Shown: positions 1 to 64,000 of the stretch, one piece after another
Layout of the letters: every line of letters starts with the position of its first letter
Position numbering within the stretch: position 1 is the first letter of the stretch
Source: Myxococcales bacterium
Lineage (GTDB): Bacteria > Myxococcota_A > Polyangia > Polyangiales > DASUME01
Length of the DNA stretch: 64,000 nt
Direction: 5' to 3'
Assembly: GCA_047601445.1 (NCBI GenBank)
Contig: JASGJH010000001.1
Location: 3,168,001-3,232,000, forward strand
Notes under the pieces: model-generated
The model's database searches: none
Seen by the model: the letters and a program-made list of their open reading frames with translations, nothing else
Told to the model about the DNA's origin: nothing
Position numbers and translations under genes: made by a program

Positions 1-1
1 C

Positions 2-1207
2 GCACCGCAGGAGTTCGGCGGTTACGTCGCGCTGTCGCAGCTGCTGTTCAAGCGCGAGCGCCCCGAAGAAGCCGCCCGCACGCTGTCCGACGCCACCAAC
101 AAGGTCAAGGACAGCGCGGACGTGCGCCGCATGCTCGGCAACTCCGAGCTCCTGCGCAACCACCTGCCCGAAGCGATTCATCAGTTCGGCGCTGCCTTGC
201 AGTTCGACCCAAAGGACGCCGGTGCCCTCTTCGGTCTGTGCGTGGCCCAGCGCAAGCACGGTGAGATCTCCGCGGCGGAGCAGACCCTGGCGCGGCTCGC
301 CGCGGTCGATCCGACCTTCTCGGGTCTGCCCCTCGAACGCGGTCAGCTGCTCGAAACGCGGGGCGACTACGCCGGTGCGGCGGCCGCCTACCAGAAGGCG
401 CTCGAAGAACGCCCCCACGACACCGAGCTCAAGCTGCGGCTCGGCGCCGCCCTCGTCACCGCGGATCGCGTGGACGAGGCCGATGCCTTGTTGCGCGAGG
501 TGTTGAAGGAGCGCCCCACGTCCGCCGAAGCCGAGCACTTCATGGGCCGCATCCTGTTTGCCCGCCACGACACGGCCCAGGCGCTGCAGCGCTTCGAGCG
601 CGCCGTGAACTTCGACAACATGCGGGCCGACTACCACATGTATTTGGCCTGGGCGCATCTCGAACAGGGCAACCTGAGCGGCGCTCTCGAGAGCGTGAAC
701 GCCGCCCTCGCGCGGGATCCCAACCTGGCCGATGCGTACTGGATCCTCGGCCGCATCCAGCTGCGTACCGGCGCGGTCAAAGACGCTCTGCAGAACTTCC
801 AGACCGCCCTGCGCCTCAAGCCCGGTCGCGTGGAGGCCCTGGCCGGCATCGGCGACGCCTATGACCAGCTGCGCGAGCTGAGCAAAGCCATCAAGTCCTA
901 CCAGGAGGCCGTCAAACTCGCGCCCGAACACGGAGACTGGTGGTACCGGCTCGGCTCGCTGCACCTCGACAAGGGCAGCCGTGACGAGGCCCGCGTGACC
1001 CTCGCGGAGGCCGTGCTGCGCGGTGATCGCCTGATCGAAAAGCCGAGTTGGCTGGCCGACGCACACCACGCCTACGCCGAAGTCCTGCGCGATAGCGGCC
1101 GCATCCCGGAGGCCCTCGATCAGTACAAGACCTTCTTGCAACTCGCCCCCGCGGGCCACCCGAACCGCGAAGAGGCCACGCAGATCCTGCGCGCCAACGA
1201 GCGCTGA
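2..1207 (+). CDS. Tetratricopeptide repeat protein (5' truncated by window)
   Basis: Frame open from position 2. Many consecutive TPR motifs (e.g. AEAEHFMGRILF, ADAYWILGRIQL, VEALAGIGDAY). Confidence 0.9.
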   Translation, partial: APQEFGGYVALSQLLFKRERPEEAARTLSDATNKVKDSADVRRMLGNSELLRNHLPEAIHQFGAALQFDPKDAGALFGLCVAQRKHGEISAAEQTLARLAAVDPTFSGLPLERGQLLETRGDYAGAAAAYQKALEERPHDTELKLRLGAALVTADRVDEADALLREVLKERPTSAEAEHFMGRILFARHDTAQALQRFERAVNFDNMRADYHMYLAWAHLEQGNLSGALESVNAALARDPNLADAYWILGRIQLRTGAVKDALQNFQTALRLKPGRVEALAGIGDAYDQLRELSKAIKSYQEAVKLAPEHGDWWYRLGSLHLDKGSRDEARVTLAEAVLRGDRLIEKPSWLADAHHAYAEVLRDSGRIPEALDQYKTFLQLAPAGHPNREEATQILRANER

Positions 1208-1264
1208 ACGCGCGAGCGTCGTAAAGCGCCGCGAGGTTCGTGTGCCCAGGGATGAGTGACGTCC

Positions 1265-2086
1265 CTACCGCCGCAAGCGAGCCACGATGCCTCGCACGAG
1301 CTGCGTAAAGCGGCCCGCAGCGGCGCGCGCGGTGTGCTCCACTTCTGCATGGGTGAGCGGCGTGGGCGAGAGCCCCGAGGCCAGGTTGGTGATGCACGAC
1401 AGCCCGAGGATGCGCGCGCCCATGTGCCTCGCCGCGATCACCTCTTGCACCGTGCTCATGCCGACCGCGCTGGCGCCCAGTAGACGCAGCATGCGCACCT
1501 CGGCCGGCGTCTCGTAGCTGGGCCCGAGCACGCCCGCGTAGATACCCTGGGCGAGCGCATGGCCCTGCGCCCGCGCCACCTCGTGTGAGAGCGCGATGAG
1601 CTCTCGGTCGTAGACCTCGGACATGTCCGGGAAACGGGGGCCGAGCTCGCTCGGATTCGGGCCCACCAGGCAGTTACGCCCTGTCAGGTTCAGGTGGTCG
1701 TCGATCACCAACAAACTACCTGGCTCCAGGGTGGGATCGAGGCCGCCCGCCGCGTTGCTCACGATGAGGGTGCGCGCGCCCAGGCGCAGCATGAGCCGCA
1801 CTCCGAGCACCACGGTCTCGAGTGGGTGTCCCTCGTAGGGGTGAAGGCGACCCTGCATGGCCATCGCGGGCACGCCTTCGAGGGAGCCGAACACGAGTTG
1901 GCCCTTGTGACCCATCACGCCGGTCTCGGCCATGCCGGGAATGGTCGCGTAAGGAAGGCGGCGCGCGTCCTCGAACGCATCGACCAAGCTACCGAGTCCT
2001 GAGCCGAGCACCAAGGCCACGTCGGGGGTGCTCTCGAGTTGGGGGCGGACGAACGCTTCGGCGCGCGCGAGATCGGCGAGATCCAT
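1265..2086 (-). CDS. punA: Purine-nucleoside phosphorylase (trimeric PNP family)
   Basis: Motifs LVLGSGLG, QGRLHPYEG, NAAGG, GPSYETPAE, AVGMST, SCITN. Start placed at the second ATG (MDLAD). Confidence 0.92.
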   Translation of the reverse strand: MDLADLARAEAFVRPQLESTPDVALVLGSGLGSLVDAFEDARRLPYATIPGMAETGVMGHKGQLVFGSLEGVPAMAMQGRLHPYEGHPLETVVLGVRLMLRLGARTLIVSNAAGGLDPTLEPGSLLVIDDHLNLTGRNCLVGPNPSELGPRFPDMSEVYDRELIALSHEVARAQGHALAQGIYAGVLGPSYETPAEVRMLRLLGASAVGMSTVQEVIAARHMGARILGLSCITNLASGLSPTPLTHAEVEHTARAAAGRFTQLVRGIVARLRR

Positions 2087-2266
2087 CGTGCCTACGAGCA
2101 GATGCAAAACTCGTCACGCTGTCAACCGATGCCTCGCGATAGCCCGGGCTCGCGCGCGCGTTTTTCCCAGGCGCAGCACCGCACAGCGTTCACCTGCACG
2201 GGCGCGACGAATCCAAGCTGCATCCGCCAAAACACGTGCGTACAATCTAGAAAGGAGCGGTAATCG

Positions 2267-3379
2267 ATGACGCTCGAGCGTGGTTGGCGCTTGCTTCCGT
2301 CAGAAACCGTGCTGTGGCACGGCCGTCCGGTGCAGAGCGCCGCGCGCGATCCGGTGTGGTGGTTAGCCGCCATCTTCCTCTACTCGCTCGCCAGCATCGC
2401 CGGGCTGTTCTCGAGCTTGCTCGCGGTCTCCGAGCTCGCAGGCGCACGTCAAATCGGGTGGATGGCTGCATACCTCGGGCTTTGGGCCACAGCCGTCGTC
2501 ATCGCTCCACGTTTCCTCCACAACTCCTGCGAGTATCTGGTCACGGATCGCCGCGTCATGTGGCGTCGTGGTCGCCTCACGCGCTGGGTCGATCGACACG
2601 CGATCAGCTACGGGCGCATCGTGTGGAACCGCACCACACCGGGCGTCGGACACCTCGAACTCGTGCGAGCCACGCCTTTCGGTCCGCTCTCGCGCAGGCA
2701 GCGCATCAAGCTCCTGCACGTGGCGGCGCCCGACCGTGTATTCGCCATCATCCGCGGCGTGGCGGCGAGCGAGCACCTGGGCGACCCGGACCTGCCCGTC
2801 ACCGATCGGCTCGATCAGGGGGAGCTCGTGATCTGGGGCGCGGGTCCGCAGGGCTTCATGTTGGGCTGGCGCGACGTCCTCACCGCGGCGCTAGGCATGT
2901 TCGTACTGTGGTTGTCGGTCCGCTACGGGGGCCAGGCTTGTGGCCTGTTGGTGGATCTCGAACGACTCGGCTTGCAGGTGCGCTCCTGGACCTGGCTCCT
3001 GTTGTTCCTGGCCACCGCGCTCTCCTTCAGCGTCATCGCCAGCGCCGGCGCAGCGCTGGTATGGCACGGCATCTTCCGCGCGCGCGCCATGGGCCGCGAG
3101 ACCGAGTACGTGCTGACCAACCGCCGCGTGTTGATCCGCCGTGGGCGCACGGAGCTCTCCATCGATCGCCGCACCATCGTGGATGTCGCCGTCGTCCCCG
3201 TGGTCGATGGCTCGCGCCACCTCTATCTCATCCTCGATTCACCCGAAGCCCGCGCGCTCTCGGACAGCGGCGCCATGTTGCCCTTGCCGCCCGCGCGAGA
3301 CCTGGTGCCGCCCGTGCTGTACGAGCTGCGTGACACCGAAGGCCTGTGCGAGCTGCTGCTAGCCCGCGCGGCCGCGTGA
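2267..3379 (+). CDS. Membrane protein with two bacterial PH (bPH)-like units
   Basis: AAGGAG Shine-Dalgarno. Two repeats of E-x-[VL]-[LI]-W-x-[GA], TM hairpin, EY-x-[VL]-T-[DN]-RRV-x-x-RRG. Confidence 0.7.
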   Translation: MTLERGWRLLPSETVLWHGRPVQSAARDPVWWLAAIFLYSLASIAGLFSSLLAVSELAGARQIGWMAAYLGLWATAVVIAPRFLHNSCEYLVTDRRVMWRRGRLTRWVDRHAISYGRIVWNRTTPGVGHLELVRATPFGPLSRRQRIKLLHVAAPDRVFAIIRGVAASEHLGDPDLPVTDRLDQGELVIWGAGPQGFMLGWRDVLTAALGMFVLWLSVRYGGQACGLLVDLERLGLQVRSWTWLLLFLATALSFSVIASAGAALVWHGIFRARAMGRETEYVLTNRRVLIRRGRTELSIDRRTIVDVAVVPVVDGSRHLYLILDSPEARALSDSGAMLPLPPARDLVPPVLYELRDTEGLCELLLARAAA

Positions 3380-3394
3380 ACTACGATCGCGGGT

Positions 3395-4006
3395 ATGTCG
3401 CGCCGCCGCTCCTCTTCGCTCGCTCGCCCGAGTGCGCCCTTGGGCCCGTGGATCCTGGGTAGCCTGCTGGTCGCGGCGTGCTCCGGCACGGCGAGCGCCC
3501 CTGCAGCCACGCCCCGATATCCGGAACTACCCAAGCCCGCCGCTGCCGAGACCTCCCCTCGCTTCCTCCCCGAGGCAGCCCTCCAGGCCGTCCAGCTCCC
3601 GTGCGGCGCCTCGGAGCTTCCCGACAATGGCCTGGATGACGACTGCGACGGGGTCGTGGACAGCCCGAAGTCCGCTGCAAGCAAGCTCACGATTAGCTTG
3701 GCTTATCGCGCGGAGACCCCGGGCGAGGTGCGCCTGCACGTGACGAGTGAGAGTGCGAGCCCGGTTCCAAACCTGGGCCGGAACCCGGACGCCAGCCGCG
3801 GCCCGGCAGTGGCCGTGAGCCGCCTCGACCTGTCCGCTCTGCCAGGAGGCCGCTACCGCCTCAGCGCGTCGCGGCCAGGGGGTGAAGCCGAGCCGGCCGA
3901 GCTTTCACTGGCTGTGAGCTCGGCCACGCTACGCTCAGTCCAGACCTACCTGGTCCGCCTGGGTGCGGGGGAAACCCGGACTCTAGGATTGATCGAAGTC
4001 CCCTAG
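3395..4006 (+). CDS. Putative lipoprotein with MopE-like/putative metal-binding motif
   Basis: Lipobox LVAAC. ELPDNGLDDDCDGVVD resembles the myxobacterial ExCDGxDNDCDG repeat. Confidence 0.65.
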   Translation: MSRRRSSSLARPSAPLGPWILGSLLVAACSGTASAPAATPRYPELPKPAAAETSPRFLPEAALQAVQLPCGASELPDNGLDDDCDGVVDSPKSAASKLTISLAYRAETPGEVRLHVTSESASPVPNLGRNPDASRGPAVAVSRLDLSALPGGRYRLSASRPGGEAEPAELSLAVSSATLRSVQTYLVRLGAGETRTLGLIEVP

Positions 4007-4155
4007 GACTATTGTCACTTCCGTTCTGCGTGTTTTTTGGCAGCATGCCCAGATCGAGAACGAAGGCATCCTCGCAAAGCCGTACGAATTCCGTGTAGTA
4101 GGGCTGGTACTCGTGTGCGATGCCTGAGTAAATTTCAGGAACGGACGCAGTCGCT

Positions 4156-7080
4156 ATGTTGGTTTGCCCCCTCTGCCGTATCGTGCTCGCCGCGAACGAG
4201 TCCGTTTGCCCTCGTGATGGGCAGACCGGACGCGAAGCGGCGCCGCTCGCCGTCGTTCCAGGTCTCTCCAAGCGTTTTCACTTCGTGCAGCCCTTCGCCC
4301 ATGGCGACAGCGGCACGCTGTACCTGGCCGACGAACCCGAAACCGGAAGACGCGGCCTGCTCAAGGTGCTGCCTCCGGTGCCGCGCGCACTGCAGGCGGA
4401 GCGCCAGCGCCTGCGTCGTGAGTTGGTCAAGCAAGGCAGCCTCGAGAGCGCCTATTTGGTCGCGCCGTTCGCGACCGGTGAGACCGAGGGGCAGCTGTGG
4501 ATTTTCCGTGAATGGCTCGAGGGCGTGAGCCTGCGCGTGCGCCTGGCACGCCAGGGTGCGCTACCGCAGCCACAGGCGCTGTCCATCGCGGCCCAACTCG
4601 CGGTGGCCCTCGACGAACTGCACCGCGCGGGCCTCCTGCACCGCGACCTCAAGCCCGGCCATATCCTGCTCGATGCCCAGTCCGATGGGCTCACCGCGGT
4701 GCGCGTGGTCGACGCCGGGCTGTGCGCCCCCATCGCCATCGAAGGGGAAACGTCCGTGCTCGGCACGCCGGGCTACATCGCGCCCGAACAGCTCTCAGGC
4801 AAGCTGGTCAGCTTCCGCAGCGACCTCTACGCCCTCGGCTGTGTCCTCTACGAGATGCTGACCGGCAGCGCGGCGTTTAGCGGGCCCACCTCCCAGGCCG
4901 TGTTGCAGGCTCAACGAGACGGCAAGCACGGCCCCATCCCCGACAATCTTCCCGACGGCGTGAGCACCCTATTGCGCTCGCTCCTTGGCAAGGACCCGCA
5001 AGAGCGGCCTTTTTCGGCCCAAAAACTGCGACGCACGCTTGACCCTTACTTACCGGACGGTGCTGCCGTGACCAGACAACCCACGAAGACCTTCGCCAAC
5101 GTGCCCGACACCAAGAAGGTGCCTCCGCGCGAACCCACCGGGACCCTGCGCCCACCCGCGCCTCCTGGCGCCGGCGCCCAGAAGGCGACCGTGATGGGTC
5201 TCGGGTCGCCGCCGGCCGGCGGAGCCAAGGTCTCGGTGCCACCGCCGCCCCCGAGCAGCAACGCTAAGCTTCCCAAGGAGGCCACGCAGCGCCTCGAGAT
5301 CGAGCAGATCATCGCCAGCGCTCCCGCGCAGCCACGGGTGTCGGCCCCGCCGCCTCCTCCACGCGCTTCCATGGCGCCCCCCCAGGGTGGCCGTGTCTCG
5401 GTCCCACCACCACCTCCGGCCGGAGCGCGCTCGGCCCCTCCGCCAGCGCCTCGCTCGGCGCCGCCCAAGGCGCCCGTGGCGCGCCCTGCGTCGCAGGATC
5501 CGACCCAGGCCATCGACTTCGCGGAGGTGCTCGACGAGGGAGATGACGACGAGCTCGCGCCGCAGAACAAGGGCGTCGTAGAGCGCTCCGAGTTGACCCA
5601 GCCCATCCGCCTCGATCAGGTGCTCGCGGTGGCCGAGGCCAAGAAGCGCATGAGCGTGCCGCCCCCTTCGGCGGCCCGCGTCTCCGTTCCGCAAGCAGCT
5701 CCTGCGGTTCAGGTGCAGAGCGCTCCGGTGGTCGAGGTGCAAAGTGCACCCGCGCAGGCCGCGCCCGCACCAGTCGCGCCGGCGCCAGTCGCCCCCGTCC
5801 AGGCGGCACCGGCCCCGAGCGCGCCAGCATCCTCGATGTACGAGGATGACGCGGCGACCGTGGTCCACGATTACAGCGGACAGGCCGCTCCGAGCCCGGA
5901 CGCCACGCTGGTGGACACGCCCAGCATGAGCTCCGACATCAGCCTCGATGCCACCATCGAACGGCCCGCTCCGCAGCGCGTGCAGGCGGAAAGTGTCGCT
6001 GCCGCCGACGACGACGGCCCCGAGGGTGATCCCGAGGAAGACGAGGCCACCTCGGTCTCGTTCAAGCCCGCCGCCAAGGCGCTCATCTCGAAGAAGAAGA
6101 CCTTGATCGGCCGGGCCATGCAGAGCGCGCCGCAGCCGAACATGTCGCTCGACTTGGAGAACAGCGCCGTCAGCAGCGGGCCCACGCCCACCAGCGACTA
6201 CGAGCGCAGCAGCGAAGCGCGCTCCACCGCCAGCAGCCGGGCCGAGTACGAGGACACCCTCAACGGCACCGAGAACTTCATCCGCACGCGCCAGGCCATG
6301 GTCAAGCAGTACTGGCCGTACGCGGCTGCAGCCCTGCTCCTGCTCAGCGTCGGCGGCGGACTGATCGCCGCGCTCGGCGGCGACGACGAGCCGCAAGTGG
6401 CCTCGGTGAGCGAAGGCATTCCGACGCCCGCCGCGCTGCCGCCGCCCATCGTGCCGACCCCGGCGGTGATGCCGCTGGCAGTGGCTCCCGGCAAGGGCGA
6501 GCCACAACCGAGTGTGACCCCGGTGGCAGAGCCGCTCGCTCCCACGGTGGCCGACACGGCAGCGGACGAAGCGGACGAGGAGAGTGAGGAAGAGGAGCCC
6601 AAGGTGGCCCGCTCCGACTCCGACTCCAAGAGCTCGCACCACCGCAGCAGCCGACGCGAAAGCAAGCGCGAGGAGCGCGCCGCCAAGACCGCGAGCAGCA
6701 AGAGCAGCGGCAAGGCTAGCGACAGCAAGGAAGAGCGTTGGGCCAAGGCACGCCAGGAAGCCCAGGCCTTCTACGCCGCCAAGAAGTACAAGCAGGCAGC
6801 CCAGGCCTACGAGGTCGCCGCCAAGAACAACCCCACCCACGCGGGCACGTTCGCCGGTCTCGGCGCTTCGCGGCTCAAGGCGGGCGACGAGCGCGGCGCG
6901 GTGCAGGCCTATCAAAAGGCCGTGCAGATTTCGCCTTCCACGTCGGGCTTCCATGCTGCCCTCGGGCGCGCCTACGCGGCCATGGGCGACAAGGCCAAAG
7001 CTCGTGCCGCCTACAAGCGCGCGCTGGCCCTCGATCCCAAGAACGAAGCGGCCAAGACCGCGCTCAAAGAGCTCGGCTGA
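4156..7080 (+). CDS. Membrane-anchored Ser/Thr protein kinase (atypical catalytic motifs) with C-terminal TPRs
   Basis: N-terminal CPLC..CPRDG knuckle, HRDLKPGH, DAG, GTPGYIAPE, SDLYALG. Followed by a long Pro-rich linker, a TM helix and three TPRs. Confidence 0.88.
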   Translation: MLVCPLCRIVLAANESVCPRDGQTGREAAPLAVVPGLSKRFHFVQPFAHGDSGTLYLADEPETGRRGLLKVLPPVPRALQAERQRLRRELVKQGSLESAYLVAPFATGETEGQLWIFREWLEGVSLRVRLARQGALPQPQALSIAAQLAVALDELHRAGLLHRDLKPGHILLDAQSDGLTAVRVVDAGLCAPIAIEGETSVLGTPGYIAPEQLSGKLVSFRSDLYALGCVLYEMLTGSAAFSGPTSQAVLQAQRDGKHGPIPDNLPDGVSTLLRSLLGKDPQERPFSAQKLRRTLDPYLPDGAAVTRQPTKTFANVPDTKKVPPREPTGTLRPPAPPGAGAQKATVMGLGSPPAGGAKVSVPPPPPSSNAKLPKEATQRLEIEQIIASAPAQPRVSAPPPPPRASMAPPQGGRVSVPPPPPAGARSAPPPAPRSAPPKAPVARPASQDPTQAIDFAEVLDEGDDDELAPQNKGVVERSELTQPIRLDQVLAVAEAKKRMSVPPPSAARVSVPQAAPAVQVQSAPVVEVQSAPAQAAPAPVAPAPVAPVQAAPAPSAPASSMYEDDAATVVHDYSGQAAPSPDATLVDTPSMSSDISLDATIERPAPQRVQAESVAAADDDGPEGDPEEDEATSVSFKPAAKALISKKKTLIGRAMQSAPQPNMSLDLENSAVSSGPTPTSDYERSSEARSTASSRAEYEDTLNGTENFIRTRQAMVKQYWPYAAAALLLLSVGGGLIAALGGDDEPQVASVSEGIPTPAALPPPIVPTPAVMPLAVAPGKGEPQPSVTPVAEPLAPTVADTAADEADEESEEEEPKVARSDSDSKSSHHRSSRRESKREERAAKTASSKSSGKASDSKEERWAKARQEAQAFYAAKKYKQAAQAYEVAAKNNPTHAGTFAGLGASRLKAGDERGAVQAYQKAVQISPSTSGFHAALGRAYAAMGDKAKARAAYKRALALDPKNEAAKTALKELG

Positions 7081-7116
7081 GCCACGCGCTCAGGCGCGCT
7101 CGCGGCGCCCGGATAC

Positions 7117-8352
7117 TCAGGCGCGCTTGCGGCGCCTGGTGCGACGGCCCCAAAGGCCAGCCAGTCCCAGCATCAGACCACCGAGACTGGCAACGCCGCC
7201 GGAACCCGCGTGGCTACCGGGCGCAGTCACGCTGCAGTTCTCGTCGGCCTCGAACGACCGGCGCTTGGCGGGTCCGCCCGGCACGGCACTACCCGAGCCC
7301 TTGTAGCAGCCGTTGGTGCGGCAGAAGTCCTCGCAATCCGCGGCGCAATCGGCGTCCACGGGGTCGAGACTGCACACGCCGTCGCCGCAGCTGGGCTCGA
7401 TTCCACACAGGCGCATGCTCGGATAGCCCGTGGCGCACAGCGCATCGATCGCGGCGCCTGCGTACGTGGCCTGCTCCCAGCGCCACTCGGGGGCGCCGGA
7501 GTCGGCCGGCACCTGGTTCGCCACGCGACAGCCGTTCGCCGTCTCTTTGTAGTCGTCACCGCCGCGCACCAACACGCCCGCTAGCGCGTAGCTCGAATCC
7601 AGGATGGCCGAGCCGCTGGAACCCTCGAAGGTGTCCGAGTTGAGCGCGAAGAAGTCGTACTGCGACGTGCGCGCGTCCTGCACCATGGCGCCGCGGTCGA
7701 TCTTGAGTGGCAACCCGCTGGTGAAACCCAGCGCGATCACCGGATCCGACACCGTCATGGCGCCCTTGCGCACGGTCACTGGCGAGCGCGCGGAAGGGAC
7801 GCGGTCGAGCTGCACGATGGCGAAGTCGCTCTTCGTCTCCGTGAAAGTACGCAACACCACGTGGCGACAGGCGTATACGTCGCTCGAACTCACCTCTTCG
7901 AGCTGCCCTTCGTCACCGTAGGCATAGTCGAATACGAACGCGTAGCTGCGGCAGTCGTCGTCCGTCTCCACGCAGTGTCCGGCCGTGATCAACAAGTCCT
8001 TGTCGATGAGCACGCCCGAGCAAGTCGCCGCAGCTGGCTGATCCGCGAAGCGCTGCCCGTCGCACAAGTTGTAGGTCTGCCGGAGCGTGGTCTGCGAGAT
8101 GCGCACGTCGCCGGTGGCGAGTCGGTGCACGAGCGGCGTCTTGATCAACGCGGCCACCGAAGAGCGGGCGACCTCGCGCAGCACGGGATCCTCGACCTCG
8201 TAGAGGTCTTGCCGATCGTCGCGACCGTAGACGATGGCCTGTTCTCGCGTGAAGACCTCCGACTCCGTGTCTTCCGCGTCGCCGACGGCGGCACAGCCCG
8301 CGATGGTTACGATACTCAGCCCGAGAAGAGTCCGCTTCGCCGCCCAATCCAC
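7117..8352 (-). CDS. Trypsin-like (S1) serine protease, lipoprotein with MYXO-CTERM-type tail
   Basis: Catalytic motifs TAGHC, SDFAIV, GSSGS. Lipobox IAGC. C-terminal CSV..hydrophobic helix..RRTRRRKRA. Confidence 0.88.
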   Translation of the reverse strand: MDWAAKRTLLGLSIVTIAGCAAVGDAEDTESEVFTREQAIVYGRDDRQDLYEVEDPVLREVARSSVAALIKTPLVHRLATGDVRISQTTLRQTYNLCDGQRFADQPAAATCSGVLIDKDLLITAGHCVETDDDCRSYAFVFDYAYGDEGQLEEVSSSDVYACRHVVLRTFTETKSDFAIVQLDRVPSARSPVTVRKGAMTVSDPVIALGFTSGLPLKIDRGAMVQDARTSQYDFFALNSDTFEGSSGSAILDSSYALAGVLVRGGDDYKETANGCRVANQVPADSGAPEWRWEQATYAGAAIDALCATGYPSMRLCGIEPSCGDGVCSLDPVDADCAADCEDFCRTNGCYKGSGSAVPGGPAKRRSFEADENCSVTAPGSHAGSGGVASLGGLMLGLAGLWGRRTRRRKRA

Positions 8353-8439
8353 GCATGAAAGCGTAGCGAATCGAGCCTCCGAGGCCGACCGGATTTTGCG
8401 GGCTTGGACGCGCGACCCGACGACCGCACCTACCCTGGC

Positions 8440-9246
8440 CTACGGAGGCACACCGAACAGCGCCTCGAAGTTGGCGCTCAGCTGAGCCTCGACCTGTTCG
8501 ATGTCGATGCCCCAGAGCTCGCTGGCGTAGGCGAGTGTGTGCGTCACGTTGGCGGGCTCGTTGTCTCGCTCTTTGTCGGGACCCAGGTACGGGCAGTCTG
8601 TCTCCAGCAAGAGTCGCTCGCGCGGCAAGGTCTCCAGCATGCGGGTGAAGCTCTCAGAGCGTCGCGCGTTGGCTGGAATGGAGAGGTAGTGCCCCGCCTC
8701 CGCGATCTCGCGCGCCAGCTTGAGCTTGCCGCCGAAGCAATGCCAATCCACGCGCCGGGCGCCCATCTCGCGCAGGATCTCGAGCGCCCTGCGCTCACGC
8801 TTGCGCGTGTGGATGATGATGGCCTTGTCCGCCCGCATCGCGATCTCGACCAGCGCCCGAAAGGCCCTCTCTTGGGCCTCCCAAAACGCCTCCGGCACCC
8901 AGTAGCCGTCGAGCCCAATCTCGCCCACCGCAAACGCCTCGTCGACGTGTTCGGCAACCCACGCGATGGCTTCGTCCGCGTTCGCTTCGTGCGCGGCTTC
9001 GCGCGGGTAGTCGATGCCCGCCTTACGCATCTCGGGCAGCACCGCGTCCACCGGGTACAGGCCGAAGGCCGGCTTTACCAGGGAATCGCGGGCCGCGAGG
9101 GCACGGACCTGCTCGTTGTCTTCAGGGTTGAGTCCGTTCGAGATGATGCTCGTCAGTCCCGCCTGGCGAGCCGCCGCCAGCACCTGATTCAGCTCAGGGA
9201 GGAGCTTCGGGTGCGTGAGGTGGGCGTGCACATCGAACAGTCCCAT
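8440..9246 (-). CDS. tatD: TatD family metal-dependent hydrolase/DNase
   Basis: DVHAH, AVGEIGLD, IIHTR, HCF and LLETDCPY motifs. Confidence 0.92.
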   Translation of the reverse strand: MGLFDVHAHLTHPKLLPELNQVLAAARQAGLTSIISNGLNPEDNEQVRALAARDSLVKPAFGLYPVDAVLPEMRKAGIDYPREAAHEANADEAIAWVAEHVDEAFAVGEIGLDGYWVPEAFWEAQERAFRALVEIAMRADKAIIIHTRKRERRALEILREMGARRVDWHCFGGKLKLAREIAEAGHYLSIPANARRSESFTRMLETLPRERLLLETDCPYLGPDKERDNEPANVTHTLAYASELWGIDIEQVEAQLSANFEALFGVPP

Positions 9247-9251
9247 GTGGC

Positions 9252-10993
9252 CTACTCGTTGGAGTCGTCGTCGCGGACACGCTGGCCGCCCGTGCGACCG
9301 CCTCCCTCGAACACGCGCTTCTGCCCGAAGCCGCCCTTCTTGCCGAAGCCGCCCTTCTTCTCGAAGCCGCCCTTGCCTCCGAAGCCGGCGCCCTTCTTCT
9401 CGAAGCCGCCCTTCTTCTCGAAGCCGCCCTTCTTCTCGAAGCCGCCCTTCTTCTCGAAGCCGCCCTTGCCCCCAAAGCCAGCGCCCTTCTTCTCGAAGCC
9501 GCCCTTCTTCTCGAAGCCGCCCTTCTTCTCGAAGCCGCCACGCTTGGCGAACGCAGGACGCTGCTCTCCGCCGTGCCTGCGGCGCGGTGCGGCGCCCTCT
9601 CCTCGGAATGCGCGCGGTGCGGCGCCCTCATCTCGAGACGCGCGCTGCCCGCCACGCTCCGGACGACCTTCCGAGCGAGCTCCACGCGGACGCTCGAAGT
9701 CGCCACCCGAGTCACGTCCAGTCCGAGCCCCAGCCGACCTGCGCGGACGCTCGAAATCTCCGCCACGCCCCGCGGGACGCGGACGCTCGAGATCGCCGCC
9801 CCGACCAGCCCGACGCGGACGCTCGAAGTCGCCGCCACGCCCCGCCGCACGGGGACGTTCGAAATCGCCGCCACGCCCTGCCGGACGCGCGCGCTCGAAA
9901 TCGCCACCACGGCCCGCCGAGCGTGGACGCTCGAAGCCTGCTCGCTCACCACGGCCCGCTGGACGCGGACGCTCGAAACGAGCGCCATCTCGCGCGCGAG
10001 TAGGCCTGGACTCCGGCTGAGAGTCCGCGTCGCCCTCGGACTCCGTTTCGCCCTCGGACTCCGTTTCGCCCTCGGACTCCTCATCCTGCTCGGCGTCGAT
10101 TGGCTTCGCCTTGCGCGTGAGCAAGCGAGCCCCACCGATCACCTTGCCGTCGGACGCAGCAGCGGATTCCAGCTCCAGCTCGGACGCGCTCGACTCGTCG
10201 GCGACGTCGTCCGCGGGCACCCCGGCCTCCTCAAGTAGCTCTTCCAATTCGCGCTCCGCCGCCGACTTCGCGGCAGCCCTGGGGCGCGGCTTGTCGATGG
10301 CGCGCGTCGGCGTGGGGCGCGGGTTGTTGTTGAGCTCCGCCAGGCGCTCTTCGATGGGCCGGGCCAAGGGCGCGTGGCGTACCCCGGCGCCGGACATGGC
10401 TTCCGAGACGTTGGCCATCGCCACCGAGAGCTCCAGCCGCGGCTTGCCCGAGCTGTTGCTGATGCGCACTCGCGGCGCAGCGTCACCCTCGTGAAGACCC
10501 GCCTCCGTGCGCAGCCAGATGGCCACGTCGCGCTCGTTGAGCTGGGCCGGGGACTCGCGCAGCCGCAGGCTCGCCGCCTCCATCAAGCTGCGCGCGCGCG
10601 GCAGGGGTACCCCCACCACCTCTTCGCTGAACCCCTCGAAGTCCATGACGCGCCGGGCGCGCCACAGGCCGAGCCGATGCACATCCAGAAGCTGAGCTCC
10701 GAGCTCTTCGAGCGCCGCCTCGGCGGCCGAGCCGTCTTGCCAGAGGGCCTGCATCGCCAGCACGCGCTGGTCGTAGACCGCCCGGGCGTCTCGATTTGCG
10801 ACCCCGGGGATGGTGTATCCCTCGCGGGGATCATTGACCTTGCCCTTGTCCTGGCGAGGCTTGCGGATCCGCAGCTTTTCCTCATCGCTGCGTGCGAATG
10901 CCTCGAGCTCAGGGGGTAGGCGTTTGCGCTCCGCCGAAGACCTTTAACGATCACGGGCGCGGTTTTGGGGGGACGTCCTGACACGCGCACCAT
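9252..10993 (-). CDS. Hypothetical protein with acidic linker and RGG/GGFEKK low-complexity tail; apparent 1-nt frameshift near 10944
   Basis: ORF 9252..10763 stays open and protein-like upstream to about 10943 without a start codon. One extra base in TTT 10943-10945 joins it to ATG 10993 (580 aa). Confidence 0.7.
9319..9540 (-). repeat. 18-nt coding tandem repeat (GGFEKK x8, two GAGFGGK interruptions)
   Basis: TCGAAGCCGCCCTTCTTC units directly visible. Confidence 0.95.
9686..9980 (-). repeat. ~36-nt coding repeat (FERPRxAGRGGD, 8 FERPR-like cores)
   Basis: GGACGCTCGAA(A/G)TCGCC-like units recur with synonymous variation. Confidence 0.9.
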
Positions 10994-11036
10994 ATAGCAG
11001 CTCGGATCGTCCCCGCAGGGATCGCTCGCGATTCCC

Positions 11037-11064
11037 TTGCATTTGTCCGGACCGCCCCTAGACT
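11037..11064 (+). promoter_or_regulatory. Sigma70-type promoter of rplU-rpmA
   Basis: TTGCAT-N16-TAGACT about 110 nt upstream of rplU. Confidence 0.6.
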
Positions 11065-11172
11065 TCCGCCTCCCTACCGCTGGGCAGGCAGTTTAAGCCC
11101 CCTGCGCGTTCCAGGGACAGCAAGGTCGCGACGGTCCCAACTGGGGCATCGCTCACTAAAGGACCCACAGAC

Positions 11173-11481
11173 ATGTACGCAGTCATTCGCACGGGCGGTA
11201 AGCAGTACCGCGTCAGCCAAGGTGAGACGCTCCGCGTAGAGAAGCTCCCGGGCGACGTCGGCGCCTCCATCACCTTCGACGAAGTCCTGATGATCGGCGG
11301 CGACAAGGTAAACGTGGGCAAGCCCCTCGTGGCCGGAGCCAAGGTCAGCGCTCAGATCACCGCGCAGGACCGGGCCAAGAAGGTCATCGTGTTCAAGATG
11401 CGTCGCCGCAAGAACTACCGTCGCAAGAACGGTCACCGGCAGTACTTCACCGAAGTCAAAATCACGGGCATCAACGCCTGA
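11173..11481 (+). CDS. rplU: 50S ribosomal protein L21
   Basis: [14 protein letters not shown]...KNGHRQYFT. Confidence 0.99.
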
Positions 11482-11499
11482 TCACGCGGAGAAAGCACA

Positions 11500-11790
11500 A
11501 TGGCACATAAAAAAGGTCAAGGTTCTTCGCGAAACGGTCGTGACTCGAGCGCCCAGTACCGCGGCGTAAAGCGCTTCGCGGGCGAAAAGGTCCAGGCCGG
11601 CAACATCCTGGTCCGCCAGGTCGGCAGCCAGTTCCACGCCGGCAACAACGTCGGCATCGGCAGCGATTTCACCCTCTGGGCCAAGATCGACGGCGTCGTG
11701 AAGTTCGAGCGCTTCGGCAAGCGCCGCCAGCGCATCGCCGTGTACGCCGAAGGCGACGCCCGCCTCGCCCCCGCCGCAGCCGCCAACTGA
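11500..11790 (+). CDS. rpmA: 50S ribosomal protein L27
   Basis: [16 protein letters not shown]...GNILVRQ. Confidence 0.99.
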
Positions 11791-11829
11791 GCGCTCACAC
11801 CTAACGAGGCAGCCCAAACCGCTGCCCCC

Positions 11830-11858
11830 AAGGCCCGGCAACTGCCCGGGCCTTTTGT
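11830..11858 (+). terminator. Intrinsic terminator after rpmA
   Basis: AAGGCCCGG-CAACTGC-CCGGGCCTT followed by TTGT. Confidence 0.8.
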
Positions 11859-11954
11859 AATTTGGTCAGCAGCCAGCAGGTATCCGCCAGCGGGACGCAG
11901 CCGGCAGCACGCGGCTATCCGCCAGCGGCGGGCGGCGATCTGCTCAGCGGCACG

Positions 11955-12265
11955 CGGCCACCTACGCAGCCACCGCCACAGTCGCTGGCCAGGGTCTCCG
12001 GCCACCAGCAAGGTCCCGGCCACCGCCACGGTCTCCAGCCACCGCCACGGTCTCCGGCCACGGCCACCAGCGAGGTCTCGGCCACCGCCACGGTCTCCGG
12101 CCACGGCCCCCAGCACGGTCTCCGGCCACGGTCTACCGCCACCGCCACCGCCACCGCCACCGCCACGGCGACGGTCTCCGGCCACCGCCACCTGCACGGT
12201 CCTGGCCACGGTCTCCGGCCACGGTCTCCGGGCCACCGCCACGGTCTCCCGCCACCGTGACCGTC
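11955..12265. repeat. Intergenic mosaic repeat of GCCACC and GCCACGGTCTCCG units
   Basis: Ten GGTCTC copies in one orientation between 11993 and 12248, interleaved with GCCACC hexamer runs. Confidence 0.9.
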
Positions 12266-12318
12266 TCTCTCCCCCGTCCCGCTCCCTTTCCTCTCGCACT
12301 CCCTGGTATCCTTGCTTC

Positions 12319-13839
12319 GTGGATTCCGCCCGTAGCCCTGGGCCCTTGCGTTCCCCTGGCCCCGCCTCTTCCTTCGAGCAGCTCACCCTGCCGGACGTCG
12401 AACTCTCGGTCTCCCATTCCGCCCTGGTCCCGGCCCGTAAGCAGCGCATCTACTGCAACCGCAGCATCCGGCTCGACCAGATCGAATGGATCGGCTTCGA
12501 CATGGACTACACGCTGGCCATCTACGACCAGCCCAAGATGGATCAGCTCACCATCGACGCGGCCCTGCAAAAGCTGCGCACCAAGGGCTATCCCGAGAGC
12601 CTGCTCAACCTGAAGTTCGAGCTCGATTTCCCGGTCCGTGGCCTGTTGCTCGACGCCAAGCTCGGCAACGTGATCAAGATGGACCGCTACAAGTACGTGA
12701 AGCGCGCCTATCACGGGATGCGCGAGCTCGGCTACGACGAGCGACGCACCCTCTATCACGCCAGCCGGCTGCGCACGAAGCGCTCCAGTCGCTATCACTT
12801 CATCGACACCCTCTACGCGCTCAGCGAAGTGACCCTGTTCGCTGCCGGCGTCCAGCACATGGAGAGCCTGGGCATGCAGGTGGACTACGCCAAGTGGTTC
12901 GCCGACATCCGCGAGACCGTCGACCTGTCCCACCAGGACGGCTCGATTCTCGAGGCCATCGTGCAGAACCCGGCCCACTACATCCAGCGCGACCCCGACC
13001 TGCCCTTGACACTCCACAAGCTGCGCAGCGCGGGCAAGAAGCTGTTCCTGCTCACCAACTCGCAACCCGCCTACACCGATCGCATCATGCGCTATCTGCT
13101 CGAGGGCTCCCTGCCCGAATACAAGAGCTGGATGCACATGTTCGACATCGTGATCACGGCGTCCAAGAAGCCACGCTTCTTCATCGAAGAAGACGTGCCC
13201 TTCCTGAGCACCGCGGGCAAGCCCGTGAGCAAGCTCGAGCGTGGCAAGATGTACGTGGGCGGCTGCAGCGAGGAGCTCGCGCGCATCACCAAGATCAACG
13301 ACGACCGCGTGCTCTACGTGGGCGATCACATCTACGGCGACGTGCTGCGCGCCAAGCGACACAGCGCCTGGCGTACCGCGATGATCATCCAGGAGCTCGA
13401 AGAGGAGCTGTCCGGCGTGGCGCGTACCAGCGAAGCGAGCGACCGCTGGGATCGGCTCGAGGAGGCGCGCCAGGCACTCTCCGACGAACTCAATCACGTA
13501 CAGGAGACGCTGCGCACACGGGAGAAGCGCAAGAGCAAGAACAAGGCGGACACGCCCGAGGACTCGGCCGAGCGCCTGCGCTTACGCCGCCGCATCGAGC
13601 GAGTGCGCGCCAAGATCAAGATGGTCGACCACGAGTGCGCCCAGCTGGAGAACGAGATCGAGTCGCAATTCCACCGCTACTGGGGCCCCCTGTTGAAAGC
13701 GGGTGCCGAGCCCTCCAGCTTCGGGCATCAGGTGGAGGCCTACGCCTGTCTCTACACCGGCAAGGTCTCGAACCTGCTCGCCTACTCTCCGATGCACTAC
13801 TTCCGTAGCCCGCGCGAGCGCTTGCCTCACGAGCTCTAG
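12319..13839 (+). CDS. HAD-IG family 5'-nucleotidase (cN-II-like)
   Basis: GFDMDYTLA motif I, LLTNS, KKPRFF, YVGDHIYGD. Confidence 0.93.
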   Translation: MDSARSPGPLRSPGPASSFEQLTLPDVELSVSHSALVPARKQRIYCNRSIRLDQIEWIGFDMDYTLAIYDQPKMDQLTIDAALQKLRTKGYPESLLNLKFELDFPVRGLLLDAKLGNVIKMDRYKYVKRAYHGMRELGYDERRTLYHASRLRTKRSSRYHFIDTLYALSEVTLFAAGVQHMESLGMQVDYAKWFADIRETVDLSHQDGSILEAIVQNPAHYIQRDPDLPLTLHKLRSAGKKLFLLTNSQPAYTDRIMRYLLEGSLPEYKSWMHMFDIVITASKKPRFFIEEDVPFLSTAGKPVSKLERGKMYVGGCSEELARITKINDDRVLYVGDHIYGDVLRAKRHSAWRTAMIIQELEEELSGVARTSEASDRWDRLEEARQALSDELNHVQETLRTREKRKSKNKADTPEDSAERLRLRRRIERVRAKIKMVDHECAQLENEIESQFHRYWGPLLKAGAEPSSFGHQVEAYACLYTGKVSNLLAYSPMHYFRSPRERLPHEL

Positions 13840-13840
13840 A

Positions 13841-14365
13841 TCACAGCCGATAACTGAGCTGCACGAGCCCGCTCGGAAACGTGCGCGCCTGCTCCAGCCG
13901 CAGATCCTGCTCGCTATTACCTCCGCCGAACAGCGGGATCCCTGAGCCCAGCAGGACCGGGATGACGGACAACGTGAGTCTGTCCACGAGTCTCGCTGCG
14001 AGGAACTGACGGATCACGGCACCGCCGTCGACATACAGGTGGCGCGCGCCCTGCGCAGCGAGTTGCGACACCAGGTCCTCGACGGATCCGTCAAAGAACT
14101 CTTCGTTGTGCCTGGCGGTGAGCTCGCGCCGCGTCAGCACCAGACAGCGCTTGTCCCCGTACGGCCAACGCGGGAACCCGAGCGCCACACGATAGGTCTC
14201 GCTGCCAATCACCAGCGCGTCCACGCTGTCCGCAAAGGCGCCATAGCCATAATCCTCGCCCGGTCTCTCGACGCGGGCGAGCCAGTCGAGGGAGCCATCC
14301 TCGCGCGCGATGAAACCGTCGGCGCTGATGGCGATGAACACGGAACACTGCGGGCGTGTGGACAT
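13841..14365 (-). CDS. Dihydrofolate reductase/RibD C-terminal domain protein
   Basis: FIAISADGFIA, YVDGG, IPVLLGSGIPLF. GGAG Shine-Dalgarno before ATG 14365. Confidence 0.9.
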   Translation of the reverse strand: MSTRPQCSVFIAISADGFIAREDGSLDWLARVERPGEDYGYGAFADSVDALVIGSETYRVALGFPRWPYGDKRCLVLTRRELTARHNEEFFDGSVEDLVSQLAAQGARHLYVDGGAVIRQFLAARLVDRLTLSVIPVLLGSGIPLFGGGNSEQDLRLEQARTFPSGLVQLSYRL

Positions 14366-14496
14366 GGACTCCTGGCCGGGTCGGTCGCCGATCTTACCCG
14401 CTAGGTCACATTTTGGCCGCGCGCTGTCAGTGGCCGCCCGTTCTCGCCGTGGCCTCGCGTGGTAGCGTGGCAAACGCCCTCGGGCTCGAGCTCAGC

Positions 14497-16068
14497 ATGC
14501 CTATGCCTTCCGCTCATCGCGCGCGCCGACGCGCTCCCACGCTCGGCTTCGCGCTGGGTCTCGCAGCCTGCAGCCTCACGGCGTGCGAACACGCCAGGAG
14601 CGAGCGCCCCGACGCTGCGCTCGATGCCGCGGAGCCCATGGGAACGGGCGAGGACGCGGCCGGCATGCACACGGCGCACGACGCAACGCCCACGGCAGAC
14701 GCAGGCTCACCCGATGCCGACGCCAGCGCCGAGGAACCCATCCCGGAGCCCGACGCCTCGGTAGAGGTGGGAGCAACTTTCGCCGATCTCAATCCCGCCT
14801 ACCTCTTCGACCAGACCAAGGTGCGTACGTTCGAGCTCTATCTGAGCAAGGAAGACTTGGCCAAGCTCGACGCGGATCCGGCCGCCGAGGAATACGTGCC
14901 CGGTCGTATGGCCTTCGAGGGAGGTCTGCTGGAAGACGTGGGCATCCGCTACAAGGGCAGCACGGGCTCCTTCCTGTTCTGCGTCGCAGGCGGCTTCTTC
15001 CCGCCCTCGGGGCCGAAGACGTGCGTGAAGCTCGGCATGAAGATCAAGATCGACTACGTCGACGACGACGCGCGCTTCTACCGCCAGAAAAAGATCCAGT
15101 TCCACGCGCTGAACCTGGACGCCTCGCTGCTGCGGGAACGCTTCGGCTACGGGTTGTTCAACGCCATGGGGGTGCACGCGCCGCGCACGGCCCACGTGCG
15201 GATGGTCGTGAACGGCAAGTTCATCGGACTCTTCTTGCTGGTGGAGGTCATCGACAGCCCCTTCACGCGTGAGCGCTTCGTCGACGGCGGCGAAGGCAAT
15301 CTCTACAAGGAGGTTTGGCCCGTCACGCACGATGAAGCCCACTACCTCGCGGCGCTCGAGACCAACCGCAAGGACCAGCCCAGCGCGGCCAAGATGGTCG
15401 CGCTCGCGGATGCCCTCTCGACGGCCCGCGACCAGGATTTGCCGGCCCTCGTCGAGCACTGGATGGACCCGGACTACGTGGCGCGCTTCATTGCCATCGA
15501 TCGTGCCCTGCGCCACGACGACGGCCCTCACCACTGGTACTGCCAGGACGCCCAGAGTCCACCGCTCGGGGACTGGCACGCCCAGCGCTCCTATGCCGGC
15601 ATGAGCTGCGGCAACCACAACTACTTTTGGTACGAGAGCACGCAGGCGGAGCAGCTCTGGCCCATCCCCTGGGACCTCGACAACAGCCTGCTCGGCGGAG
15701 GCAACTTCACCAGCCTGCTATCCGACTGGGATGACCTCGGCGTGGACTGCACGGCGCTGCTGACCCCGTCGTTCGGGCCGCCCCAGATGCCCATCACTTG
15801 CGACGCCCTGCACCGTGGCCTCGCCCTCAGTCTGCCCTCCCGCGTGAGAGACGCCCTGGAAGCCCTGGCCGCGGGCCCTCTGTCGGAAGCCGAGCTCGAG
15901 GCCCGCTTCGCCCCCTGGCTCAGCCAGCTGGAGCCCCTGGTCGCCGAGGCGAACGCCGCAGGGCTCTCGGAGCCGCCTCTCGAAAGCTGGCAGAGCTCCG
16001 TCGCCGGACTGCGGCAGGCGATCTCGCTGCTGCGGGAGCAGGCCCTGGCCCACGCGCGCGGGGAATAG
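14497..16068 (+). CDS. CotH kinase family lipoprotein
   Basis: Lipobox LTAC, VGIRYKG, LRERFGY, APRTAHV, GNLYKE, HNYFWY, IPWDLD. Confidence 0.85.
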   Translation: MPMPSAHRARRRAPTLGFALGLAACSLTACEHARSERPDAALDAAEPMGTGEDAAGMHTAHDATPTADAGSPDADASAEEPIPEPDASVEVGATFADLNPAYLFDQTKVRTFELYLSKEDLAKLDADPAAEEYVPGRMAFEGGLLEDVGIRYKGSTGSFLFCVAGGFFPPSGPKTCVKLGMKIKIDYVDDDARFYRQKKIQFHALNLDASLLRERFGYGLFNAMGVHAPRTAHVRMVVNGKFIGLFLLVEVIDSPFTRERFVDGGEGNLYKEVWPVTHDEAHYLAALETNRKDQPSAAKMVALADALSTARDQDLPALVEHWMDPDYVARFIAIDRALRHDDGPHHWYCQDAQSPPLGDWHAQRSYAGMSCGNHNYFWYESTQAEQLWPIPWDLDNSLLGGGNFTSLLSDWDDLGVDCTALLTPSFGPPQMPITCDALHRGLALSLPSRVRDALEALAAGPLSEAELEARFAPWLSQLEPLVAEANAAGLSEPPLESWQSSVAGLRQAISLLREQALAHARGE

Positions 16069-16399
16069 AAACCCCGCGAGGCGCCGTACAAGCGGGTGAC
16101 CAGAGTCGACCTGAATGGGCCAATTCGTCCTGAGCGAGGGACGGTTTTGGGGCCAAGTTTTCTGGAATGTAACGAACTGTTCTCGGGGATTGCGTCAAAA
16201 AGCAACCGAGCTCACGCGACCCATCGATCAGTTCAGAAGCGGCATGTGGCCCTTCCACTTACACGTTGCATGGTGGCTTCGACCGAATGCTTCGCGGCGA
16301 TCGCGGAACTCCCCGATGGGGATGCTTCAGGTCGGCGAACGCTACGTGCGATTCCAGCCATTTCTCCCGTCATTTTCGCGGTTTCTGCACCCGGATTGC

Positions 16400-16415
16400 T
16401 GGCACGAACGCTGCA
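16400..16415 (+). promoter_or_regulatory. Putative sigma54 (-24/-12) promoter upstream of the sigma factor gene
   Basis: TGGCACGAACGCTGCA has exact GG-N10-GC spacing, in a lower-GC 650-bp intergenic region. Confidence 0.65.
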
Positions 16416-16722
16416 TGTAAACGGGTGTCATACGATTCTGCATTTTCGATCTCCCCCAAACCTGGACGATTCGATATAAGCGTTTCCAGTCGTGGAGGTG
16501 AGAAGGGTGCCCACCTCCCAACACAACTTGTCGGGGAAGTAAAACGACCCCACTTAGGCGATTCAGGCACTCGGTACGACGCAGCGCGGCAAAGCCTGAC
16601 GGTGATCACTCAGGTGACTCTTCTTTGTGGCCCCGACGAGTTTCAGCGGGGACCACTGGTGGCAGCGGGAGCGGGGATAGGTCCCTGCCCCGAAAGCGGA
16701 TCCGAAGCAAAGGAGCGGCAGC

Positions 16723-18078
16723 ATGGATAAGCAATCGGACGCGACGAGCACGACAGCCGAATCGACCGGCGATGACGCGGCGGTAACGGCAGAGGAAAGC
16801 TTCGAGTCGTTCGAAGAGCCCACCGGGGCTCAGCTCGCAGAGGCACAGCGCGAAATGGAACGCGCCCTCCGCGACATGAAGAACAAGTCCGCCGGCGATT
16901 CCACGCTGAGCCGCTACTTCCGCGAGATGGCCTCCCACCCCGTGCTGACGCCCACCCAAGAGGTCGAGGCAGCCAAGGAAGTGGAGCGCCTCGAGATTGG
17001 CTACTGGGTGAGCCTGTTCTCCTACGCGCCCGCCTTCGAGACCGTCGCCGTGGTGCTCGAGAAGGTGATGGCCGAGGTGCCGGTGGAAGTGCCCGCCGAA
17101 GTGGCCGCCATGCGCAAGCTGGCCCGCACCGCGAACAAGCAGGGCAAGCTCCAGAAGAAGACCCAGGAGAAGTGGGACGAGCTCTCGAGCGAACTGTCCG
17201 CCAAGCTCCGCGTGCTCGACACCGACCGCATCTTCGTCGACCAGTCCGACCGCGCCGTGCACCGTTTGGCCGGCGAGTTCGCGGACGAGCTCGACGTGGT
17301 GTCCGACGACTCGGTGGAGATCACCAAGCAGCTCCGTGTCTACCTCACCGTGGTCGACCGTGCGCGCGTGGCCCAGCAGATGGGCAAGAACCGCTTCGTC
17401 ACCGCCAACCTGCGCCTCGTGGTGTCCATCGCCCGCCGCTACAACCGCGGCCGCCTGCCGCTCATCGACCTCATCCAGGAGGGCAACATCGGCTTGCTCA
17501 AGGCCGTGGAGCGCTTCGATCACACGCGCGGCTACCGCTTCAGCACCTACGCCTCGTGGTGGATTCGCCACTCCATCAACCGCGCGCTGGCCGACAAGGG
17601 CCGCGTGGTCCGCATCCCCGTGCACATGCTCGACACGTACAACCGCGTCGCGCGCGCCACGCAAGCCATCGCGGCGCGCACCGGCCACGAGCCCACGCCC
17701 GAGGAGATCGAGAAGGAGACCGGCGTCGCCGCCGACAAGCTCGAGAAGATCAAAGACTGTGGCGCGGCCACGCCCTTCTCCCTCGACCGCAACGTGAACG
17801 ACGAAGACGGCCGCCGCTTCATCGACTTCCTGGAGGACGAGGACATCCCGACGCCGCACGAAAAGCTCGAGAGCAAGCGCTGGAACGGCGAAGTGCGCCG
17901 CCTGCTCGAGACGCTCACGCCCATGGAGGCTCGCATCCTGCGCTGGCGCTTCGGCCTCGACGACCAGGACGAACTCACGCTCAAGCAGATCGGTGACAAG
18001 TACAACCTGTCGCGCGAGCGCATCCGCCAGCTCCAGGAGCAGGCGCTCGGCAAGATCCGCCGCCAAGTCCAGATGTGA
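16723..18078 (+). CDS. RNA polymerase sigma-70 family factor (RpoD/RpoS-like, lacking region 1.1)
   Basis: Region 1.2 LSRYFREM, 2.1 [10 protein letters not shown], 2.2 [10 protein letters not shown], 2.3 [10 protein letters not shown], 4.2 SRERIRQ. AAGGAG Shine-Dalgarno. Confidence 0.95.
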
Positions 18079-18105
18079 TCCCCGGCTCGCCGCGAGCGAG
18101 CGCAC

Positions 18106-18144
18106 GAGGAGCCCGTCCCGTCAGGGATGGGCTCTTCGCGTTTT
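18106..18144 (+). terminator. Intrinsic terminator after the sigma factor gene
   Basis: 14-bp stem GAGGAGCCCGTCCC-GTCA-GGGATGGGCTCTTC (two G-U pairs), then GCGTTTT. Confidence 0.75.
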
Positions 18145-18195
18145 GAGGGCCCGATAGCCGGACGGAAGAGCGCGCTGCGAGTGCGCCGCTGGGCC

Positions 18196-20469
18196 TCAGT
18201 TGCGCTGCTTGTCGAAGTCGAAGAAGGCGCTGCGCTTCTGCCGCTTCGAACGCGGGATGCGGCGCACGTGCGGGTGGCCGTCACGGTCCACGAGCTTGAG
18301 CTTGAGCGGTCCGCGCGAGACCGGGATGTTGGCGAGCGGAGTGGTGCCGAGCACGCGGTGGCCGAGGTAGACCGTGGACCAGGGACGCGTGTTGATGGAG
18401 AGCAAGCCGTCGAGGGCGTTCGCGCGACCTTTGCGTGAGTCCGCTCCGTCTTCGGCGTCGGAGAGTCCTGCCTCCTGCGCCGCTTGCTCGTCGGGGCTCA
18501 CGCTGGGATCGCCCGCACTGGGATCCAATGGAGCGGGGGCCAGCGGGTTGCCCACCACGACGACCTCGGGGCGCTCGGGGCCGGCCTGCTCGACGGGCAC
18601 GCGGGGTCCTTCGTCGGGTCCCACGGCGCCCGCTGTGGTTTCGCCGGGCTGCGAAGGATGCGAGGCGCTCGCCTGGACGGTGGCGCTCACCGGGGCCGAC
18701 TCGGAGCTCTTGGCGACCTCGCGCGAATCGAAGCGGGCGCGCAGTGAATTGTAGCCGAGAACACCGACGGCTGCGCCGAGGGCCACGGCCAGCGTGGCGA
18801 TGGCGATGCGACGACGCCGGCCGAGCGACACGTGCATCGACTCGGTGCGCGTGGTGCGACGGTCGTCCGCGGGTGGGATCTCCATGGCCCCGGAAAGGCC
18901 TTTCACGGGCCGCGTGGGCGCATCCGAGAACGCATTCGGGCCGCGCCGGACCCGCGAGCTCTCATACTTGATGTCCGAGAACGAATCGTGGACATCGAGC
19001 GGATCGATGGAGTCGTCAGCGTAGCCAGACACCGTGTCGACGTCGGTGCCCTCGTGAAGTCGAAGGCGCCCGTCGGCCGTCCCTTCGAGACCTGACAGGG
19101 ACGAGGCCTCGCGGGAGGGCGGGCGCGAAGGAGTGGCGACAGGCTCGCTCGGCGCGGGCCGAAGAGCGCCTTGCCGGGGTGCTTCACGACCCGTCTGCGC
19201 AGGCATGGCCGGTGGCGCGGGCAGGGGGGCGTTGCCCAGGAGCCGGGGCAGGAGCGGTCGATCGTCCTGCAGAGGACTCATGTCCGTCTGCATGTCACGC
19301 AGCGCGAGCGGCACGGGCGGCAGCATGGGAGGACACGCGAGCTGTGCCCCGCGCATGGCACGCTCGAGCATGGGCCCGAGGGAGACCTCGGAAGGAAAGA
19401 GCCGGCGCGCGTAGTCGGCGATGCGCGCCGAGCTCACGGGAATGGCGTGCTCGCTCACGAAATGCAGGAGTGCGTCGCTCATCTCGAGCGCGCTCTGGAA
19501 GCGATCGGCAGGATCCTTGGCCAGCGCGCGATCGACGATTTCCGAGAGCGCCTCGGGGATACCCTCCACCACGTCGCTGATGCGCGGCATGGGTTCGTCG
19601 ACGATGGCGCGCATCACCTCGCCCTGGGTCTCGCGGCGGAACGCCATCTGGCCCGTGAGCACCTCGAACAGACAGGCACCCAGCGCGAAGATGTCGGTTC
19701 GCGCGTCGAGGGTCTCGCTGCGCCACTGCTCGGGCGCCATGTAACAGACCTTACCCTTGACGATGCCGCTCTCGGTCTGGTGCGTGTTGGCGGTGGACTT
19801 GGCGATGCCGAAGTCGAGCAGCTTCACGCGGCCGTCGTAGGCCACCATCAGGTTGTGGGGGCTGACGTCGCGGTGCACCAAGCACAGCGGCTTGCCGTCG
19901 GCATCGCGCGCGGTGTGGGCGTGGTGCAGCGCCTCGGCGCACTGCGCGAGGATCTTGGCGACCACTGCGTAGTCGTGATCGCGGCGATCGCAGGCCCGGC
20001 GGATCAACTGGTGGAGGGTCACTCCGTTGACCCACTCCATGGCGATGAACCAGGTTCCATCCTGCTCACCGACCTCGTAGATCTGGCACAGATTGGGGTG
20101 AGAAAGGCCCATCACCACGCGCGCCTCTGCCAAGAACATGCGCAGCATTTCGTCGCTGCTCGTGTTCTCGGGCAGCATGCGCTTCACCACCAGATGGCGC
20201 AGCGTGCCGGCAAACGAGCGTTCGCGGGCGAGCAGAATCTCTGCCATGCCGCCACGGCCGATGCGCCCCAGGATCTCGAAGCGACCATAGCGCTCGATGG
20301 CCGTGAGGTAGGCGTTGGGGCGCCAGCTGTGGATCGCCGGGGTGAGGCCGGAGCCGCCCGGCGAGCCGGGGCTCGGGCGCACCGCGAGGCCCGAGATCTG
20401 CGGCTCCGTGGGAGCACGCGCGAACGGATCTCCGGCAGGCACCACGGACGACGGAACGAGATCCGACAT
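18196..20469 (-). CDS. Membrane Ser/Thr protein kinase with PEGA-like C-terminal domain
   Basis: Canonical [29 protein letters not shown] helix, then [18 protein letters not shown]. Start uncertain. Confidence 0.9.
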
Positions 20470-20605
20470 CGTGGGCTGGAGGAGATGCTCGCTATGCTGC
20501 GACGGGTGCTTCACGGGCTCCTTGAATCGTACGGCAGTGTTCCTCGGCGCGGGAAGAGCCGCATTCATCGTATGATGTGCCTCCGTCATCCTAAAACGGT
20601 TCGCA

Positions 20606-21457
20606 ATGCGATGCGCTAGTTCATTCAGTAAGCCAGCCGTGTACGCATGGGTCGCTTTTCTGGTGCTCTGTGCGGCAGGTGCGCCCTCACGCACCGTGCA
20701 AGCGCAGTTGCGAGAGCATCCGGAGGTCGCCCTGACCGACGCCAGAGCGGCGCTGGAAAAGGCGCGCTTCGACGTGGCCAAGCAGCGCGCGCAGCGGCTC
20801 CTCGAGCGCAGCGACCTGGACGCTCGCACGCGCAACGCCGCGCTCGAGTTGTCGGCCATCATCGACACCGCCGCCCGCCGCGAGCGTGCCGCCCAGGCCA
20901 CCCTGGCCGAGCTCTACGCGCGCGACCCGCTCCATCCACGCCGCGTATACGATCCGGGTCCCGCCGTGGAGACGGCCTTCGCCAAGGCGCATGCGCGCAC
21001 GCAGGGCCCGGTGCAGGTGGCGTTCAGCGCGCTGACGCGCCGCCAAGACGACGGCACGTTGCTACTGCAGCTGCGCATCTATCGCGGAGCCAACGCGGTG
21101 GAGAGCATGCACGTGCGCCTGTGGTTGCCCGGCGAGAACGCAGACCCCGTGGAGGTCAGCGCCGTGCTCGGCTTGCGTGAACAGCTTTCGCTGACGCTGC
21201 CCACGCCGCTCTCCTATACGGGCCCCTTGCCAGTCGTGATGGAAGCGCGTTCTCCGGGCGGCTACGTGCTCGGACACATCGGCAGCCTCGAAACGCCCGC
21301 ACAGCTAGCGATTCCACCGGGCCCGCCCAGCGAGCCGGTGATTCCGGCGTGTCCCGCGCCCGAGCGTAGGCCGCTCAGGCGCGAGTGGTGGCTCTGGACC
21401 TCCGTGGGCGTAGTGGTCACCGGACTCGCGTTCAGCGCTGGCTACCTCGCGCAATGA
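20606..21457 (+). CDS. Exported hypothetical protein, TPR-like N-terminus with C-terminal membrane anchor
   Basis: Signal-like N-terminus, helical repeat, and [17 protein letters not shown] tail. Confidence 0.65.
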
Positions 21458-21491
21458 TCGGCCGGCGGCCATGCTTGGGGCTGGAGGACCC

Positions 21492-21782
21492 ATGCCCATT
21501 GCCAAGCTGCGAGACGAAGAAGTTCAGGCGCGCCTTTCCGCGTTGTCGGGCTGGCAACTGGTCGAGGGCAAGCTGTTCCGCGAGTACCGCTTCAAGGACT
21601 TCGTGGGGGCCTTTGGCTTCATGAGCCGCTGTGCGTTGGTGGCCGAGCGCATGGATCACCACCCCGAATGGAGCAACGTCTACAACCGTGTCGACGTGTT
21701 CCTGACGACCCATGATTGCCAGGGCCTGAGTGAGCGCGACTTCGCGCTTGCACAACGCATGAACGAGCTCTACCAAGCCTGA
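21492..21782 (+). CDS. phhB: Pterin-4-alpha-carbinolamine dehydratase
   Basis: [23 protein letters not shown] Shine-Dalgarno. Confidence 0.93.
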
Positions 21783-21785
21783 TTC

Positions 21786-22832
21786 ATGCCGCGCCGGATC
21801 CAGCATCGCTATCGCGACCCACTCGAGCTGGTCTGGCTGCAATGCGCGCGCGAGCTGGGCATCGAGGTAGTGCGCTCGAACGAGGTCTATGCGTCGTTCG
21901 ACGGGAAGCGCACGCTCACGCTCAGCTCGGCCGAGCACTTCGACGCCGACGACAGCCTGGCGCAGCTGATCTTCCATGAGCTGTGTCACGCGCTGGTGGC
22001 GGGAGAGCGCGGACGAGGACGCGCGGACTGGGGCATGGAGAACGTCGACGAGCGGGACGTCCTGCAAGAGCACGCATGTCACCGGCTGCAGGCGGCGCTG
22101 GCGGGACGCCACGGGCTGCGCGAGTTCTTTGCCGTGACCACCGACTGGCGCAGTTACTGGGACGCGCTCCCTCTGGACCCGCTGGCGCCCGGAGCCGACC
22201 CGGCGATCCCGCTCGCGCGCGAGGCCTACGTGCGCGCGCGGCGCGGGCCTTGGGCAGCGGCCATCGAGCAGGCCCTCGCGCGCACGCGCGAGGTGGCGGA
22301 GCTGGTGCGGGGGCTCGGAACAGGCCTCGAAAGCGACAGCCTGTGGCTGCGTACGCGCGCGCTGCACGCGAGTGGGTTCGCGCTGGGCGACCGCCCCGAG
22401 CAGCGCTGCGGGGACTGTGCCTTCGGCTTCGAGCAAGGCGGCGTGCTGCGCTGTCGCAAGAGCGCGATCGAGCCGCCTCGCAAACACGCCCGCGTGTCGG
22501 CGGACGCCCAGGCCTGCGAGCGCTTCGAAGCGCGCTTCGACGAGAACACCTGCGGCGAGTGCGGCGCGTGCTGCCGTGAAGGGTTCGATCGCGTCGACGT
22601 GCGGGCGCGGGACCTGGTGCGCAAACGCCACCCCGAGCTCGTCAAGGTCGACGGCTTCGGCGCGCATTTGCCGCGTCCCGGCGGGCGCTGCGTGGCGCTC
22701 ACGGGCGGCGAGCAGGCGAACAGCCCCTATCGCTGCCGGGTCTACGCCGAACGCCCGAGCGCCTGCGCGGACTTCGCCATGGGCGGGGACGCCTGTCTGA
22801 CCGCGCGGCGTCGGGTGGGACTCAGCGCTTGA
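21786..22832 (+). CDS. HExxH domain plus YkgJ-type cysteine-cluster protein
   Basis: FHELCH, CGDC..C..C, CGECGACC...C...CRVYAERPSAC. Confidence 0.8.
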   Translation: MPRRIQHRYRDPLELVWLQCARELGIEVVRSNEVYASFDGKRTLTLSSAEHFDADDSLAQLIFHELCHALVAGERGRGRADWGMENVDERDVLQEHACHRLQAALAGRHGLREFFAVTTDWRSYWDALPLDPLAPGADPAIPLAREAYVRARRGPWAAAIEQALARTREVAELVRGLGTGLESDSLWLRTRALHASGFALGDRPEQRCGDCAFGFEQGGVLRCRKSAIEPPRKHARVSADAQACERFEARFDENTCGECGACCREGFDRVDVRARDLVRKRHPELVKVDGFGAHLPRPGGRCVALTGGEQANSPYRCRVYAERPSACADFAMGGDACLTARRRVGLSA

Positions 22833-24150
22833 GTGCAGCGCTCGGTGCAGCCCGCGGGAACAACCGAATCCAGCACGCGCCCGCGAAGGCCGCCATGAAC
22901 GGCACGAACGGCGCGTGGTAGCGATCGCCGCCGATGTACACGAAGTGGAGCGCGAGCATGGCCACGATGGGCGTGCACAGCAGCCAGAACAACAGGCGCT
23001 GGCGCAACGCGCTGGCCGCCGCTGCAGCCAGGCCCACACCGAATAGGCACAGGAGCCCGAGCCAATACGCGCGACAGGCCGCCAAGCACAGGAGCAGCAC
23101 GCGCTCGCTGCGAGCCCCCGGCGGCAGACCACCCGCGAGCACCTGCGCAGGTGCCGAATCGTGCCCCAACGTGGCCGAGACCTTGAGCACGCCGCGCGCC
23201 AGCCATGCCACGGGATCCCGGCGGATGCGAGCGAGCGCGCGGTCACGGCGACAGCGGTCGACCTTGACCTCGGGCATGCCGTGCGGACAATCGTAACGCG
23301 GATCGAGCGAGCCATAGCCGCCCTCCCCCACGGTCCCGAGCAGCAAGTTCAAGCCACCGTTGGTGGAGACCATCACCGGGGCATGCAGCGTGTTCTGATT
23401 GCGCACCATCCAGGGCGTGAGCGGAAGGATCGAGCACGCGAGGGCCAACGCCCCGAGGCGCGCCGCGTGCCACAGTCGCTCGGACACGCGCTCCGCCCGC
23501 GTCCAGCCGACCAGGAAGCCGAGCAAGGGCGTGATCACCAGCGAGGTGGGGCGCACGTAGGCGGCGAGACCGAGCCAAAACGCAGCCCAAAACAACATGC
23601 GCGTGCGGTTCCTGCGCCGTGCGTACACCAGGGGAATCAAGGCGACACACAAGAGGACGCCGAACAAAGGCTCGGTGAACCAGGACGCCGCGAGCACCAC
23701 GCCGCCGGGCCAGAGGGCGACCAACCAGGCTGCGACACGCCCGGCGCGCGCGCCTCCCAGGCGGCGTCCGAGATACCAGGCGGCGGGCACCAGCAAGCTG
23801 CAACACAGCACCTGGAACCATGGGTCGAGACGTCGATCGCCCGCCGTTCGGTGCAGCACCGAGAGCACGGCCGCGTAGCCAGGAGGAAAGAACGCAGTGG
23901 CCTTGGCAGGCGCGCTGGGATCGAGGATGCGCTGGGTATATCCCTCTCCGTGCGCGAGCTGTTCGGCGGCGCGCTCGTAGATGACGCCGTCCCAACTCGG
24001 CACAGCCGAAAGGGCCACCACGAACAGCGCGCGCAGCAGGCAAGCCACCAGCGTGATGCGCACCACGTGGGGAAGGCCCGTGAGGCTCAGGCGCGCGCCT
24101 CGAGCGTGGGACGAGAGCAGTTCGCGTTCTGCCTGTGTCACGTCCCTCAC
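22822..24150 (-). CDS. GT-C fold glycosyltransferase (family 39/ArnT-like)
   Basis: Polytopic membrane protein with SWDGVIY, FFPPGY, TEPLF, YVRP, PWMVRN, STNGG, RYHAP. Confidence 0.8.
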   Translation of the reverse strand: MRDVTQAERELLSSHARGARLSLTGLPHVVRITLVACLLRALFVVALSAVPSWDGVIYERAAEQLAHGEGYTQRILDPSAPAKATAFFPPGYAAVLSVLHRTAGDRRLDPWFQVLCCSLLVPAAWYLGRRLGGARAGRVAAWLVALWPGGVVLAASWFTEPLFGVLLCVALIPLVYARRRNRTRMLFWAAFWLGLAAYVRPTSLVITPLLGFLVGWTRAERVSERLWHAARLGALALACSILPLTPWMVRNQNTLHAPVMVSTNGGLNLLLGTVGEGGYGSLDPRYDCPHGMPEVKVDRCRRDRALARIRRDPVAWLARGVLKVSATLGHDSAPAQVLAGGLPPGARSERVLLLCLAACRAYWLGLLCLFGVGLAAAAASALRQRLLFWLLCTPIVAMLALHFVYIGGDRYHAPFVPFMAAFAGACWIRLFPRAAPSAALKR

Positions 24151-24265
24151 TTACCGCACAAGAGCGCCCGCGGGTACCTTGCGCAGGCCATTTCACAGGA
24201 AGTTTGACGGGCTGATACGTCCGCGTGCGGGAGCTGTCGCGAGTCCTTTTTAGGGTACGAGCCCG

Positions 24266-25666
24266 ATGGGGTTCACGCGCAGTACGCGGGCTGGCCTACT
24301 GGTGTTAGTGGCGGTTTTGCTCTCACTGGCAATCCTGCATCGCACGACGGGTCGCGCGGCCGTCGAAGGCTCCGAGTCGGTCTTCGTGGTGCGCGCCGTG
24401 GACGAGCAGGGAGCGCCGCTGGTGGGCCGCTTGCGGCTCGCGCCAGCCGATTGGAGCGAGCGCGTCCGTCTGGGCGCGGTGAGCGACCTGTTGCGAGCGA
24501 TCCCCGAGAGCGGGCTCACCATGCGGGTGCCGGCGGGCCGCTATCGCGCGTTCGTTTCACGCGGGCCCGAGTGGTCGATCGCGCAGACCGAGATCGCACT
24601 AGAACCGAAGGCGCGTCTGGAGCGCCGCGTCCTGCTGACTCACCAGGTGAGCCTAGCGGGCTACCGCGGCGCGGACCTGCACGTCCACACCGAGCGCAGT
24701 ATGGACGCCCACGAGCGCGGTGGGGTCGGCGCGCAGGACCTGGCCGCCGAGGGCGTGACCTTGGCCGCAGTCACGGATCACAACGTGATCGGAGGCCTGG
24801 GACCCGAAATCGACTCGGTGGCAGGCGCCGAGGTCACCACGTGGGCCCCGGAGGTGGGACACTTCAACGCGTTCCCACTACGGAAGCTACCGAGTTACAG
24901 GAACACCACGCCCGAGCGCTTGTTCCGCGAGCTGCGCGAGGACCCACGCGTGTTCGTGCAGATCAATCATCCGCGTCTCGAGGACCATATCTCGTACTTC
25001 GCGCTCGGCGGCTTCGATGGGCGCGGCTTCTCGCAGCCTGGCTTCAGCCTGGCGGCCGACGGCATCGAAGTCTTCAACGGCTATCACATCGGTCAGACCG
25101 ACCAGGTGCGCCGGCTGCTCGGCGAGTATCGACGCTACATCGCTCAGGGAAACCGCCTCACGGCTACCGGCGGGAGCGACAGCCATAGCGCGCGCAAGCA
25201 TCCACCGGGCTATCCGCGCACTTACGTGCGCGCGGAGAGCGGCACCGAGCTCGCCCCGGCCCTCAAACGCGGGGCCGCCTTCGTGAGCAACGGTCCGTTG
25301 GTCTCGATCACCGCGCAGGGCAAGGGCCCCGGCGATACGGTCGATGTCGATGCGCGCGGTCACCTCGAGGTGGAGATCACGGTACTCGCGCCAGACTGGC
25401 TCGAGCTGGAAGAAATCAGCCTGTGGGCCGATGACGAACGCGTGTGGTCGCACGAGCTGCCCAGCATGCGCGCGCGTCGTCACAAGCCGCTGACGTTCCG
25501 CACCACGATCCGCGTCAACGCCAGGCGGGCCCGCAGCTTGTCAGCCGTGGTGGATGGTGGACGCGGGCTCGAGCTCTTGCTCGGGCGCCGCGATGTGGTG
25601 CCCTTCGCCTTCACCAATCCGCTGTATCTGCGCCCCGCGCAGCCGACGCAGCGCGCGAGCCGCTAG
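24266..25666 (+). CDS. PHP-domain (CehA/McbA-like) metallohydrolase, exported
   Basis: ADLHVHT, TDHN, GHFNAFP, QINHP, IEVFNG, GGSDSH. Confidence 0.85.
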   Translation: MGFTRSTRAGLLVLVAVLLSLAILHRTTGRAAVEGSESVFVVRAVDEQGAPLVGRLRLAPADWSERVRLGAVSDLLRAIPESGLTMRVPAGRYRAFVSRGPEWSIAQTEIALEPKARLERRVLLTHQVSLAGYRGADLHVHTERSMDAHERGGVGAQDLAAEGVTLAAVTDHNVIGGLGPEIDSVAGAEVTTWAPEVGHFNAFPLRKLPSYRNTTPERLFRELREDPRVFVQINHPRLEDHISYFALGGFDGRGFSQPGFSLAADGIEVFNGYHIGQTDQVRRLLGEYRRYIAQGNRLTATGGSDSHSARKHPPGYPRTYVRAESGTELAPALKRGAAFVSNGPLVSITAQGKGPGDTVDVDARGHLEVEITVLAPDWLELEEISLWADDERVWSHELPSMRARRHKPLTFRTTIRVNARRARSLSAVVDGGRGLELLLGRRDVVPFAFTNPLYLRPAQPTQRASR

Positions 25667-26773
25667 CTCGGCCGGCTTCACGTGGTCCCACAGCACCACG
25701 ATGGACAGGGTGTAGAAGGCCACCGCCGCGAAGATCAAGCTGGACTCGCCGAGTTCGAAGACGCGGCCGAAGCGCACGAGGCCGGTGGTGAAGGGCGTGC
25801 CGTAGAGCACGAGCAGGTGGGTCACGTAGGCCACCAGAGATTGACGGGACAGGGTGTCGAATAGCCGCGCCGCGCGCGGGAAACCGGCGCGGGCCCGATT
25901 GCACGCGGGATCGAGCGCGATCAGCGCACCGAGCAGCGCCAGCACCAGCAGCGCGCGAAAGCCCACGTACATCGGGTTGGTGTGCCAGAAGTCGTGTTGA
26001 CCATAGAACCCGCGCAGGCGCTCGCCGTGCTCCCAGCTCACGTAGATGCCGTGGGCGCCGGCCAGGCCCAGCGCGAGCGAGCCGAGCGCCGCATGCCAAG
26101 GGGCGCGGCGCGCATAGGGAACGAGGCCCGAACTCAGCACGCCGAGAAAGAAGAACACCGCCCAGGGGAAGAACGGAAACAGGGAGCCCGCCTGACCATC
26201 GACCCACATGCCGAGCGGCGGCAACCAGCGGGTGGAGACTTGGGGCAGCCACACCCACGGAGAACACAGGCCGAGTCCCAGCGTGAACAGCGAGAGCACG
26301 AGCGTGTAAGCGCGGGACGAGCGCAGGCAGCCCCAGGCGAGCTCACACAGCAAGAGACACAGCCCCACCAGCTGCAGCGGTCCCACCGCGAACATGGCGC
26401 GCAGCTGCACGGGGAACTCCGCGAGGCGAAAGAGCGGAACTTGGGGCCATTGCAGGAGGTAGCCGAGCCCGATCAACGTAAGCCCTCGCCGCACGATGCG
26501 AGCATCGACCCGCGCGCCCGGATCGGCCCCACGCCGACGGCTCGACACCATCCCGTAGGCCAGACCACCTCCGACCAGGAACATGGGAGCGGTGAGCCCG
26601 TGCAGCAGGGTGTAGAGCCGAACCCAGCGGCCGGCGAAGGCACTCGGCTTGGCCAACTCGGTGAACGTGTGGCCCTGAATCATCAGGAGCACGGCCAGGC
26701 CCCGGAAGGTGTCGAGAACCGACCAACGAGAGCCTTGGGCTCGGGAGCTTGCGGGCGATACTTCCTGAGACAC
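25541..26773 (-). CDS. DUF1624/HGSNAT-like membrane acyltransferase
   Basis: LDTFRGLAVLLMIQGH, APMF, FPFFPW, SLVAYVTH. Multiple TM helices. Start uncertain. Confidence 0.8.
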   Translation of the reverse strand: MSQEVSPASSRAQGSRWSVLDTFRGLAVLLMIQGHTFTELAKPSAFAGRWVRLYTLLHGLTAPMFLVGGGLAYGMVSSRRRGADPGARVDARIVRRGLTLIGLGYLLQWPQVPLFRLAEFPVQLRAMFAVGPLQLVGLCLLLCELAWGCLRSSRAYTLVLSLFTLGLGLCSPWVWLPQVSTRWLPPLGMWVDGQAGSLFPFFPWAVFFFLGVLSSGLVPYARRAPWHAALGSLALGLAGAHGIYVSWEHGERLRGFYGQHDFWHTNPMYVGFRALLVLALLGALIALDPACNRARAGFPRAARLFDTLSRQSLVAYVTHLLVLYGTPFTTGLVRFGRVFELGESSLIFAAVAFYTLSIVVLWDHVKPAELAARALRRLRGAQIQRIGEGEGHHIAAPEQELEPASTIHHG

Positions 26774-26881
26774 GCGGCCGGACCTTAGCAACTTTCCTGA
26801 AGCAGCTGGTGGCAGAGGGGTGACGATTGCGAGTGGCGCGGGGACCACCTCGTGCGGGGTCGGTCGCCGAGAAATCGTGAG

Positions 26882-28231
26882 ATGTGGTACGAGAACGCCG
26901 TGACGGGATCGCGGGGAACCGGGAAAAACGCTTCAATCTCGTGGAGTCGGGCTGCCCTGGGCGGGCTGGCCATGCTGACCGCGAGCGCTGCGTCGGTCCG
27001 CGCGGACGACCAAGTCTTGAGCCCTGAGGTGCCCCCCGCGCCATTCTGGCAAGCGGCCAAGAACCCCGATCTGGCGCGCATCGACGCGCTCTTGCGGCAA
27101 GGGCGAGCGCGCCTGCAGCCGGCGCTGGGCTTCGGCCTGCTGTTCGGCGCGGAGGCCTCCATCCACCGTCGCACGGGCGTGGAGAACGCCCTGGCCCGCT
27201 TCGAGCGCGCGCTGAGCATCGATCCCAAGCATCCCGAGGCGCTTTATCTGGCCGGTAAGGCTCTGGCGCTGTGGGAGCGCCGCACACCGCAGGGAAAGAT
27301 CGAGCGTCGAACGCGTGAGGCCATCGAGCGCTTCGAGGAATTGCGAGCTGTGGATCCGCTGTACGAAGCCGAGGACGTGGCCTTCGAGTTGGGCGTGCTG
27401 CTGACGCGTGAGGAGGACTTTCGCGGCGCGGCAGAGGCCTACGAGCGCGCGCTTGCGCTGCGCCTGGGCGCGGGCTCGCCGAGCACCATCCTCTCGAACC
27501 TGGCGGAGGTCTCGATGCAGGCCGAGGACCTCGAGCGGGCGGTGAGCTTGTACGGCCGAGCGGCCCTGGAGGGCAGCCGCGAAGAGCGCGTGCTGGCGCT
27601 GTGGGGCATGGCGGTGGCGCTGGATCGGTTGGGCGAGACGGGCGAATCCCTGGAGCGCGCCAAGCTCGCCATCCGCGACGACCAGCGGCCGATGGCCGCG
27701 CTCAAGCAGGGTCGCGTGTTCTTCGTGCCGGCCTACGAAGCGCACTACTACGACGGCCTGGGTCTGCTCGCGATGGCCGACCTCGAGGCAGGCGAAGGGT
27801 TGTCGCTCGAGCACCTGCTGGCCAACATGCAGCGCGCGCTGTCGCGCCCGGCTGCGGTCAACGTGCTCGTCGGTCTGCGCCAACAGCTGGCGGGACTCGC
27901 CGAGGAAGGGCACGGCGACCTACTGCAGCCGCTGACGCAGCTGGTGGAGCGCAACTTGAGCAAGCTGCCGCGACCGCGACCGGTGTTGCGATCGGAGGAG
28001 AAGCCGCTCGTGCCCGAGCCCGCCGCCAAGGCCGGCTTGCTGTGCGTGCAGTCACTGCGGGCGTTTTTGCGCTACCTCGACGCGAGCTCGAAGCTGCGCG
28101 GAGAACAGGGGCCGTGGGCGCTCGACGCGCGCGCGCACGTAGATCAGTTGCTCGCCTGGTTGAGCGGGGGACTCAAGCCCAGCCAGGCTACGCGTCACGC
28201 CGCTCCGAATCCGCCGCAGGCTCCACGTTGA
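26882..28231 (+). CDS. Exported TPR protein
   Basis: Signal-like segment and several TPRs ([23 protein letters not shown]). Confidence 0.75.
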
Positions 28232-30362
28232 CCCGGACATCGTAGAAGAGCGCGCCGGCGCCCATGTCTGCCTCGGCCTGGGACACCAGGCGATTCACAT
28301 TGCGCTTGTCGGGCGAGAACTTGCTCCACCATACGCCCGGGATCACCAGGGTCCCCGGCACCACGTCGAGCGCGATTCGGGCGGGCAACTCGAGCTCACC
28401 GCAGGCGTTGTAGACGCGCACGCGCTGGCCCTCCGAGAGCCCGCGCGGTGCGGCGTCCTGTGGATGCAAGAGCACGTGGGGCTCGCGCTCGCGTTTCTGC
28501 AGCCGCTCCACGTTCACGAAGGTGCTGTTCAGAAAGCCATGGGCCGGCGGCGACAGGCAGAGCAGCGGATAGTGCTCGCTCTCGCTCGGCGTCGCACGCG
28601 CGTGGTTGGGCGGCGTGTAGTCGGGCAGCGGGTCGTAGCCGTCGTCCAACATGCGCTGCGAGTAGAGCTCGCACTTTCCCGACGGCGTCGGAAAGCCACC
28701 CTCGGCGAACGGTGTAGGGCCGATTTCGACGCGCGCGTAGCCGTCGCGCAGCAAGTTGGGCCAGCTGAAATGGACCAGATGAGGGGCCGTTTGATCCGAG
28801 AGCAGCACCTCGATCATGCGCTGATCGTCGTCACCGAAGCAGGCATCCGTGTAGCCCATGGCGCGCGCGAGGCCGCGAAAGATCTCGGAGTTGGGCCTGC
28901 TCTCGCCCACGGGCGCGATGGCCGGGCGATTGAGGGCCATGCGCAGGTGACCGTAGGGACGCACCAGATCCCAGTGCTCGAGCTGAGTGGTGGCGGGCAA
29001 CAGGTAGTCGGCGTAGTCGGCGGTGTCCGTCTGGAAGTGCTCGAGCACCACGCTGAACAAATCCTCGCGCGACAGCCCCTCCACCACCGCGCCCTGGTCG
29101 GGCGCCACCGCGGCGGGGTTCGTGTTGTAGACGATCAGCGCGTGCACGGCGGGACCGGCCTCGCTGGCGGAGGGCACGCGATCGACCGGACGCGGGCGAT
29201 AGTGGGCCAATGCACGCCGCTCCGCAGCGTGGCTCAAGGCGTCGCCCAGGCGATTCATGTTGAAGGTGCGTGGCCGCCGATCACCCAACAAATCAGGCCG
29301 CTGCAATCCCCGCGTGTCGAGCCGATAGTGCCCGCTCGCGCTCAAGAGGATGCCGCCACCGGGGCGCTGCCAGGCGCCGACCAGCGCGGGCAGACAGGCA
29401 ATGTTGCGGACCGCCATGCCGCCGCCGGCGTGCCGTTGCATGCCGTAGTTCACCCGGATGGCAGGGGCGCGCGCGCGCCCGTAGCTACGAGCGAGCTCTA
29501 CGATGATCTCGGCAGGGACTTGCGTGATCTCGGCGGTGCGCTCGGGGGTCCAGCTTTGGACGCGCTCAGCGAGCGCAGAGAAGCCCACGGTGGCCCGCTC
29601 CACGTAGGCGTGGTCGACCAGGTCCTCGCGCACCAGGACGTGCATCATCCCGAGTGCCAGAGCACCGTCGGTGCCCGGCTTGATGCCGACCCAAGTATCG
29701 GCTTGCTTGGCAGTCCGCGTTCGTACCGGGTCGATCACCACCAGGCGCGCGCCGCGCTTGCGCGCCTCTTGCACGAAGGGCCACAGGTGCACGTTGCTGG
29801 TCAGCGTGTTGCTGCCCCAGATCCAGATCAGGTCGCTGTGGACGATGAGCTCCGGGTCCACGCCCATGGCGCGCCCCGTGGTGTAGAGCAGTCCCTCGAA
29901 GCCCGCCTCCGAACAGATGGTACGCGCCAGGAGCGAGGCGCCCATCCGGTGGAAGAAGCGCGCGGCCATGCCCTCGCCCTGGATGTACCCCATGGTGCCT
30001 GCGTAGGAATAGGGCAGCACCGACTCGGCGCCGTGGCAGGCGATGACGTCGTGCAGGCGCGCGGCGATCTCGCGGAAGGCCGTGTCCCAGCTGACGGGCT
30101 CGAACAGCCCTGCCCCCTTGGGCCCGCTGCGACGCATGGGCTGCGTCAAGCGCTGGGGGTGATAGGTGCGATCGAGGTAGCGGTCCACCTTGGTGCAGAG
30201 GACCCCCTGGGTTACGGGATGCTCGGGATCCCCCCAAAGCTCGAGCGCGCGGCCCGTGTTCCGATCGACGGCCACCTGCCACGAGCACGTGTCGGGACAA
30301 TCGTGGGGGCACGCGCCACGCACCAGCTCGACCTCGGGCCCAAAGCGCTCCTTGGCTCGCAT
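28188..30362 (-). CDS. Molybdopterin oxidoreductase family protein
   Basis: [10 protein letters not shown] Fe-S motif, [27 protein letters not shown]-terminal molydop-binding domain (LNSTF, LHPQDA). Confidence 0.92.
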
Positions 30363-30558
30363 GGCCGGAGCGTACTCGCGGAGTTCCTCGGGGCAATCGC
30401 GCGCACCGGGCGACACCCCTCAACGTGAGCTCCCCCACCCTACTCGGCGCGCGCCCAGGAGCTCGCCTGGCGCCGCGCGAAGATCTCCTAGCGATCTCGG
30501 TCGTGGCATCGATCGGGCATTGGCGAGCGAGCCGACATGCCCCAATAGTGTGAAGCGA

Positions 30559-32340
30559 ATGCACCGTGTGTGGACTCGCTTGCTTGGGCTGTTGTTGTGC
30601 GCGCTCTCGGCCGCGCCGGCGCGGGCGGTCACGCCTGCCCAAAACGAAGCGTTCGTGCGCGTGCAGGGGACCCACTTCGTGCTGGGCGACCAGCCATTCC
30701 GCTTCGTGGGCGCCAACGTTTCGGTGATGCACGGGCCCAACGAACGCAAGAGCTACGAGGCCGTGCTCGACGCCGCCGTCGCCGATGGACTGAGCGTGGT
30801 CCGGCTGTGGGCGCTCGGTGAGATCCAGGCGCCAGGCGAGCCGTACCAGGCGCTGTACGCATTTCGCATCGGCGAGAACGGCTGGCTCGACGCGTCGTTC
30901 GTGCACCTGGACCGTGTGCTGGTGGCGGCGCGCGCGCGCAGGCTGCGGGTCATCGTGGTGCTCGCGAACCGCTGGAAGGACTACGGCGGGATCGCCAGCT
31001 ATCTGCACTGGGCCGGGGAGCAGCTCGCGCGCGACACCCGCAATGAGCCTCTCGGGAGCGCGGTGGCGGCCTTCTACGACTGCGGGCGCTGCCAGACGAT
31101 GTATCGGGAGCACTTGAGTCGGGTGGTGGGCCGCATCAACAGCGTCAGCCAAGTGGCCTATCGTGACGATCCAACGATCTTCGCCTGGGAGCTGATCAAC
31201 GAAGCGTCGGCCACCAGTGCACGCGAGGAAGAGTCCATGCTGCGGTGGGTGCGCCAGAGCGCCCAGTACATCCGCTCCATCGACCCCAACCACCTGATCA
31301 GTGCCGGACACATCGGCTACAAGAACTCGCGCGAGCGCAAGGTTTGGCGCGCAGTGCAGAGCCTACCCGAAGTGGATTTCGCCGACCTGCACGTGTACCC
31401 GCAGAACGACATGCGGGTGGAGAACACGGCCCAACTGACGCGCATGATGGATGACCCCATCGCGTTGGCCGAGCTGGTAGTGAAGAAACCACTGGTGTTC
31501 GGAGAGTTCGGCTTCGAACGCAAGCGCGCCTACGTGGAGCGGGTGCGCTGGACGACGGCCTTTCTGGAGCACGCGCTGAAGCGCGGCGCCGCGGGTGCGC
31601 TGATCTGGCTGTACGAGCCGTCGGACAATCCGCGCCGAACCCACAGCATCACCGTGCACCCTTCCGATCTGGGCTCGCGGCGCGTGCGACGCGTGCTTTC
31701 GACCTATGCCCAGGCGATGGCACGCAAGCCCCAGGCGGGCATTCCCGCGAGCTGGAACCGCACCGCCAACCTGCCGCAATTCGCGCCGCCGGTCAGCGAG
31801 CACAGCACGCGCCGCGCACACCGCTCCTTCGTAGCCGGGGGAGAGGGGCTCAGCCTGGAGATGGACGCCACGCTGTTCGCGCTGATCCACTTCGAGCAAG
31901 CCGGCGTGTACCAGGAGCACTCGCTCGACACGGTGTGGGGGGCCGGCGAAGGGTTCGTCGACTATCGCTTTCTCGCGCCACGCGGCGTGCCGAAAGGCGT
32001 GCGGGTCCAGGCGCGCATCTCCTCGGAGCTGCCTGGTGCGGGCGATGGGCTCGACCCACGCGATGGCAGCGACGTCGAGGTGAGTCTGGACGGTGAGGTG
32101 CTGGGTACGGTGCGCGCGCGCGCCGACGACGGCCTCGGCGAGGTGGTGAGCGTGGAGCTCGAGGACGCGCGAGCCTTGCGTCGAATCTTCGTGGCCGGGC
32201 GGCGACACACGCTGCGCTTTCGCGCTCTCCCCTCGGACTACGCGGGCGGCCTCTGCATCTACGGCAAGCCGACGGGCATCATGGCGTTGCCGGACGCAGC
32301 CAAGCGAGAGCTGGACAGCGTGCGCATCACCCTGCGCTAG
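30559..32340 (+). CDS. Secreted GH5 glycoside hydrolase (endo-beta-mannanase-like) with extra C-terminal domain
   Basis: Signal peptide, FRFVGAN, VRLWA, NRWKDYGG, IFAWELINE (acid/base), HVYP, VFGEFG (nucleophile). Confidence 0.88.
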   Translation: MHRVWTRLLGLLLCALSAAPARAVTPAQNEAFVRVQGTHFVLGDQPFRFVGANVSVMHGPNERKSYEAVLDAAVADGLSVVRLWALGEIQAPGEPYQALYAFRIGENGWLDASFVHLDRVLVAARARRLRVIVVLANRWKDYGGIASYLHWAGEQLARDTRNEPLGSAVAAFYDCGRCQTMYREHLSRVVGRINSVSQVAYRDDPTIFAWELINEASATSAREEESMLRWVRQSAQYIRSIDPNHLISAGHIGYKNSRERKVWRAVQSLPEVDFADLHVYPQNDMRVENTAQLTRMMDDPIALAELVVKKPLVFGEFGFERKRAYVERVRWTTAFLEHALKRGAAGALIWLYEPSDNPRRTHSITVHPSDLGSRRVRRVLSTYAQAMARKPQAGIPASWNRTANLPQFAPPVSEHSTRRAHRSFVAGGEGLSLEMDATLFALIHFEQAGVYQEHSLDTVWGAGEGFVDYRFLAPRGVPKGVRVQARISSELPGAGDGLDPRDGSDVEVSLDGEVLGTVRARADDGLGEVVSVELEDARALRRIFVAGRRHTLRFRALPSDYAGGLCIYGKPTGIMALPDAAKRELDSVRITLR

Positions 32341-32351
32341 GAGGGCCCCCC

Positions 32352-35300
32352 TCACACGCGGAACAGGAGCGCGCGGCAGGGCTCGCCGAACACGTCGCTC
32401 AGCGCCTGGCAGTACAGCGCGAGCTGGCGCTCGTAGGCGCGCAGGTCCACCACCTCCACGTCGGTCTTGAAGTCCACCACCACCCATGAGCCGCGTCCTT
32501 GCTCGTCACGCTCGCGGAAGGCCAGGTCGATCACGCCGTCGAGCAAGGTGCCGTCCGCGGCGCGCAAGGTCACCGGGAACTCACGATAGACCTCGGCGCG
32601 AACATCGGCCGCCCGTACGCGCTCCCAGAGCGGATGCGCGAGCGCCAATCGCGTGTCGATTACGGCGCGCTCCATCTCCTCGGGGGTCGCGCCCAGGCCG
32701 CGTCCCACGAAGGTGGCCAGGCCGCTCAACGCGTCCGCCGCGGTCCCTGAAGACCCGCGCTCGAGCAGCGCGTGAACGAGCGTGCCGAAGCGGGCCCCCG
32801 AGGGACGCCCCACGCGCTGCGCGCCGCTATCGATCACCTCGAGCTCGGCCGCGAGCGCCACGGGCGCGCGCAGCTCATCGTGGGCGGCCTGGGTGATGCT
32901 CTGAGCGAGCCAGCTCGGGCTTGCGGCCCGCGTGCGCAGCTCGTGACGGCCCACCACCCAACGCTCGTAGTTCAGCCTGCCCTGCTCGTCGCGACCGTGC
33001 TGCTCGTCGGCGGCCAGCAGCTCTTGTTGCGTGAGTCCCCCGACCGGCGGGCGCTTCAGCTCGAGGAAGTTGGGATCCCACCAAACCACCTTGTGTTGCC
33101 CGCTCTGCGGCTGGTGTAGACCCGGTGCCACGGACTGCTCGGGATCGTGTGGAGCATCCATCGGCCAAGAGACCACCGAGTCGCCCCCGAACTGCGGCGT
33201 GCCCGCGGCCTGCCCGAGCGGACGCCGGAACGCCTCGCGCGCCGGGTAGAGCGCGGGCGCCAGCGGGTCCAGCCAGCCCTCGATCACGGCGTCGCCGCAG
33301 GTGGGCACGACCAAAATTTCCTTGGCGCGCGTGGCGGCCACGTAGGCCACGCGAATGACCTCGCTCTCGTCCTGGTCGCGCACGTGCTCGCGTTGCTCGA
33401 TCAGCTCGCGCGGTTCCACATCGCAAAGCGACTGCGCCCATAACCGACGCTCGCCATCGATGTGCCGGGAAGCTCGCTGCACCCGGCGCGGCGCGTTCGG
33501 ATCGCAAAGCACGACCACCGGGAACTCGAGGCCCTTGGCGGTGTGCACGGTCATGATGCGGACGCCGTCGCTGCCCTCTTCGATCACAGGCGCCTCCGGG
33601 GCCTCGGCGAGCTCCGCCTGACGATCGAGCCACTCGACGAAGCCGCGGAAGGACGTGACGCCGCCGCGCCGTTCGTGGGAACGCGCGAAGTCGAGCACCC
33701 GCAGCACGTTGCCGAGGGCCTGCTCACCGGTGGGCCAGATGGCGATGCCCGCGTGGGCGCGCAGGGACTCGAGGAGGCTCGCGATGGTGCTCGCGATAGG
33801 ACGCCGATTGCGGCTCTTGTGGAGCGCAGCGAGCAGCTCGAGTACCTCGGCTACCTCGCGCTCTGCGGGCTCGAGGGCGTCCCGCTCCACGGGGCCCAGC
33901 GGGTGCAGGTGCCGCACTTTGCGCTTGAACGAGAGCAGGCTCTCGTCGCTCAACGCCACGAAGGGTCCGCGCAAGCTCGCGTACACATGCAGAGCATCGT
34001 CGGGCCACTCGATGGCCGTGAGCACAGCGCGCAGCGCGATGATCTCCTCGCGCGCGTGAAACGAGCGGCCGCCGGAGAGCACGTGCGGGATGCGCCGTGC
34101 CTCCAAAGCCCGCACGTACTCACGGGTGACGTCATCCTCGAAAGAGCGGAAGCGCTTGAACAGCAGGCACACGTGACGCGCCTCGACGGGCACGTCGCGC
34201 CCCGCCTCGTGCACGCGATAGCCGCTGTGGCGCACCAGCCAGTCCACCCAGGCCGCCACGGCGTCCGGCAACGACGCGTCGATGGCCCCCTTGGTGATGC
34301 GCCCGTAGGGACTATAGGGCTCCGGAACGGGCAGGGCGATCACTTCGGGTTGCCTCTCGCGCGCGCTGCGGAAAGGCGCGAGCGGCACGTAGTCCGCCTG
34401 GCCGCTTTCGCGGTTGCCGGTCATCAAGGCGGCGAAGGCCCCGTTGACGCACTGCTGAATGCCGGGCACCGATCGGAAGCTCGTGGAGAGCTGCACGAGC
34501 TCTGCGCCTTGCTGCACCAGGTGTTGCTTGACCCGTTCGTAGAGCAGCACGTCGGCGCGTCGAAAGCGATAGATGCTCTGCTTGGGATCGCCGACCAGGA
34601 ACAGCTTGCCGGGCACGCTGTGCGCCTGCCACGGATCGTTCGTCGCGGCGTCGTCGGCGGCCAACAGCAGCAAGATCTCGGCCTGCACGGGATCGGTGTC
34701 CTGAAACTCGTCCACGAACAGGTGGGTGACGCGGGCCTGCAGCGTGGCGCGCACGGTGTGGACTTCGGCGATCAGGCGGCGCGTGAATAGCAATAGATCG
34801 AAGAAGTCGAGCGCGCCGAGGCGGGCCTTCTCGCGCTGGTAGGCGTCCACGGCGGGCAAGAGCTCGCGCGACAAGCATGCGGCCAGATCGGCGCCAGCGT
34901 CCTCCGCGAAGCGCTCGAGCTTGGCGCGCGCCGCATCGCGCAACGAGAGCACCTCCGCGCGCGAGCGCTCCCCCGCGAAGACCTCGCCGCGCCCCGGTTT
35001 GCCGCGGAGTTCACTCTTGTAGCTGCGGTCCTGGGCGAGCTGTCGCAGGAATTCTTCCAGGGCGTCCAGCGACAGGCCGCGCGCGTTGCCCAGCTTGTTG
35101 CCCAGGCCGCGCAGCGCGACCGCCAGCGGATCCCCGCGCCCTGCCCCCTTGGCCAGCGCGGAGAGCCCGCGCAGCTCCTCGAGACACGCCGCGATGGCCT
35201 GCTCCCGCTCGAACGGATCCCGGCGGTAGCTGGTGGTGAAGTCGCGCGTCTCCACCAGGTTGGCCACCGCCTGGAACAGGGTCTCGCGCACCGCCTTGCC

Positions 35301-35864
35301 CTTGTCGCTCACCTGCTTTCGCGCGAGCACGCGACGAACACCTTCGGGCGGCGACTCCACGACGGCTTCGAACCAGGTCGCGAAGGAGCGCTCGAGCAAG
35401 GCGCGCGAACGTCCCGCGTCCAGCACTTCGAACGCTGGATCCACGCCTGCCTCGACGGGATGGGCCCGCAACAGGTCGCTGCACAGCCCATGGATGGTGC
35501 CGATGCGCGCTGCCTCGAGCTCCGACAGGGCCACGCGGAGGCGCGTCACTTCCTCCCCCGTGCGCGCGGCGTGCAAGAGCGCGCGATCGAGCTCGGTGCG
35601 GATGCGCAGCTTCATCTCACCGGCGGCCTTTTCCGTGAAGGTCACCGCCACGATGGATGAGAGCTTGCCGAGTCCACTCGCCACGATGGCCACGATGCGC
35701 TGCACGAGCTCGGTGGTCTTGCCAGTGCCGGCCGCAGCCTCCACGATGAGGGTGCGCTCGAGGCCGTGTCGGATCGCGAGCCGTGCCTCGCCATCGATCA
35801 GGCGTTCCACGTCCTGCTCGCGGTGAGCTGTCGCCGCGTGATTCTCAGGGAGACCTGAGCTCAC
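32352..35864 (-). CDS. addA: AddA-like UvrD helicase-nuclease subunit
   Basis: AAAGTGKT, TFTEKAA, VDEFQDT, GDPKQSIYRFR, TVHTAKGLEF, YVAATRA, C-terminal GVIDL..DFKT. GTGA overlap with the upstream gene. Confidence 0.9.
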   Translation of the reverse strand: MSSGLPENHAATAHREQDVERLIDGEARLAIRHGLERTLIVEAAAGTGKTTELVQRIVAIVASGLGKLSSIVAVTFTEKAAGEMKLRIRTELDRALLHAARTGEEVTRLRVALSELEAARIGTIHGLCSDLLRAHPVEAGVDPAFEVLDAGRSRALLERSFATWFEAVVESPPEGVRRVLARKQVSDKGKAVRETLFQAVANLVETRDFTTSYRRDPFEREQAIAACLEELRGLSALAKGAGRGDPLAVALRGLGNKLGNARGLSLDALEEFLRQLAQDRSYKSELRGKPGRGEVFAGERSRAEVLSLRDAARAKLERFAEDAGADLAACLSRELLPAVDAYQREKARLGALDFFDLLLFTRRLIAEVHTVRATLQARVTHLFVDEFQDTDPVQAEILLLLAADDAATNDPWQAHSVPGKLFLVGDPKQSIYRFRRADVLLYERVKQHLVQQGAELVQLSTSFRSVPGIQQCVNGAFAALMTGNRESGQADYVPLAPFRSARERQPEVIALPVPEPYSPYGRITKGAIDASLPDAVAAWVDWLVRHSGYRVHEAGRDVPVEARHVCLLFKRFRSFEDDVTREYVRALEARRIPHVLSGGRSFHAREEIIALRAVLTAIEWPDDALHVYASLRGPFVALSDESLLSFKRKVRHLHPLGPVERDALEPAEREVAEVLELLAALHKSRNRRPIASTIASLLESLRAHAGIAIWPTGEQALGNVLRVLDFARSHERRGGVTSFRGFVEWLDRQAELAEAPEAPVIEEGSDGVRIMTVHTAKGLEFPVVVLCDPNAPRRVQRASRHIDGERRLWAQSLCDVEPRELIEQREHVRDQDESEVIRVAYVAATRAKEILVVPTCGDAVIEGWLDPLAPALYPAREAFRRPLGQAAGTPQFGGDSVVSWPMDAPHDPEQSVAPGLHQPQSGQHKVVWWDPNFLELKRPPVGGLTQQELLAADEQHGRDEQGRLNYERWVVGRHELRTRAASPSWLAQSITQAAHDELRAPVALAAELEVIDSGAQRVGRPSGARFGTLVHALLERGSSGTAADALSGLATFVGRGLGATPEEMERAVIDTRLALAHPLWERVRAADVRAEVYREFPVTLRAADGTLLDGVIDLAFRERDEQGRGSWVVVDFKTDVEVVDLRAYERQLALYCQALSDVFGEPCRALLFRV

Positions 35865-38800
35865 GGCATCCCCCGGACGCGGTGGAGCGGACTCAAGCGC
35901 AGCCCGTCCTGAGCCTTCACGCGTGCGACCCGCTCGGCCTCGTAGGGCCCACACACCACGCGGTAGGCACAGTGGTCGCACTCGGAGCTGCCCGCTCGAT
36001 GCTGCGGTGCCGCGGGCAAGAAGCCTTGCGCCACCATTCCGTCGATGGCGTTCACCAACTCCTGAGCGCGCTTGCGGTTGCCGTCATTGAGCGGCACGTC
36101 GTGGCTCTGGAAGCCCGCCTTGCTGGTGCAGAAATAGAGCCGGCCTGCGTCGACCTTGCTGCTCGGGAAGAGCTGCTCGAGTGCGAGCGCATAGAGCAGG
36201 GGTTGGAGCACACGTCCCCCGTCCGTGACGGCGAGGGCATTTTCCTGGGCTTTGCCGGTCTTGTGATCGGTGGCGCGCACGAGCGTGGGCGCGGCCGAGT
36301 CGGAGCCCGCGCTGCGCTCCACGAGATTGATGGCGCCGCGCAGCTTGAGCCCGACGGGCAAGAGCACGGGCTCGACCCGGCTGTGGGGGTCGCGCTCGAG
36401 TGAGGAGCGCAAGCCGAACCCGAGTTCGAAGCGCCAGGGGATCCAGCGTGCTTCATCCAGCATCCGCGCGAGCCACTCCTCGAGGTCCGCGCGCAGTGCC
36501 ACCAGCGAAGCGTCGAACACGCGTTCGACGGCGGGAGCGTAGGTCTCCTTGAGGGAAGCGACCTGGGCCACGAACACTTGTTCGAGCAAAGCCCGGGCGC
36601 GCGTGAGCCCCTCACGCGTGAGGGGCAGCAGCTGCTCGGCCGCGAGCCCGCTGAGGACATCGTGCTGAACCGCGTGAAAGAGTACGCCGCGCTGGCGCGC
36701 ATCGAGTTCGTCGAGCTCTGGCACTTGCTCCCGCTCGGCCACGCCCATCACCGAATGCAGGAAGAAGCGATAGGGGCAACTCGCGAACTGAGCCAGGGCC
36801 GAGGCCGAATACGGGCGCGCCGCGAGCCGCTCGCTAGCCATCAGGCGCGCGGCGCTCTCCTGGGAGAGCACGAGGCCATCGGCCTGCGTGAAGCGAGGAG
36901 TTTCCCAGCGGCGGGCCCGAAAGCGCAGGGCGCGCGCCAAGTTCGGGTTGGCGAGCAAAGAGTAGCGCGCACCGCCCTTGCGAGCGCCGGCCCGCGCACG
37001 CCACAGGTCGAGCACGGCCAGGTCGTACTCCGCGTCATCGATGGCCTGCTCGGGGGACGCCGGCGCGGGCCAGCCCATGCGCGCCGCCGCGCCCGGGTCG
37101 GCGCGGCGATTGAGCTCGTCGAACGCAGGCAACGCTCCGTCCACGGCATGCAGCACCTCGAGGCCGTAAAAGGAAGGCACCCGCGGACGCCCATGCTCCA
37201 CGTCGAAGCGCGGAAACGACAGCACCACCTGGCCACGCGCCGCGCCCACGGCGAGCCGCAAGAGCACGCGCTCGCGGGCCGCACGCTCTTCCGTGAGCAT
37301 CAGGTGCGGCCCGAGCGCGCGTCGCTTCGCATCCGGGAGAATGGGATCTTCGTGTAGCCGCGGCGGAAACACCTTCTCGGCCAGCCCCAGCACGAACACC
37401 TGCTCGAAACTGCGCCCGGCCGCGTCCTCCACGTCGCCCACGAACACCTTGCCCGCGCCATGCCCGCCGCTGCGCACGATGGCGGTGCCGAGGCGTCGGG
37501 AGAGCAGCCGCTCCACGTCGAGTAGCTCGACGGGTCCCACCGAAGCGAGCGGCGCGAGCTCGAGCAGCGCTTCGCGCACGCTCTCCGGGCGCTGCAGGCT
37601 ACGGCGCGCCAGGTCGTCCAGGGCCGCCAGCCACTCGCCCCAACTAGCCCGCTGCGGTAGGCCCGTCAGGCGATCGAGCAGCGGGAGGGCGAACTCGAGC
37701 AAGGCCGCGAGCTGGCCACGCTGCAAGGTGAGGGACGCGTGTCGAGGCCCCTCCGGCTCCGTGCCCACGAGCTCGAGATCCAGCTCGCACAACAAGGAGC
37801 GCAGCCGGCGCTCCCAGCGCGCGCGACCGCCGATCACCGTCGCATCCACGAGCAAGCGCTCCCAGCGCCGCGGACTGCGCGGCGTGCGCTCGCTATCGTC
37901 GTCGACGGCGGCGCCGGTGCGCGTGTCGTCGGGCTGCTCGTCGACCGCAGCCGGAGCCACGCCGAGCGAGAGATACTCCGCGAAGGCACGCGCCGAGAGC
38001 CCCTCGCGCGCGCAGGCGAGCAGCGCCAAGAAAGCCCGTCCTTCGGGCACCGGGCGCCGCACGCCATCGGCGAAGTGCGCCGGGATCTGCGCGCGCCGCA
38101 GCGCTTCCTCGACCGGGTCACGATAGGCGTCGGCTGCGCGCAGGAAGATCGCCATGCGATCGAAGGCTACGCCGCGCTCCGCCGCCGCCAAGATCTCGCG
38201 CGCCACCTCCACGGCCTCGCGGTTCTCGCCTGCGCCCGACATCAACTTCACGCGACCGCGCTCGGCCGCGGGACCACTCCCCGACAGGCTGGGCGCGAAG
38301 AGCTGACGCTTGAGTTGGGCCAGATCGTGGTCCTCGAGCGGGAACCGGCGCTCGGTCAGCGCGTCCTCTCCCAGCGAAAGTCGCCAGAAATGTTCGCTGT
38401 GTTCGTCGCCTCGCGCCACGCTCACGCGCGCCTGCAGACGCGCCCGACAAAGTGCGGCAGCGAACTCACTCTCGCGCGCGTGCACCAGTGGCACGTCGAG
38501 CACCACCAACGCGCAACGCGCGAGCGCGCGCCGTGGATCCGCCCCCAGCGCCTCACTCGCCAGCGCGAACAAGCGCGGGCGGTCGCACAGCTGCTCACGC
38601 TCGAGGGCCTCCTCGTAGCGCTGCAGAAACAGCGCTAATTCGCGGTCATGGGGAGCAAGCAGGGCTGTCGTGACCCCCGCCATGCGCAGCTCGATCAGGG
38701 CCTCGCTCAGCGCCCGCACGAAGCCAGGGCGCTGCCCGATCTCGCCGAAGCGCCCGAGCTCGCCGGTGCCCGAGAGCTCGAACACCACGCGCGCGCACAG

Positions 38801-39076
38801 CGCCTCTACTCCCACGCCGCGCAACAACGCGAGGCCCGCGCGCGCCAGGCTCGGCAGAGCAAACTCGAGCGCCGCGCTCTCGAGCGTGTGCTTGGCCCAG
38901 CCCGCGCGCGCCTGGCCCGGGCCGAGCACACGCTGCACGAGGGCGAGCCCCGAGAGGGGACTCGGCGCGAGAATCAGCGCGGGTTCTTGGGCAGGCAGGT
39001 CGCGCAGAAACGCCTCCGCGGCCGCGAGACGCTGCTCGCCGCACGGCGACTCGAACAAGCCTACGCTGCGCTTCAC
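35861..39076 (-). CDS. addB: AddB-like subunit (inactive helicase plus Fe-S PD-(D/E)XK nuclease)
   Basis: SCPYRFF...CDHCAYRVVC Fe-S staple, LRGAINLVE..DHKTG. Coupled to addA. Confidence 0.85.
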   Translation of the reverse strand: MKRSVGLFESPCGEQRLAAAEAFLRDLPAQEPALILAPSPLSGLALVQRVLGPGQARAGWAKHTLESAALEFALPSLARAGLALLRGVGVEALCARVVFELSGTGELGRFGEIGQRPGFVRALSEALIELRMAGVTTALLAPHDRELALFLQRYEEALEREQLCDRPRLFALASEALGADPRRALARCALVVLDVPLVHARESEFAAALCRARLQARVSVARGDEHSEHFWRLSLGEDALTERRFPLEDHDLAQLKRQLFAPSLSGSGPAAERGRVKLMSGAGENREAVEVAREILAAAERGVAFDRMAIFLRAADAYRDPVEEALRRAQIPAHFADGVRRPVPEGRAFLALLACAREGLSARAFAEYLSLGVAPAAVDEQPDDTRTGAAVDDDSERTPRSPRRWERLLVDATVIGGRARWERRLRSLLCELDLELVGTEPEGPRHASLTLQRGQLAALLEFALPLLDRLTGLPQRASWGEWLAALDDLARRSLQRPESVREALLELAPLASVGPVELLDVERLLSRRLGTAIVRSGGHGAGKVFVGDVEDAAGRSFEQVFVLGLAEKVFPPRLHEDPILPDAKRRALGPHLMLTEERAARERVLLRLAVGAARGQVVLSFPRFDVEHGRPRVPSFYGLEVLHAVDGALPAFDELNRRADPGAAARMGWPAPASPEQAIDDAEYDLAVLDLWRARAGARKGGARYSLLANPNLARALRFRARRWETPRFTQADGLVLSQESAARLMASERLAARPYSASALAQFASCPYRFFLHSVMGVAEREQVPELDELDARQRGVLFHAVQHDVLSGLAAEQLLPLTREGLTRARALLEQVFVAQVASLKETYAPAVERVFDASLVALRADLEEWLARMLDEARWIPWRFELGFGLRSSLERDPHSRVEPVLLPVGLKLRGAINLVERSAGSDSAAPTLVRATDHKTGKAQENALAVTDGGRVLQPLLYALALEQLFPSSKVDAGRLYFCTSKAGFQSHDVPLNDGNRKRAQELVNAIDGMVAQGFLPAAPQHRAGSSECDHCAYRVVCGPYEAERVARVKAQDGLRLSPLHRVRGMP

Positions 39077-39795
39077 CACCACCAAACCGCCACCACTCCG
39101 ATCACCGCCCAGCCACCCATGGACAGCAAGAGGCCCGACAAGGCGCGCGCCGTCTGGCCGCGCGCGCTCAAGGCACCGTAGAGCGCGAGCCCGCTCCAAA
39201 ACAAGCCCACAGGCAGCAAAAGTGGCCCCAGCACCGGGATCGCCAACGGGCTCAAGCCGTAGGCCGTGGCGCGCACCAGCACGTCGTAGCGCACGGCGAT
39301 CTGCAGCATCCGACACAGCGCCCACAGCCAGCCTGCGTAGACGGCTACGCCCAGTGAAAGCAGCGTGGAGAACACCAACGATGCCGGTACGAGCGAGACC
39401 GCCGTACCCAGCAGTCCCGTGCTGTGTAGCCCGAGACGCGGGGCGTCAGCCCAGGTGAGCAACGGGACTGCGCCCGCGATGGACAGCGGCAAGAGTCCGC
39501 ATACACCGCACAAGAACACGAATTGCAACGCATGCACCAGGTGACCCGCACCGCCGAGGCGGCGCCCCAGCGAAAACGGCCCAGCAAGGCCGGCGCGCAG
39601 GGTGTTCCAGAACGCGCGCGAGATCCCGAGCTCCCCGCGCTCCTCCCAGTCGACGGTGGCACGCACCACACAGCGATTGCACATCGCCACGGGCTCGAGC
39701 GGCGTACACAACCGGCACACGAAGTCCCCGCAGCGCACGCAGCTCGCTTCGGCCTCGGCGTCTCGATGCGTCGCGCAGCGCGCTAGTTGAGACAT
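39073..39795 (-). CDS. Membrane protein with N-terminal B-box-like zinc finger and Yip1-like TM domain
   Basis: CATH..CVRCGDFVCRLC..CNRC followed by about 5 TM helices. Confidence 0.7.
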   Translation of the reverse strand: MSQLARCATHRDAEAEASCVRCGDFVCRLCTPLEPVAMCNRCVVRATVDWEERGELGISRAFWNTLRAGLAGPFSLGRRLGGAGHLVHALQFVFLCGVCGLLPLSIAGAVPLLTWADAPRLGLHSTGLLGTAVSLVPASLVFSTLLSLGVAVYAGWLWALCRMLQIAVRYDVLVRATAYGLSPLAIPVLGPLLLPVGLFWSGLALYGALSARGQTARALSGLLLSMGGWAVIGVVAVWWW

Positions 39796-39865
39796 GTGGA
39801 GGCCCCCATTTCGAGCGCCGTCGGCGAGCCCTCACCGCCCCGAGCGTTGCGCCGACGTGACGCCT

Positions 39866-41068
39866 TCACTCGAGCACGTAGAACGCGCGACCGTAGGTCT
39901 CGAGCAAGGACAGCGCCCTGTCCATCTCTTCGCGCGTGTGCCCGCGCGTGACGTTGAGGCGCAGGCGCTCGTCGCCGCGCTTCACCGCCGGGTACACCAG
40001 CGGCACCATCATCACGCCGTTCTCGAGCAGCGCCACGTGCATGAAGAGCGCCTTGGCCTCGTCGCCGCAGTTGGGGGGCATGATGTGCGTGTTGCTGCGG
40101 CCCAGGTTGAACCCGAGCTCGGTCAAGCTCTTGCGCATGTAGGCCGACTTCTCGTGGAGCTCCGCCACCAAAGCGGGCCCTTCCGCCTCGAGCATCGTCA
40201 GGATGGTCGACACCGCGGCCACCACCGGTACCGGCAGCGTGGCGCTGAACATGAAGGAGCGCGCCGAGTTCTTGATGTGCTCGATCACGTCGGTCGAGCC
40301 CAAGAGCAGCCCGCCGATGCCGCCGAAGACCTTGGAGAACGCCGTCATCAGCAGCGGCACGCGACCTTCGAGCCCGAAGTGCTCGAGCGTTCCGCGCCCG
40401 TTGTGGCCCAAGGTGCCCGAGCCGTGCGCATCGTCCACCAGGAGCACGGCGTTGTAGCGCTCGCAAACCTCGACGATCTCCGGCAGGGTCCCCATGTCGC
40501 CGTCGAGCGAGTACACGCCTTCCACCAGCACCAGGACGTTCTTGCGCTCCTTGGTCTTGAGCACGCGCTCGAGGGACTTGGCGGAATTGTGATTGAAGAA
40601 GCGCACCTCGGGAGCGCGCTTGGGGGTGCCCGCCGCCAGGAACGTGCCGTCCAAAATGCAGGCATGGCTCAGGTTGTCGAGCGCCAGCGTGGTGTCGCTG
40701 TCCGACAGGGCCATGATGGCCCCCACCATGGCCTGATAGCCGGTGGTGAACATGAGCGCGGCCGGGTAGCCGAAGAACTTGGCCAGGCGCTCCTCGAGCT
40801 CCACGTGGGCCGTGGTGGTGGCTTGCGGGCGCGAGCTCGAGAGTCCCATCGCGTACTTCTCGACAGCGGCCGCGGCGGCCTCCTTGACCTTGGGGTGCGT
40901 GGTCAGCCCGAGATAGTCGTTGGAGCTGAACTGCACGATGGGCTTGCCCGCGATGGACGTGCGTAGACCGCCGTTCTCGAACTCCCGAAAGAGCGGGTAG
41001 ACCTGCTTCTCCTTGGCCTCACGGATACGGGCCAGCTCTGCGTGCGCCTTCTCGTCGATCCAGTTCAT
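39866..41068 (-). CDS. PLP-dependent alpha-oxoamine synthase (serine palmitoyltransferase/BioF/Kbl family)
   Basis: SNDYLGL, SHACILDG, EGVYSLDGD, DDAHG, AFSK (PLP lysine), RLRL. Confidence 0.9.
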   Translation of the reverse strand: MNWIDEKAHAELARIREAKEKQVYPLFREFENGGLRTSIAGKPIVQFSSNDYLGLTTHPKVKEAAAAAVEKYAMGLSSSRPQATTTAHVELEERLAKFFGYPAALMFTTGYQAMVGAIMALSDSDTTLALDNLSHACILDGTFLAAGTPKRAPEVRFFNHNSAKSLERVLKTKERKNVLVLVEGVYSLDGDMGTLPEIVEVCERYNAVLLVDDAHGSGTLGHNGRGTLEHFGLEGRVPLLMTAFSKVFGGIGGLLLGSTDVIEHIKNSARSFMFSATLPVPVVAAVSTILTMLEAEGPALVAELHEKSAYMRKSLTELGFNLGRSNTHIMPPNCGDEAKALFMHVALLENGVMMVPLVYPAVKRGDERLRLNVTRGHTREEMDRALSLLETYGRAFYVLE

Positions 41069-42273
41069 GCCTGGTCTCTCTTCCTCAAGATCACCGCCGA
41101 AACGTTGCCGTAGTACCCAAGCGCAGTGATCAACACGTGGCGCACTTCGCGAGGGGCGTCACCGCGCAACAGAGGCTTCGGCTCAATGCCCGACAAAAAC
41201 CCGACCGCGGCCGCCATGCTTAGTGCCGCGGCCGCGCCAAACGTTTCGCCCCAAATGCCCTTTGTGGCCACGGTGGCCACATCCGAGCCGAACACGCGCG
41301 CCAAGCCCTCTTCTTCGGCCAGGTCCACGCGACTGACCCCGCTCGCGGCGCAGGCCACCAAATCCACCTGCTCGGGCTCGATCCCGGCATCGGCCAGGGC
41401 TGCGCGCACCGCGCGCTCCACCGTGACGTCCGAAGCATGCACCAGCTGCGCCTCCGAGAACGGCGGATCGAAGGCCGTTCCGAAGCCCACGATCTCCGCC
41501 CATACCTTGGCCCCGCGCGCCGCGGCGCTCTCGAGGCTCTCGCACACGAGCAACGCCGCCCCCTCGCCCAGGTGCGTGCCACGGCTCGTCACGTCGCCTG
41601 GTTCGGAAGGGCGGTCCCCTTCGCTGATCACGCCGAGCTTCTCGAAGGCGAGGTAGAGCGGCTCGCTCACCACCTCGGCGCCCCCCACCATTAGCGCATC
41701 GGCGCGCCCGCAGGCGATGTGGGTCTCTGCCGTGAGCACCGCGTTGGCGCCGCCGCAGTTGCCGTCGACGATAGTCACGTTGGGCCCTTCGAGCCCCTCC
41801 CAGATGCTCACGTAGCCCGCGGCACTGTTGATCACCGTGTTGGGAAAGCGCGACGGGTTCAGGTAGCGGGGATGCTCGAGCTCGGCCACGCGATTGATCT
41901 CGGTGATGCTGTCGAGGGAGCCGTAGGCCGTGGCCGCGCAGATGCCGAGCCGCTCGGGCCCCACACTCGCGAACGCCCCCTCACGCTTCAGTCCAGCGTC
42001 TTCCAGCGCGTGCTTGGCCGCCACCACCAACAGGCGCGTCATGCGGTCGAAGTTGCGCAGCCCCTTGTCACCCAGATACTGCGCCGCGTCGAAGTCGCTC
42101 ACCTCGGCCACGATGGCACGTGCGAAGCGCGCGTCCGTGAGCACACTGCGCGGCCCCGCGAACGCGCGCTTCTTGGCCGCGACCGGATCCGCCAGCGCCG
42201 CGAAGAAGGCCTCCCGCCCCACCCCCACCGGACTGACCACCGAGAGTCCCGTAATCGCCAGTGGATGCATCAA
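41065..42273 (-). CDS. Ketosynthase-like chain length factor (catalytically inactive)
   Basis: KS fold (ITG..VSPVG, FPNTVIN, LGEGAA). Active-site motifs are replaced: GPNVTIVDGNC, ACAASG, KGIWGET. Confidence 0.8.
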   Translation of the reverse strand: MMHPLAITGLSVVSPVGVGREAFFAALADPVAAKKRAFAGPRSVLTDARFARAIVAEVSDFDAAQYLGDKGLRNFDRMTRLLVVAAKHALEDAGLKREGAFASVGPERLGICAATAYGSLDSITEINRVAELEHPRYLNPSRFPNTVINSAAGYVSIWEGLEGPNVTIVDGNCGGANAVLTAETHIACGRADALMVGGAEVVSEPLYLAFEKLGVISEGDRPSEPGDVTSRGTHLGEGAALLVCESLESAAARGAKVWAEIVGFGTAFDPPFSEAQLVHASDVTVERAVRAALADAGIEPEQVDLVACAASGVSRVDLAEEEGLARVFGSDVATVATKGIWGETFGAAAALSMAAAVGFLSGIEPKPLLRGDAPREVRHVLITALGYYGNVSAVILRKRDQA

Positions 42274-43523
42274 GTGCTCCCGGCACCGCGCCGCGCGACG
42301 GGCACCGGCAGAATCCCTGGCTTCGCGAACGTGACGACCGCGTCATATCCCCCGAAGGCCAGCGCATTGTTGAGCACGATGTCGGCCTTGCCGGCACGCG
42401 CCTGATTGCGCACCACCTCCACGTCGCACTCGGGGTCGGCTTCTTCGTGATGGATGGTGGGCGGGTAGATGCCGGTCAAAATGGTCTCCACGCAGGACAC
42501 CGCCTCGAGCGCGCTGGCCGCACCCATGCAGTGCCCCACCATGCTCTTGATGCTCGAGATCGGCACCCGGCGTCCCTCGAACACTTCCTTGATCACCACG
42601 CTCTCCACTTGATCGTTGGCGGGTGTGCCCGTCCCATGGGCGTTCACGAAGTCCACTTGCCCGTGCGTGAGTCCGCTGGCCGCGATGGCCTCGCGCATGG
42701 CCCGGATGCTGCCCTTGCCCTCGGGATGCGGGCGCGTGATGTGATACGCGTCGCAGGCCAGTCCGTAGCCGCCGACTTCCGCGAGCAGGTTCGCGCCGCG
42801 ACGCCTGGCGTGCTCCTCCGATTCCAGCACCAGCACGGCCGCGCCCTCGCCGATCAGCAACCCCTTGCGGTTCTTGTCGAACGGCTGACAGTACTCGGGA
42901 GCGATGGCTCCGAGCCGCACGAAGCCCGCGAACTGCACCTTGTCGAGGATCTCGCTGGCGCCCGTGATCACCACGTCGGCGCGCCCTGCCCGAATCTGAT
43001 CGAGGGCGAAGCCGATGGCGTAGTTGCCTGCCGCGCAGGCGGCCGGCAGGGTCTGGACCAGGCCGCGTGCACCCACCGCGCGCGCCACGTGTACCGGCAA
43101 CAGCGTGGTCCCGTAGCGAGCCAACTTGCTGGTGGCCACGGCCTCTTCGCCGCGGTGCAGCCAGGCGCTCTCGAGCTCGGAGATCACGTCGACCTCGCCC
43201 ATGGTGGTGCCGAGCACCACGCTGGCACGCTCGCTGGCGAGGTTGGCCTGCGCGAGCCCCGCGTCTTCGACGGCCATGCGCGCTGCCGCGATGGCGAATG
43301 CCGAACAGCGACCGGCACGACGCGCCTCGGCCGCGCTCAGATGATCGCGTGGACGAAAGTCGGGCACCTCGCAGGCTCGATCTCGACCGAGGTCCTTGGG
43401 GTCGAACAGGGAGACCGTGCGCGCCCCGGAACGACCTTCCAAGAGCGCTTGCCAGAAGGCTTTTCGACCAAGCCCCAGGGAGCTAACCACCCCCATGCCG
43501 GTCACGTACACGCGGCGTGACAT
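42270..43523 (-). CDS. Beta-ketoacyl-ACP synthase (FabF-like, Cys-His-His)
   Basis: AACAAG, NAHGTGT, KSMVGHCMGA, FGG. 4-nt overlap with the CLF gene. Confidence 0.93.
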   Translation of the reverse strand: MSRRVYVTGMGVVSSLGLGRKAFWQALLEGRSGARTVSLFDPKDLGRDRACEVPDFRPRDHLSAAEARRAGRCSAFAIAAARMAVEDAGLAQANLASERASVVLGTTMGEVDVISELESAWLHRGEEAVATSKLARYGTTLLPVHVARAVGARGLVQTLPAACAAGNYAIGFALDQIRAGRADVVITGASEILDKVQFAGFVRLGAIAPEYCQPFDKNRKGLLIGEGAAVLVLESEEHARRRGANLLAEVGGYGLACDAYHITRPHPEGKGSIRAMREAIAASGLTHGQVDFVNAHGTGTPANDQVESVVIKEVFEGRRVPISSIKSMVGHCMGAASALEAVSCVETILTGIYPPTIHHEEADPECDVEVVRNQARAGKADIVLNNALAFGGYDAVVTFAKPGILPVPVARRGAGST

Positions 43524-43659
43524 TGGGCTTGGCGGTTTACCCCAGGGCTCCCCCAAGCGCCAGCATGACGCAGACGCAAGAGTGAATCGGAAGCGAGACA
43601 GCGGAGGGCGTCCACAGACCATGCGGCGGGCGCCGACGCATGCTAAGCGGTGGGCCCCT

Positions 43660-45351
43660 ATGGTCGATGTTCCCCGCACCTTCGTCGAGGCTCTGGAACG
43701 GCTGCCAGCCGGGGAACAAAGAGGATTCCGCTTCGTCACCTCGACTGGGGACGAGCTCTTCTTATCCTATGACAGCCTGCGCCGCGAGGCGACGCGACGG
43801 GCGGGCCTGCTGGCCGAGGCCGGCGTGGCCAAGGGCGATCGCGTGGCCCTGGTCATCCCGGAGGGGCACGACTTCGTGCTCAGCTTCTTGGCCGCAGTCA
43901 TCGCCGGCGCGGTCCCGGTCCCGATCTTTCCGCGCGCGACTTTCAAGGCCAGCTCGGACTACGTCGACTCGGTAGCGCACATCACGGAGGCCAGCGGCGC
44001 ACGCATCCTGCTGTCGGGCGCCGCCAACGCCGAGCTGGTTCAACCAGCTAAGCAGCGCGTGCCCGGGTTGGCCGAAATCGCCGTCACCGAAGCGCTGTTC
44101 ACACCGGAACGCGCCAGCGCGAGCTTCGCTCCGCCAAAAATCGACTCGGCGGATCTGTGCTTTTTGCAGTTCACCTCGGGGAGCACGGCTCGTCCCAAGG
44201 GAGTGATGGTCAGCCATGGCAACCTGATCGCCAATGTCACCTCCTTCCTCGGCCCCCACGGGCTAGCCCGCCGCGACGACGACGTGGGCGTCAGCTGGCT
44301 CCCGCTCTTTCACGATATGGGCCTGATCGGCTTCGTGTTGGGCCCCCTGGTGGTCGACATTCCGGTGGTGCTCCTGCCCACGGCCACCTTCGCACGCGGC
44401 CCGCGCATCTGGCTCGAGACCATCCACAAGCACCGCGGCACCATCACCTACGCGCCCAACTTCGCCTACAGCCTGGCTCTCAAGCGGCTCAAGCCCAAGG
44501 ACGTCGAGTCCCTCGATCTATCGTGTCTGCGCATCGCGGGCTGCGGCGCGGAACCCATCCACGCCGAGACCTTGCGCAGCTTCGCCCGGGCGCTCGCACC
44601 CGCCGGCTTCAAACCCGAGGCGCTCTTGCCCAGCTACGGCATGGCGGAGTCCACCCTCGCGATCAGCTTTCATCCGCGGGGTACGCCCATGGAGGTCGAT
44701 CGCGTCGATTCGACGGCACTGCGAAAAGGGCACGCCAGCCCAGCCCCGGAAGCTGCCGCCGACGACAGCCTGGAGGTCGTCAGCTGTGGTGTCCCCTTCC
44801 CCGATCACGAGCTGCGCATCGTCGACGAGCAAGGCCAGGTCCTGCCCGAGCGGCAGGTCGGCCAGGTGCTCGCGCGGGGACCGAGCGTGTGTCTCGGCTA
44901 CTTCGAGAATCCCGAAGCGACCTCCGCCAGCTTCCCGAACGACGGCTTCCTGCACACGGGCGATCTCGGTTACCTGGCGGACGGAAAGCTGCACATCTGC
45001 GGACGCCTGAAGGACCTCATCATCATCCGTGGCGCCAACTTCCATCCACAGGACCTCGAGTGGGCGGTCTCCGAGATCGAGGGCGTCCGGCGGGGGAACG
45101 TGGTCGCTTTCAGCACCCCTATTTCGGGGGAAGAGCGCCTGGTGCTCGCAGTGGAGTGCGCCTCATTCGAGGCGTCCCAAGTCCGAGCCCGGGTGGCCGC
45201 CAGGGTAAACGAAGCTTTTGGCCTGACGCCCCATCACGTGGCAACTGTAACTGTAGGAAGCTTGCCAAAGACTTCGAGTGGGAAGCTACAGAGAGCGAAG
45301 ACTCGCGATTTGTACATTGGCCAACAGTTGGACGAGCACGCCGAGTCATGA
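43660..45351 (+). CDS. Fatty acyl-AMP ligase (FAAL)
   Basis: LQFTSGSTARPKGV, SWLPLFHDMGL, PSYGMAE, FAAL insertion (VDRVDSTALRKGHA), TGDLG, GRLKDLII, KTSSGK. Confidence 0.92.
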   Translation: MVDVPRTFVEALERLPAGEQRGFRFVTSTGDELFLSYDSLRREATRRAGLLAEAGVAKGDRVALVIPEGHDFVLSFLAAVIAGAVPVPIFPRATFKASSDYVDSVAHITEASGARILLSGAANAELVQPAKQRVPGLAEIAVTEALFTPERASASFAPPKIDSADLCFLQFTSGSTARPKGVMVSHGNLIANVTSFLGPHGLARRDDDVGVSWLPLFHDMGLIGFVLGPLVVDIPVVLLPTATFARGPRIWLETIHKHRGTITYAPNFAYSLALKRLKPKDVESLDLSCLRIAGCGAEPIHAETLRSFARALAPAGFKPEALLPSYGMAESTLAISFHPRGTPMEVDRVDSTALRKGHASPAPEAAADDSLEVVSCGVPFPDHELRIVDEQGQVLPERQVGQVLARGPSVCLGYFENPEATSASFPNDGFLHTGDLGYLADGKLHICGRLKDLIIIRGANFHPQDLEWAVSEIEGVRRGNVVAFSTPISGEERLVLAVECASFEASQVRARVAARVNEAFGLTPHHVATVTVGSLPKTSSGKLQRAKTRDLYIGQQLDEHAES

Positions 45352-45493
45352 AATAGGCAGCTTGTCTGAATTTGTAGAAGGATTGGACGCGTCGATAGCT
45401 GGCCCGTAGAGTTCGCGCGATTAAAGCGTCGAGCCCTCAGTGTTCCAAAACGGAACGTGGCTTCGGAACGTGTCCTGGAGAAGCAATCTGTCT

Positions 45494-45745
45494 ATGAAGC
45501 GCCCTCAACTGATCAAGCTCTTCCGCGACTTGGCGAGTGAGATCGCTGAGAAGGACCTGAGCTTCGTGCAGGAGGAAAGCGCCATCGCTGACCTCGGCAT
45601 TGACTCCCTCGCCATGCTGGAACTGGTGGGCACGATGGAGCGCGAACTGCGTATCCGGGTACCCGACGAGCAGCTGGTGGGACTCGAAACGGTGCGTCAG
45701 CTTCTCGAGCTGGTGGAGCGGCGTCTGCCGCAGAGCGCAGCCTGA
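45494..45745 (+). CDS. Acyl carrier protein 1
   Basis: DLGIDSLAM phosphopantetheine motif, 83 aa. Confidence 0.9.
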   Translation: MKRPQLIKLFRDLASEIAEKDLSFVQEESAIADLGIDSLAMLELVGTMERELRIRVPDEQLVGLETVRQLLELVERRLPQSAA

Positions 45746-45784
45746 GTTCGGGACTACCGCTGAGCCAAGCGAGACTGGAAACGC

Positions 45785-46012
45785 ATGATGGAACTTAAAG
45801 AGAAGCTGCGCGCGATCGTGGCGGAAGTCAGTGAGATCGACCTGATCCCCGACGAGACGCCCTTCGCCGATCTCGGGATCGACTCGATGATGGCGCTGGA
45901 GATCGTGGCCGAGGTCGAGCGCACCTACAAGGTCAGCGTGCCCGAGGATGAACTCAAGGGTCTGACCAACTTCCAGTCGGTCTACAACCTGTTCGCCGCC
46001 AAGCTCAGCTGA
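45785..46012 (+). CDS. Acyl carrier protein 2
   Basis: DLGIDSMMA motif, acidic, 75 aa. Confidence 0.92.
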   Translation: MMELKEKLRAIVAEVSEIDLIPDETPFADLGIDSMMALEIVAEVERTYKVSVPEDELKGLTNFQSVYNLFAAKLS

Positions 46013-46229
46013 GAGGACTCGGGGGCTGCACCTGGTATCGACTCGATACCGGCCGCGGTCGCGCTCTTGAGACCTAGGCTGCGGTTCGGAAGGGGACGGC
46101 TTTACCGGTGCCGCTGACAGGCACCGCAGAGGCACGTCCCCTTTGGCCTTTTCGGTGCCCAGCGCGGCCTTCGCAGGGGCCTGTACGGGGGGCGGTCAGC
46201 GCGGTCTCCACGGTGGGTCATTTTGGTTA

Positions 46230-46267
46230 TCGACTTCCGGGTAGATTTTCATAGACTCGCCCGTCGA
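46230..46267 (+). promoter_or_regulatory. Tandem imperfect palindromes (candidate TetR operators) overlapping a -35/-10 promoter
   Basis: TCGAC-N6-GTAGA and TAGAC-N6-GTCGA, 22 bp apart. TCGACT-N16-TAGACT. Confidence 0.5.
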
Positions 46268-46867
46268 ATGGGTCGCCCCAAGGCCAGCAGCATCGATGAA
46301 GCCACCCGCGAGCGCCTGCTCGGGGCCGCCGCGCGAGCCTTCGGCTCGTCGGGCTTCAATGGTGCGCGACTCGAAGACATCGCGGCCGACGCGGGCATCC
46401 GACGTTCTTCCCTGCTCTATCACTTCGACAGCAAGCAGACGCTCTACACGGCGGTGCTCGAGCACGCATTCGGGGAGCTGGAGCGGCGCATGGAGATCAC
46501 CATGGCCTCGGCGGACAGCTTCGAGGCGCGCCATCAGAGCTTGGTGGAGGGGATGATCGCCTTCGAGCACGAGCACCAACCGCTCCTGCAGGTGCTGATG
46601 CGCAGCCTGCTCGATCACGACGAGTCGAGCGCCGCCCTGTTGGAGCGCTCCTTCGTGCCACTGGTGGATCGCATCGAGCATTTCATGCGCGTGGGCGCGG
46701 GCGACGCCCTACCCGCGAACTTCCCAGTGCGCGCCGCCATCCTGCAGCAGATCGTGGGCCACCTGGTGCGCTCCGCGATGGGCGCGGCGGGCGAGATGCT
46801 GTGGCGCGGCGAAGCGCATTCCTGGACCCTGGCGCAGGCACTCCTGCGCGGAGCAACGAGACCGTGA
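46268..46867 (+). CDS. TetR/AcrR family transcriptional regulator
   Basis: MGRP..TRERLL..GFNGARLEDIAADAGIRRSSLLYHFDSK. Confidence 0.93.
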   Translation: MGRPKASSIDEATRERLLGAAARAFGSSGFNGARLEDIAADAGIRRSSLLYHFDSKQTLYTAVLEHAFGELERRMEITMASADSFEARHQSLVEGMIAFEHEHQPLLQVLMRSLLDHDESSAALLERSFVPLVDRIEHFMRVGAGDALPANFPVRAAILQQIVGHLVRSAMGAAGEMLWRGEAHSWTLAQALLRGATRP

Positions 46868-46924
46868 CCACGCGTCCCAACGGTCGAAGAGCGCCCTCGG
46901 GCGCGCGAGCGGAGATTGGAGGCA

Positions 46925-47515
46925 TGCGTGCCTGAAGCAGCAGTGACGAAACTCGAGAGCAAGCAGAAGAAGTCGGAGCGTTCCATGGACCTTCCCTCGC
47001 CCACCTACGCCGCCCAGCGCGCCTACGTGGCCATCATGTTCGAGACCATCGGGCGTCTGCTCGAGGCGGCATCGCAGAGCGATGCGGAGATCGCGCGCGA
47101 GCTCGAGGGCTATCGGGACGGCTTCTCGATCGGCTTCTCGGTGCTCGGTGATCCCAAGCTGAAGATGCGGGTCGGCGTGCGCAATGGCCGCTTCGTGCGG
47201 CTGCCGAGCAGCATCCATCCCGAGCTCGAGATCGTGTTCAAGCACATCACGTTCGCGTTCTACGTGCTCAGCTTCAAGGAGAGCACCTCGCGCGCCTATG
47301 CCAACGAGCGCATGCTGACCCACGGCGATACGGCCCATGCCCTGCGCTTCGTGCGCTGCATGAACCGTATGCAAGCCGTGGCGCTGCCGCGCTTCGTGGC
47401 GAACCGGGCGCTCAAGGGCTTCCCGGACATCACCGCGCCCGAAAAGCGCAAACTCGTGACCGACCTCTACGTGAAACTTTTGAGCGGATTCGTGACCCGG
47501 AGCAAATTGCCATGA
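46925..47515 (+). CDS. Hypothetical protein, possibly SCP2-like
   Basis: Coupled to the ADH gene by a 4-nt overlap. PELEIVFK..AYANERMLTHGD fits the SCP2 pattern loosely. Start uncertain. Confidence 0.6.
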   Translation, partial: CVPEAAVTKLESKQKKSERSMDLPSPTYAAQRAYVAIMFETIGRLLEAASQSDAEIARELEGYRDGFSIGFSVLGDPKLKMRVGVRNGRFVRLPSSIHPELEIVFKHITFAFYVLSFKESTSRAYANERMLTHGDTAHALRFVRCMNRMQAVALPRFVANRALKGFPDITAPEKRKLVTDLYVKLLSGFVTRSKLP

Positions 47516-48696
47516 GCGGTTCTTATTTCGAGTTCTTCTGTCCCGTGAAGATCGTGGCGGGTTTCGCCGCGCTCGAGCACATCGCCTACGAGCTCGGCGC
47601 GCGCAGCGCCAGCAAGCCGCTCATCATCACGGATAAGGGCGTGCGCAGCGTGGGTCTCGTGGAGGTCGTGCAAAACGCCCTCAAGAGCGCCGGCGTGTCG
47701 GCGCCACTGGTGTTCGACGACGTGCCCCAGGACAGCGCGACCAACACCGTGACGGCGATTGCCAAGCTGTACCGCAGCGAGGGCTGCGACTCGATCATCG
47801 CCATCGGCGGCGGCTCCGTGATCGACACGGCCAAGGCAGCGAACATTCTGGCCTCCGAGGGTGGTCAGGATCTCACGGCCTACGCGGGCACGAACGTGGT
47901 GAAGCGTCGCCTGCGTCCGCTGTTCGTGCTGCCCACCACGAGCGGCACGGGCTCCGAGGTCACCGCGGTGTCGGTGGTGAAGGACTCGAACTCGGGCATG
48001 AAGTTGCCGTTCGTGTCGCCCTATCTGTTGCCCGACGTGGCCGTGCTCGACCCGCGCATGACCATCGGCTTGCCGCCGTTCTTCACGGCCGCCACGGCCA
48101 TGGACGCGATGACCCACGCCGCCGAGGCCTTCACCTGCCTGGGCAAGAATCCGCTCAGCGACAGCTACGCCAAGGCCGCGATCCAGAAGGTCGCCAGCAA
48201 CGTGGTGGCAGTGCTCGACGAGCCGTCCAACAAGGAGCGCCGACTCGAGCTGGCACTGGCGGCCACCATGGCGGGCATCGCGTTCTCGAACAGCATGGTC
48301 GGCATGGTGCACGCACTCGGCCACACCATCGGCGCGGTAACCCACGTGCCCCATGGCGTATGCATGAGCATCCTCTTGCCGTACGCGCTCGAGTACAACC
48401 TCGACGCGCGCCGACAGGTCATCGGCGAACTCCTGTTGCCGCTCGCTGGCCCGGACGTCTACGCCAAGACCCTGGAGCGCGACCGTCCGCAGGCAGCCAT
48501 CACGGCGATCCGCAGCTTGCGCGAGGCGCTGTGGCAGAAGGCCAAGCTGCCGCGCTCGTTGAGCGAGACAGGCAAGATCACGCGGGACCAGTTGCCGGAG
48601 ATCGCACGCCTCTCGCTGGACGATGGCCCCATGATCATGAACCCGGTCGAGGTCAGCTATCAGGATGCCTTGCGCGTTCTCGAGCGTGCGTTCTGA
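47512..48696 (+). CDS. Iron-containing (group III) alcohol dehydrogenase
   Basis: GGGSVID, PTTSGTGSE, DAMTHAAE, HALGH, HGVC. Confidence 0.93.
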   Translation: MSGSYFEFFCPVKIVAGFAALEHIAYELGARSASKPLIITDKGVRSVGLVEVVQNALKSAGVSAPLVFDDVPQDSATNTVTAIAKLYRSEGCDSIIAIGGGSVIDTAKAANILASEGGQDLTAYAGTNVVKRRLRPLFVLPTTSGTGSEVTAVSVVKDSNSGMKLPFVSPYLLPDVAVLDPRMTIGLPPFFTAATAMDAMTHAAEAFTCLGKNPLSDSYAKAAIQKVASNVVAVLDEPSNKERRLELALAATMAGIAFSNSMVGMVHALGHTIGAVTHVPHGVCMSILLPYALEYNLDARRQVIGELLLPLAGPDVYAKTLERDRPQAAITAIRSLREALWQKAKLPRSLSETGKITRDQLPEIARLSLDDGPMIMNPVEVSYQDALRVLERAF

Positions 48697-48828
48697 AGAC
48701 GGTGGCGGTCCAGGGACCGCCGCTGCTCCCGTGTTCGTATTCGTCTCGTAAGGCGTAGTCGTGCGCGTGCGGCTACGCGTGCGCGTGTCAGCGCGGAGCG
48801 GCGAGGCTTGTGTGCCGTCGCCGTCAAA

Positions 48829-48875
48829 GTTCACGTTAGGTTCACGTCGACGTCGACGACCACCTCAACGTGAAC
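48829..48875. repeat. 47-bp near-perfect palindrome between convergent genes
   Basis: GTTCACGTT-AGGT-TCA-CGTCGACGTCGACG-ACC-ACCT-C-AACGTGAAC. Confidence 0.7.
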
Positions 48876-48886
48876 ACGGGATCGCC

Positions 48887-50260
48887 CTACGGATCCGCGA
48901 GTACCTTGGTGGCGGCTACTTCGCCGCTGCGGATGGCATCGGGGATGCCGACGCCCCGGTAGGCGTTGCCGGCCAAGGCGAAGCCCGCGTGCTTGGCGGT
49001 CAGCGCTTCGATGCGCGCCACGCGCGCCAGGTGGCCGAGCTTGTACTGGGGCATGGCCCGCTCGTAGCGGACCACCCGCGCCCACTTGGGCTCGGCCCGA
49101 ACGCCCATCAGGACGGCCAGCTCCCGCCTGGCGAGTTCGATCAGCTCGGCATCTCGCCAAAGGGCACGCTCCTGCCCCTTGTAACCACCCACGAACACGC
49201 GGATGAGCGCCTTGTCGGCCGGCGCCCGCCCCTCGTACTTCACACTGGCCCAGGTGGAGGCCAAGATTTGGCAGGACTCGCGCGCGGGTACCACGAAGCC
49301 GAACGCATCCATGGCATGGGGCACTTCGCTGCGCTCCCATAGACAGGTCACGGTGGCCGCCGACGCATACTCGATGTCGGAGAGCTCCGCCGCGAGCTTG
49401 GCGTCGAACGCTTGCACGCAGCGCGCCGCCCGGTGCGCGGGCAAGGCGAGCACCACGCGCTCGAATTCTCGCTCGGCGCCGCCAACGGTGACGCGAAAGC
49501 CCGCCGCGTCCCTGGCCACCGCGCTGACCGGCTGCTCCGTGTGGATGACGCCTGAGAGCTCCTTGGCGAGCGCGTCGATGAGCTCCTGCATTCCACCGCG
49601 AAAGGCCACGAACATGCCGTAGCGGGCCCCGGAAGACTGCTCGCTCGCCTGCTTCGCGCGCTGCCTCAATCCCAAGATTACCGAGCGGTGATCGCGCTCG
49701 AGCTCGAGGAAACGCGGCATGGTGGCGCTGAGCGAGAGCGAAGCGGGGTCGGCCCCGTAGATGCCACCCACCAGAGGCTGCGCCAGCTGGTCGAGGGCTT
49801 CGCGGCCAAAGCGTCGCGAGACGAAGCCCTCCAGGCTTTCGTCTTCGCGCGCGCGTCCTCGCGGCAACACCAGGTCCAGGCCCATGCGCAGCTTGCCGGG
49901 CCACGAGAGCAGCGGTGAACGCGCCATGGCGGCCAGATCGGTGGGAGCCATCAACGAGAAGCCCTCGGGCACCCGCTCCAGGACGCCCTCGTGCACGATG
50001 TAAGCGCCCCGCGGAGAGGTCCGCGTTCGGATCAAGCTCGGCTCGAGCCCGAGTTCACGCGCAAGGGCCACGCCCCAGGGCTTCTCCGTGAGGATCGAGT
50101 CGGCGCCGGTCTCCACCACACACTCGTCGATGCGCTGACTGCCGAGCAGGCCGCCGATCCGAGCGGAGGCTTCGAACAACTGCACCTGTGCACCGGCCCG
50201 CTGCAGCCGGAAAGCCGCGCTGAGTCCGCTGATGCCACCGCCGATGACGCACACTCTCAT
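48887..50260 (-). CDS. hemY: HemY-type protoporphyrinogen/coproporphyrinogen oxidase
   Basis: IGGGISGLSAA FAD motif, ETGADS, GIYGAD, AMPQY, GVGIPDAI. Confidence 0.93.
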   Translation of the reverse strand: MRVCVIGGGISGLSAAFRLQRAGAQVQLFEASARIGGLLGSQRIDECVVETGADSILTEKPWGVALARELGLEPSLIRTRTSPRGAYIVHEGVLERVPEGFSLMAPTDLAAMARSPLLSWPGKLRMGLDLVLPRGRAREDESLEGFVSRRFGREALDQLAQPLVGGIYGADPASLSLSATMPRFLELERDHRSVILGLRQRAKQASEQSSGARYGMFVAFRGGMQELIDALAKELSGVIHTEQPVSAVARDAAGFRVTVGGAEREFERVVLALPAHRAARCVQAFDAKLAAELSDIEYASAATVTCLWERSEVPHAMDAFGFVVPARESCQILASTWASVKYEGRAPADKALIRVFVGGYKGQERALWRDAELIELARRELAVLMGVRAEPKWARVVRYERAMPQYKLGHLARVARIEALTAKHAGFALAGNAYRGVGIPDAIRSGEVAATKVLADP

Positions 50261-51228
50261 GGCACTTCGCGTTGCTCGCTGTGGACGGCCGCTATCACGC
50301 TGTCGGCGAGAGCGCGAATGAACGCCGGATGAGTGCCGAGCGTACTCGCGCGCACGAAGCCGAGGCCGAGACTCTCAGCATGTCTGCGAGCCTCGATGTC
50401 GAGGTCGTAGAGCACCTCCACGTGGTCGCACAGAAAACCGATGGGCAGCGCGACCACGTCTTCGACGCCACGTTGCTTGGCGGCAGTCAAGGCATCGAGC
50501 ACGTCGGGCTCGAGCCACGGCTCGCGCGGGTTGCCGCTGCGACTCTGGTACACGAGTGAGGATCGGCCGCAGAGATCGAACCGAGCCGCCACGCGGCGCG
50601 TGGTTTCGTCGAGCTGAGACACATAGGGCGAACCGCTCGCCATGGCCTGGGGAATGCTGTGCGCCGTGAATAACACCTCGGCCCGCGCGCGGCGCGCACT
50701 GGGCAGCGTGGCGAGTGCCTGCTCCAGGTGTTCAACATGGGCTTCCACGACGGCGTCCGACAAGCCGAAGCCGCGCACCAGACGCAGCACGGGCGCGTCT
50801 GCTCCAAGCTCCGCGCGCGCCTTTTCGACGGCAGCCACGTAGCGGGCCAGGGAGGCCTCGGTTTCCTGCGCGGCCATGATCAACCCGAACACCTCACGAT
50901 GGCCACCTGCGCGAAAGGCCTCCAGGCTGTCCTTCAGCCAGGGAGACCAGTGACGCATCCCCACGCGAACCTCGAGCGGATGTCCGCGCGCAGCGAGCTC
51001 TCGGCTCAACAGCTCGGCCTGGCGCTCGGTATGCGCGGTGATGGGCGAGCTGCCGCCGAGCAACTCGTAGTGGTGCACCACCGACTCGAAGCGCTCCTCC
51101 GGCACTGGACGCCCCTCGAGCACGTTCCGCAAGAAGGGTCGGACGTCCTCGATCTTGTGAGGGCCACCGAAGGCGATCACGAGGAGCCCGCGCACCGTCG
51201 AGGCGGACGTCGCGCTCGTGCTAGTCAT
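50257..51228 (-). CDS. hemH: Ferrochelatase
   Basis: FGGP, GGSSP, FTAHSIP, YQSRSG..WLEP, GFLCDHVEVLYDLD. Confidence 0.95.
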   Translation of the reverse strand: MTSTSATSASTVRGLLVIAFGGPHKIEDVRPFLRNVLEGRPVPEERFESVVHHYELLGGSSPITAHTERQAELLSRELAARGHPLEVRVGMRHWSPWLKDSLEAFRAGGHREVFGLIMAAQETEASLARYVAAVEKARAELGADAPVLRLVRGFGLSDAVVEAHVEHLEQALATLPSARRARAEVLFTAHSIPQAMASGSPYVSQLDETTRRVAARFDLCGRSSLVYQSRSGNPREPWLEPDVLDALTAAKQRGVEDVVALPIGFLCDHVEVLYDLDIEARRHAESLGLGFVRASTLGTHPAFIRALADSVIAAVHSEQREVP

Positions 51229-52245
51229 CGCTGGCTGGCCTCGTGCACGTGATCAACCAGCGCCCGCACCTGATCGACCGACGCTTCCGGGAAGATGCCA
51301 TGTCCGAGATTGAAGATGTGGCCCGGGCGCCCCGCCGCCGACTCGAGCACCGCGCTGGCCCGACGCTTCAGCTCCTCGCGCGGCGCCACCAAGGCATAGG
51401 GATCCAGATTGCCTTGCACCGCCTTCGCACCGAGCTTCTGCCAAGTGGGACCGAGTTCGACGCGCCAATCGAAGCCGATCACGTCACCACCCGCCTCGAG
51501 CTGATGCGATAGGAGGGTGGCCGTGCCGGTGCCGAAGTGGATGTGCGGCACGCTGCGATCGAGGCCAGCGAAGAGGCGCTTCATGTGGGGCTTCACGTAA
51601 CGCACGTAGTCCGCTGGCGAGAGGGCGCCGATCCAGCTGTCGAACACCTGAAGCGCCTGGGCACCGCTGGCGACCTGCGCATTGAGGTAGTCGATGGTGG
51701 CGCTGGTGAGCTTGTGCATCAGCGCATTCCAGGCTCCCTCGTCGTTGTACATGAGCGCCTTGGTGTGCCGGTACTCCTTGCTGCCGCCGCCTTCGATGGC
51801 GTAGGACGCCAGCGTGAATGGGGCGCCTGCGAAGCCGATTAGAGGCACGTTGGCCGGCAGGCCCGCGCGCACCAGGCGCACCGTCTGCATCACGTAGCCG
51901 AGCGACTGCGCCGCGTGGATCTCCTCGGACACGCGCTCGATGTCAGCCGCGGTGCGCACCGGCTTCTCGATGTGCGGCCCGTCCCCCTTGAACTCGAAGC
52001 CGATGCCGAGGGGCTCCAAGAATCAGGAGGATATCGGCGAACAGAATGGCCGCATCGACCCCCAGCTGACTCACGGGCAAGAGCGTCACTTCCGCCGCCA
52101 GGTCGGAGCGCTGACACAGCTCCACGAAGCTGACCTTGCTGCGGATGGCCCGGTACTCGGGTTGATAGCGGCCGGCTTGGCGCATCAACCAGATCGGCGT
52201 GTACGACGTTGACTCACCGCGGCAGGCTTGGAGGAAGGCACTCAT
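51225..52245 (-). CDS. hemE: Uroporphyrinogen decarboxylase, split by a +1 frameshift at about 52018 (likely assembly error)
   Basis: [21 protein letters not shown] in one frame, [27 protein letters not shown] in the next. Removing one base gives 339 aa. Confidence 0.93.
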
Positions 52246-52284
52246 CGGCGCCCATCTTACTGCGCGCCGGGGGGGCGTCTACTG

Positions 52285-53139
52285 TCAGGGCATTTGGCGC
52301 TTGGCATCGACGATCCCGCGGGCGAGCCGCGCGGCCTCGAGCACCAGATGCCCCATCTTGCCGTGGGCAGGCTCGAAGTCGGGCTGCAACTCCAGGTTTC
52401 GCACCCCTTCGGTGCAACTCGGCCCCACCGACCCCAGCGCACAGCGCCGCAGCGCGAGACGCAACTCGCTCTCGCAGCCCATGCGCTCGGCCACCTCGAG
52501 CAGGCTCCCCGCCTGCGGGGCCGAGGTGAACAACACAACCTCGACCGTCCCCGCACAGATGGCCTGGATGACCCGCTCGAGCGGCCCGAGGTCATCCGGC
52601 AACTGCCAGCGGTAAACGGGCACCTGCATCACCTGCACACCACGCTCCGTGAGAGCCCGTGTGAGCTGCTCGTGCGGGACGCCGTACTGCTGGAGCGCCA
52701 GGCGCTTGCCGGACAGCGAGGTGTGAGCTTCGAGCACGCTCAGCAGGGTCTGCCAGGTGTGGGGCTCGGGCGCTGCCACCTGCGGCGTGACGCCGATCTC
52801 ACGCAGAGCCCGCACCGCCTTGGGCCCACGGGCGGCCACCAAAATGCCGCGCAGGCGCTCGGCGAACTCGTCCACGCCCATGCGCGCGGCTACCAGCTGA
52901 ACCAGCTTGCGATTGCCGACCCCGGTCAGCACCAGCAACCCATCCAGGCTGCCCGCTCGCAGCGCGTCGATAAACGTCTGCACCTCCGGCCCGAGGTCGA
53001 GCGGCGCTTCCACGAGGCTCGGTCCCACCAGGGGTTCAGCGCCCTGCTTGCGCACCAGGTTGGCGAACTCCTCCGAAAAGCGCGTCTCGAAGATCGCCAC
53101 GCGCATGCCCTTGAGTCCCTCGGATTCCGGCCGGTTCAT
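52285..53139 (-). CDS. hemD: Uroporphyrinogen-III synthase
   Basis: LTGVG, ARGPK, VPVYRW, FTSAPQ, SVGP. Lies in the hem operon. Confidence 0.88.
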   Translation of the reverse strand: MNRPESEGLKGMRVAIFETRFSEEFANLVRKQGAEPLVGPSLVEAPLDLGPEVQTFIDALRAGSLDGLLVLTGVGNRKLVQLVAARMGVDEFAERLRGILVAARGPKAVRALREIGVTPQVAAPEPHTWQTLLSVLEAHTSLSGKRLALQQYGVPHEQLTRALTERGVQVMQVPVYRWQLPDDLGPLERVIQAICAGTVEVVLFTSAPQAGSLLEVAERMGCESELRLALRRCALGSVGPSCTEGVRNLELQPDFEPAHGKMGHLVLEAARLARGIVDAKRQMP

Positions 53140-53178
53140 GCGGCAAGCCTGACCACTCCGGGCGCGCTTGGCCAGCGG

Positions 53179-54585
53179 TCACATGGCGATCGGTGGGTCG
53201 AACGGCTCGTTCAAGAGCTGGGCGCGCACCGCCGACATCAAGAAGATGGAGCCCGCCGCGACCACCAGCCCGCGCTTGCCTGCCAGACGTCGAGCGCGGC
53301 CCAGGGCCCGCAACGGATCCTGGACGGCAAGGCCCCCCCAGCGGGCCGAGAGCTCCCGGGCAGGCAGCGCGCGCTGCGTGCCTGGGGTCGCGAACACCAC
53401 CTTGTCCACCTGCGGCAAGAGCAGCTCCAGCATCGCCTGGTGGTCCTTGTCTGCGAGCACCCCGAACAAGAGCACGACGCGCGCGTAGCGCTCGCGCAGG
53501 GACCGCAAGTGATCGGCCAGCGCACGCGCCGCATCCGGGTTGTGCGCGGCGTCCAACAGCACGCTCGGGGCGCCCGCGATCAGCTCGAGCCGACCTGGCC
53601 AACGCACCGCGCGCAAGCCCCGCCGCAGCGCAGCTTCCGGCAGCGCAAACCCGCGCCGACGCAGCACGTCGAGCGCCGCGAGCGCGCAGGCCAGATTGTC
53701 GGCCTGATAGTCGCCCGCCAGCGGCAGTGCGACGGATTCGAGCTCGTTGTCGCCGACCCGTACCGCATATCCGCGCGGCCCGCGCTGGGCCTCGAAGTCG
53801 CGCCCGATCTGGAAGAGCGGTGCTCCCTTGCTCCTGGCGCGAGCTCGGATCACGCGCAGGGCCGCGGGGTCGCGCACCGCGCTCACCAGCGGCACCTTGG
53901 CCTTGATGATACCCGCCTTCTCGCCCGCGATCTTCGCGATGGAGGAGCCGAGCCTGTCCGCATGGTCCATGGCGATGCACGTGATCACGCTGACCTCGGG
54001 CGTCACCACGTTGGTGGCGTCGAGGCGTCCGCCCAGCCCCACCTCGAGCACCACGACGTCGCAGCGCTGATCTCGAAACAGCTCGAACGCGATCAGCGTG
54101 CAGACCTCGAAAAAGGTCAGCGGCGGCGTGTCCGGGTGCTCCAGCCAGGGCGCGAGTGCGCTCACGCGCCGCGCGAGCTCGCGCTCCGAGATGGGGCGCC
54201 CACCGACGCGAAAGCGCTCCACCATGCGATGCAGATGGGGCGACGTGTAGAGACCCACCTTGAGCCCGCTGGCGCGCAAGGTGGCCGCGAGCATGGCCGC
54301 CACGCTGCCCTTACCGTTGGTACCCGCCACCAACAGCGATCGAAAGGCGCGCTCGGGATGCCCGCGTTGCGCGAGCGCGCGCTCCATGCGCTCGAGCCCG
54401 AGCTGCACCCCGCGGGGAGCCAGGGCGTAGAGATAGCGGGTCGCTTCCGTGTAGTCGAAGGCGCGGCCAGGCAGTGCTGGCACGGGCAGCACTCGGGATT
54501 GCGCTCCTCGCGTACCCTTCCGAGCGCGCCCTTCCCGCGAACGCTCTCGAGTCCGCTCGACGCGCGAACGCCCCCGAGGGCGCAC
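53179..54585 (-). CDS. folC: Folylpolyglutamate synthase/dihydrofolate synthase
   Basis: VAGTNGKGS, YTSPHL, EVGLGGRLDATN, WPGRLE, DAAHN. Follows accD. Start uncertain. Confidence 0.95.
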   Translation of the reverse strand: MRPRGRSRVERTRERSREGRARKGTRGAQSRVLPVPALPGRAFDYTEATRYLYALAPRGVQLGLERMERALAQRGHPERAFRSLLVAGTNGKGSVAAMLAATLRASGLKVGLYTSPHLHRMVERFRVGGRPISERELARRVSALAPWLEHPDTPPLTFFEVCTLIAFELFRDQRCDVVVLEVGLGGRLDATNVVTPEVSVITCIAMDHADRLGSSIAKIAGEKAGIIKAKVPLVSAVRDPAALRVIRARARSKGAPLFQIGRDFEAQRGPRGYAVRVGDNELESVALPLAGDYQADNLACALAALDVLRRRGFALPEAALRRGLRAVRWPGRLELIAGAPSVLLDAAHNPDAARALADHLRSLRERYARVVLLFGVLADKDHQAMLELLLPQVDKVVFATPGTQRALPARELSARWGGLAVQDPLRALGRARRLAGKRGLVVAAGSIFLMSAVRAQLLNEPFDPPIAM

Positions 54586-54587
54586 GG

Positions 54588-55427
54588 TCAGTCCAGCAGG
54601 TGAGCGAGCAGCCGAGCCACGTTGGCTCGCATCTGCTTTCGCTCACTGATCAGGTCGATCATGCCGTGCTCGACCAGGAACTCCGAACGCTGGAAGCCCT
54701 CGGGCAACTTCTGACGGATGGTGTTCTCGATCACGCGCGGACCGGCGAAGCCGATCAAGGCGCGCGGCTCGGCGATGTTCACGTCCCCCAGCAGCGCGAA
54801 GCTGGCGGCCACACCGCCCGTGGTGGGGTTGAGGCAGATGCTGAAGAACGGCATCCGCACGTCGCGCAGACGGCCGAGCGCCGATACCGTCTTGCCCATC
54901 TGCATGAGGGACATCACGCCCTCCTGCATGCGCGCACCGCCCGACGCCGAGAGCAGAATCACCGGCTGCTTGAGGTCCACGCCGCGCTCGAACATGCGCG
55001 TGATCTTCTCGCCGACCACCGAGCCCATTGAGCCGCCCATATAACGGAACATGAACGTGCCGAGCTGCACGTTGCGGCCTTCGATTTGCCCCTGACCGCT
55101 CAGGAACGCGTCCTTGAGGCCCGTGGTCTTTTGCGCCCCGCGGATGCGGTCGGCGTAGCGCTTGGAGTCGTTGAAGCCGAGGAAGTCCTTGGCCGCCAAA
55201 GAGGGGTCGCGCTCGTCGAAGGAGCCCGGGTCGCACAGGAGCTCCATCCAGGCTTCGCCACTGAGCGGGTAATGGTGGTTGCACTGGGGACACACCTCGA
55301 GATTCGCGGTGAAATCCTCGGCGGTGCCCTGCACGCCGCACTCGGTGCAGCGTCGAAAGACGCCGGCGCCTAGGGTGCGCTTCTCGGAGGCGTCCTGATC
55401 CGGACGGTTTTTGCTGAACCAACCCAT
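54588..55427 (-). CDS. accD: Acetyl-CoA carboxylase carboxyltransferase beta subunit
   Basis: CTEC..CPQC zinc finger, GGSMGSVVGEK, SGGARMQEG, GFAGPRVIE. Confidence 0.97.
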   Translation of the reverse strand: MGWFSKNRPDQDASEKRTLGAGVFRRCTECGVQGTAEDFTANLEVCPQCNHHYPLSGEAWMELLCDPGSFDERDPSLAAKDFLGFNDSKRYADRIRGAQKTTGLKDAFLSGQGQIEGRNVQLGTFMFRYMGGSMGSVVGEKITRMFERGVDLKQPVILLSASGGARMQEGVMSLMQMGKTVSALGRLRDVRMPFFSICLNPTTGGVAASFALLGDVNIAEPRALIGFAGPRVIENTIRQKLPEGFQRSEFLVEHGMIDLISERKQMRANVARLLAHLLD

Positions 55428-55443
55428 CGCTAAACCGCGCTCT

Positions 55444-56214
55444 CTAGCACCCGGCCACGATCACCGCTAGGTGTCGCCCGGCCCGGCTTCCGTCGCGCCG
55501 AAAAGAGAAAAAGTGCTGCGCGTCCGCATATGTGCAGCCACCCACAGTTTCTACGTGCGCCGCCGTGAGTCCTGCTTGCTCGAGCTGCGCGCGAACTGCG
55601 AGCCCCAGGTCCGCGTGGGGCCGGGGTTCGCGCGGAATGACCACCCGGACGCCTGCGGGCACCGCCCGAGCGAGGGCCTCGGCGACCTCGGGCCCGACTT
55701 CGAAGGCCTCGGGTCCAATGTGGGGACCTACCGCGGCTAACAAGCGCTCGGCCTTCCCCCCGCCGTGGGTCAGAAGCTTCCGCACCGCCTCCTGGACGAT
55801 GCCGGCCACCACGCCGCGCCATCCCGCGTGGATTGCCAAGACCGCCCCCGTCTCGGGGTCGCCCACCAAAATCGGCACGCAATCGGCTATCCGAATGCCG
55901 ATCGCCTGACCTGGCACCGAAGCCAGCAAGGCATCCGCTTCGCGTGCCCGGAACTGCTGCGGCGGCACGCCGGCCTCGGCGACGGCCACCTCCGAGCCGT
56001 GCACCTGACTGACCTCGAAGAGCGCTTCGGCCTGGTAATCGAGCTCGGCCGCCAGGCGCCGGTGGTTCTCGGCCACCGCCTGTGGGTCGTCCCCCACGTT
56101 GCGCGCGAGGTTCAGGTCGGAGAAGGGCGCCGCGCTGACGCCCCCCCGTCGGAGCGTGAACCCGTGACGAAAACCAGCCTCGCCGAGGAGCTTCGCGCGC
56201 AGACAGAGGGACAC
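55444..56214 (-). CDS. pgeF: YfiH/PgeF family protein
   Basis: HGFTLRRGGVS, QVHG, ADCVP, HAGWRG, FFSFRRD. Confidence 0.93.
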   Translation of the reverse strand: MSLCLRAKLLGEAGFRHGFTLRRGGVSAAPFSDLNLARNVGDDPQAVAENHRRLAAELDYQAEALFEVSQVHGSEVAVAEAGVPPQQFRAREADALLASVPGQAIGIRIADCVPILVGDPETGAVLAIHAGWRGVVAGIVQEAVRKLLTHGGGKAERLLAAVGPHIGPEAFEVGPEVAEALARAVPAGVRVVIPREPRPHADLGLAVRAQLEQAGLTAAHVETVGGCTYADAQHFFSFRRDGSRAGRHLAVIVAGC

Positions 56215-56258
56215 CCGTGCTTGTCTAACACGAAGACGCGCGATACGTACGGCGCGAC

Positions 56259-56684
56259 ATGGCACTTCAGTTCCCCTCGGCCCCCTGGGCCAACGCCTAC
56301 AAGGACGCGATCAACCAGAACGCGCTCTACAAGAAGTCGGCTGCCAACTGGGATCAGGGGGCGATCGCACTGGTCTGCCAGGCTGCCCCCGAATTCGGCG
56401 TGCCCACGGCCGTGGGCATCGTGCTGGATCTCATCCACGGTGAATGCCGCGGCGTCGTGTACACCGAAGAGCGCAGCGTCATCGACGCCACGCCCTTCGT
56501 GATCGAAGCCAGCTACGCGCAGTGGAAGGCCGTGATGCGCGGCGAGACCGATCCGATCCGCGCCATGCTGCAGGGCCAGCTGAAGCTCTCCAAGGGTCAC
56601 TTGCCCACCATCATCAAGGACGTCGAAGGCTCCAAGCAGCTGGTCTTGAGCGCCTCCAAGATCGACACCGAGTTCCTCGGATGA
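56259..56684 (+). CDS. SCP2 sterol/lipid-binding domain protein
   Basis: FPSAPW..., FVIEASYAQWKAVMRGETDPIRAMLQGQLKLSKG. Confidence 0.85.
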   Translation: MALQFPSAPWANAYKDAINQNALYKKSAANWDQGAIALVCQAAPEFGVPTAVGIVLDLIHGECRGVVYTEERSVIDATPFVIEASYAQWKAVMRGETDPIRAMLQGQLKLSKGHLPTIIKDVEGSKQLVLSASKIDTEFLG

Positions 56685-57121
56685 GCGGCGGCGAGCCAGC
56701 CATCGAGCTCTTTCCGGGCGCCGAGGAGCTGGCGTTCGCCACCATCATGGTGGACCTCATTCGCACGAACCTGGCCGATCGCCCGCCCAAGCGCCGGGAC
56801 TTCGAGGCCATGCGTGGTCGCGTAGCGCTGGTGGCCGAAGACATCGGATTGTCCATCACGCTGCGCTTCCAGCGAGGTCGCTTGAGCGTGCACCCAGGCC
56901 TGTTCGGCATCCCCAATCTGGTAGTACGCGGCCCGAGCAGCGCACTCATCGATTTGTCGCGCTTGCCACCGCACCCGCGGCTCAAGTTCCTGCCGGACCT
57001 GGGCTCCGACGTGGCGCGCGCTCTCGGCACGGCGCTGCGCGAGCGCAGCCTGCGGATCTACGGGCTCCTCGGCCACGCTGGCCTGGGCTTGCGTTTTGCT
57101 CGCGTGCTCTCCATCTATTGA
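56681..57121 (+). CDS. Hypothetical protein, SCP2-like
   Basis: ATGA overlap with the upstream gene. ITLRFQRG..PNLVVRG..LRIYG pattern. Confidence 0.6.
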   Translation: MSGGEPAIELFPGAEELAFATIMVDLIRTNLADRPPKRRDFEAMRGRVALVAEDIGLSITLRFQRGRLSVHPGLFGIPNLVVRGPSSALIDLSRLPPHPRLKFLPDLGSDVARALGTALRERSLRIYGLLGHAGLGLRFARVLSIY

Positions 57122-57123
57122 GG

Positions 57124-57433
57124 ATGGAACTCGACTATCGGCACAGTTTCGCGCCCGACGAGGCCCGGGAGCGCGTACGCGCGCTGACGGACTATCTGTC
57201 GAACAAGCACGGCATGAAGGTCCAATGGACCGGTCCCGACACCGCCAAGGTGCAGGGCAAGTACACGGTCGTGAGCATCGAGGCGGAATCTCAAGCTCGA
57301 GAGCGGCCGCGTATGCGTTCAGGGCAAGGACCCTGGCTTCATGTGGCGCTTGCCAGCCAAGAAGTACATCGAGGGCAAGCTCGTGCAGTACCTGGACTCG
57401 AGCAAGCCGCTGGACATCCTCCCACGCACCTGA
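57124..57433 (+). CDS. Polyhydroxyalkanoic-acid-system (PHA_gran_rgn-like) small protein, +1 frameshift at about 57287
   Basis: HSFAPDEARERVRAL..WTG. Removing one A of AA 57287-57288 continues as DLKLESGRVCVQGKDPGFMWRLPAKKYIEGKL (102 aa). Confidence 0.7.
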
Positions 57434-57525
57434 GGAATCACGGGCCCGTCATCCCCGTGCCCGTGCCCGCCTTCTTCTTCTTCTTTCGAGCAGGGGGCCG
57501 TTGGCGCTCTGCGCCTCCGCAAAGC

Positions 57526-57557
57526 AAAAGGGCGACCGCTAACGCGGCCGCCCTTTT
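57526..57557 (-). terminator. Intrinsic (probably bidirectional) terminator after tRNA-Leu
   Basis: AAAAGGGCGACCGC-TAAC-GCGGCCGCCCTTTT. Confidence 0.85.
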
Positions 57558-57641
57558 GGTGCAGAAGAGAGGACTCGAACCTCCACGGGTTGCCCCACCA
57601 GATCCTTAGTCTGGCGCGTATGCCAATTCCGCCACTTCTGC
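57557..57641 (-). tRNA. tRNA-Leu, anticodon AAG as sequenced
   Basis: GCAGAAG/CTTCTGC acceptor stem, D-loop GG, CCAGA-CTAAGGA-TCTGG anticodon arm, long variable arm, TTCGAGT T-loop, A73, encoded CCA. Confidence 0.95.
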
Positions 57642-57679
57642 CTGCGTGTCCGGGTGTCCCCGGCTGAACAGTGGCCGCA

Positions 57680-57707
57680 ATCCTAGTGTGGAGCCCCCCG
57701 CTGTCAA
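57680..57707 (-). promoter_or_regulatory. Sigma70 promoter of tRNA-Leu
   Basis: TTGACA-N16-TAGGAT followed by the GC-rich discriminator TGCGGCC. Confidence 0.8.
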
Positions 57708-57855
57708 GCCCGGGAGTCGTTTCAGTACGCGTCCTTGCCTCGCGACAGGTTCTTGACCTAGGCCCCCGAAAGATGCGCTGATTTTGGGTGTGCGTCGGCG
57801 GGGCCGGATCGGCCGTCCCAGACGCGGGCTGAGCCAGCCACATAGGGAGGGTGCC

Positions 57856-58215
57856 ATGTTCAAGGATGTGTTGCGCGACGTCGTGGAGCGCACCGATGGG
57901 GGGATCGCCGGCCTCCTGATGGGGTTCGACGGGATCCCGGTCGAAAACTACGTGAAGGGCGACCTCTCCGTGGATGTGGAGACTGTGGGCATGGAGTACA
58001 GCGTGATCCTCACGCAGATCATCAAGGCCGCGAAGATGCTGGAGGCCGGCGAGGCCCGCGAGGTCGCCATCCAGGCTGAGAAGGTCACCACGGTGATCCG
58101 CCTGCTCAACAAGGACTACTTCGTGGCCCTCACCATGGCCCCCCAGGGTAACTTCGGAAAGGGCCGCTTCCTGTTGCGCACCCTGACCCCCAAGCTGCTC
58201 GACGATCTGCTCTGA
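57856..58215 (+). CDS. mglC: Roadblock/LC7 protein, MglC-like
   Basis: MGFDGI (FDI motif), YFVAL..GNFGKGRF. Same locus as accB-accC-sgmX. Confidence 0.8.
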   Translation: MFKDVLRDVVERTDGGIAGLLMGFDGIPVENYVKGDLSVDVETVGMEYSVILTQIIKAAKMLEAGEAREVAIQAEKVTTVIRLLNKDYFVALTMAPQGNFGKGRFLLRTLTPKLLDDLL

Positions 58216-58218
58216 GCC

Positions 58219-58680
58219 ATGACCCTCGCCAACGCCGCCGATCTCTCCGTTCTCGTCCTGCACGGCCCCAACCTCAACCTGTTGGGCACGCGTGAGCCCG
58301 AGGTCTACGGCTATCGCACGCTTGCCGACATCGATCGCGAGCTCACGGAGCTGGCCAAGAGCCTGGGCGTCACGCTCGAGTCCCTGCAATCGAACCATGA
58401 AGGCGTCTTGATCGACCGCATCCATGGTTCGCGCGGCAAGCACCAGGGCATCGTCATCAACCCGGGCGGGCTAACCCACACCTCGGTGGCCTTGCGCGAT
58501 GCCCTGCTCGGGGTGGGTCTCCCCGCGATCGAGGTCCATCTCAGCAACATCCACCGGCGCGAGGCCTTCCGACACACGTCGCTCACGGCCGCCGCCTGCG
58601 TGGGGTGCATCCTCGGGTTCGGCCCGAACAGCTATGCGCTCGGACTGCGCGCCCTGGTCGACCACCTGCGCTCCCAGTAG
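58219..58680 (+). CDS. aroQ: Type II 3-dehydroquinate dehydratase
   Basis: [30 protein letters not shown]. Confidence 0.97.
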
Positions 58681-58828
58681 CCGCCGCTCCGGGGGCCCGA
58701 GAGCCAGCGCTCGAGCGTTGGTTTTCCGGGGCGACCCCGAATCGGGATGCTACCTTGACGGCCGCGCGCCCCCGGGGTGCGCCCGCTGGCACGAGCCGGC
58801 GTATTTCGACCGAGGCGACCGAGGCTCC

Positions 58829-59305
<477 letters not shown>

Positions 59306-59313
59306 GAAGCCCG

Positions 59314-60642
59314 ATGTTCAAGAAGATCCTCATCGCCAATCGCGGGGAGATCGCCCTGCGCATCATCCGTGGCTGTCGCGAGCTCGGCATCCCCACCGTG
59401 GCGGTGCACAGCACCGCCGACTCCGAGGCGCTACACGTGCGCTTCGCCGACGAAGCCGTGTGCATCGGCCCGCCGCCCGCCAAGGAAAGCTACCTGCACG
59501 TGCCCGCCATCATCGCCGCCGCCGAGATCAGCGGCGCGGATGCGGTACACCCCGGCTACGGCTTTCTCTCCGAGAACGCCGAGTTCGCCGACATTTGCAA
59601 GCAGTGCGGGTTGACCTTCATCGGACCCACCCCCGACAACATGCAGAACTGGGGCGACAAGGTGACCGCGCGCAAGAACGCGGTGCGCCTGGGCTTGCCG
59701 CTGTTGCCCGGGTCGGGCGTCTTGAAGGACGTCGATGATGCGGTGGAGCAGGCCAAGCGCGTCGGCTTCCCCGTGATGCTCAAGGCCTCGGGTGGCGGCG
59801 GCGGACGCGGCATGCAGATCCTGCGCAACGAGGCCGACGTGCGCGGCGGCTTCGCCCGCGCCCAGGCCGAGGCCATCGCGGGCTTCAAGAACGGTGACCT
59901 CTACCTCGAGCGCTACATCGAGGAGCCACGCCACATCGAGTTCCAGGTGATGTGCGACGGCAAGGGCATGGCCATGGTGCTCGGCGAGCGTGAGTGCTCG
60001 ATCCAGCGCCGCCACCAGAAGCTGCTCGAGGAGGCTCCCTCCATCGCCGTCAGCGAGCAGCTGCGCAACGACATGGCGTCGACGATTTCACGGGCCATGC
60101 GCGACAGCAACTACGTCTCCCTCGGCACGCTCGAGTTCCTGATGGACGAAAAGGGCGAGCTCTACTTCATGGAGATGAACACGCGCATCCAGGTGGAACA
60201 CCCGGTGACCGAGATGGTCACGGGCGTGGACCTGGTGGCCGAGCAAATCCGCATCGCGGCGGGCGAGTCCCCGTCGTTCCCGGACAAGAGCGTCCAGCCC
60301 CGGGGCCACGCCATCGAGTGTCGCATCAATGCCGAGGACCCCGAGACGTTCGTGCCCTGGCCCGGCCTGATTACCCAATACCACTCGCCTGGCGGCGCCG
60401 GGGTGCGGGTCGACGACGGGGTCTATGGCGGCTACCGGGTGCCCGGCAACTACGACTCCCTGATCGCCAAGATCATCACCCACGGGCGCACCCGGCACGA
60501 AGCCATCGCCCGCATGCGGCGCGCCCTGTCCGAGACCATCATCTCCGGGATCCGCACCACCATTCCGGTCCACCAGCGGATTTTGGCCTCCGAGGACTAC
60601 GTTCGGGGCCAAGTCTCCACCCGTTTCCTCGAGCGTCTCTGA
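59314..60642 (+). CDS. accC: Biotin carboxylase
   Basis: [36 protein letters not shown]. Confidence 0.97.
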
Positions 60643-60687
60643 GCTAGCCGGGGGCCGGACCGCCCGCCCGCGGCTAGCTCCGTTTCT
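60641..60687 (+). terminator. Possible hairpin/terminator after accC
   Basis: GAGCTAGCCG...CGGCTAGCTC inverted repeat with a weak U tract. Confidence 0.45.
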
Positions 60688-60895
60688 CGGCGCGCTGCCC
60701 CTCGAGTGCGCCGGAGCCGGGGGCGGGACGCGAGGCGATGGCGCCGGAACGGTGCTCAACCCTACGACTCCGCACGCTTTTCAGCCGAGTCGCAAGGCTT
60801 GACCCGGCGTCGATCGACGACCTACACTGGGGGCCTGGGAGCACGGTCCGTGTGTTCGGACGGGGGCACAAGGCGAGGCTGCCAGCAAAGGTCCT

Positions 60896-63800
60896 GTGGC
60901 GGTTAATCGCACAAAAGTTCTGGAAGCCGCGCAAAAGTTCCTTTCCAAGAACCAGTACGACAAGGCGATCGCCGAGTACCAGAAGCTGGTCGCGGAGGAC
61001 CCGCGCGACGTTCGCACGTTGCTCAAGATCGGTGATCTCCACACGCGCCGGAACAAGCCCAAGGACGCCATCGATGTCTACCTGCAGGTCGCGGAGCTCT
61101 ACGCGAAGCAGGGCTTCTTTCTGAAGGCCGTCGCCGTCTACAAGCAGATCCTCAAGCTCGAGCCCGCACACCTCGAATCGTCCCAGCGGCTCGCGAAGAT
61201 GTACGAAGAGCTCGGGCTCACCAACGACGCGCTCACCACCTACGAGCAAGTCGCAGACGCCTATTCGCGCGAAGGAGCCATCCCCAAGGCGCTCGAGACC
61301 ATGGAGCGCATGGTGGAGCTCGACGGCGGCAACGTGGCCGTGCGTATCAAGTACGCCGAGGCCCTCTCGCGCGCCGATCGACCGCGCGACGCCGCGCTGG
61401 CGTTCGCCGCCGGTGCCCGCTTGCTGAAGGAGCAGGGGCGCATGGACGACTATCTCCGGGTGGTGGAGCGCCAGCTCTATCACGACCCGGAGAACGTGCA
61501 GATCGCCCGTGAGCTGTCGAGCTTGTACCTGGAGCGCTCCGATCCCAAGCGCGCGCTGGCCAAGCTGCAGATCTGCTTCAAGGCCGATCCGCGCGACGTG
61601 GCCACCCTGGAGATGTTGGCCGAAGCATTCCGGCAGTTGGGCCAGGTGCCCAAGACGGTCAGCGTGTTCAAGGAGATCGCGCGCCTGCACGGCGAACTCG
61701 GGGCCCACGAGGCGAAGCGGCGCACCCTGGAGCGCGCCCTGGAGCTCGACCCGAGCGACGCGGAGGCAAAGCAGGCGCTGGCGGGCATGGGTTCGCTGGG
61801 TATGCCGGCCGCTGCGGCCAAGCCTGCCAAGCCTGCCAAGCCGGTCGCGCCCGTGGTCGAGGCCGAGGACGACGACGAGGTGGAGCTCGACCTGGACGCC
61901 AGCGAAGAGTCGGCGCAGGAGCTCGATGACTTCGTCGAAGATGAAGACGACGACGACGTCCTCCTGATCGACGAAGAGAGCTCCGCCGCGGTATCGGCGC
62001 CGGGCCACGAGTCACCCGAGCACCTGCTCGAACGTGCCGACGAGCTCGAGGCCGCCGGCAAGTACGACGAGGCCGAGCGGACCATCCAGAAGATCCTGCA
62101 GCAGCGCCCCGATCACGAAGATGCTCATGAGCGCCTGAAAGATCTCTATCTCGCCACCGATCGCCGAGACGACGCGGTGCGCGAGCTGCTTTGGCTCTCC
62201 GACGTGCTCACCGAGACGCAGCCCGAGCGCGCCGTGCAGCACGCGCGCACGGCCTACGACTTGGCGCCCGACTCGGACACCACGCGCAATCGCCTGCGCG
62301 CACTGGGAGTCAACGTGGAGCTCGAGTCCGATGGGCTCGGCTTCAGTCCCCCCTCCGAGCCCGCCACCAACGCCGACGAAGACGTGATGTTCTTCGACGA
62401 GCCCGGCACCTCCGACGTGACCTCCAGCGTCACCTCCTCGGACGACCTGCGCGATGCGGCCGACGACGAGCTGGATGCCATCTTGCCGCCCGTCAGCATG
62501 TCGCCTCCGGCGGCTGCCGAAGTGGTGCGCCCGGCCGCGCGCATGGGCAGCGCGCCGCCTTCGCGCTTCGATGGCAACGCGCCCGCGGCCGATGTGCTCG
62601 AGATTGAATTGCGCCCAGAGGACTTCGATCGTGCGCCGCCGGTGCGCGTCGGTCCGATGGACGACGGGTTGTGGGCCTTGCTCGATCACCCGCTTACTCC
62701 GGACGAGTTCCGCCCCGGTCCTTCCCAGTGGCCCGAGCCGACCACGGTGGCTTCCGCGAACGAGATCGATCCGCTCGACGCGCCAATTTCCCCGGACGAG
62801 TTCGACGCTCCGCCCCCCGCACGCGAACGCCTGTCGGTTCGCCCTCGCCTCGACGCAGACGACCTGCTCGATCGCCCGCTGGACAACGACGACTTCGGCC
62901 TCAGCGATTCACGCTTCGAGCGCTCGGGCACGCTCGGAGTCGACGATTCGAGCGCCGGTCTGCGCACCAACCCGCCGCCCTCCTCGTCGGAGGCCGTGTC
63001 GTTCAACTCGTTCGAGGAGCTCGGCAGTAGCGAGATCACCGTCCCACCGCCCTCCGAAGAGGTGCCTGCCGGACCCTCGCGCGAAGCTCTGCTGGACGAC
63101 GCCGACCTCGACTCTGGCCACATCGCCGCTGCGCCTGACGCCACCGTGCCCGGCGCGCCCATCCCGGATCTGCTCTGGAAGAGCAGCGGGGAGCTCGACA
63201 CCGAAACCGACGACCACGGTGGTGGCACCACGCGCGATGAGCTGCCCACCGCCCCGCCCCCGCCGTCCGACTCCGAGCCGCCCTTCGAGTCGCTGCCGCC
63301 CCCGGCCGCCGTGCCGACCCCGATTCCCGCCGCGGCAGTCGCAGCTCCCGCGCCGCCAGCCGTGCCTGCGCCGCCGCCCGTCGCAGCCGTACCGGCGCCG
63401 GTTCCGCCCGCTCCCGTGGCCGCGCCTACTGCCGAAGCTCCGTTCGTGCCCGCCCGTGCGCCCGTTTCCGAGCCTGCGTTCGTGGCGGCCCGCCCCCCCT
63501 CGCCTGCACCGGCTCCCGCGTCCCCGTTCGTAGCGGCTCGTCCGCCCGCGCCGGCTCCGGCGGCCGAAGCCATCGCTCCGGAAATCGAAGAGGTACTCGA
63601 CGAAGCCGACTTCTTCGCCTCCCAGGGCATGATGGACGAGGCGCTCGAGGCGGTTCAGGAGGCCATCCTCATCTACCCGAACAGTCAGGCGCTACGCGCA
63701 CGGCTGCTCGAGTACGAGGCCAAGGCCGACGCACAGGAAATTGCCGAAGAACAGGCCGAGCAGGCCGAGCAGGCCGACGACAGCTTCGACATCGCCGAGC

Positions 63801-64000
63801 AGCTGGCCAGCGAGCTCGCGGAGGTAGAGCCCACCACCAGCGTCGACGAGATGGTGGACGTCGAGTCGGTGTTCGCGCAGTTCAAGAAGGGCGTGGCAGC
63901 TCAAATCGCACCCGACGACTCTGACACGCACTTCGATCTCGGCATCGCCTACAAGGAAATGGGGCTCATCGACGACGCCATCCAGGAGTTCGACCTGGCG
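60896..64000 (+). CDS. sgmX: SgmX-like TPR protein (3' truncated; absent from ORF track)
   Basis: GTG start. NRTKVLEAAQKFLSKNQYDKAIAEYQK..GFFLKAVAVYKQILK at the N-terminus. FAQFKKG..DTHFDLGIAYKEMGL at the window end, in the same frame. Confidence 0.85.
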   Translation, partial: MAVNRTKVLEAAQKFLSKNQYDKAIAEYQKLVAEDPRDVRTLLKIGDLHTRRNKPKDAIDVYLQVAELYAKQGFFLKAVAVYKQILKLEPAHLESSQRLAKMYEELGLTNDALTTYEQVADAYSREGAIPKALETMERMVELDGGNVAVRIKYAEALSRADRPRDAALAFAAGARLLKEQGRMDDYLRVVERQLYHDPENVQIARELSSLYLERSDPKRALAKLQICFKADPRDVATLEMLAEAFRQLGQVPKTVSVFKEIARLHGELGAHEAKRRTLERALELDPSDAEAKQALAGMGSLGMPAAAAKPAKPAKPVAPVVEAEDDDEVELDLDASEESAQELDDFVEDEDDDDVLLIDEESSAAVSAPGHESPEHLLERADELEAAGKYDEAERTIQKILQQRPDHEDAHERLKDLYLATDRRDDAVRELLWLSDVLTETQPERAVQHARTAYDLAPDSDTTRNRLRALGVNVELESDGLGFSPPSEPATNADEDVMFFDEPGTSDVTSSVTSSDDLRDAADDELDAILPPVSMSPPAAAEVVRPAARMGSAPPSRFDGNAPAADVLEIELRPEDFDRAPPVRVGPMDDGLWALLDHPLTPDEFRPGPSQWPEPTTVASANEIDPLDAPISPDEFDAPPPARERLSVRPRLDADDLLDRPLDNDDFGLSDSRFERSGTLGVDDSSAGLRTNPPPSSSEAVSFNSFEELGSSEITVPPPSEEVPAGPSREALLDDADLDSGHIAAAPDATVPGAPIPDLLWKSSGELDTETDDHGGGTTRDELPTAPPPPSDSEPPFESLPPPAAVPTPIPAAAVAAPAPPAVPAPPPVAAVPAPVPPAPVAAPTAEAPFVPARAPVSEPAFVAARPPSPAPAPASPFVAARPPAPAPAAEAIAPEIEEVLDEADFFASQGMMDEALEAVQEAILIYPNSQALRARLLEYEAKADAQEIAEEQAEQAEQADDSFDIAEQLASELAEVEPTTSVDEMVDVESVFAQFKKGVAAQIAPDDSDTHFDLGIAYKEMGLIDDAIQEFDLA

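Follow-up and report, generated by a model that had tools for sequence, protein, structure and literature searches.

A conserved six-gene locus that probably builds the sphingolipid long-chain base in most Polyangiales

Based on its gene content, catalytic residues, co-conservation and complementary distribution, we propose that a cluster of six genes in a Myxococcales bacterium probably builds the long-chain base of sphingolipids (ceramides), the entry step of this pathway, in most Polyangiales. The cluster lies in a window of 64,000 nucleotides, the whole stretch of DNA that was analyzed, and combines a fatty acyl-AMP ligase (FAAL), two acyl carrier proteins (ACP1 and ACP2), an active ketosynthase (KS) with an inactive paralogue (the partner) and a PLP-dependent alpha-oxoamine synthase (AOS). 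These features are observed directly, while the reactions themselves are proposed. A free fatty acid would be activated by the FAAL and loaded onto an ACP of the cluster, as judged from the protein family and the AasR ligase. A heterodimer of KS and partner would then extend the chain with malonyl units and set its length or structure, with ketoreduction, dehydration and the loading of malonyl presumably left to the enzymes of housekeeping fatty acid synthesis. Subsequently, the AOS would condense the chain borne by ACP2 with an amino acid, yielding CO2 and a 3-keto long-chain base. A ceramide synthase and a reductase encoded elsewhere, whose genes are assigned by homology and whose reactions are taken from the literature, would complete the ceramide, and the resulting lipids would probably replace lipid A in the outer membrane. 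A description of the six-gene cluster was not found in the literature.

The genes are organized in two divergent arms separated by an intergenic region of 136 bp between the two start codons (43524..43659, no strand), exactly as the sequence-only reading had it. The arm on the minus strand consists of the active KS (417 aa, 42270..43523), the chain-length-factor-like inactive paralogue (401 aa, 41065..42270) and the AOS (400 aa, 39866..41068; PF00155), a putative divergent serine palmitoyltransferase (SPT). The arm on the plus strand encodes the AasR-like FAAL (563 aa, 43660..45351; PF00501 and PF23024), ACP1 as accessory carrier protein (83 aa, 45494..45745; PF00550) and ACP2, which would serve the AOS as dedicated acyl donor (75 aa, 45785..46012; PF00550). 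Codon and Pfam checks of the window gave a coding-like codon bias and the expected domains for all six open reading frames. In the studied genome, the three genes of the minus-strand arm are coupled in translation. The 4-nt overlaps initially described for this arm hold for partner and AOS (ATGA) but not for KS and partner, which overlap by 1 nt (TGATG) with an ATG start that fits a GGAG ribosome site; only a TTG start would give 4 nt. Within the window no KR, DH, ER, AT or TE gene is present in or adjoining the cluster, as had been noted. Its neighbors are AddAB together with a membrane protein of 240 aa at one end, and TetR, a hypothetical gene, an Fe-ADH and haem genes at the other. A search of the 136 bp for a sigma-70-type promoter gave no match; five close loci share short conserved stretches near each of the two starts.

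The central enzyme of the model is the AOS, which we interpret, jointly with the pathway as a whole and with the same good confidence, as a divergent SPT that takes an amino acid, probably serine, and an acyl chain from ACP2. Its closest sequence match in the PDB is the SPT of S. multivorum (E 9e-69), which also gives the top TM-score (0.93) among the fold matches listed. The SPT catalytic set of PLP lysine and His/Asp/His/Asn/Arg residues is present in an alignment of 88 orthologues, with N50, H135, D212, H215 and K246 invariant and R370 kept in 87. Compared to S. multivorum SPT (PDB 3A2B/8GUH; NCBIfam NF047600), the residues corresponding to N52, S81, H138, D210, H213, S243, K244, S273 and A274 are kept. 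The SPT motif named as G-T-F-S-K-S (PMC10196870) reads T-A-F-S-K-V here and mostly S-T-F-S-K-T/V in the orthologues; the FSK is SPT-like, whereas most BioF/Kbl rows have L-S/G-K-A. Nevertheless, the protein is distant from characterized SPTs: it shares 33% identity with E. coli SPT, from which it is set apart in a clade of its own, and is 32-33% identical to the Bacteroidetes and deltaproteobacterial SPTs, with changed side-chain and acyl-wall residues. The latter enzymes use acyl-CoA, whereas the AOS is proposed to use acyl-ACP2.

The AOS scores below all three NCBIfam SPT cut-offs (314/640, 268/500 and 210/670 bits) and marginally higher against bioF (321 bits, cut-off 426), an observation that weighs against the pathway. 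This bioF score is its top NCBIfam score by a small margin, automatic annotation names the protein BioF or Kbl, and in one genus bioB lies near a reduced locus of AOS and ACP2. A housekeeping BioF/Kbl, to which the FAAL, the ACPs and the KS pair would provide pimeloyl-ACP in biotin synthesis, is nonetheless highly improbable. The AOS stays below the cut-offs of both family models and falls outside the BioF/Kbl clade (SH-aLRT 99 in a quick tree of 75 rows); nor is it the sole candidate in a biotin-making genome, as a separate member of the family sits beside bioD in the studied genome and in five of five small genomes, where the family consists of just these two members. On this point the sequence-only reading is supported. 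In the same tree, built by a quick method on a biased sample, the AOS groups with E. coli SPT in a clade of 44 rows (SH-aLRT 93). This clade also holds FAAL-ACP-AOS fusion proteins, which likewise weighs against the pathway; fusions of this kind occur among distant relatives (P0141 and P0157). If the model is right, bacterial sphingolipid surveys may undercount producers, since SPT models miss the AOS and automatic annotation labels it BioF or Kbl.

A further point weighing against the pathway is the pocket, which deviates from S. multivorum SPT: A79 is replaced by S77, G80 by S78, F83 by P/V81 and N117 by M114. The changes at A79 and G80 line the side-chain site and could indicate a non-serine substrate, and Y111, C137 and the loss of N117 are common to the AOS and cysteate acyltransferases (PMC13692747). 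The enzyme would then make capnine from cysteate, or a 1-deoxy base from alanine or glycine, leading to sulfonolipid-like or deoxy-ceramides, and the model would change in the amino acid only. We consider this rather unlikely. In cysteate acyltransferases, replacement of Lys280 by Ala leaves less than 10% of the activity (PMC13692747). The position of this dimer-interface lysine (Lys280/281) corresponds to Ala276 in 88 of 88 AOS orthologues, as matched through a motif rather than by direct alignment. In addition, one genome (G095) retains the whole cluster without any gene of the PALP family, which we take to be the fold of cysteate synthases. L-serine is seen as the most likely amino acid substrate, with reasonable rather than high confidence, and alanine and glycine stay candidates.

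The pairing of an active KS with an inactive paralogue, read from the sequence at the outset, was borne out: C163, H296 and H331 of the KS, invariant among 59 orthologues, face N171, A308 and E342 at the same positions of the partner. An active KS thus adjoins a paralogue without the Cys-His-His triad, as expected of a KS/chain-length-factor pair, and we propose a heterodimer that shapes the acyl chain of the AOS substrate. The closest solved relatives of both subunits appear, by sequence, to be anammox enzymes, with 9S5H chain B as top PDB match of the KS (E 3e-122) and chain C as that of the partner (E 1e-50). This entry would correspond to the amxFabF2/amxFabFmut heterodimer, the PDB code being absent from the preprint text searched (bioRxiv 10.64898/2026.05.19.726425). 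The tunnel residues Phe135/Thr138/Val139 of amxFabFmut are matched by F142, T145 and V146 of the partner, the first two invariant and the third present in 67 of 68 orthologues. The anammox cluster differs in that it lacks AOS and FAAL but encodes a FabZ of its own along with a desaturase-like gene and a radical SAM enzyme. Its authors call it the first case of a KS/chain-length factor in a fatty acid pathway (bioRxiv 10.64898/2026.05.19.726425); for a sphingolipid pathway, no description of a dedicated pair of this kind was found in the literature. If our model is right, such a pair joins primary lipid metabolism.

The second PDB match of the KS is chain A of 6KXD, the highly reducing type II PKS Iga11/Iga12 of ishigamide synthesis, with which it has the active-site motif ACAAGNY in common. 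Asp113 of Iga11, presumably the gate for polyene growth, is replaced by an invariant Met108, and unlike the ishigamide type the cluster has no dedicated KR or DH, nor do these occur among the frequent neighbor families scanned. It is conceivable, at rather low probability, that the KS pair supplies a non-plain chain (trans-2-enoyl, hydroxy or conjugated polyene) to the AOS. Most Polyangiales would thereby directly make an unsaturated or polyene sphingoid base, without an oxygen-dependent desaturase, for a main outer-membrane lipid that takes the place of lipid A. If true, core membrane synthesis would involve a hybrid of type II PKS and SPT, related to the anammox ladderane elongase but working in aerobic organisms.

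The closest known system, absent from the sequence-only reading, is AasR/AcpR/SPT of Rhodobacteria (Caulobacter CC_1165/1163/1162; E. coli B spt locus), which provides a precedent for the combination of ligase, ACP and SPT (PMC9386255). There, a dedicated ACP charged by an acyl-ACP ligase serves a PLP-dependent condensing enzyme; the same logic is proposed for the present cluster, in which ligase and ACP are likewise linked to the AOS. The best NCBIfam match of the FAAL is PRK09192 (519 bits, under the cut-off of 600), and the FAAL is in turn the best match of the E. coli B spt-locus ligase in the studied genome (36%, E 1e-94). As claimed earlier, it is accompanied by two distinct ACPs, both with the GxDS serine and differing in sequence. 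Unlike AasR/AcpR/SPT, the cluster thus has two ACPs, only 25-28% like E. coli AcpR, in addition to the KS/partner pair, and contains neither a ceramide synthase nor a reductase (cerR), so that the combination of an AcpR-group ACP with cerR in one operon is not found in it. ACP1 was not found in some loci that retain the rest (e.g., L021, L027, L071, L076 and L096), while ACP2 adjoins the AOS in 11 of 53 loci where the other four genes are absent. The locus tags sce7052-7057, of which sce7052 and sce7053 of So ce56 are candidate orthologues of the ACP and FAAL, appear in PMC9386255 and in no other paper found by our literature search.

The distribution over 151 genomes of Polyangiales is strictly complementary. 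The AOS occurs in 126 and a Bacteroidetes-type (CFB) SPT-like gene, called at E 1e-90, in the other 25; no genome has both or neither. ACP2 is present in 122 genomes, all within the 126, and the KS partner in 101, while ACP2, partner and FAAL orthologue were not found in any of the 25 SPT-type genomes. An RpoB tree of 60 of the 151 genomes forces at least two switches between AOS and SPT-like gene; two switches are few independent events, which weighs against the pathway. The replacing gene has the CFB SPT as its best model at 450-463 bits, itself below the cut-off of 640, a further observation on that side, and lies within 10 kb of a ceramide-synthase-like gene in 12 of the 25 genomes. If the model is right, it names the missing first sphingolipid enzyme for about five-sixths of the sampled Polyangiales (126/151) and predicts a lipid difference between sister lineages that exchanged condensing enzymes.

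Of the 53 loci whose flanks are long enough, 34 contain all six genes, in line with the co-conservation on which the sequence-only reading depended. That reading had placed the cluster in a new aminolipid or alkylpyrrole assembly line; a sphingoid-like 2-amino-3-keto product is indeed likely, but the framing after RedL of undecylprodigiosin synthesis is not supported. In a dissociated RedL/RedN-like line, a single KS extension followed by condensation with glycine or serine on the AOS would give a 1,3-dicarbonyl amine and from there a pyrrolinone or alkylpyrrole metabolite or signal. The domain types fit RedL, the AOS pocket differs from that of SPT, and a cluster without KR could deliver a beta-ketoacyl product. 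However, RedL-type pyrrole lines have conserved downstream tailoring or condensation genes and a patchy distribution. Here the genes stand alone, with a KS/partner pair and no AT, and have an order-wide housekeeping distribution: the AOS is single-copy in nearly all 126 genomes, those of 1.8-3 Mb included, the locus is retained in a 1.8-Mb genome and split up in several families, and no tailoring, export or regulator genes are conserved among the neighbors of 80 loci. Given also the complementarity to the SPT-like gene, the existence of one genus in which the AOS persists while the KS pair is missing, and the 121 genomes that would be left with a ceramide-synthase-like gene but no SPT candidate, such a line is quite improbable, and the six genes most likely form a housekeeping lipid locus rather than a secondary-metabolite cluster.

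In the genus just mentioned, AOS and ACP2 occur in 24 of 24 genomes, partner and FAAL orthologue in none, and no KS was found in the five genomes tested. This genus has no evident loader of ACP2, which weighs against the pathway. The AOS might accordingly be an SPT using ACP2 to which the KS pair is not upstream, the pair instead making an unusual fatty acid, released by a thioesterase, for the ceramide amide chain or other membrane lipids. This arrangement would suit several genomes whose AOS has relocated to a place apart from the KS pair (e.g., L110, L111, L113 and L122), as well as the 4HBT thioesterase that comes after ACP2 in 16 of 90 loci of relatives. On the other hand, the translational coupling of the three genes and the loss of the partner from all 25 AOS-less genomes, where the ceramide synthase is still there, speak for a KS pair acting upstream, and we regard a separate role as doubtful.

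The later steps of the proposed ceramide pathway are encoded elsewhere in the genomes. LpxC was above the cut-off in none of the 151 genomes, lpxB, lpxA and kdtA are missing from the studied genome, and Polyangiales seem to be devoid of the usual outer-membrane lipid A synthesis. A ceramide-synthase-like gene is present in 146 of the 151 genomes, comprising 121 of the 126 with AOS and all 25 of the SPT type. Its product has no match in Pfam, NCBIfam or the PDB. It shares 37-41% identity with YghO, encoded in the spt locus of E. coli B, a putative ceramide synthase by its position; that YghO is assigned in this way weighs against the pathway. The orthologue table in PMC11324152 has no E. coli row. 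For the reductase, the studied genome offers a CerR-like match of 35% only, which weighs against the pathway, and a KDSR motif was not found in it. Its second synthase-like gene has an SDR nearby with a LysR regulator in between and was not counted. In a 51% relative (P0122), a fused SDR ranks TSC10 fourth among similar-scoring SDRs. A CerR-like gene of at least 45% is present in 29 AOS genomes, where it adjoins the synthase at least 19 times.

All six genes described by the sequence-only reading are present in the window, in two divergent arms whose start codons lie 136 bp apart, as that reading had stated. The reverse-strand arm encodes an active ketosynthase (KS; 43523-42270), an inactive, chain-length-factor-like KS paralogue (42270-41065) and an alpha-oxoamine synthase (AOS; 41068-39866). 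The forward-strand arm encodes a ligase (FAAL; 43660-45351) and two carrier proteins, ACP1 (45494-45745) and ACP2 (45785-46012). The 4-nt overlap reported within the first arm holds for paralogue and AOS, but KS and paralogue overlap by 1 nt when the likelier ATG start is taken. The KS triad C163/H296/H331 is invariant across 59 orthologues and the paralogue has N171/A308/E342 at these positions, in agreement with the activities first assigned; likewise, no KR, DH, ER, AT or TE was found inside the cluster in the window. Ordinary housekeeping genes flank the cluster: an AddA/AddB-like helicase-nuclease pair (32352-39325, reverse strand) on one side and hemY, hemH, hemE and hemD-like genes (48887-53139, reverse strand) on the other, where the profile alignment of the hemE ORF (51225-52019) begins only at position 79. 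A 240-aa protein with no match in a Pfam search is encoded 70 bp past AOS on the same strand (39073-39795); its N-terminus carries a Cys/His motif, and its sequence includes several hydrophobic segments. Its gene adjoins AOS in just 4 of 80 loci, all from close relatives. The genome is a single 9.5-Mb contig (completeness 98.7%, contamination 5.4%), in which the bioD-linked bioF and rpoB (C1:5807750-5808875 and 2769852-2773911) are each split over two frames, which points to single-base errors in the assembly.

The cluster is real and conserved. A GTDB genome scan confirmed 225 relatives, and gene content was counted in those 53 of the best 80 loci that extend at least 6.5 kb upstream of AOS, with 27 short loci excluded. 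All six genes occur together in 34 of the 53, so that the expected co-conservation was borne out. Another 11 loci hold AOS and ACP2 without the other four genes, FAAL is missing from three, FAAL plus ACP1 from two and ACP1 from one; a single locus has AOS and the KS pair alone and another AOS by itself. Flanking genes vary between lineages among the best 80 of 225 loci. Across a phylum-wide sample, 37 of 48 genomes from the order Polyangiales carry an AOS orthologue (at least 65%) versus 0 of 252 from elsewhere, and even the 1.8-Mb single-contig genome G095 retains AOS with all five partners. A 4HBT hot-dog thioesterase directly follows ACP2 in 16 of 90 loci, sometimes in tandem (e.g., L030:4529-4954), and is absent from the window's own cluster; a distinct third ACP family with the motif LGLDSLGVME lies near AOS in 22 of 90 (e.g., L043:11255-11623). 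ACP1, FAAL and the thioesterase are dispensable, and ACP2, as the sole partner that never leaves AOS, appears to be the carrier tied to it.

The AOS finds its best PDB sequence match in S. multivorum serine palmitoyltransferase (SPT). Its predicted structure (pLDDT 89) gives this SPT the top TM-score among the matches listed (0.93, rmsd 1.9), and ranking the fold search by E-value places a Thermus AOS first. Compared with the SPT residues in the available text of PMC10196870, N52, S81, H138, D210, H213, S243, K244, S273 and A274 are retained, and A79, G80, F83 and N117 are altered. The protein scores below every NCBIfam cut-off for SPT, BioF and Kbl. A quick tree built from 75 proteins (SH-aLRT support) places the AOS orthologues in their own clade (100), nested in a larger group to which E. 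coli SPT and CFB-like proteins belong (93). FAAL-ACP-AOS fusions are also part of this larger group, and BioF and Kbl stand apart from it (99). A role as BioF or Kbl is rejected on both missed cut-offs, on the position outside their clade and on the separate bioD-linked member in this genome and in five small ones. The amino acid is probably serine, and may be alanine or glycine. Cysteate is unlikely because Lys280 of the cysteate enzymes (as excerpted from PMC13692747) is Ala in 88 of 88 AOS orthologues and G095 has no PALP-family gene. One relative with 51% identity (P0122) is fused at its C-terminus to an SDR that may be a ketosphinganine reductase; in a PDB search with it, TSC10 ranks fourth among SDRs of similar score.

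The distribution of AOS was followed in a fixed set of 151 genomes from the order, all at least 90% complete and including the window's own. AOS is present in 126, and in the other 25 another member of the family is found, which scores best against the NCBIfam model for CFB (Bacteroidetes) serine palmitoyltransferase but stays under the cut-off (450-463 of 640 bits). None of the 151 has both genes or neither; an essential membrane role could explain why neither is ever missing together with the other. ACP2 occurs in 122 genomes, every one among the 126, and the KS paralogue in 101, none of CFB type. By a hand count, FAAL at a level of at least 50% is found in 74, again none of CFB type, and paralogues at 45-49% are more widespread. 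An RpoB tree covering 60 of these genomes (20 with the CFB-type gene and 40 with AOS) demands at least two state changes, forced by branches with support of at least 95. With a mere two events, and with related genomes that do not count as independent, the complementarity is a strong pattern rather than a statistic. These tallies include the unpublished AOS-positive genome G362; leaving it out gives 125 and 25 of 150 and affects none of the claims. In family f2, the CFB-type proteins are longer at the N-terminus by about 120-150 aa (L082:8757-10301).

LpxC is absent above its family cut-off from all 151 genomes, with four Gram-negative controls passing; weaker matches in 28 (84-127 bits, cut-off 187), mostly of family f2, are possibly relics or repurposed deacetylases. 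In the window's genome, neither lpxB nor a kdtA domain is present, and nothing scores above the lpxA cut-off. Sphingolipids dominate the outer membrane of Sorangium cellulosum So ce56. This strain is reportedly lipopolysaccharide-lacking, to judge by a title of Keck from 2011. Sphingolipids support life without lipid A in Caulobacter, with Sphingomonas also cited, according to the available part of PMC9393093.

In 12 of the 25 genomes, a gene for a 376-aa protein is located no more than 10 kb from the CFB-type gene. The protein shares 37-41% identity with YghO, whose gene adjoins that of the ligase in the spt locus of E. coli BL21. From this position we take it to be the putative bacterial ceramide synthase; searches of Pfam, NCBIfam and the PDB gave no match to it. 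The gene is found in 146 of 151 genomes and in 121 of the 126 with AOS, with two copies in the window's genome, and in G301 AOS itself adjoins it. Five small genomes hold only two oxoamine synthases, AOS and one adjoining bioD, so AOS is the sole candidate feeding the synthase there; the window's genome has one bioD-linked and four more distant members. A CerR-like epimerase shares 30% identity with its E. coli B counterpart. Matches of at least 45% to it occur in 38 genomes, 29 of AOS type, and adjoin the synthase in at least 19; the best match in the window's genome reaches only 35%, a gap in the pathway. Downstream ceramide steps are outlined in the accessible portions of PMC11087976 and PMC11324152.

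We consider it likely that the cluster is a sphingolipid entry step working like an SPT system, a predicted activity for an enzyme that misses the named SPT family cut-offs. A RedL-like, type II line for a metabolite, as proposed from the gene content, appears very improbable beside this sphingolipid role. FAAL would load a fatty acid onto a cluster ACP, the KS pair would extend and measure the chain with help from housekeeping FabD/G/Z/I, and AOS would free it from ACP2 in a decarboxylative condensation whose amino acid partner is probably serine; ceramide synthase and a reductase would then yield ceramide. The two-ACP split resembles aryl-polyene clusters. In genus g4, AOS and ACP2 are present in 24 of 24 genomes, the KS paralogue and FAAL orthologue in 0 of 24 and the KS orthologue in 0 of five tested, a pattern unexplained by this mechanism. 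PMC9386255, in its available sections, shows a ligase, ACP and SPT combined in Rhodobacteria, mentions acpR/aasR-like operons in other contexts in S. cellulosum and M. xanthus and assigns the S. cellulosum SPT to the Bacteroidetes subgroup. The wider SPT-like clade defined from metagenomes (PMC11334938, in part) may include members of the AOS group. No description of the six-gene cluster was found in a literature search whose coverage excluded most subscription journals.

E. coli AasR has the cluster's FAAL as its best match in the window's genome. Both KS subunits match best to PDB entry 9S5H, inferred to be the anammox heterodimer for which crosslinking is strongest with a C8 probe, yet C16 fits the tunnel (bioRxiv 10.64898/2026.05.19.726425, in the part available). 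The partner's tunnel residues have counterparts in F142/T145/V146 of the window's paralogue. Together with the C8 preference, this makes it possible that synthesis starts from a medium primer and builds the chain up, instead of extending it a single time. Elsewhere in this genome, two similar clusters (C1:4130700-4136500 and 7212300-7218100) combine genes for an acyl-CoA dehydrogenase-like and an adenylation-type protein with a KS pair and two carriers, seemingly resembling pyrrolyl-carrier starter systems when their translations are judged by eye.
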